The position numbers were made by a program, and so were the translations under genes. Below are positions 1-35,210 of a stretch of DNA of 35,210 nt, piece after piece; the stretch's first letter is position 1, and every line of letters starts with the position of its first letter. The notes beneath the pieces were generated by a model. It worked only from the letters and a program-made list of their open reading frames with translations, was not told where the DNA came from and made no database searches. This DNA is from Nemertoderma westbladi (lineage: Eukaryota; Animalia; Xenacoelomorpha). The stretch lies in assembly GCA_032718475.1 (NCBI GenBank), contig JAUCBJ010002870.1:1-35210 (forward strand). Direction: 5' to 3'.

Positions 1-3000
1 CAATCGCCTTATATCACTATGTAAGAGTGCCAGTCTAAGAATTGCTAATGGTCGTGTGGGTTCTGACTGTGGCATCGGAAAATTCACCTATTATTCTAAT
101 CCAGGTTTCAATAATAGAGTAAATTCTAGTTCGACAAACAAAGGTTCTAGAACAGGTGGCTCAACAATTGATTATTTCATAGGGGATTTAGAAATATTGA
201 ACCGGTTCAGTAACTTTTCTGTTGGGGATCCCAATTGTTTTTCACACCACTGTATAGTTAGTGGAACACTAGAGACCTGTTCTAAGAATAACAATGATTT
301 TCGGGTCACCACCGACGGTGACCAAAATATTTCAATTAATCCAGTCCCTGGGAATGCCAACTCCACCGAGGCGCCAATAGTTTGCACTAAGTGGAATATG
401 AATACTGCTGAAAATTTATTTCACGGGCTTGAAACACCTGAAAGTGAAGCTATCCTAAACGAAATTTTAGATTCATTATCAAGTGGAATTTATTCCCCGA
501 ATATTATCAATAGTGCTGTAGACAAACTAAATTTACTACTGCTCGATCTCTGTGGTCCGAATACCAACAAAAATAAACTGGTTTCAACCAGTGACAAATT
601 TTCGGCAAACAATTGGTACAACGAGGAGTGTCATTACCACAAAAGGCAATTTTCCGTTGCCCTAAATGTATGGAAGTCTAATAGAACAGATTTCAACCGG
701 GCCAGGTTATCAAAAAGTAGGAGTGATTATTCACGAGTTATTAAACGTGCAAAGTATGAATTTCAACTTAACAATTCGAAAAAACTGCAAGACTTTAAAG
801 CGAAGGACTGTAAAAAATTTTGGAGACTACTAAAATCTAGTGATAGCAGCAATCCCACTGAATCAACCACACTAACTTCCGAGTCTTTTGAGCGTCACTT
901 TTGCTCCCTTAATAATCTTGACGAGGACGTCGAAAGTAGTCAACCCTCCGGTCATGACTTCATTCCAGATAGACATCCACTGTTCGAATCTAGTTTTACT
1001 ATATTTAATACAATCCTTGGTGATGCCTTTTCAGAGGAGGAAGTTCGAATAGGTATAAGTAATATGAAAGCTGGCAAGTCGGCTGGCCCTGATAACATTC
1101 TACCAGAATTCGTAAAGTGTGGGCAGTCAACATTACTACCTGTACTTACTGCCATTTTTAACTCAGTGTTGTACTCAGGAATATTCCCTAAGCAGTGGTG
1201 CTCGGCAATCATTGTACCGATTTACAAGAAGAAGGGCTATGTATTAGACCCTAGTAACTATCGTGGTATCTCTTTACTGAGTGTGGTGGGGAAGTTATTC
1301 ACGTGGTTACTTAATTCCAGAATACAATGGTGGGCCGACTGCTTTGGGATTTTAGTGTACAGTCAAGGGGGTTTTCGGAAAGACTTTTGCACTTCTGATC
1401 ACATATTTACTTTTAGCACTTTAATAAATCACTTTCTTTATTCCGGTAATTATAACAGATTATTCTGCACATTCGTCGACTTTCAAAAAGCCTTCGATTT
1501 AGTTAACCGATCAGCTCTCTGGCATAAACTTTTCAATCTTGGATTTTCTGGTCGAATTCTACAAGTTATTAAGAGTATGTATGCCGAAGTTAAATCTTGT
1601 GTCCGTTGGGGTGGAGTCTACAGTGAGAGTTTCCCTTGTCTAGTTGGTGTTAGACAGGGTGAGTCATTGTCCCCATTGCTTTTCTCTTTATTTATCAATG
1701 ACCTTGAGCTGGAGTTGATCCGCGGAGGTGCTCCTGGGATTGATCTTGGGACTTTTAAATTATTTCTTCTTCTTTATGCTGACGATATCGTGTTGCTAAG
1801 CGACACAGCTGTCGGTCTCCAGAAGGCTCTGGACATTCTGGGTAACTATAGTTCATTCTGGGGAATGAAAGTTAATCTAAGTAAATCCAAGGTTATGGTC
1901 TTTCGTAAAGGCGGGCCTCTCCGTCGAAACGAACACTGGTTGTATAAGTGTAGCCCCCTGGAAGTAGTTTCTTCCTACTCTTACCTTGGTATTGTATTCA
2001 CCCCATCTGGTAGCTTCACTCTTGCCCAGCAATCTCTTGCAGACAAAGCCAATAAAGCGTATTTCACTCTCCTTAAGTATCTCAGACAGTACCCCAATTT
2101 ATCATTTAAACTTAAGCTGCATCTGTTTAATTCTCTTATCCGTCCTATATTAATGTACTCCTGCGAAGTTTGGGGTTTTCATAATTCGGATGCTATTAAT
2201 CGGATCGTTCTAAAATTTCTTAAATTTATACTCGGCGTCAAGACTTCGACACCCGATTTTATGGTGTATGGTGAAACTGGTTATTTTCCGCTCTCAATTT
2301 CCAGAAAACTTAGTATTATTAAGTATTGGATTCGTATTTTGAATCTTCCTAACTACCGTCTCGTTAAGAAGGCCTATCTTCTCCAACTTCATGACTGCTT
2401 GGTTTTCAGTTCAGTTAACTGGGCCTCCAATGTTCGGGACCTTCTAGGATCCTTAGGCTTCCGGGAAATTTGGGACAACCAGTACGTAGAACACCAAACC
2501 CTATTCTTAGCAGAGCTCAGGACACGACTCCAAGATAATTATATCCAACAGTGGTGGTCACTAGTGAGTTCTTCTCCCAAATCGCTGCTCTACGTTAAGT
2601 ATTTGTTCCAGGAGGAATCCTACCTGAATGTCCTACACAGGTACCCCAGACTCTGTCGGTCGCTTGCGAGATTCCGTACATCATCTCACTCCCTAATGAT
2701 CGAGCAAGGTAGATGGAATAGCACACCCCGTAATGAACGTTATTGCCCTGTCTGTATGTTTGCGGTTATTGAGGATGAATATCACTTTTTGCTAAAATGC
2801 CCAGTCTATCAGGATCTCAGAGTAATTCATTTGTCTGCTCGTTACCACGGAAACCCCACATTAAATAAATATAAAGACTTAGTAGGCTCAAACTCTATTG
2901 AAAAAATCAAATGTCTGGCAATTTTTTTGGCAAAGGCGTCCCAACGGCGCGATAAAATTTTACAACCACATTAGAACGCGGTTTCGGGTAACTTTTTCAG

Positions 3001-3200
3001 TTGTTTTATATTTATGTTTTCATGTTCTATGTACATTACTTTATAAATTTCAATACGTGCATATCTTTACCGTACTGCTGACACTGGTTTACCGGTCTTA
3101 CATTCTTTAGTATTTTCTTCAGTTTGTTTACTTGTAAAATCTAACAATAATGGCTCCATTTGAGCATGTTGTAGTAATAAATAGAAATTGAAAATTGAAT
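1..3200 (+). mobile_element. Non-LTR retrotransposon (LINE), RTEX-like; 5' part lies outside the window
   Basis: APE-RT ORF followed by a ~200-bp 3' UTR, AATAAA at 3176-3181 and a short AAATTG-type repeat tail. The clade call rests on the C-terminal RFRTSSHSLMIEQGRW...CPVC...EDEYHFLLKCPVY motif and is less certain than the LINE call. Confidence 0.9.
2..2974 (+). CDS. LINE ORF2 (C-terminal half of AP endonuclease, reverse transcriptase, C-terminal Cys/His zinc motif), 5'-partial
   Basis: Frame is open from base 2 (NRLISLCKSASLRIANGR..GKFT..STIDY). RT motifs KSAGPD, NYRGISLL, FVDFQKAFD, GVRQGESLSPLLF, LLYADD and YLG are present, with no stop until 2974. Confidence 0.95.
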   Translation, partial: NRLISLCKSASLRIANGRVGSDCGIGKFTYYSNPGFNNRVNSSSTNKGSRTGGSTIDYFIGDLEILNRFSNFSVGDPNCFSHHCIVSGTLETCSKNNNDFRVTTDGDQNISINPVPGNANSTEAPIVCTKWNMNTAENLFHGLETPESEAILNEILDSLSSGIYSPNIINSAVDKLNLLLLDLCGPNTNKNKLVSTSDKFSANNWYNEECHYHKRQFSVALNVWKSNRTDFNRARLSKSRSDYSRVIKRAKYEFQLNNSKKLQDFKAKDCKKFWRLLKSSDSSNPTESTTLTSESFERHFCSLNNLDEDVESSQPSGHDFIPDRHPLFESSFTIFNTILGDAFSEEEVRIGISNMKAGKSAGPDNILPEFVKCGQSTLLPVLTAIFNSVLYSGIFPKQWCSAIIVPIYKKKGYVLDPSNYRGISLLSVVGKLFTWLLNSRIQWWADCFGILVYSQGGFRKDFCTSDHIFTFSTLINHFLYSGNYNRLFCTFVDFQKAFDLVNRSALWHKLFNLGFSGRILQVIKSMYAEVKSCVRWGGVYSESFPCLVGVRQGESLSPLLFSLFINDLELELIRGGAPGIDLGTFKLFLLLYADDIVLLSDTAVGLQKALDILGNYSSFWGMKVNLSKSKVMVFRKGGPLRRNEHWLYKCSPLEVVSSYSYLGIVFTPSGSFTLAQQSLADKANKAYFTLLKYLRQYPNLSFKLKLHLFNSLIRPILMYSCEVWGFHNSDAINRIVLKFLKFILGVKTSTPDFMVYGETGYFPLSISRKLSIIKYWIRILNLPNYRLVKKAYLLQLHDCLVFSSVNWASNVRDLLGSLGFREIWDNQYVEHQTLFLAELRTRLQDNYIQQWWSLVSSSPKSLLYVKYLFQEESYLNVLHRYPRLCRSLARFRTSSHSLMIEQGRWNSTPRNERYCPVCMFAVIEDEYHFLLKCPVYQDLRVIHLSARYHGNPTLNKYKDLVGSNSIEKIKCLAIFLAKASQRRDKILQPH

Positions 3201-3307
3201 TAATATTTTCTTTCAACTCTGTATTCTGTTCTTCCGGCTCTGTAACCTGTTAGGAAATATTTTTATAACTTTTAAGAAATTGTCGCGCTCTCGTCACCGT
3301 AGTAATC

Positions 3308-3504
3308 ATAATTGAGTTGAGATAATGTCTGGGAGAACTCAGGTGACCAAAAAAGAAAGGGTAACAACAGTTACGAGCTTTCACCCAACAGGGCTTCTCA
3401 AGCCATTCATCAAGCCCTGTCGGATGAAAGCTCGTAACTGTTGTTACCCTTTCTTTTTTGGTCACCAGAGAGAGGTCTCCCAGACATTATCTCAACTCAA
3501 TTAT
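3308..3504. repeat. Long near-perfect inverted repeat (foldback/MITE-like)
   Basis: ATAATTGAGTTGAGATAATGTCTGGGA... at 3308 is mirrored by ...TCCCAGACATTATCTCAACTCAATTAT ending at 3504. Arms are ~90 bp and the central spacer is ~15 nt. Confidence 0.9.
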
Positions 3505-3739
3505 TTTATAACTTTTATGAATTTATCTCAACTTGTCACCACTTGCAATATCTATGAAAACGCATGAAATTACATTTAAAATAATAATTTAAAATAACTA
3601 ACAAACTTACATTAATGGCTCCACATTGTCCATCATTTGCCTGTAATAATAAATAAATTATAAATAGCTCTGCCGTGCAATGTAAAAAGACCATAAGTCG
3701 CATTTTTTCAAAATTCACTTTTTCTGGTTAAGGTTGGTT

Positions 3740-4313
3740 GGAGCAGGTTAAGGCCGGATTTTCTAACCAAAACAATAAACAGTCACTTTACCAAATGAAG
3801 GAAAGGAGCAGGTTACAGAGGTTTGCCTTTCTAACCAAAACAATAAACGGCCACTTTACCAAATTAGGGAAAGGAGCAGGTTACAGAGGCGGGATTTTCT
3901 AATCAAAACAATAAACAATCTCTTAACTAATTGAGGGAAAGGAGCAGGTTACAGAGGCGGGATTTTCTAACCAAAACAATAAACGATCACTTAACTAATT
4001 GAGGGAAAGGAGCAGGTTACAGAGGCGGGATTTTCTAACCAAAACAATAAACGATAACATTACCAATTGAGAGAAAGGAGAAGGTTACAGAGGCGGGATT
4101 TCCTAACCAAAACAATAAACGATCTCTTAACTAATTGAGGGAAAAGAGCAGGTTAGAGAGGCGGGATTTTCTAACCAAAACAATAAACGATCACTTAACT
4201 AATCGAGGGAAAGAGCAGGTTACAGAGGCGGGGTTTTCTAACCAAAACAATAAACGATCACTTAACTAATTGAGGGAAAGGAGCATGTTACAGAGGCGGG
4301 ATTTTCTATCCAA
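3740..4313. repeat. 68-bp tandem repeat, ~8 copies
   Basis: Unit GGAGCAGGTTACAGAGGCGGGATTTTCTAACCAAAACAATAAACGATCACTTAACTAATTGAGGGAAA, e.g. starting at 3941 and 4009. Confidence 0.95.
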
Positions 4314-4908
4314 CGGTAACGGTATCAAATGGAAACGGTAACGGGGTATAACATGTATAAGTAGTTTTTTCGAGTACGTATGAGTTTATAAACTGATCTG
4401 TGCTGTTGGAAGTAGTGGTGCCGCTATCAGTAACACTACACAGACAGTAGTCATGATCCATTATAAAACTGATAAATTATGTATGTGAAACTGAAAGGTA
4501 TATCCACATTTTCCACAATCCAGTTTGGCCTATCAATTATTTAAAATTTATTAGCACAACCGGTCAGCCGGTAGCCCTACCAATACCGTATTCTAATGGT
4601 AAGGCTACACGTGTACACAGTAGGCCTACAGCAGTACCGGTGCCGGTACCGGTACTAAAATAGCGAAAATACCTGCTTAATACCTACATCTGTACAAACA
4701 ATACAGCAATAATACTGCAAAATAGTGCTCTATATACTAATACCGGTACTGATAGCAGCCTGGGAGAACAGCAGTAGAGAAACCGGTAGCCTGGAACCTA
4801 ACAGTAAATTTCTGGAGGACATATAAAGTAAAAAAAAGGACATCATGAGTGATTTAAACGGATAATAAAAATTATTGCGATAGAAAATTTTGAAAAATCC
4901 ACCACATA

Positions 4909-5169
4909 TTACAATATTACAAGAAAACTGATATGAGTTGGGGTACAATTGGTGTGGGGACAACGGAACAACAAATGTGGACATGGGAATAAGACGTTGG
5001 ACGTGGCCAGGGAAACAGACGTGGACAGACGGATATCCAACGCGACATGGGGAGACCAAATGGTGGTGACGGGATAACCTATACGGACAACTAAAAAGGA
5101 CAACTGAACAACCAATATGGATATCCGGACACATGAGACTGGGGGAGGCCATAATAATAGCAAACCAGT
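4909..5169 (-). CDS. Putative exon 2 of a small host gene (or pseudogene)
   Basis: Polypyrimidine tract plus TTGCAG acceptor ending at 5170 on the - strand. The phase-0 frame stays open for 86 codons to TAA at 4909. GYP/GLP motifs scattered over different frames hint at frameshifts. Confidence 0.4.
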   Translation of the reverse strand, partial: TGLLLLWPPPVSCVRISILVVQLSFLVVRIGYPVTTIWSPHVALDIRLSTSVSLATSNVLFPCPHLLFRCPHTNCTPTHISFLVIL

Positions 5170-5469
5170 CTGCAATACTCGGACAAAAACAAAAATAAAT
5201 GTGAACTGAATAACTAACAGACAGTTTGTGAGACAGTCAAACAGCTGTTGGCTACAGACATGTATGCGTTGTCACTCTCTCTAGGATGCTAACCGTTTAA
5301 ATACAATTTCTGTTTGTGGAATAATTCTGTGAGAAAACATTTTTTTTTGTTTTGATGAATAAATCTAACATCCTTCATAAAGGGTTTCTTTTTTCACGTG
5401 AGCAAATCATTAAATGAATAATTCAGATAACAACGCTAAATGAATACTTTATGCATTAAATAAACTTAC

Positions 5470-5526
5470 CTGGAGTAGGAAAAGAGCTGACAGCAGAGAA
5501 AATAGTTTAAGAGTTACGGGCAACAT
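5470..5526 (-). CDS. Putative first coding exon encoding a signal peptide (MLPVTLKLFSLLSALFLLQ)
   Basis: AAAAATG start context, a basic residue followed by a hydrophobic stretch, a perfect CAG|GTAAGT donor at 5470/5469, and an upstream TATAAATA. Confidence 0.6.
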
Positions 5527-5610
5527 TTTTACAGTATTTGTAAATAACTTTGTAACTAAAGTTATGATAATTTTCTGAGAGAGAATGGTTTTAATGCCTA
5601 AAACTCCTCC

Positions 5611-5618
5611 TATTTATA
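5611..5618 (-). promoter_or_regulatory. TATA box of the putative signal-peptide gene
   Basis: TATAAATA on the - strand, ~85 nt upstream of the ATG at 5526. Confidence 0.45.
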
Positions 5619-5779
5619 CACTTTTGACAAAGGCAATTACTTATGCAATGAATAAAGTCTCATAAAGGCAATCAAAGGCGGCAAGTATTAAGACCTTTAT
5701 AGAATAATTATTAGTACCTTAGTATAGATACCACTGTGTGTTAGTTATCACTTTAAATTACATTCTTATAATTAACTGT

Positions 5780-6330
5780 CACAGAAAGACTGCTGCAGAC
5801 TGGCTACCAGTTACAGATAGACTGCGGGCGTCTGGATACCAGTTAAAGGCAGACTGCTGGGGCCTGGCTACCAGTTACAGGCAGACTGCTAGCGCCTGGC
5901 TACCAGTTACAGACAGAATCCTGGCACCTGGCTACCATGTTACAGACAGACTGCTGGCGCCTGGCTACCAGATACAGACAAACTGCTGGCGCCTGGCTAT
6001 CAGTTACAGACAGACTGCGGGCGTCTGGATATCAGTTACAGGCAGACTGCTAGCGCCTGGCTACCAGATACAGACAGACTGCTGGCGCCTGGCTACCAGT
6101 TACAGACAGACTGCGGGCATCTGAATACCAGATAAGGCAGACTGCTAGCGCCTGCGTACCATAAGATACAGACAGACTGCTGGTGCCTGGCTACCAGTTA
6201 CAGACAGACTGCAGGCGTCTGGATACCAGTTACAGGCAGACTGCTAGCGCCTGGCTACCAGATACAGGCAACTGCTAACGCCTGGCGACCAGTTACAGAC
6301 AGATTGTGGGCGCCTGGCGACCTCTTACAT
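5780..6330. repeat. 32-bp tandem repeat, ~17 copies
   Basis: Unit ~CAGACAGACTGCTGGCGCCTGGCTACCAGTTA; TACCAG recurs at 5805, 5837 and 5869. Confidence 0.95.
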
Positions 6331-6427
6331 ACAGGTACTGTACTTCGCAGCGCAGTGGTTACATCGCGTTTCGGCAACTATCACGTTCGGCAAGAGTAGT
6401 AATTCGGCAATAAAGTTACGTTTCGGT

Positions 6428-6493
6428 AAAACAGAGCACATTACACCAGTGTTGCGTGATCTTCATTGGCTGCCTATTCTGCGCCGTATTGAT
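6428..6493 (+). mobile_element. L2-like LINE ORF2 fragment
   Basis: Translates as KTEHITPVLRDLHWLPILRRID, the HITPVL..LHWLP..RI motif typical of L2-group LINE C-termini. Confidence 0.8.
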
Positions 6494-6494
6494 T

Positions 6495-6860
6495 AGGAAG
6501 ATACCCCACTTAAACTCCTGGGCCTTCATACGTTGCCAAGTCATCGACCCGACGTCGGCCCATTATTCGAAGATCCTAAACTTCTCTTCGTCGTCCATCC
6601 AGTCGCACTGGCGTCCGTAATGTCCCCGAAAGTTACATTTCGAACATCGGTTGTGCAACCGAGGTCACGCTCCCATCCTGTGGCTCGAATCTCGGCAATA
6701 GAGACAATAAGTCCCCTTCTGGAACCGATACAAACAGCTCCTTTCCTGGTGAGTCTGTCTCCCACAGTAGTCGCCACCGAGTATCAATGTCTCCCGTCCC
6801 ACGTCGTCTTTCGTCCCAAGCAAACTCTGCCTTTCTCTTCCTGATCAGTTTGCTCGCCAT
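6495..6860 (-). pseudogene. Degenerate triple CCHC zinc-knuckle ORF
   Basis: One - frame reads (G)DYCGRQTHQERSC, CLYCRDSSHRMGA* and CSKCNFRGHYGRQC, with stops at 6665-6667 and 6563-6565. A possible start MASKLIRKRK at 6860 needs a frameshift. Not shown in the ORF track. Confidence 0.75.
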
Positions 6861-7334
6861 TCTGAACTCTGTCACTCGCTCACCTGTAAGGTGGTGCCTT
6901 ACCAAGGCGCAATACAGATGAGTGACAAGTTAAAGATGGTCTGTATAGTTCGACAATGGCCTATTCCTTACCTAACTATGCCTTTTAACCTAAATTCTTA
7001 TTACTTAATTTTGAAGCTAGTAAATGTACCCTAATTTCAGTTTCTGTCAGTTACTTTTATTATGTTCCAGAATAATTTTCCTAGTGTTGCCATAATTTGT
7101 AACTTTTTTTTATTTATTTTTAATTTAGTTTTAACTCTACTGTCCTACTACTTACTATTGCCTATGGATTATTCTATTCTCTAATCCACATTCTGGCCTA
7201 CTCTGTGGGCCTGTGGAGTACAACAGTATATGTCGCGTGGCCTACACGATCTATTCAACTGTGCTCATATGCCTCCCTCTCGCTACTAACTGCTAACTAA
7301 TATCTATATCATATATACCCTTCTACCTCTATCT

Positions 7335-8165
7335 CTTACTAACTAGTACTACGTACTTTCTTACTAACTCTTACTCTCTCTAACTAACTATCGGTACTAC
7401 GTAACCTCTAACTCTTATTCTCTCTCTCTCTAACTATCGGAACTACGTACCCTCTAACTCTTACTCTCTCTCTCTAACTATCGGTACTACGTACCCTCTA
7501 ACTCTTACTCTCTCTCTCTCTAACTATCGGTACTACGTACCCTCTAACTCTTACTCTCTCTCTCTCTAACTATCGGTACTACGTACCCTCTAACTCTCAC
7601 TCTCTCTCTCTCTAACTATCGGAACTACGTACCCTCTAACTCTTACTCTCTCTCTCTAACTATCGGTACTACGTACCCTCTAACTCTTACTCTCTCTCTC
7701 TCTAACTATCGGTACTACGTACCCTCTAACTCTTACTCTCTCTCTCTAACTATCGGTAATACGTACCCTCTAACTCTCACTCTCTCTCTCTCTAACTATC
7801 GGTACTACGTACCCTCTTACTCTTACTCTCTTTCTAACTACGTACCCTCTAACTACTCTAACTAACTAACTAACACTCACTCTCTTTCTAACTAGCGGTA
7901 CTACGTACCCTCTAACTACTCTAACTAACTAACTAACTAACGGTACTACTTACCCTCTAACTCTTACTCTCTTTCTAACTAACGGTACTATGTACCCTCT
8001 AACTACTCTAATTCCACTAACTAATGGTACTACGTACCCTCTAACTCTTACTCTCTTTCTAACTAGTGGTACTACGTACCCTCTAACTACTCTAACTCCA
8101 CTAACCAACGGTACTACGTACCCTCTAACTCTTACTCTACTAACTAACTAACTGACTAACTCTTA
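7335..8165 (-). repeat. ~42-46-bp tandem repeat in the 3' region of copy A, ~17 units
   Basis: Plus-strand unit CTAACTATCGGTACTACGTACCCTCTAACTCTTA(CT)n. Confidence 0.95.
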
Positions 8166-8286
8166 CTATTTTTTTATTTATTTTATTTTTTGTGTGGGAA
8201 GGGCGTCTCGCCCTCAATCCCACCCCCCTCAGTCCAAAAACTTGGACGACTAAACACTTCTCACCCCTATACTCTACACTCTACAT

Positions 8287-11200
8287 TTAAGGTGCTCCTT
8301 CTAATAGACAGCATTTCCCTACAGCCCTCCTGTAGGTTTTTCTGTCTTTCGCACCTATCTTGCCACCTATCCGCACTTCTACCGATCGGACTCTTCCGTC
8401 CTCATCGGAGTAGGTGCCTACCACTCTCGCCAACCGCCACTGGTTGTTGATGATAGTATCATCCGTGACGATCACGAGATCTCCCTCCCTTAACTCCCTA
8501 CTTGATTTCCTCCACTTGCTTCGTTTGTGAAGCGCTTATTATTTCTTATTATTATTTCCAACTCTGGCATGAGTGTATGTCATCTGGGTCTACACCCCGC
8601 ATATCGATGGTCGCTGGCCTCTCCATTAGGAAATGGCTGGGCGTCAGCACCTCTAGTGACTCAGGGTCATCATTCTCCGGATATGGCGGTCTGCTATTAA
8701 TGATACCCTCACACTTTGCAAGTACTGTTCTCAAGACGTCCTCCGTGACCATATGGGTGTTCATTAACTTCGTCATTAGACGCTTTGAACTGCCCACCAG
8801 TCTCTCGACGCATCCTAGTGTATGTGGTGCATACGGCGTCCTTCTCTCCCACTTTACTTGTCGTCGCCTCATGGCTGCCCTGACTTCCCTCCCCTTCCAA
8901 GATGTCCAAGGCCTCTGCCATCTCGTTCTCTGCCCCCACAAAGTTGGTTCCGCTGTCGGAGTACATTACTTCGATCGTCCCACCTTTGCGGTCTCTGAAC
9001 CTTTCTAATGCATTTATAAATGCTGATGCGGTTGCATCTTGGGCGAGTTCTATCCCTACCGCCTGTGTGTTGTTACATACGAAGATAATACCGTAGCGTT
9101 TCTCCGTATGCCGCATTACTTTGATCTTTATCGGCCCGAACATGTCCACACTGCAATGCGTAAATGGCGGGTCGTGCTGACTTACTCTGCTCGCCGGTAG
9201 TGGCGCCATCTCCTGTATGGCTCGCTCCTTCTTCGCTCGTCTGCAGGTCTGGCACTGCCCCACTACCGCTTTTACCTTCTTTCTCAACTGTTTGACCCAA
9301 TAGGTCCTCCTTATCTACGCGAGGGTTCGGTTGGTGCCCCCGTGCAATATCGACTTGTGGGAGTCCCAGATAATCTGGTGGACTATTGGCGATCCTGTAG
9401 GGATGATGATGGGCTTCGGCGGTACCACGATGCTGTTGTTGTATCCCACCCTAGAGTTCATTACTAGAATCCCGTCATCATTAAGTTGTGGTGACAGCTC
9501 GCTTGTGATTAGCTCGCTGTCCCGTCGAAGATGCTGTTGCTTACTGACGCGTTCCACCTTGTCGCCATAGTTCTTCCGTTGTTCATAGCGGATGACTGCT
9601 CCGGCCGCTCCTTCCAGATCTATGGTTGTCCTGATCTTCTTGTCTTTGCCAACTCCCGCGAGGAAATTCCCGAAGGCTCTCCAGTACGCCACTAATTTAT
9701 ACCAACTAGAGCTGTAGCTGAGGAGTTTGTCCGTTGGGTTATCGCACAGTTCTTCTGGTTTGGGTCGCATGTCCCTTATCTCCCTCACCATCTGGGAGTA
9801 TATCTCTTCCCCCTCTGAATCTCCCTCTTCTCCCTCTGATACTACTTCTCCCCAGCCCGGGTCCACCTTTCTCATCGGCGGCCAGGCCTCCTTGTCGCTC
9901 AGAAACTGAGGCCCGTGTTGCCACAATGCTTCCTTTTTTAAGAAAGTGTGGCGTGCCACGCCCCTCGATAACAAGTCCGCTGGGTTCTCGTCCGTTGGGC
10001 AGTAGTGCCACCTTTCTAGCTCTGTCGTCGCCCTTATTTCGTCCACTCTATTCGCGACGAATATAGGGTATCGCGTTTTCTCGTTATGTAGCCAGCCGAG
10101 CACTACCATGGAGTCCGTCCAGTAGTGTGTCTCCACTATGTTGGGAATAGCGTCCATTATGTAGGCTGTGGCCCTAACTCCTAATCTCGCAGCTGTCAAC
10201 TCTAGTTTGGGAACCGATGCCGAATCTGGTGGCATTGACTTTGCCTTGCTGAAGGCAAGTCTGGGCTTGTGAGACCCCTCTCGTTGTACTAAGTAGAGTG
10301 CCGCTCCGTAAGCCTCTAGTGACGCATCGGAGAACATATGCAGATCCAGGTTCGTCATGTCCCCATCCGGGAAATACACTCGTGGCATGCTGTATGTTCC
10401 CATCTGCTCTAAACCTTCTGTCCACTTACACCACTGTTTCTTAATCTCTTCTGGTACCTCTTCGTCCCACTCATCCTTCAGTTTGTATACTCTTTTGAGT
10501 ATCTGTTTCCCCGTTACTAGTAGTGGGGATGCTAGGCCTAGGGGATCGTATATTCTTGCTATGTATGACACATAGCCTCTCTTTGTGTGGATGTCTGCGC
10601 CCTCCTGGCTCAGCTGGTACTTCAGTTCGTCTGTCTCTCTGTTCCACACGATTCCCAGTGCCTTCTGTTGAGACTCTGTTCTCTTATTCGCCATGTCCTG
10701 CCATTTGGCTGTCGTGGGATTATCCATGGTCGATTCTGGTCTCTCGTCCTCTATCGCTCTGATAAATTCCTCCGAACTGGATTGGAATTTGGTTAGGTTA
10801 AAGCCGGATCCTTTTAGGATGTCGCGAACCTCGCGCCCTGTGTCCAGTATCTCTTTAACCGTGTTTCCAGACTCCATTCCGTCGTCTACGTAGAAGCCGC
10901 GTCGAATCATATCGACGGCCCTAGTGCTGTATCTATCCTCCTTCCCTTTTACTGTGTCTCTTACTGCCATAGTCGTCGTGAAGGAAGACGACTTGGCCCC
11001 CATGTTCTGTACTATCATTTTGTACATCGGTATAATCGACGGTTCTTCGTCGCCGTTGTACCATAAGAAGCGTTGACTATCGCTATCTTCTTCCGTTACA
11101 CGGACTTGGTTGAACATGCCCTCTATATCACAGGTGAAGGCGTGTTTCCCATTCCTGAATCTAAGTAGAACCTCGATCCCCGAGTTGTAGATATTGGGAC

Positions 11201-14200
11201 CCTCTAGCAGGTAGTCGTTTAGGCATTTTCCTTTGGTTTTTGCCGACGCATCCACTACCATTCGTAGTTTACCTTTCTTTGGATCTAAAGCAACATGGAG
11301 TGGCAGGTAATATGTCCTGTCCGTGTTCGGTTTGTCGACCGGTAACTCCACGGCCCATCCCTTCTCGACGTACTTCTTAATAGTTCTGTGGATGTACTCA
11401 TTCTTCTCGGGGCTCCGTTTTAATGTCTGCTTCAACTTACGAAGCCTCGTGAGTACCATCCCTCTATTATCGGGTAACGGTAGCTTCGGTAGCTTCCATA
11501 CCATCCCTATGGTATACCGCCCCTCATCGCATGTCATGGACTCCTCTACGCTCTGTTGAGCCTGTTTGTCCTCCACCGAGGTCCCTACTCCGGTCTCCTT
11601 TAATCCCTCAAAATCTTGTTTGAGCAGTCTTTTAAGCTGCTCCTCTGCTCTCTCATCACCCATTTCCTGCATAGTTCCCGCGAACATGCATCCTGATGTC
11701 TCCAACATCCTAAATGGTATCTTGCTCTTGATTGGGCCACTCAGTGTCCACCCGAATGGTGTCAGTATCGCCACTGGGTCACACTCCCTGTCTTCGCCGA
11801 AGACCGTTTGCATTCTTTCGTGGGCCGTCGGGCAGTCCATTCCTACTATGATGGATACCTTCGTGACGTCCACCTCCAGGATTGAGAAGTCAATGCTGTC
11901 TAGGAATTTATATTGCTCGACCTCGATGTTGGTTGGCCGCCTGGCATTGATATTAATTGACTCTATCACTTGGATGGGGTCGATGGTTGCCCCGTAGTCG
12001 CATCCCGGTGCCACCGCTGCAATTGCGCACCGTCCTGTCCTCATCTCTAGGACCTTGTCTTTGCTAGAGATTGTTGTTACCGCCATTCTACTTGGCCTCG
12101 TTCTCAATCCTATTTCTTTGGCCACCCAATCTTCAACTAATGTGAAGGCAGCTCCGCTATCGACCAGCATCAGAGTGGTCACCGATCGATTGCCTTCTCC
12201 AATCACTCGCACTGGTACTACCCCAAGCAGCACCGTTCCTCTTTTCTTTGCCCCTACTGTGCTCGTTGCCATCGTTTGGCCTTTGTTTTGACTGAACTTG
12301 ATCGGGGTCTCCTTGCATTGCCTAGCTCTATGTCCACTCATCACACATTGCGAGCAGATCTCATTTCTCGCCGCGTATTCTACCTGATCTTCCCTGGGTA
12401 ACGCTTGCCAGTAGCTGCAATTCATGGTTCGATGATTTGCATTTGTATGTAGCTGGCATTTACTCTTCGGGTCGTAGCCGTCCTTGTACAGCGCATCGCG
12501 TATCGCAGTTGCATTTGTACTAAAGTCCCTACTGTTTTTACTGTTTGGGTTCGGCCTACTGAATGTACTGGGGTTATATTTATTCGTGTTGTTATTTTTC
12601 CCCTGTCCGGTCTTACCCTCGGCTACTTGTGGACTTGCAGTCCCCTGCGTCGCTGCATATGGCAGTAATTGCCTGAGCTTTGGTAATGCATTCGAGGTGT
12701 TGTGTTCTGGTTTCGGTCTATGGTAATTTGTCTTTGATCCCTTTCCCAGGCTATCTTCGCTATAGACTGGGTCGGTTATTTGTTCAGCTTCGTAGCTTCA
12801 GAAGCTCGACATTTCTTCTAAACCCGGTTCCGCACCCTTTCTATCTCAAGTGGAGAAAGCGATTTTCCTCCACTTGTTACGCAGCCAGATCGGCAGTGCC
12901 TGCGCTATCGTGGTGATGTTGTTGGACGCGTTGAGCTCGTACGGTGCGTCTAGCGTCTTTAGCACATTCAGCGCCTTTTCGACTTTGTTAGCGAACGTCT
13001 TAATGCTAACGGGATTATCCTGTAGGCCACCCGTTGTTATGCCTCTCAGGGTTTGCCTGATGATCTTAGCTGGGTGCCCGTATTCCCTATCCAGTGCCCG
13101 CCATGCCGTCGTGAAGCCGCCTTCTATACCCTGGTATTGCCTCACGATGTCGTATGCTGGGCCCCCTGTGTATACTTGCAGATACTTTAGGCACTCCGCC
13201 TGCGTCAAGTTCTTCGTTAGTATTTCGTTACTATACATACGCCGAAACTGTAGATATTCTTCCGGCCTACTCCCATCGAATTTGAATGGTTCCACGGGTG
13301 GTAACTCGATCCTAGTTTTTAACGCATCAATTAACGTGGCCATCCCCACCGCCTGCGCTTCCAATGGGTTCGATGGATGTTGCATAGTTTCTCTTGTTAG
13401 GTGCGGTCCGTCCGTCCTATTTCCTGTCTTCCTCTGGCTTGGGTATATCATTGGGGGTAGCGGCCCCCTCCATATTTCTGTGTCGCATGACCTATTTCCA
13501 TCCAAGGGGTTCATTGTTCTCGCTCCTATTGGGGTATACTGTTGATATTGTGATGGGGGAATGTCACCCTGTCCCCCCCCCCCCACCAGTATGTTTGGTA
13601 CTGGGGTTGATGTTAATATATTGGGGCCCATGCACCTATCCGCAATAATTCCCCCCTCCCCTGGGTATATGTTATATCATTTCGTGCTGTAGTCATACTG
13701 CTGCACTGGTACCGGTATAGGCCTATCAGCTTCTGGCCTACCTACCGGTATGTATTCCGCGACTTCCGGGTTCAATCCCGTTGTTCACGCTATTCTATCG
13801 CCTACATTGCCTCTGTCAGCATGGCCTATGGTATGTGCAGTAAGGCCTACAGTATGTCCTACAGTCTGTATGTGTTGCTCGGGATCGAAGTTTATTCTTC
13901 TCGAATAATCCTCCCCATGGCTACCGTATTCTCGATCGGCAGGTACATCCCGTCGGAAAGTTTCTCTTCGACCCCCTCTACTGCTCTCATCTTCGTACCG
14001 GTACATCATGTACCCCTCTCTCGACGCGCAGTGCGCCTCGTCGGGTCGCGTCTCTCCGGGACGACGGCAATCTCCCGAAGTTCGACCCCACTGACTCTCT
14101 CCTTCCATCTCAACTACCAACGGATCGCTATCCGTCCTCGCTCTTCTATCGTTCGCGGCGATACTTCTCCTACTGTCTTATCTTCTTCTCCTTTCAGTGC

Positions 14201-16340
14201 AGTATTCCCGCTCGTGAGATCTCTCGTCGACCCCCCGGTTAAACTCCACTGTTCTTCTTCCCTCTTCTGATCGGGCTCGACGCTCCGTCTGCCCTCTTGC
14301 GACGTCAACCTGCCTCTCTCTGCTCGATCGCACGCCGCTGGGGATACTCGCAATCCCCCTATTACTCTCCGTCGCCGGGTGTTGCGGTTTACCTATTTCG
14401 GCCCGCGCATTATCCGCCGACGTCTGTGGGACACTCTCTGCCCCCCCCACCCCCCCCCCCCCCACTCGCCACATATCTCGCCGCTACCTCTTACTTCACT
14501 TCTACACCTCTCTCCCGTCGACACAATGTTTCTACTGCGGCTGGGTCCACTTACCCCCGCCTCTCTCTCTACTACTACCTGGCCTACCAGGCCCACCTCG
14601 GGTTGGCTCAACCCCGCCGCTTCCGGCCTACTAGCTACGTGGCCTACCAGGCCCACCTCGGGTTGGCTCAACCCTGCCACTTCCGGCCTACTGACTACGT
14701 GGCCTACCAGGCCCTCACCCGCCGGACTATGCACGTCCGACGCGTTCACATTAATAGCACCACTGTGATTGTCCTCTAGTACACCCAAATTATTTTGTGC
14801 ACCAAAGTTAGAAACATTATCTTGCGTGATAACATTATTTGAATTATTTTGTAATTTCGAATTCGGATTATTATTTAAATTATTTGGATTATTTTGCGTA
14901 ACTACATTATTGGAATTATTTTGCGCATTATTATTAGAATCGTTAGGATTTAAATTTAAATTATCACTATTAGGTATAGATATATATGATATATATATAG
15001 GTATAAAGATTTGGTTAGAGTCATTCAATACAGTATTATTAATATTAACGCCATCTACTGTAATATTATTATTATCCCCCCCGCCCGTACGGTCACACCA
15101 GTTTCGGGTCTGTCGTGCGGTCCCTGTAAGTGGGGTATTAATAAACGTATCCACGGCCCTTGGCTCCTCGAAAATATTCGAGCCAGCCCCGCTCTCAGAC
15201 GCCCCTATCCGCGCCAGTCCCAGTTCGCGCGTGTGTCTAGCTTTGTACTCTATAAGCTTGTCTTGGCGTTTTCCCAATTCTCTCCGCTCATGCTCCTCTC
15301 TTGCCACTCTCTCCCGACACTCCCGCGCGTTCTGGTCGGCCAACTCTGCCACTCTCCTAGCTCCCTCCCTTCGCCTTGCCTCACGCTCCTTACGTTCCTT
15401 TTCCTCTCTCGGCTCACGCTCCTTACGTTCCGCCTCACGCTCTGCGTTCCTTTTCCTCTCTCGCCTCACGCTCCTTACGTTCCGCCTCACGCTCTTTGCG
15501 TTCCTTTTCCTCTCTCGCCTCACGCTCCGCCTCACGCTCTTTGCGTTCCGCCTCACGCTCTTTGCGTTCATTTTCCTCTCTCGCCTCACGCTCCTTACGT
15601 TCCGCCACACGCTCCTCTTGTTCCTTCCTCTCTATTTCCTCACACTCCCTAAGGCTTCTCGCGGCCCTTTCGGCCCTCTCTCCTGTTTCCCTAATCAGTA
15701 CCATTTCCTTCTCTAGCAACATTCTCCCCTCCTCTAACCGTCTATTTACTTCTCTATGACCTTGCGCTATTAGGTCGAGATGGTACGTGGCGTTTATCTC
15801 TCTCACCCGTCTTCCTTTCACGGAGGATGTAGCAGACTTATCGGTTGTGACGGATTCCCTCCGCCTTCCTGATCTACTAACTTTGCCCCTCCTCCCGGAA
15901 CTCCCTCCAACCGACGAGACCGAATCCTCGGGGTTAACCTCGGATTCGCCCTCCTCAGGTCTCTTCCAACCCACTAATTTTATACCCTGGGCATCAACTA
16001 AGTATGGCCCTACGTACACTGCACCAGGCACCGTCGCCGTTCCAGTGGGCCGTTTGTCGCCCTCGGACTGTGGCGGGCTGGCGACATCGGTACATCGACC
16101 GTCGTCGTGTGTCGACTCGTCCCTTTCTGCTTCCAACTCACCCTCTCGATCTCTCAACTCGACTCCCCCTCCTCTCGACTCGACCTCTGACTCCAGACGG
16201 CCCCCCTCATTCTGAACTTCCGGATCACCCGTTACCGATGGGTCCGGCGTCGTGGGCCTATACCGTCTGGTCGCGGCCTCGCGGATCGTTAGTTCTTCGT
16301 CCGGGGTCCGCGTCGGTGTCGTCTCTCCTGACTGACTCAT
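8287..16340 (-). pseudogene. BEL/Pao gag-pol polyprotein (long N-terminal extension, Gag, aspartic protease, RT, RNase H, integrase), disrupted
   Basis: Gag KFDGSRPEEY..AWRALDREYG; knuckle CSQCVMSGHRARQC; protease LVDSGA; RT YYLPLH..RMVVDASAK..FYVDDG; RNase H FSDASLEAYGA..PKLELTAA..WTDS..NPADLLSRG; integrase H..HGG..CQTC..VDMFGP..SDSGTNFVGA; C-terminal WRLARV..DGRVRSVEVR. Stops at 12846, 12798, 9315 and elsewhere, plus frameshifts. Confidence 0.95.
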
Positions 16341-16410
16341 CTCTCTACTTTAGATTGGTGGCTGGTAGTCACTGTTCAGCTAACTAGGGTGGCAGCTCTG
16401 ATTCAATTAC

Positions 16411-16954
16411 TGTGACGGGATCCAGGAAGGATCCCGGTTTATCCGGTTTATCGATTCACGCGTCCCCGCCGTGTGTGAAAGGTAAAAGAGTTTGCGTTGT
16501 TCGTCGTATATAATAATCGGGTATATAGATATAGATAGTGTATGATAATGAGATAATACGTTGTTGTATATGGAAGGCGGGAGACGGTAATTGAAGTCCC
16601 GGTACTTCCCTAGCTAAAACTAACTAACCTATCTAGCACCAATAACACTGAGATAACTGAATGAGATGATTACTGCCAACTGGTTATATTGCACGGGTTG
16701 GCCTTGTTACTGTACCTAGCCGGTGCCTTTCCCCCCTCTGATTGGTTGATACCCTTGTTGGCGCCCTTTGGAGTGTTCCCGTTCACTCCACCTATTCTCT
16801 CTATGTCAGGGGAGTAACCCCTGACCCTCATTGTGTGTTCTCCCTTCCCACTTTGTTGGGGAGACACGAGTGGGTGATTGCCCAATCTCGTGGCCCCCAA
16901 TATTTCTTATCGGCTTTACTTTATGGGGTGTTAACGGGATTGAATAGGCTAACA
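16411..16954 (-). repeat. 5' LTR of copy A (544 bp, TGT...ACA)
   Basis: The - strand begins TGTTAGCCTATTCAATCCCG and ends GGATCCCGTCACA; homologous to the LTRs at 19704, 24716 and 28426. Confidence 0.93.
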
Positions 16955-17105
16955 TAATAGCCTCAATTATTTTATTGGTATTGTTTTGTTTTGCTCTGTT
17001 TGTGTGTGTTTATGTGTCGTGTTTTTTAACTATCGCATACTGCGCCTTTGAACAGAACGTAAAAGTTAAGTTGCGCCTCGGCAAAAGATAAAGATAAATA
17101 ATATA
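16955..17105 (+). mobile_element. Possible 3' UTR/tail of the L2-like LINE
   Basis: T-rich stretch, GCGCCTTTGA...GCGCC motif and an A-rich end; resembles L2 3' ends by eye only. Confidence 0.35.
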
Positions 17106-17533
17106 TGTGTTATATATCGATGTCGTTGCCTTTCGTCAAAAAAGGTGCGATTCTGCAAAAAAAGGCATTGTGTAAAAATTTGGGCGGGGGGGGGGGGGGT
17201 TGTGCCTCAATAACGACACTATATTCTACATAGGATATGGTGTATATTCGGTATATTACTGGTATACATTATACTGTGTAATGAATGTATCTTCAATCTA
17301 CAGTACATCGTGGTGTACTGTTAAGTTACTGTATTATAGTTACTGTTACACAGCTACTTAGGTATTGTATTTATTGTTTATCCAATATTGTCCAAATTTG
17401 TTCCCAAGTGTTTGCTCGTTGTAGCTCATTGGTGCTCATTATTGCTCATTGTTGCTCGTTGTGCATTTTAGCACCTACCTTTTGAGAGGCACCCAGCACT
17501 TGGTACCCTGATTGGATCGTAATGTCACCAGGG

Positions 17534-19703
17534 CAACCGCTCCTCCCTATTCCACCCGTTATGGCTCCAGCTCCACCCTTCCAACAACCTCAGCCCAATC
17601 CAACTGCTCCTCCCTATACCACCCTCTGTGGCTCCAGCTCCACCCTTCCACCAGCCTCAGCCCAATCCAACTGCTCCTCCCTATAACACCCGCTGTGGCT
17701 CCAGCTCCACCAGCTTCAGCCCAATCTAACAGCTCCTCCCTACCACCCGCTGTGGCTTCAGCTCCACCCTTCCACCAGCCTCAGCCCAATCCCACTACTG
17801 CTCCTCCCCTATACCACCCGCTGTGGCTCCAGCTCCACCCTTCCACCAGCATCAGCCCAATCCAATTCTCCTCCCTATAACAGCCGCTGTGGCTCCAGGT
17901 TCAGTCCAATCCAACTGCTTCTCCCTACCACCCGATGTGGCTCCAGCTCCACCCTTCCAACAGCCGCAGCCCAATCCAACTGCTCCTCCCTATAACACCC
18001 GCTGTGGCTCCAGCTCCACCAGCTTCAGCCCAATCCAACTGCTCATCCCTACCACCCGCTGTGGCTACAGCTCCACCCGTCCACCAGCCTCAGCCCAATC
18101 CCACTGCTCCTCCCTATACCACCCGCTGTGGCTCCAGCTCCACCCTTCCACCAGCATCAGCCCAATCCAACTGCTCCTCCCTATAACAGCCGCTGTGGCT
18201 CCAGCTTCAGTCCAATCGAACTGCTCCTCCCTACCACCTGATGTGGCTGCAGCTCCACCCTTCCAACAGCCTCAGCCCAATCCAACTGCTCCTCCCTATA
18301 CCACACGCTGTGGCTCCAGCTTCACCCTTCTACCAGCCTCAGCCCAATCCAACTGCTCCTCCCTATAACATCTGCTGTGGCTCTAGCTCAACCCCTCCAC
18401 CAGCCTCAGCCCAATCCAACTGTCCCTCCCTATAACACCCGCTGTGGCTCCAGCTCCACCCTTCCGCTTGCACCAGCCCAATCCAACTGTTCCTCCCTAT
18501 ACCACCCGCTGTGGCTCCAGCTCCACCCTTCTACCAGCATCAGCCCAATCCAATTGCTCCTCCCTATACCACCCGCTGTGGCTCCAGCTCCACCCTTCAA
18601 CTAGCCTCAGCCCAATCCAACTGATCCTCCCTATACCACCCGCTGTGGCTCCAGCTCCACCCTTCCACCACCCTCAGCCCAATCCAACTGCTCCTCCCTA
18701 TACCAGCCGCTGTGGCTCCAGCTCCACCCTTCCACCAGCCTCAGCCCAATCCAACTGCTCCTCCCTATACCACCCGCTATGGCTCCAGCTCCACCCTTCC
18801 ACCAGACTCAGTCCAATCCAACTGCTCACCCCTATACCACCCGCTGTGGCTCCAGCTCCACCCTTCCACCAGCCTCAGCCCAATCGAACTGCTCCTACCT
18901 ATAACACCTGCTGTGGCTCCAGCTCCACCCTTCCAACAGCCTCAGCCCAATCCAACTGCTCCTCCCTATAACACCCGCTGTGGCTCCAGCTCCACCAGCT
19001 TCAGCCCAATCCAACTGCTCATCCCTACCACCCGCTGTGGCTACAGCTCCACCCGTCCACCAGCCTCAGCCCAATCCCACTGCTTCTCCCTATACCACCA
19101 GCTGTGGCTCCAGCTCCACCCTTCCACCAGCATCAGGCCAATCCAACTGCTCCTCCCTATAACAGCCGCTGTGGCTCCAGCTTCAGTCCAATCGAACTGC
19201 TCCTCCCTACCACCTGATGTGGCTGCAGCTCCACCCTTCCAACAGCCTCAGCCCAATCCAACTGCTCCTCCCTATACCACACGCTGTGGCTCCAGCTTCA
19301 CCCTTCTACCAGCCTCAGCCCAATCCAACTGCTCCTCCCTATAACATCTGCTGTGGCTCTAGCTCCACCCTTCCACCAGCCTCAGCCCAATCCAACTGTC
19401 CCTCCCTATAACACCCGCTGTGGCTCCAGCTCCACCCTTCTGCTTGCACCAGCCCAATCCAACTGTTCCTCCCTATACCACCCGCTGTGGCTCCAGCTCC
19501 ACCCTTCTACCAGCATCAGCCCAATCCAATTGCTCCTCCCTATACCACCCGCTGTGGCTCCAGCTCCACCCTTCAACTAGCCTCAGCCCAATCCAACTGA
19601 TCCTCCCTATACCACCCGCTGTGGCTCCAGCTCCACCCTTCCACCAGCCTCAGCCCAATCCAACTGCTCCTCCCTATACCAGCCGCTGTGGCTCCAGCTC
19701 CAC
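17534..19703. repeat. 67-bp satellite, left block
   Basis: Unit CCACCCGCTGTGGCTCCAGCTCCACCCTTCCACCAGCCTCAGCCCAATCCAACTGCTCCTCCCTATA, with some deleted variants. Confidence 0.97.
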
Positions 19704-20233
19704 TGTTAGCTTATCCAATTCCGCTAACACAACCCCATAGAGTGAGTCATTAAGCAATATTGGGGGCCACGAGGTTGGTTACCCAATCTCGTGTCACCCC
19801 AACAAAGTGGGAAGGAGAAACACACAATAAGGGTCAGGGGCCAAACCCCTAACAGAGATAGAACAGCAGGAGTGAAGGGAAACACTCCAAAGGGTGCCAA
19901 CAGGGATATTAGCCAATCAGGGGGGAAGCATCGGCTGAGTAGCAATATGGCCAACTGTGCAATATATATTACCGGTAGGTGCAGCATTCATTCAGTTATC
20001 CTAGTACAGTCAGGCAGAACGGTGACAGGTAGGACCGTCACCGCCGTCACCATATTACCGGTACATTACCATCATTAACTGCTATCTGCTATCATCCTAT
20101 TTATACTGTATCAGTGTATTTCATATATTAACAATAACGTCGGAGCAACACAAACTCTTTTCCATCACGGTACGGCGGGGACGCGTACACAAACAACACC
20201 GGATAAACCGGGATCCTCTCGGATCCCATCACA
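19704..20233 (+). repeat. 5' LTR of copy B
   Basis: TGTTAGC...CATCACA, a direct repeat of 24716-25245. TATA-like ATATATA near 19964 and initiator-like TTCAGTT near 19991. Confidence 0.97.
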
Positions 20234-20283
20234 GTCCTAACTCTAGGCCTGCCGAACTGTGACTGATAGCCACCAAGGTTAAG

Positions 20284-21567
20284 ATGAGTCAAGAGAGAGA
20301 AACGACACCACCGCGGACCCCGGACGACGATCTAACGATCCGCGAGGCCGCGACGAGACGCTATAAACCCATGATGCCGGACCCATCGATAACGGGCGAC
20401 CCGGTAACCGAAGATGAGGGGGGCCGTCTACAAAGAGAGGACGAGTCGGGAGTCGAAAGGGAGAAAGACGAGTCGACGCGGAGCGAGGGTCGACGTACCG
20501 ATGTCGCCGGCCAGCCACAGGCCGAGGACGACGGACGGTCCACCGGAACGGCGACGGTGGGGCCGCCGGTACAACGTCGGACCCGGAGAGACGGAAGAGA
20601 GGTCGGCGACGAGGACGTCGGGGTTTCTGATCGACTTCGACGAGCCTACCTTGCGACCAGGGAGCGACTGAGAGAGGCCAAAGGAGGGGCGAAGATAGAC
20701 GAGGTGAGACTGAGGAAACGACTAGGTGAGTCGAATAGACACTTTGATTACCTAATGCGTTTTGGGCAGAGAGAACTAGCCGAGGAGAGGGCGAGGGGAG
20801 TTGCCAACGAACTGATTGAACTATGGGAGTGTAGAGGTATGCAGCCTAGTGTAGTGTACATAGGGCCATACTTAGTCGATGCCCGGGGAGTAAAATTAGT
20901 GGGTTGGAGGAGACCGCTGGAGGGCGAATCCGAGGTTAACTCCGAGGATTCGGTCTCGTCGGTCGGAAGAAGTTCCGGGAAGCGGGGGAAAGTTGGTAGG
21001 ATGGAGGGGCGACGGGAGTCCGTCGCAACCGATAAGTCTGCTACATCCTCCGAAAAGGAAAGAAGGGTGCGGAGAAAAAATCTAGAGTATAAATTAGAAA
21101 TGGCGGCGGCAGAGCGGAAACAGTTAGAGGGGCAATTGAGAGAGCAAACCGCATTATTAGAGTTGGTAAGGGAGGATAGAGAGAGGGCCGAGGAGCATAG
21201 AGATCGGGAGAGGAGAATAGAGAGCGAGCCGGCGAGGCGGTCTGAGATGCTTGCAAGAGAGACGGCCGAGCGAGATTTGCAAGTGTGCAGAGAGAGAGAG
21301 ATAGGGGAAGAACGTAAGCTGGATGGTTTGCGTGTCCGGCTGGAGGGGCTTGGGCTATATCGGGCCAAACTAAAGCAGCGCCGACTAGAACTGGCGCGAT
21401 TGGAAATATCAGAGAGTGAGCCCCCACTTATAAGCACAGAGCGAGAGGAAAAGGAACAGAGCATGCGGTACACGTACAGTGCGCATAATAACCAGTTTTG
21501 GACTGAGGGGGGTGGGAATGAGGGCGAGACGCCCTTCCCACGCATAAAATATAAAATAATTATTTAA
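20284..21567 (+). CDS. 427-aa ORF homologous to the N-terminal extension of the family's Gag (Glu/Arg-rich, coiled-coil-like)
   Basis: Shares MSQ..TTP.RTPD..TIREAATRRY and VYIGPYLVDA.G.KLVGW..P..GESEVN.EDS.SSVG with the ORFs at 16340(-) and 29024(+); uninterrupted. Confidence 0.8.
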   Translation: MSQERETTPPRTPDDDLTIREAATRRYKPMMPDPSITGDPVTEDEGGRLQREDESGVEREKDESTRSEGRRTDVAGQPQAEDDGRSTGTATVGPPVQRRTRRDGREVGDEDVGVSDRLRRAYLATRERLREAKGGAKIDEVRLRKRLGESNRHFDYLMRFGQRELAEERARGVANELIELWECRGMQPSVVYIGPYLVDARGVKLVGWRRPLEGESEVNSEDSVSSVGRSSGKRGKVGRMEGRRESVATDKSATSSEKERRVRRKNLEYKLEMAAAERKQLEGQLREQTALLELVREDRERAEEHRDRERRIESEPARRSEMLARETAERDLQVCREREIGEERKLDGLRVRLEGLGLYRAKLKQRRLELARLEISESEPPLISTEREEKEQSMRYTYSAHNNQFWTEGGGNEGETPFPRIKYKIII

Positions 21568-21579
21568 TTAAAAATAATC

Positions 21580-23183
21580 TACCTCGTGGTCAACCAACCC
21601 CGCCGGTTGTAGCCGTGGGCTACAACCCCGAACCGACCAAGAGTTACCTCGTGGTCAAACCGGGGTTGGAAGACGAGGCCCAGGCGATGTTCGGTCCGAG
21701 TGGAATTCGGATCTGTGCCGGTCACCGTTTCCTCGGGGGATATATCGGAGATGAGGCTGGCCGGAAGGAGTTCGTTGCCAAGAAAGTCGATGGCTGGGTT
21801 GGCAATATCGGGAAACTCGCGGGGGTTGCAACAGAGTACCCCCAGACCGCCCACACGGGAATGTCCCGCTGTGTGCAGGCGGAATGGGACTACCTGCTGC
21901 GGGTCGTACCCACCCACGCCGAGGATGTCACCCCAATTCGGACGGCATTGCTAAGTAAGTTCATCCCCTCCCTCTTCGGGTGTTCTAGTCTGCAACCGGC
22001 CGACGAGGATCTCACCCTCCTCCCAGCCCGCCACGGCGGCATCGGACTGCGGGACCCTACAATGCGGCAGACCCCGGCACGCTCTGCGTCCATGGAAGGC
22101 ACCGCGGTAGTTTCCGAGGCGATCCAGAGGACGCAACCTCTCCACGTGGCCGACCACACTGCCAAATTGCGAGCCGTCCTCACAGCTAGCCGCATCTCCC
22201 AGGACGAGGCCTACAAGGAGAAGCGGGAGGCTGCGTTGGGAGCTCTACCGGCAGACCGCAGGCGAACTGCGACGCGAGCGGTCCTAAACAAAACCGGCGG
22301 CTGGTTGACGGCCCAGCCAAGCATCCTGGACGCCACCGACCTCAGTGCCGAGGAGTTCCGGGACAGCCTGAACCTCCGGTATGGCCTCGTCCCACCAGGA
22401 CTCCCGTCCAAGTGCGAGGGATGTGGGGGGACGTTCTCCACCTCGCACGCGCTCAGCTGCAAGTCCGGCGGCCTCATCGTGAAACGCCACGATGAGGTTC
22501 GCGATGTTTTTGGGGAACTCCTGGCGTCGGCGTTTGGTGCGCCCAGCATTGAGCGGGAGGTGACCCTGTCCCGGGGGTACCTCGACAGGGAAGGTAGGGA
22601 GGTAGGGGGAGTGCGGGCGGATTTGGTCGCGCGAGGGGTTTGGGCGAACCAGAGAGTGGCGTCGTTTGATATTGCGGTAATTAACGCTGACGCCACCTCT
22701 TACGCCCAGACCAACCGCTCGACCGAGTCCCTCCTGGAGCAGCGGTGCCGGTTAAAGAAGATGCATTACCGGACCGTCTGTGAAGACCGGAGGATGTCAT
22801 TCACCCCTCTGGTGGGCACCACCGACGGTGTCTGGAGCGCCGAGGCCCAGATCCTCATCCGCCATCTCGCCGAGACACTCGTGGCCCGGCGGGATGGAAT
22901 GCGAGAGAGGGGCCTCGCGTGTGTCATGGGGGGTGTTCGACGGCGGCTGCAGTTCGCGCTTCTCCGGTCCAGCTCCCTCTGCCTCCGGGGCGGCCGACGG
23001 TCGTGGCGAGGCTTGGGCTTCGGGGACGGGGCCGGTCTGCGAGGTGCGGGGCTGGCAGACCAGTTCTGAGTCGCTTTGTGTGGTGATGGGTATTTGTATT
23101 TTTAATTTGTATAACGGTCTAATATATATATATATATCCACATATATATTGTGTTTAAATATAATAATATTTACAAATCAAAA
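21580..23183 (+). mobile_element. 5'-truncated CRE-like non-LTR retrotransposon (RLE type) nested in copy B
   Basis: Abrupt GC-rich block inside an A-rich tract, with an AT-rich 3' UTR. Possible imperfect TSD TAATTAAAAA(A)TAA at 21565-21577 and 23184-23197. Confidence 0.85.
21615..23069 (+). CDS. Partial ORF: RT C-terminal region, CCHC zinc finger and restriction-like endonuclease
   Basis: GYNPEPTKSYLVV, HRFLGGYIG, LPARHGGIGLRDP, FRDSLNLRYG, CEGCG..HALSCKSGG..RHDEVRD, RADL..RGVW..FDIAV..K..HY..FTPLV..DG. The RT catalytic core is absent. Confidence 0.88.
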   Translation: MGYNPEPTKSYLVVKPGLEDEAQAMFGPSGIRICAGHRFLGGYIGDEAGRKEFVAKKVDGWVGNIGKLAGVATEYPQTAHTGMSRCVQAEWDYLLRVVPTHAEDVTPIRTALLSKFIPSLFGCSSLQPADEDLTLLPARHGGIGLRDPTMRQTPARSASMEGTAVVSEAIQRTQPLHVADHTAKLRAVLTASRISQDEAYKEKREAALGALPADRRRTATRAVLNKTGGWLTAQPSILDATDLSAEEFRDSLNLRYGLVPPGLPSKCEGCGGTFSTSHALSCKSGGLIVKRHDEVRDVFGELLASAFGAPSIEREVTLSRGYLDREGREVGGVRADLVARGVWANQRVASFDIAVINADATSYAQTNRSTESLLEQRCRLKKMHYRTVCEDRRMSFTPLVGTTDGVWSAEAQILIRHLAETLVARRDGMRERGLACVMGGVRRRLQFALLRSSSLCLRGGRRSWRGLGFGDGAGLRGAGLADQF

Positions 23184-23254
23184 TAATTAAAAAATAAACT
23201 TGGTAGAAGTTAGGTAGTAAGAGAGTAGTACCGTTAGTTAGAAAGAAAGTAGTA

Positions 23255-24150
23255 GCAGTAGAGGGTTGTGGGCACCATAAGCGCCACGTAGGGAGAAGAG
23301 CAGTAGGGGGTTGTGGGCACCGTAAGCGCCACGTAGAAAGTAGTAAGCAGAGTGGTTGTGGGCACCGCAAGCGCCACGTAGTTAGAGTTAGTAGGGGATG
23401 CGTTGAACTAAGTGGGGCACGGGCGTGATGACGTGTTTGATGTAAGAGCAGGGTATGTTAATTAGGGTGGGTGCCGGGCACAAGAGGTGCCGGGCACAAA
23501 AAAGAGTTAGTAGTAGAGTTAGTAAGAGTTAGTAGAGAGTTAGTAAGAGTTAGTAGTAGAGTTAGTTGAGTTAGTAGAGTTAGTAAGAGTTAGTAGTAGT
23601 TCACATAATTTACGTACCCACTCTGCCGGCATTCAGAGCGTCACGTGCAGGCGAATAGATGTAAAGGAAGTAAGTTAGAGATAGAGTAGAGTAGTAGAGA
23701 GGGCACATATGGTGCCAGGTAGTAGAGTTAGAGTATTAGAGGTAGTAGAGAGGGCACATAGGGTGCCAGAGAGTAAAGTAGTAGAGAGGGCACATAGGGT
23801 GCCAGGTAGTAGAGTTAGAGTGTTAGAAGTAGTAGAGAGGGCACATAGGGTGCCAGAGAGTAGAGTAGTAGAGAGGGCACAAAGGTTGCCAGGTAGTAGA
23901 GTTAGTGTTAGAGGTAGTAGAGAGTGCACATAGGGTGCCAGAGAGTAGAGTAGTAGAGAGGGCACATAGGGTGCCAGGTAGTAGAGTAGAGCAGAGAGGG
24001 CACATAGGGTGCCAGGTAGTAGAGAGGTAGTTGAGTAGTAGAAGGGCACATAGGGTGCCAGATAGTAGAGTGGTTGTGGGCACCGCAAGCGCCACATAGA
24101 AGGAAGTAGTAGCAAAGGGGTTGTGGGCACTGCAAGCGCCACGTAGTTAG
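23255..24150 (+). repeat. Mixed tandem repeats in the 3' region of copy B
   Basis: GGTTGTGGGCACCGCAAGCGCCAC units (three near 23264-23380, two near 24072-24143), GAGTTAGTA runs, and about nine GGCACATAGGGTGCC units at 23700-24060. Confidence 0.9.
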
Positions 24151-24706
24151 AAGAGTGGGTAGAGTTAGGGAGTTCTAGTTAGAGGGCTAGAGAGTTGGTA
24201 GACTTAGAGGAGTCAAGTAGAGTTAGTAGAAGTAGAGAGTTAGTAGGAGTTAGTTAGACTTAGTAGAGCTAGTTAGAGTCGGAGAGTTAGTAGAAAGTAA
24301 GATAGTTAGATAGTTAGCAAGTAAGTAGTAGGTAGATAGTATGATAGCACAGGGGTAGCATTAGAGATTAGGGCCTTGGAGAGTGGTAGAGAGGAGATAG
24401 TGAGAGGAGTATGGAGAGAAGTTAGAGTGCGATTCAGGTGTGGGGAGAGAGTAAGAATGGGGAGTTGAGTTAGAGAGCGGAGCTAGAGTGGTGAGAGTGC
24501 CGGGGAAACAAAAATTGTGTGAGAGAAGCTCACGATCGGCCCGACACGAGACGCCAGAGGGTAGTGACATCATACCCATAGGGAGCGACCTGGAAAGCCG
24601 GCTCCGAAAGAAAATAGACCCACCCCACACCCGATACTAGATCGGGATCCAGCGGAATTGTAGCGCACTTTAGGTGGATGCTATCTTCTCACCGGGAAGA
24701 TAGCAT

Positions 24707-24715
24707 GGGGGGGAG
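24707..24715 (+). promoter_or_regulatory. Polypurine tract (plus-strand primer)
   Basis: GGGGGGGAG immediately before the TGT of the 3' LTR. Confidence 0.85.
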
Positions 24716-25245
24716 TGTTAGCTTATCCAATTCCGCTAACACAACCCCATAGAGTGAGTCATTAAGCAATATTGGGGGCCACGAGGTTGGTTACCCAATC
24801 TCGTGTCACCCCAACAAAGTGGGAAGGAGAAACACACAATAAGGGTCAGGGGCCAAACCCCTAACAGAGAGAGAACCGCAGGAGTGAAGGGAAACACTCC
24901 AAAGGGTGCCAACAGGGATATTAGCCAATCAGGGGGGAAGCATCGGCTGAGTAGCAATATGGCCAACTGTGCAATATATATTACCGGTCGGTGCAGCATT
25001 CATTCAGTTACCCTAGTACAGTCAGGCAGAACGGTAACAGTTAGGACCGTCACCGCCGTCACCATATTACCGGTACATTACCATCATTAACTGCTATCTG
25101 CTATCATCCTATTTATACTGTATCAGTGTATTTCATATATTAACAATAATGTCGGAGCAACACAAACTCTTTTCCATCACGGTACGGCGGGGACGCGTAC
25201 ACAAACAACACCGGATAAACAGGGATCCTCTCGGATCCCGTCACA
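24716..25245 (+). repeat. 3' LTR of copy B
   Basis: TGTTAGC...CGTCACA, followed by the TSD TCCAC. Confidence 0.97.
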
Positions 25246-28200
25246 TCCACCCTTCCACCAGCCTCAGCCCAATCCAACTGCTCCTCCCTATACCACCCGC
25301 TATGGCTCCAGCTCCACCCTTCCACCAGCCTCAGCCCAATCGAACTGCTCCTACCTATAACACCTGCTGTGGCTCCAGCTCCACCCTTCCACCAGCCTCA
25401 GCCCAATCCAACTGGTCCTCCCTATAACACCCGCTGTGGCTCCAGCTCCACCCTTCCGCTTGCACCAGCCCAATCCAACTGCTCCTCCCTATACCACCCG
25501 ATGTGGCTCCAGCTCCACCCTTCCACCAGCCTCATACCAATCCAACTGCTCCTCCCTATACCACCCGCTGTGGCTCCAGCTCCACCATTCCACCAGCCTC
25601 ATACCAATCCAACTGCTCCTCCCTATACCACCCGCTGTGGCTCCAGCTCCACCCTTCCACCAGCCTCATACCAATCCAACTGCTCCTCCCTATACCACCC
25701 GCTGTGGCTCCAGCTCCACCCTTCCACCAGCCTAAGCCCAATCTAACTGCTCCTCCCTATACCACACGCTGTGGCTCTAGCTCCACCCTTCCACCAGCCT
25801 CAGCCCAATCCAACTGATCCTCCCTATACCACCCGCTGTGGCTCCAGCTCCACCCTTCCACCAGCCTCAGCCCAATCCAACTGCTCCTCCCTATAACACC
25901 CGCTGTGGCTCCAGCTCCACCCTTCCAACAGCCTCAGCCCAATCCAACTGCTCCTCCCTATACCACCCGATGTAGCTCCAGCTCCACCCTTCCACCAGCC
26001 TCAGCCCAATCCAACTGCTCCTCCCTATAATACCCGCTGTGACTCCAGCTCCACCCTTCCACCAGCCTCAGCCCAATCCAACTGGTCCTCCCTATAACAC
26101 CCGCTGTGGCTCCAGCTCCACCCTTCCGCTTGCACCAGCCCAATCCAACTGCTCCTCCCTATACCACCCGATGTGGCTCCAGCTCCACCCTTCCACCAGC
26201 CTCATACCAATCCAACTGCTCCTCCCTATACCACCCGCTGTGGCTCCAGCTCCACCATTCCACCAGCCTCATACCAATCCAACTGCTCCTCCCTATACCA
26301 CCCGCTGTGGCTCCAGCTCCACCCTTCCACCAGCCTCATACCAATCCAACTGCTCCTCCCTATACCACCCGCTGTGGCTCCAGCTCCACCCTTCCACCAG
26401 CCTAAGCCCAATCTAACTGCTCCTCCCTATACCACACGCTGTGGCTCTAGCTCCACCCTTCCACCAGCCTCAGCCCAATCCAACTGATCCTCCCTATACC
26501 ACCCGCTGTGGCTCCAGCTCCACCCTTCCACCAGCCTCAGCCCAATCCAACTGCTCCTCCCTATAACACCCGCTGTGGCTCCAGCTCCACCCTTCCAACA
26601 GCCTCAGCCCAATCCAACTGCTCCTCCCTATACCACCCGATGTAGCTCCAGCTCCACCCTTCCACCATCCTCAGCCCAATCCAACTGCTCCTCCCTATAA
26701 TACCCGCTGTGACTCCAGCTCCACCCTTCCACCTGCCTCAGCCCAATCCAACTGCTCCTCCCTATAACAACTGCTGTGGCTCTAGCTCCACCCTTTCACC
26801 AGCATCAGCCCAATCCAACTGCTCCTCCCTATACCACACGCTGTGGCTCTAGCTCCACCATTCCACCAGCCTCAGCCCAATCCAACTGCTCCTCCCTATA
26901 CCACCCGCTGTGGCTCCAGCTCCACCATTCTACCAGCCTCAGCCCAATCAAACTGCTCCTCCTTATACCACCCGATGTGGCTCCAGCTCCACCCTTCCAA
27001 CAGCCTCAGCCCAATCCAACTGCTCCTCCCTATACCACCCGCTGTATCTCCAGCTCCACCCTTCCACCAGCCTCAGCCCAATCCTACTGCTCCTCCCTAT
27101 AACACCCGCTGTGGCTCCACCTCCACCCGTCCACCAGCCACAGCCCAATCCAACTGCTCCTCCCTATACCACCCGCTGTGGCTCCAGCTCCACCCTTCCA
27201 CCAGCCTCAGCCTAATCCAACTGCTCCTCCCTATAACACACGCTGTGGCTCTAGCTCCACCCTTCCACCAGCCTCAGCCAAATCCAACTGCTCCTCCCTA
27301 TACCACCCGCTGTGGCTCCAGCTCCACCCTTCCACCAGCCTCAGTCCAATCCAACTGCTCCTCCCTATACCACCCGCTGTGGCTCCAGCTCCACCCTTCC
27401 ACCAGCCTCAGCCCAATCCAACTGATCCTCCCTATAACACCTGCTGTGGCTCCAGCTCCACCATTACACCAGCCTCAGCTCAATCCAACTGCTCCTCTCT
27501 ATAACACTCGCTGTGGTTCCAGCTCCGTCCTTCCACCAGCCTCAACCCAATCCAACTGCTCCTCCCTATAACACCCGCTGTGGCTCCAGCTCCACCCTTC
27601 CAACAGCCTCAGCCCAATCCAACTGCTCCTCCCTATACCACCCGATGTAGCTCCAGCTCCACCCTTCCACCAGCCTCAGCCCAATCCAACTGCTCCTCCC
27701 TATACCACCCGCTGTTGCTCCAGCTCCACCCTTCCACCAGCCTCAGCCCAATCCAACTGCTCCTCCCTATCCCACCCGCTGTGGCTCCAGCTCCACCCTT
27801 CCACCATCCTCAGCCCAATCCAACTGCTCCTCCCTATATCACCCGCTGTGGCTCCAGCTCCACCAGCTTCAGCCCAATCCAACTGCTCCTCCCTACCACC
27901 CGCTGTGGCTACAGCTCCACCCTTCCACCAGCCTCAGCCCAATCCCACTGCTCCTTCCTATACCACCCGCTGTGGCTCCAGCTCCACCCTTCCACCAGCA
28001 TCCACCCAATCCTACTGCTCCTCCCTATAACAGCCGCTGTGGCTCCAGCTTCAGTCCAATCCAACTGATTCTCCCTACCACCCGATGTGGCTCCAGCTCC
28101 ACCCTTCCAACAGCCTCAGCCCAATCCAACTGCTCCTCCCTATAACACCCGCTGTGGCTCCAGCTCCACCAGCTTCAGCCCAATCCAACTGCTCAACCCT

Positions 28201-28425
28201 ACCACCCGCTGTGGCTTCAGCTCCACCCTTCCACCAGCCTCAGCCCAATCCCACTGCTCCTCCCTATACCACCCGCTGTGGCTCCAGCTCCACCCTTCCA
28301 CCAGCGTCAGCCCAATCCAACTGCTCCTCCCTATAACAGCCGCTGTGGCTCCAGCTTCAGTCCAATCGAACTGCTCCTCCCTACCACCTGATGTGGCTGC
28401 AGCTCCACCCTTCCAACAGCCTCAG
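25246..28425. repeat. 67-bp satellite, right block
   Basis: Same unit as the left block; resumes in register after the TSD. Confidence 0.97.
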
Positions 28426-28954
28426 TGTTAGCTTATCCAATCCCGCTCACACCCCATAAAGTTGTAAGCCGATAAGCAATATTGGGAGCCACGAGATTGG
28501 ATAGTTAACCAATTCGTGCCATCCCAATAAGAGTGGGAAGGAAGCACACAATAGAGGGTCAGGGGCCAAACCCCTAACCCAGAGAGAACAGGTGGAGTGA
28601 ACGGGAACACTCCACGGGGCGCCAACAAGGGTATCAACCAATCAGAGGGGGGCAAGGCATCGATTAGGTAGTAATTAGGCCAACCGTGTAATATAATCAG
28701 TAACCTATTAATCAGTAATTCAGTTATCTCAAGTGCAGTAGAGCTAGCTTAGGTTAGTTAGTTTAGATAGGGGAGCACGGGACTTTTAGTTACCGTATCC
28801 CGCCTTCCACATATCTATATCTATATCTATACCCATTGATTATTATACACCGAACATCAGAACTCATTCACCGTTTCGTTTACTCTTTATACACGGCGGG
28901 GACGCATAAACTAAAATACCGGATAAATCGGGATCCCTCCTGGATCCCGTCACA
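28426..28954 (+). repeat. 5' LTR of copy C (529 bp)
   Basis: TGTTAGCTTATCCAATCCCG...GGATCCCGTCACA. Confidence 0.93.
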
Positions 28955-29023
28955 GTAACTAAAACCAGCTGCCGCCCCAGATAAAACTCGATAACCACTA
29001 GCCACCGAAACCTGCAGAAGAGG

Positions 29024-31450
29024 ATGAGTCAGTCAGGTGACACGACACCAACGCGGACCCCGGACGAAGACCAAACGATCCGTGAGGCCGCAACCAGGCG
29101 ATACAGACCCACGACACCGGAGCCATCGATAACGGGCGAACCGGAAGTTCAAGACGAGGGGAGCCTGGAACAAGAGGTCGAGCCGAGAGGAAGGGAGAGC
29201 GAGACGGAGGAAGACGGAGATGAGTCGACACGGGACGGAGATCGGCGCACCGATGTTGCCGGCCAGCTACAGGCCGAGGGCGACGAGCGGCCCACCGAAA
29301 CGGCGACGGTGGGGCCGACGGTGCGACGCCGGACGCGAAGAGACGGAGGAGACATCGGTACCGATGTCGCCGGCCAGCTACAGGCCGAGGGCGACGGATG
29401 GCCCACCGGAACGGCGACGGTGGAGCCGCCGGTACGACGTCGAACCCGGAGGGACGGAGGAGAGGTCGGCGACGAGGACGTCGGGCTTTCAGAGCGACTT
29501 CGACGGGCCTACAACGCGACCCAGAAGCTGATGAAGGACGCCAAGAAGGAAGGGGCGAAGGTAGACGAGGTGAGACTGAGAAAGCGACTAGGTGAGTCGG
29601 ATAGACACTTTAATTACCTAATACTTTTTGGGCAGAGAGAACTAGCCGAGGAGAGAGCAAAAGGGGTTGCCGGCGAACTGTTTGAACTATGGGAGTGTGG
29701 GAGTATGGAACCTAGCGTAGCGCCAGTGTACATAGGGCCATACTTGGTCGATGCCCGGGGAGTAAAATTAGTGGGTTGGAGGGGACCCGAGGGGGGCGGA
29801 TCCGAGGTTAACCCCGAGGATTCGGCCTCGTCGGTCGGAGAAAGTTCCGGGAAGCGGGGGAAAGTTAGTAGGTCGGGAAGGCGGAGGGGGTCCGCTGTAA
29901 CCGATAAGTCTGCTACATCCTCCGCGAAAGAAAGAGTGGTGAGAGAGATAGGTGCCGCATACCGTCTCAGCATGGTAGAACAAGGTCAGAGGGAAATGGA
30001 GGAACGGTTAGAGGAGGGGAGAGTGCGGTTAGCGAGGGAAGCGGCATTGATTAGAGAAACCGGAGAGAGGGCCGAAAGGGCTTTGAGAAGCCTTAGGGAG
30101 TGTGAGGAAATAGAAGAAAAGGAGTGTAGGGAGCGTGAGGCGAGGGAGGATAGGGAACGCAAAGAGCGTGAGGCGGAACGCAAAGAGCGTGAGGCGGAAC
30201 GCAAAGAGCGTGAGGCGGAACGCAAAGAGCGTGAGGCGGAACGCAAGGAATATGAGGCGAGAAGGGAAAAGGAACGCAAGGAGCGCGAGGTGAGACGAAG
30301 GGAGAGCATTAGGAGTGTGGCGGAGTCGGCCGCCCGGGACACCCAGGAGTGTGAGAGGAGAATGGCAGAGGCTGAACGAGAGCAAAAGGAATTAAAGAGA
30401 CGCCAGAATGTGCTTGCGGAAGATAAGACTAGCGGGCGCACGAGTTGCAACTGGTGCAAGCGTCGCCGTCTGAGGCTCGAGTATTTTTGGGGAGCCGGGG
30501 GCCGTAGATACATTTATTGATACCCCACTGACAGGGACCGCACGACAGACTCAAAACTGGTGCGACCGTACGGGTGGGGGGGGGGGGGGGGTAATAATGA
30601 TAATGGTACAGTAGACGTGGTTAATATTAATAGTACCGTATGGGACAACTCTAATCAAACCTTTATTGCAGGAAATACTTTACCTAGTGGTAGTAATTTA
30701 AATTTAAATCAGAACGTCCCTAGTATTAATGTAGAAAATAATTCTAATATTAATGTAATTACGCAAAATAATTCAAATAATCAAAATAATAACCCAAATT
30801 CGAACCTACAAAATAATTTAAATAACGCGATTACGCAGAATAATCCAAATAATTTAAATAATGATCCAAGCCCGAATTTACAAAATAATTCAGATAGTGT
30901 AGTCGCGCAATATAATTCAAATGATTTTGTTTCGAACGAACAAATTAATTCCATTTCCAATATGGGTGCTATTAATGTAAACGCGTCGGGCGTGTATGGC
31001 CAGACAGACGAGGGCCTGGTAGGCCACGTAGTTGGTAGGCAGGGAATAGCTGGGTTAGGTAGACCCAGCGAGGGCCTGGTAGGCCACGTAGTTGGTAGGC
31101 AGGGAATAGCTGGGTTAGGTAGACCCAGCGAGGGCCTGGTAGGCCACGTAGTTGGTAGGCAGGGAATAGCTGGGTTAGGCAGACCCAGCGAGGGCCTGGT
31201 AGGCCACATAGTTGGTAGGCAGGGAGTAGAGGGCCTGGTAGGCCACGCAATAGCAGAGGGAGAGGCGGGGGTGAATAGACCCGACCGCGGTAGGCTTGAT
31301 GTGTCGACTGGAGAGGGATATAGTAGCGGGGTGAGGAGTAGCGAAGTTAGATGTGGCGAATGGGGGGGGGGGTTACGAGAACCCCACAACAGCGAGTTAG
31401 CGGCGAAAGGGGGGGGGGGCAGAGAGTGTCCCACAGCCGTCAGCGGATAA
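29024..31450 (+). pseudogene. N-terminal extension of the copy C polyprotein, split by frameshifts (ORFs 29024-30520 and 30560-31450)
   Basis: Colinear with copy A 16340-14400. Contains a 111-bp duplication (29249/29360), 21-bp EREAERK repeats, an Asn-rich segment and 60-bp repeats (31010-31240). Confidence 0.8.
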
Positions 31451-34400
31451 TGCGAGGGCCGAAATAGGTAAACCGCAACAACCGGCGACGGAAAGTAATA
31501 GGGGGATTGCGAGTATCCCCAGCGGCGTGCGACCGAGCAGAGAGAGACAGGTTGACGTCGTAAGAGGGCGGACGAAGCGTCGAGCCCGATCAGAAGAGGG
31601 AAGAAGAACAGTGGGGTTTAACCGGGAGGTCGACGAGAGATCTCACGAGCGGGAATACTCCACTGAAAGGAGAAGAAGAGAAGACAGTAGTAGAGGTATC
31701 GCCGCGAACGATAGAAGAGCGAGGACGGATAGCGAGCCGTCGGTGGTTGAGATGAGAACGGAGAGTCAGTGGGGTCGGACTCCGGGAGATTGCCGTCGCC
31801 CCGGAGAGATGCGACCCGGCGAGGCGCACTACGCGCCGAGAGAGGGGTACGCGATGTACCGGTACGAAGATGAGAACAGTAGAGGGGGGGGTCGAAGAGA
31901 AACTTTCCGACGGAATACACCTATCGATCGAGAATACGGTAGCCGCGGGGAGGATTATTCGAGAAGAATAAACTTCGATCCCGAACAACACATGCAGACT
32001 GTAGGACATACTGTAGGCCTTACTGCACATACCGTAGGCCATACTGAGAGAGGCAATGTAGGCGATAGGATAGCGTGGACAACGGGATTAAACCCGGAAG
32101 TCGCGGAATACATACCGGCGGGTAGGCCAGAAGCTGATAGGCCTATACCGGTACCAGCACAGCAGTATGACTACAGCATGCAGGGACATAACATATACCC
32201 AGGGGAGGGGGGAATTATTGCGGATAGGTGCATGGGCCCCAACATATTAACATCAACCCCAGTACCAAACATACCGGTGGGGGGGGGACAGGGTGACATT
32301 CCCCCATCACAATATCAACAATATACCCCGATAGTAGCAAGAACAACGAGACCCTTGGACGAAAACAGGTCGTGTGACACAGATATATGGAGGGGGCCGC
32401 TACCCCCGATGACATACCCAAGCCAGAGAAAGTCAAGAAATAGGACAGACGGAACGCACCAGACAGGAGAAACTATGCAGCACCCATCGAATCCATTGGA
32501 AGCGCAGGCGATAGGGATGGCCACGTTGATCGATGCGTTGAAAACGAGGATCGAGTTACCACCCGTGGAACCATTCAAGTTCGATGGGAGTAGGCCGGAA
32601 GAATATTTACAGTTTCGGCGAATGTATAGTAACGAAATACTAACAAAAAACTTGACGCAGGCGGAGTGCCTAAAGTATCTACAAGTGTACACGGGAGGCC
32701 CAGCATACGACATCGTGAGGCAATATCAGGGAATAGAGGGCGGCTTCACGACAGCATGGCGGGCACTGGATAGGGAATACGGGCACCCGGCCAAGATCAT
32801 CAGGCAGACGCTGAGAGGCATAACATCGGGTGGCCTACAGGATAATCCCGTTAGCATTAAGACGTTCGCTAACAAAGTCGAAAAGGCGCTAATCGTGCTG
32901 AAGACGCTAGACGCGCCGTACGAGCTCAATGCGTCCAACAACATCACCACGATAGCGCAGGCACTACCAAACTGGCTGCGCAACAAGTGGAGAAAAATCG
33001 CCTTCTCTACTCGAGATAAGAAGGGTGCGGAACCGGGTTTAGAAGAAATGTCAAACTTCTTAAACTACGAGGCTGAACTAATAACTGACCCAGTCTATAG
33101 CGAAGACAGCCTGGGAAAGGGACCGAAGACAGACTACCATAGACCGAAACCAGAGCACAACACATCGAACGCATTACCGAAACTTAGGCAATCATTGCCA
33201 TATGCAGCGACGCAGGGGACTGCAAGTCCACAGCTAGCCGAGAATAAGACAACATCATGGAACGGACAGGGAAATAATAATAACACGAATAAACATAACC
33301 CCAGTACGTCCAATCGGCAAAACCCAAACAATAAGAATAGTAGGGACTTTGGCACGAACGCAACTGCGATACGCAATGCACTCTATAAAGAGGGCTACGA
33401 CCCAAAGAGCAAATGTCAGCTACACGCAAATGCGCTTCATCAAACTATGAACTGCAGGTACTGGCAGGCGCTACCTAGGCAAGATCAGATAGATTATGCG
33501 TTCAGCAATAAAATCTGCTCGCGATGTGTAATGAGTGGACATAGAGCAAGGGAGTGTAAGGAGAAGCCAATGAAATTTGGTCAAAGGAGAGGCCAAACGA
33601 TGGCGACGAGCACAGTAGGGGCGAAGAAGAGAGGAACGGTGCTACTTGGAGTAGTACCAGTACGAGTGATCGGGGAAGGCAATCGATCAGTAACAACACT
33701 AATGCTGGTTGATAGTGGAGCTGCCTTCACATTAGTCGAGGAATGGGTGGCCGAGGAGATAGGATTGAGAACGAGGCCAAGCAGGATGGCGGTAACAACC
33801 ATCTCTAGCAAAGATGAGATCCTGGAGATGAGGACAGGACGGTGCGCAATTGCAGCAGTGGCACCAGGATGCGACTATGGGGCAACTATCGACCCCATTC
33901 AAGTGATAGAGTCAATTAATATCAATGCCAGGCGGCCAACCAACATCGAGGTTGAGCAGTACAAATTCCTGGACAACATTGACTTCTCAATCCCAGACGT
34001 GGACGTTAGGAAGGTATCCATCATAGTAGGTATGGACTGCCCAACAGCCCACGAAAGAATGCAAACGGTCTTCGGCGAAGACAAGCAGAGTGACCCGGTG
34101 GCCATATTAACACCATTCGGGTGGACACTGAGTGGTCCAATCAAGAGCAAGATACCATTTAGGATGTCGGAGACATCAGGATGCATGTTCGCGGGAACAA
34201 TGCAGGAAATGAGTGACGAGGGAGCAGAGGAGCAGCTCAAAAGACTGCTCAGACAAGATTTCGAGGGACTGAAAGAAACCGGGGTCGGGACCTCGGTAGA
34301 AGACAAACAGGCATTACAAAGCGTGGAGGAATCAATGACGTGCGATGAGGGACGGTATACTATAGGAATGGTATGGAAACTACCGAAGATACCGTTACCC

Positions 34401-35210
34401 GACAATAGGGGGATGGTACTCACGAGACTCCGCAAGCTGAAACAAACACTAAAACGGAGCCCCGAGAAGAATGAGTACATCCACAGGACGATTAAGAAGT
34501 ACGTCGAGAAAGGATGGGCCGTGGAGTTACCGGTCGACGAGCCGAACACGGATAGAACATATTACCTGCCACTGCACGTGGCTTTAGATCCAAAGAAAGG
34601 TAAACTAAGGATGGTAGTCGACGCATCGGCAAAGACCGACGGAAAGTGCTTAAACGACTACCTGTTAGAAGGCCCAAACATTTACAATTCGGGCATAGAG
34701 GTGTTACTTAGATTTCGAAATGGGAAACACGCCTTCACGTGTGACATAGAAGGCATGTTCAACCAAGTCCGTGTAACGGAAGAAGATAGCGACAGTCAAC
34801 GCTTCTTATGGTATAACGGCGAAGAAGAACCGCCGATAATACCAGCATATAAGATGGTAGTACAGAACATGGGGGCCAAGTCGTCTTCATTCACGACGAC
34901 TATGGCAGTGAGAGATACAGTAAAGGGGAAGGAAGATAGATACAGCAGTAGGGCCGTCGATATGATTCGACGCGGCTTCTACGTAGACGACGGAATGGAG
35001 TCTGGGAATACGGTTAAGGAGATACTGGATACAGGGCGCGAGGTTCGCGACATCCTAAAAGGATCCGGCTTTAACCTGACCAAATTCCAATCCAGTTCGG
35101 AAGAATTTATCAAAGCCATAGAGGACAGGAAACCAGAATCGACCATGGATAACCCCACAACAGCCAAAGGGCAGGACATGGCGATTAAGAGAACAGAATC
35201 TCAGCAGAAG
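31401..35210 (+). CDS. Copy C gag-pol open frame (Gag, protease, RT up to and past YVDD), 3'-partial
   Basis: Frame opens after TAG at 31398-31400 and ends in register at the window edge (ESQQK). It has sense codons where copy A has stops (CGA vs TGA, TTA vs TGA). It is probably missing from the ORF track because no stop is reached; not every codon was checked. Confidence 0.88.

Follow-up and report, generated by a model that had tools for sequence, protein, structure and literature searches.

The window, i.e. the whole stretch of 35,210 nucleotides that was analyzed, contains three related LTR elements, here designated A, B and C, which are grouped about an array of 67-bp tandem repeats (17534-19703 and 25246-28425). 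Element A is read on the minus strand. Its 5′ LTR (16411..16954, 544 nt, TG...CA) is followed by gag, pol and then 3′ repeats down to approximately position 7130, and no 3′ LTR of this element was found within the window. The longest pol frame of A (9315..12797, minus strand) encodes protease, reverse transcriptase (RT), a Pao-type RNase H region and the start of the integrase; what we take to be the RT motif with YVDD and the RNase H motifs are kept, while all other frames of this element are broken. Element C (plus strand) starts with a 5′ LTR of 529 nt (28426..28954) and continues past the window end. A and C are 87.7% identical across 4.1 kb of gag-pol, and each of them carries stops or frame changes in this region. 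Only element B (19704-25245, plus strand) has both ends complete. Its 5′ LTR (19704..20233, 530 nt) and 3′ LTR (24716..25245) differ at 9 of 530 positions, a polypurine tract (24707..24715) abuts the 3′ LTR, and the target duplication TCCAC lies inside the 67-bp array. Since B possesses only the 5′ part of gag (20263..21567) and no pol, it is non-autonomous. As all three copies are broken or incomplete, none of them qualifies as a demonstrably active element.

Pfam searches of A disclosed, in this order, PF03564, an aspartyl protease, RVT_1 (weak), PF05380 (E 2e-41), an integrase zinc domain and rve (weak), while PF03564 and the protease were detected in C. Upon scoring of the 7,990 best word-sharing candidates, PF05380 was present in 120 of the 120 protein matches listed, at 32-37% identity (best 36-37%). 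The named best relatives come from aquatic invertebrates and a schistosome, and the protein searches gave no relative above 37-40% identity. Judged by their proteins, the elements are of the BEL/Pao type and constitute a lineage without close relative in the collection searched. The LTR lengths (529-544 nt) fall within the range of 0.2-1.2 kb that serves as BEL/Pao criterion, as do the polypurine tract and the target duplication of B fit such an element.

Some further features of the window should be mentioned. B and C lie within or border the 67-bp array, and contigs of other sequencing runs continue the array at the insertion point of C; an insertion preference for this satellite is possible. 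The 3′ UTRs of A (7327-8160, minus strand) and B (23200-24340, plus strand) consist of long purine-rich tandem arrays with different units, and a 65-nt block immediately after the pol end is common to A (8175-8239) and B (21496-21562). Just past the junction of the gag fragment and the 3′ UTR, B contains an insert frame (21555-23190, plus strand, 504 aa). Its CCHC-like zinc motif and the motifs RHD and D..D are reminiscent of the C-terminal RT and restriction-like endonuclease part of a 5′-truncated CRE-type non-LTR element. The protein neither gave a Pfam match nor resembled the RT encoded at 2-2974. A 13-bp hairpin (24678-24706, plus strand, -17.8 kcal/mol) ends directly at the polypurine tract of B, and its sequence recurs in a contig of run X6, which is labelled as another organism. 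The 990-aa frame at 2-2974 (plus strand), open at the window start, matched RVT_1 (E 1e-30) and likely belongs to an unrelated non-LTR retrotransposon. A near-perfect, MITE-like palindrome of about 200 bp is located at 3308-3504, with 68-bp (3740-4313) and 32-bp (5781-6334) tandem arrays nearby.

The preliminary description of this DNA had reported that no TGG-type primer binding site (PBS) for a tRNA follows any of the 5′ LTRs, and that the PBS position is instead complementary to the element's own LTR. All sequences quoted there were found in place, and TGG is indeed absent from the first 70 nt behind the 5′ LTR in each of the three elements. The PBS position of A (16402..16410, minus strand) opens a leader of 70 nt that extends to the gag ATG at 16340; it is complementary at 9 of 9 positions to the partner at 16587..16595 (minus strand), the predicted 3′ end of the primer. 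In C (leader 69 nt, gag ATG at 29024, plus strand) the PBS at 28955..28964 and the partner at 28784..28793 match at 10 of 10 positions. In B (leader 50 nt, gag ATG at 20284, plus strand) the claimed complementarity of the PBS (20234..20242) is perfect, with 9 of 9 positions, for the copy of the partner residing in the 3′ LTR (25039-25047), while one mismatch (8/9) exists with the copy in the 5′ LTR (20027..20035).

Comparing 61 leader offsets, we found that the longest perfect LTR complement begins exactly at +1 in all three elements, which agrees with the reported abutment of the duplex on the terminal CA. It comprises 9 nt in A, 9 nt in B (3′ copy) and 10 nt in C, the best non-overlapping complements elsewhere being 7, 7 and 6 nt long. 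Out of 20,000 dinucleotide-shuffled LTRs, 98 (A), 62 (B, 3′ copy) and 26 (C) contained the PBS complement at any place. The real partners occupy a fixed LTR site relative to the R arm described below, for which base frequencies give chance probabilities of 4.6e-6 (A), 3.9e-6 (B) and 8.6e-7 (C). Moreover, the partner is followed by CGT in all four LTRs, as had been noticed before, so that a C stands opposite the terminal A.

The same description counted three co-varying PBSs. Each site is in fact matched in its LTR, but the number of independent lineages is two, as A and C belong together according to their gag-pol identity and the 82% identity of their R 5′ segments, and the covariation within this pair amounts to two compensatory changes. 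A and C are distinguished by two of nine columns, with changes on both the PBS and the partner side; the C partner can still pair with the A PBS via two G-U pairs, while the A partner and the C PBS show two mismatches out of nine. The PBS of B differs from that of A or C at six of nine columns. Cognate combinations of partner and PBS match perfectly, but no more than three of nine Watson-Crick pairs persist when the two lineages are crossed. Since the respective segment of B is only 43-47% alike to those of A and C, it has to be seen as a replacement at the same place rather than a column-by-column homologue. PBS positions 1-2 are invariant, all three sites beginning with GT. The PBS of C begins with GTAAC; that of Tf1, as given in an excerpt of PMC11042837, with ATAAC.

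In addition to the elements of the preliminary description, we identified two conserved helices beside the predicted cut site. Directly 3′ of the A partner lies an R arm (CGT..CCGCC, 16576..16586, minus strand), which is predicted to pair with the U5 arm GGCGGGGACG (16461..16470, minus strand). The corresponding R and U5 arms are located at 20036..20045 and 20174..20183 in B and at 28794..28804 and 28895..28904 in C (plus strand). The U5 arm GGCGGGGACG is invariant, complementary to the R arm and, in all four LTRs, terminates at a distance of 50 nt from the LTR end. A terminal U5 hairpin, in A formed by GGGATCC..GGATCCC (16417..16435, minus strand), in B and C located at 20210..20227 and 28930..28948 (plus strand), closes six bases before the LTR end. 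As the arms and the hairpin are invariant or nearly so, they provide evidence for conservation, not for covariation.

RNA folding was carried out for the four LTRs with two start points and five leader lengths each (40 folds). The U5 hairpin reached mean pair probabilities of 0.97-1.00 in all 40 folds, and the R:U5 core 0.90-1.00 in four of four folds that started at the initiator and included a leader of 70 nt; with leaders of 150 or 250 nt, the core dropped to 0.00-0.38 in 6 of 16 folds. The helix of partner and PBS was less uniform. For B with the 3′-LTR copy it was obtained with 0.91-0.98 in five of five folds from the initiator, but with 0.00-0.13 in four of five folds starting 2 nt above the partner, which indicates that this helix needs the upstream segment, in whose absence the LTR end is occupied by a part of the leader. 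The actual 5′ copy of B gave 0.00-0.11 from the initiator. In A the helix was not dominant from the initiator (0.20-0.49) and reached 0.89-0.96 in four of five short-start folds, a result favoring a short primer; C was intermediate (0.03-0.66). The alternative pairing of a leader segment with the LTR end and PBS start (in B 20228-20235 with 20256-20263) comprises 8 nt (3′ copy) or 7 nt (5′ copy) in B and 5 nt in A, while C has none. Taken together, the folding model predicts that the partner:PBS helix, the R:U5 helix and the hairpin form a three-way junction with ..AC|CGT at the branch. This junction is predicted to set the last C of the partner on PBS position +1, so that a cut there would leave the 3′ end of a primer. 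RNAalifold returned the three-helix fold for the three elements, but its pair counts were set aside, as the B partner had been misaligned by MAFFT. A search of Rfam yielded no match at the gathering score.

The position of the transcription start was predicted from the LTR sequences. TATA and initiator are labels that we assume on the basis of the animal Pol II consensus. All LTRs contain a conserved TTCAGTT whose A follows TATA at a distance of 30-31 nt, amid a stretch in which B and A/C otherwise differ: TATA at 16688 and initiator A at 16658 in A (minus strand, 30 nt apart), 19963 and 19994 in B (plus strand, 31 nt) and 28692 and 28722 in C (plus strand, 30 nt). Counted from the initiator A, the first base of the partner is +64 in A, +34 in B and +63 in C, close to the 35-65 nt estimated previously, and thus the partner does not reside at the 5′ end of the predicted transcript. 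From the initiator A to the predicted cut there are 72 nt in A, 42 nt in B and 72 nt in C, lengths that track those of the leaders (70, 50 and 69 nt). The initiator 9-mer TTCAGTTAT (16661-16653, minus strand; 28719-28727, plus strand) can itself pair with the PBS of A (9/9, including two G-U pairs) and of C (8/9), not with that of B; the partner of A and C may have arisen by duplication of the initiator.

Beyond the core, the leader pairs loosely with the segment upstream of the partner. In a gapless mirror register, a test chosen after the helices had been seen, 28 of 61 positions of the A leader and 22 of 59 of the C leader form Watson-Crick pairs, values reached by 4 and 347 of 10,000 shuffles, respectively. 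The B leader gave no signal in this register (8/33), and 13 of 30 pairs at offset -3; an equally long U3 segment used as control gave no signal either. Gapped mirror scores were reached by 74 (A), 103 (B, 5′ copy), 53 (B, 3′ copy) and 13 (C) of 2,000 shuffles, and the cross-lineage and U3 controls were negative. The best fit of all was obtained with the upstream segment of A and the leader of C (0 of 2,000 shuffles), which was better than that with its own leader; the mirror signal is therefore lineage-specific rather than element-specific. Weaker support came from the duplex energies of the extended pairing (128, 29, 104 and 47 per 1,000 shuffles for A, B 5′ copy, B 3′ copy and C) and from a helix-chain score (248, 20, 245 and 105 per 2,000 in the same order). 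By these comparisons, the leader of A and C looks like a weak mirror copy of the segment upstream of the partner. The caveat raised earlier, that the primer may be internal or longer than in Tf1, thus holds. With the initiator 42-72 nt above the cut, a leader whose length tracks this distance and the mirror resemblance, the primer is probably long, even though a long primer is only somewhat favored over a short one of Tf1 size.

A primer built by splicing was considered as well. We analyzed all GT/GC..AG pairs at least 30 nt apart in the four LTRs, and no product below the predicted start surpassed the unspliced match. The best spliced matches were 0, 6, 10 and 8 nt long compared to 9, 6, 9 and 10 nt without splicing, and in the 10-nt case the donor lies 220 nt above the predicted start. 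AATAAA and ATTAAA are absent from all four LTRs. The poly(A) signal of this family is therefore non-canonical or situated elsewhere, and the R/U5 border cannot be placed.

Attempts were also made to find further copies in contigs of sequencing runs. A part of the C LTR was present in six runs of four studies. The contigs represent a family of considerable diversity and very high depth. Depth, which does not stand for copy number, is high in U3, at the LTR end and at the start of gag; at 80% likeness it is lowest in the R 5′ segment and the leader. In single contigs the LTR end continues into an A-type primer site (run X5) or a C-type site (X2, X3). These contigs diverge directly past the primer site, the C-type site in X2 and X3 being followed by a different leader. 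A contig of run X1 suggests a fourth PBS type, and nine contigs of run X6, which was taken to be an RNA run, covered U3 only. No LTR-end continuation starting with TGG was seen among 24 of 104 loose-end rows and 24 of 258. No record spans partner and PBS, and thus covariation was counted within the window only. In 29 contig rows no variant letter was listed at the partner or PBS, but as differences near contig ends are left unlisted there, this is no evidence. A variant R segment and a variant leader of run X2 share a bulged complement of 11 nt; they were not counted, since no record links the two sequences and their register is off by about 13 nt. A viral contig collection contained no relative of the RT and gave 27 motif matches, and ten motif matches were obtained in a metagenome contig collection; as none of these 37 loci aligned to the window, they were treated as chance.

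The elements share with the Belpaoviridae/Semotivirus the TG..CA LTRs of about 0.53 kb, the polypurine tract, the Pao-specific Pfam families and the order gag-protease-RT-RNase H-integrase. The ICTV profile of the Belpaoviridae describes priming by host tRNA at an 18-nt PBS for tRNA-Arg or tRNA-Gly and calls the replication poorly understood (PMC8742986). Unlike this profile, A, B and C have no such 18-nt site (PMC8742986); without a TGG site in any of the three, they are BEL/Pao elements by protein, yet a variant compared to the profiled members. The closest parallels in presumed function are found elsewhere. In Tf1 of Schizosaccharomyces pombe, RNase H cleavage provides the first 11 bases as primer (PMC7175516), the fold of its primer is a three-duplex pretzel (PMC10085805), and Tj1 has been proposed to self-prime likewise (PMC4600332). 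As in Tf1/Tf2, Tj1, Tosmo1-3 and the Tf1/sushi group, the PBS abuts the terminal CA and complements the element's own LTR RNA, and a core of 9-11 bp is embedded in a multi-helix 5′-UTR fold around the primer end (PMC7175516, PMC10085805, PMC4600332). Unlike the Tf1/sushi elements, which are Ty3/gypsy chromoviruses, the proteins here are of the Pao type, and no chromodomain match was obtained in the frames scanned, a set excluding the last integrase piece. The partner lies 34-64 nt inside the predicted transcript, unlike in Tf1, where the first 11 nt are used. The geometry differs as well. In the Tf1 pretzel, both sequences adjacent to the PBS pair with LTR sequence downstream of the primer (PMC10085805). 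Here, the sequence behind the partner is predicted to form its helix with a U5 arm located 50 nt before the LTR end, a separate hairpin closes U5, and the leader pairs with the segment preceding the partner; the pretzel geometry was not reproduced in our folds, and the post-partner sequence could form no more than 2 bp with the LTR end. By analogy, A, B and C would work like Tf1 without being members of the Tf1 group.

Tcn1 and the TAR lineage of Copia are further elements for which self-priming has been predicted (PMC6317226). Like TAR elements of plants (Houba, Osr-1; Ty1/copia) and Tcn1, our elements possess an LTR complement directly behind the 5′ LTR; that source asks for at least 10 nt, 0-5 nt after the LTR (PMC6317226), a length attained by C, while A and B are one nucleotide short. 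They differ from TAR and Tcn1 in superfamily and kingdom. The words PBS and tRNA did not occur in the main text, as far as accessible, of two BEL/Pao surveys (PMC3118150, PMC554778), and the accessible parts of PMC3601003, PMC5341516, PMC3286476 and PMC6934838 added nothing on BEL/Pao priming. A description of self-priming in BEL/Pao was not found in the literature searched, a body lying outside most subscription journals, Repbase/GyDB and supplements.

The data lead us to propose that these BEL/Pao elements probably self-prime from their own cut RNA, in a way similar to Tf1 but with a different geometry. Nine to ten nucleotides complementary to the own R region would stand in place of the tRNA site. 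Transcription would start at the conserved initiator, 30-31 nt below TATA, and the RNA would be cut at ..AC|CGT inside the predicted three-way junction, by analogy with Tf1 presumably by the element's own RNase H. The released fragment would be the whole 5′ end, with a length of 72 nt (A, C) or 42 nt (B), which may be anchored by its perfect end of 9-10 bp and loosely paired along the leader. This primer would be extended into U5 in minus-strand DNA synthesis. If the retained primer were later copied into the plus strand, as in Tf1, PBS and partner would stay matched; approximately half of the Tf1 cDNA keeps a DNA copy of the PBS according to the excerpt of PMC11042837. The tRNA-independent priming suggested in the preliminary description thus gains support from the cognate-only pairing and from the two flanking conserved helices, and it is on these grounds that we infer it. 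More tentatively, self-priming may have evolved independently of Tf1, with a long, capped 5′ primer of 42-72 nt, a leader decaying as a mirror copy and primer-PBS pairs that can be swapped wholesale, though we regard this extended scenario as less likely than its opposite.

A host tRNA fragment or another small host RNA might prime instead, the LTR partner serving only to cover the site in an anti-PBS helix before priming. Half-tRNA and bipartite primers have been described (PMC5371799), and half-tRNA primers without TGG exist in Osser, Bryco and Bianca (PMC6317226) as well as in Ty5 and copia (PMC5371799). The common GT at the start of all three PBSs and the weakness of the partner:PBS helix in several folds would fit as well. 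The window itself contains no tRNA gene. Yet A and C differ at two and B at six of nine PBS positions, each difference being matched in the LTR; a single host RNA would keep the site from varying, and in the case of several host RNAs the LTR would have had to change along with each, which makes a host primer unlikely. We consider it equally unlikely that the pairing of R and leader is a 5′-UTR structure, possibly a switch with the hairpin formed by LTR end and leader, serving translation, dimerisation or packaging while priming takes another route. That the pairing extends loosely over the whole leader up to the gag start, and that leader segments of 7-8 nt in B and 5 nt in A can instead pair with the LTR end and PBS start, is in line with such a role. 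Against it speaks that perfect pairing begins exactly at +1, the place required in retroelements for a primer end that defines the LTR end, and is limited to the first 9-10 nt in all three elements, and that C lacks a competing hairpin.

Slightly less probable still is a primer that stems from the element, but from the copy of R at the RNA 3′ end or, in trans, from the RNA of another copy or a solo LTR. The partner resides in R and would thus be present at both RNA ends, the perfect partner of B is the 3′ copy, a canonical poly(A) signal is missing, and LTR ends are much deeper in the contigs than the C-type leader (again, depth is not copy number). However, the R:U5 helix starts one base past the partner, an arrangement that makes best sense if both are on one uncut 5′ end, and a poly(A) tail would presumably block a primer at the 3′ end. 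Chance complementarity or a functionless leftover of an inverted duplication, for which one might adduce that the leaders of A and C resemble a mirror image of the 5′ R segment that has decayed, is very improbable: in two lineages with R segments of only 43-47% likeness, decay would have left just the initial 9-10 nt intact, compensatory changes included, and the shuffle rates are 0.1-0.5% each. Self-priming from the own 5′ end is therefore the reading we prefer. What we present is a well-supported sequence signature, to which the junction and the long primer have been added as predictions, and from which the mechanism itself is predicted.

BEL/Pao is the LTR superfamily with the least-studied replication, and its listing by the ICTV as tRNA-primed rests on analogy. 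Under self-priming, the RNA should have a single exact end (..AC|CGT) and each subfamily should yield a fragment of one size, which can be tested directly with existing sequencing methods. Tools that demand a tRNA PBS would miss or mis-score self-primed families. If our interpretation is true, BEL/Pao would, with its self-primed lineage, become the third LTR superfamily in which tRNA priming has been dropped, with an RNA geometry unlike that of Tf1, and such an element may be freed from the host tRNA supply and from defence by tRNA fragments.
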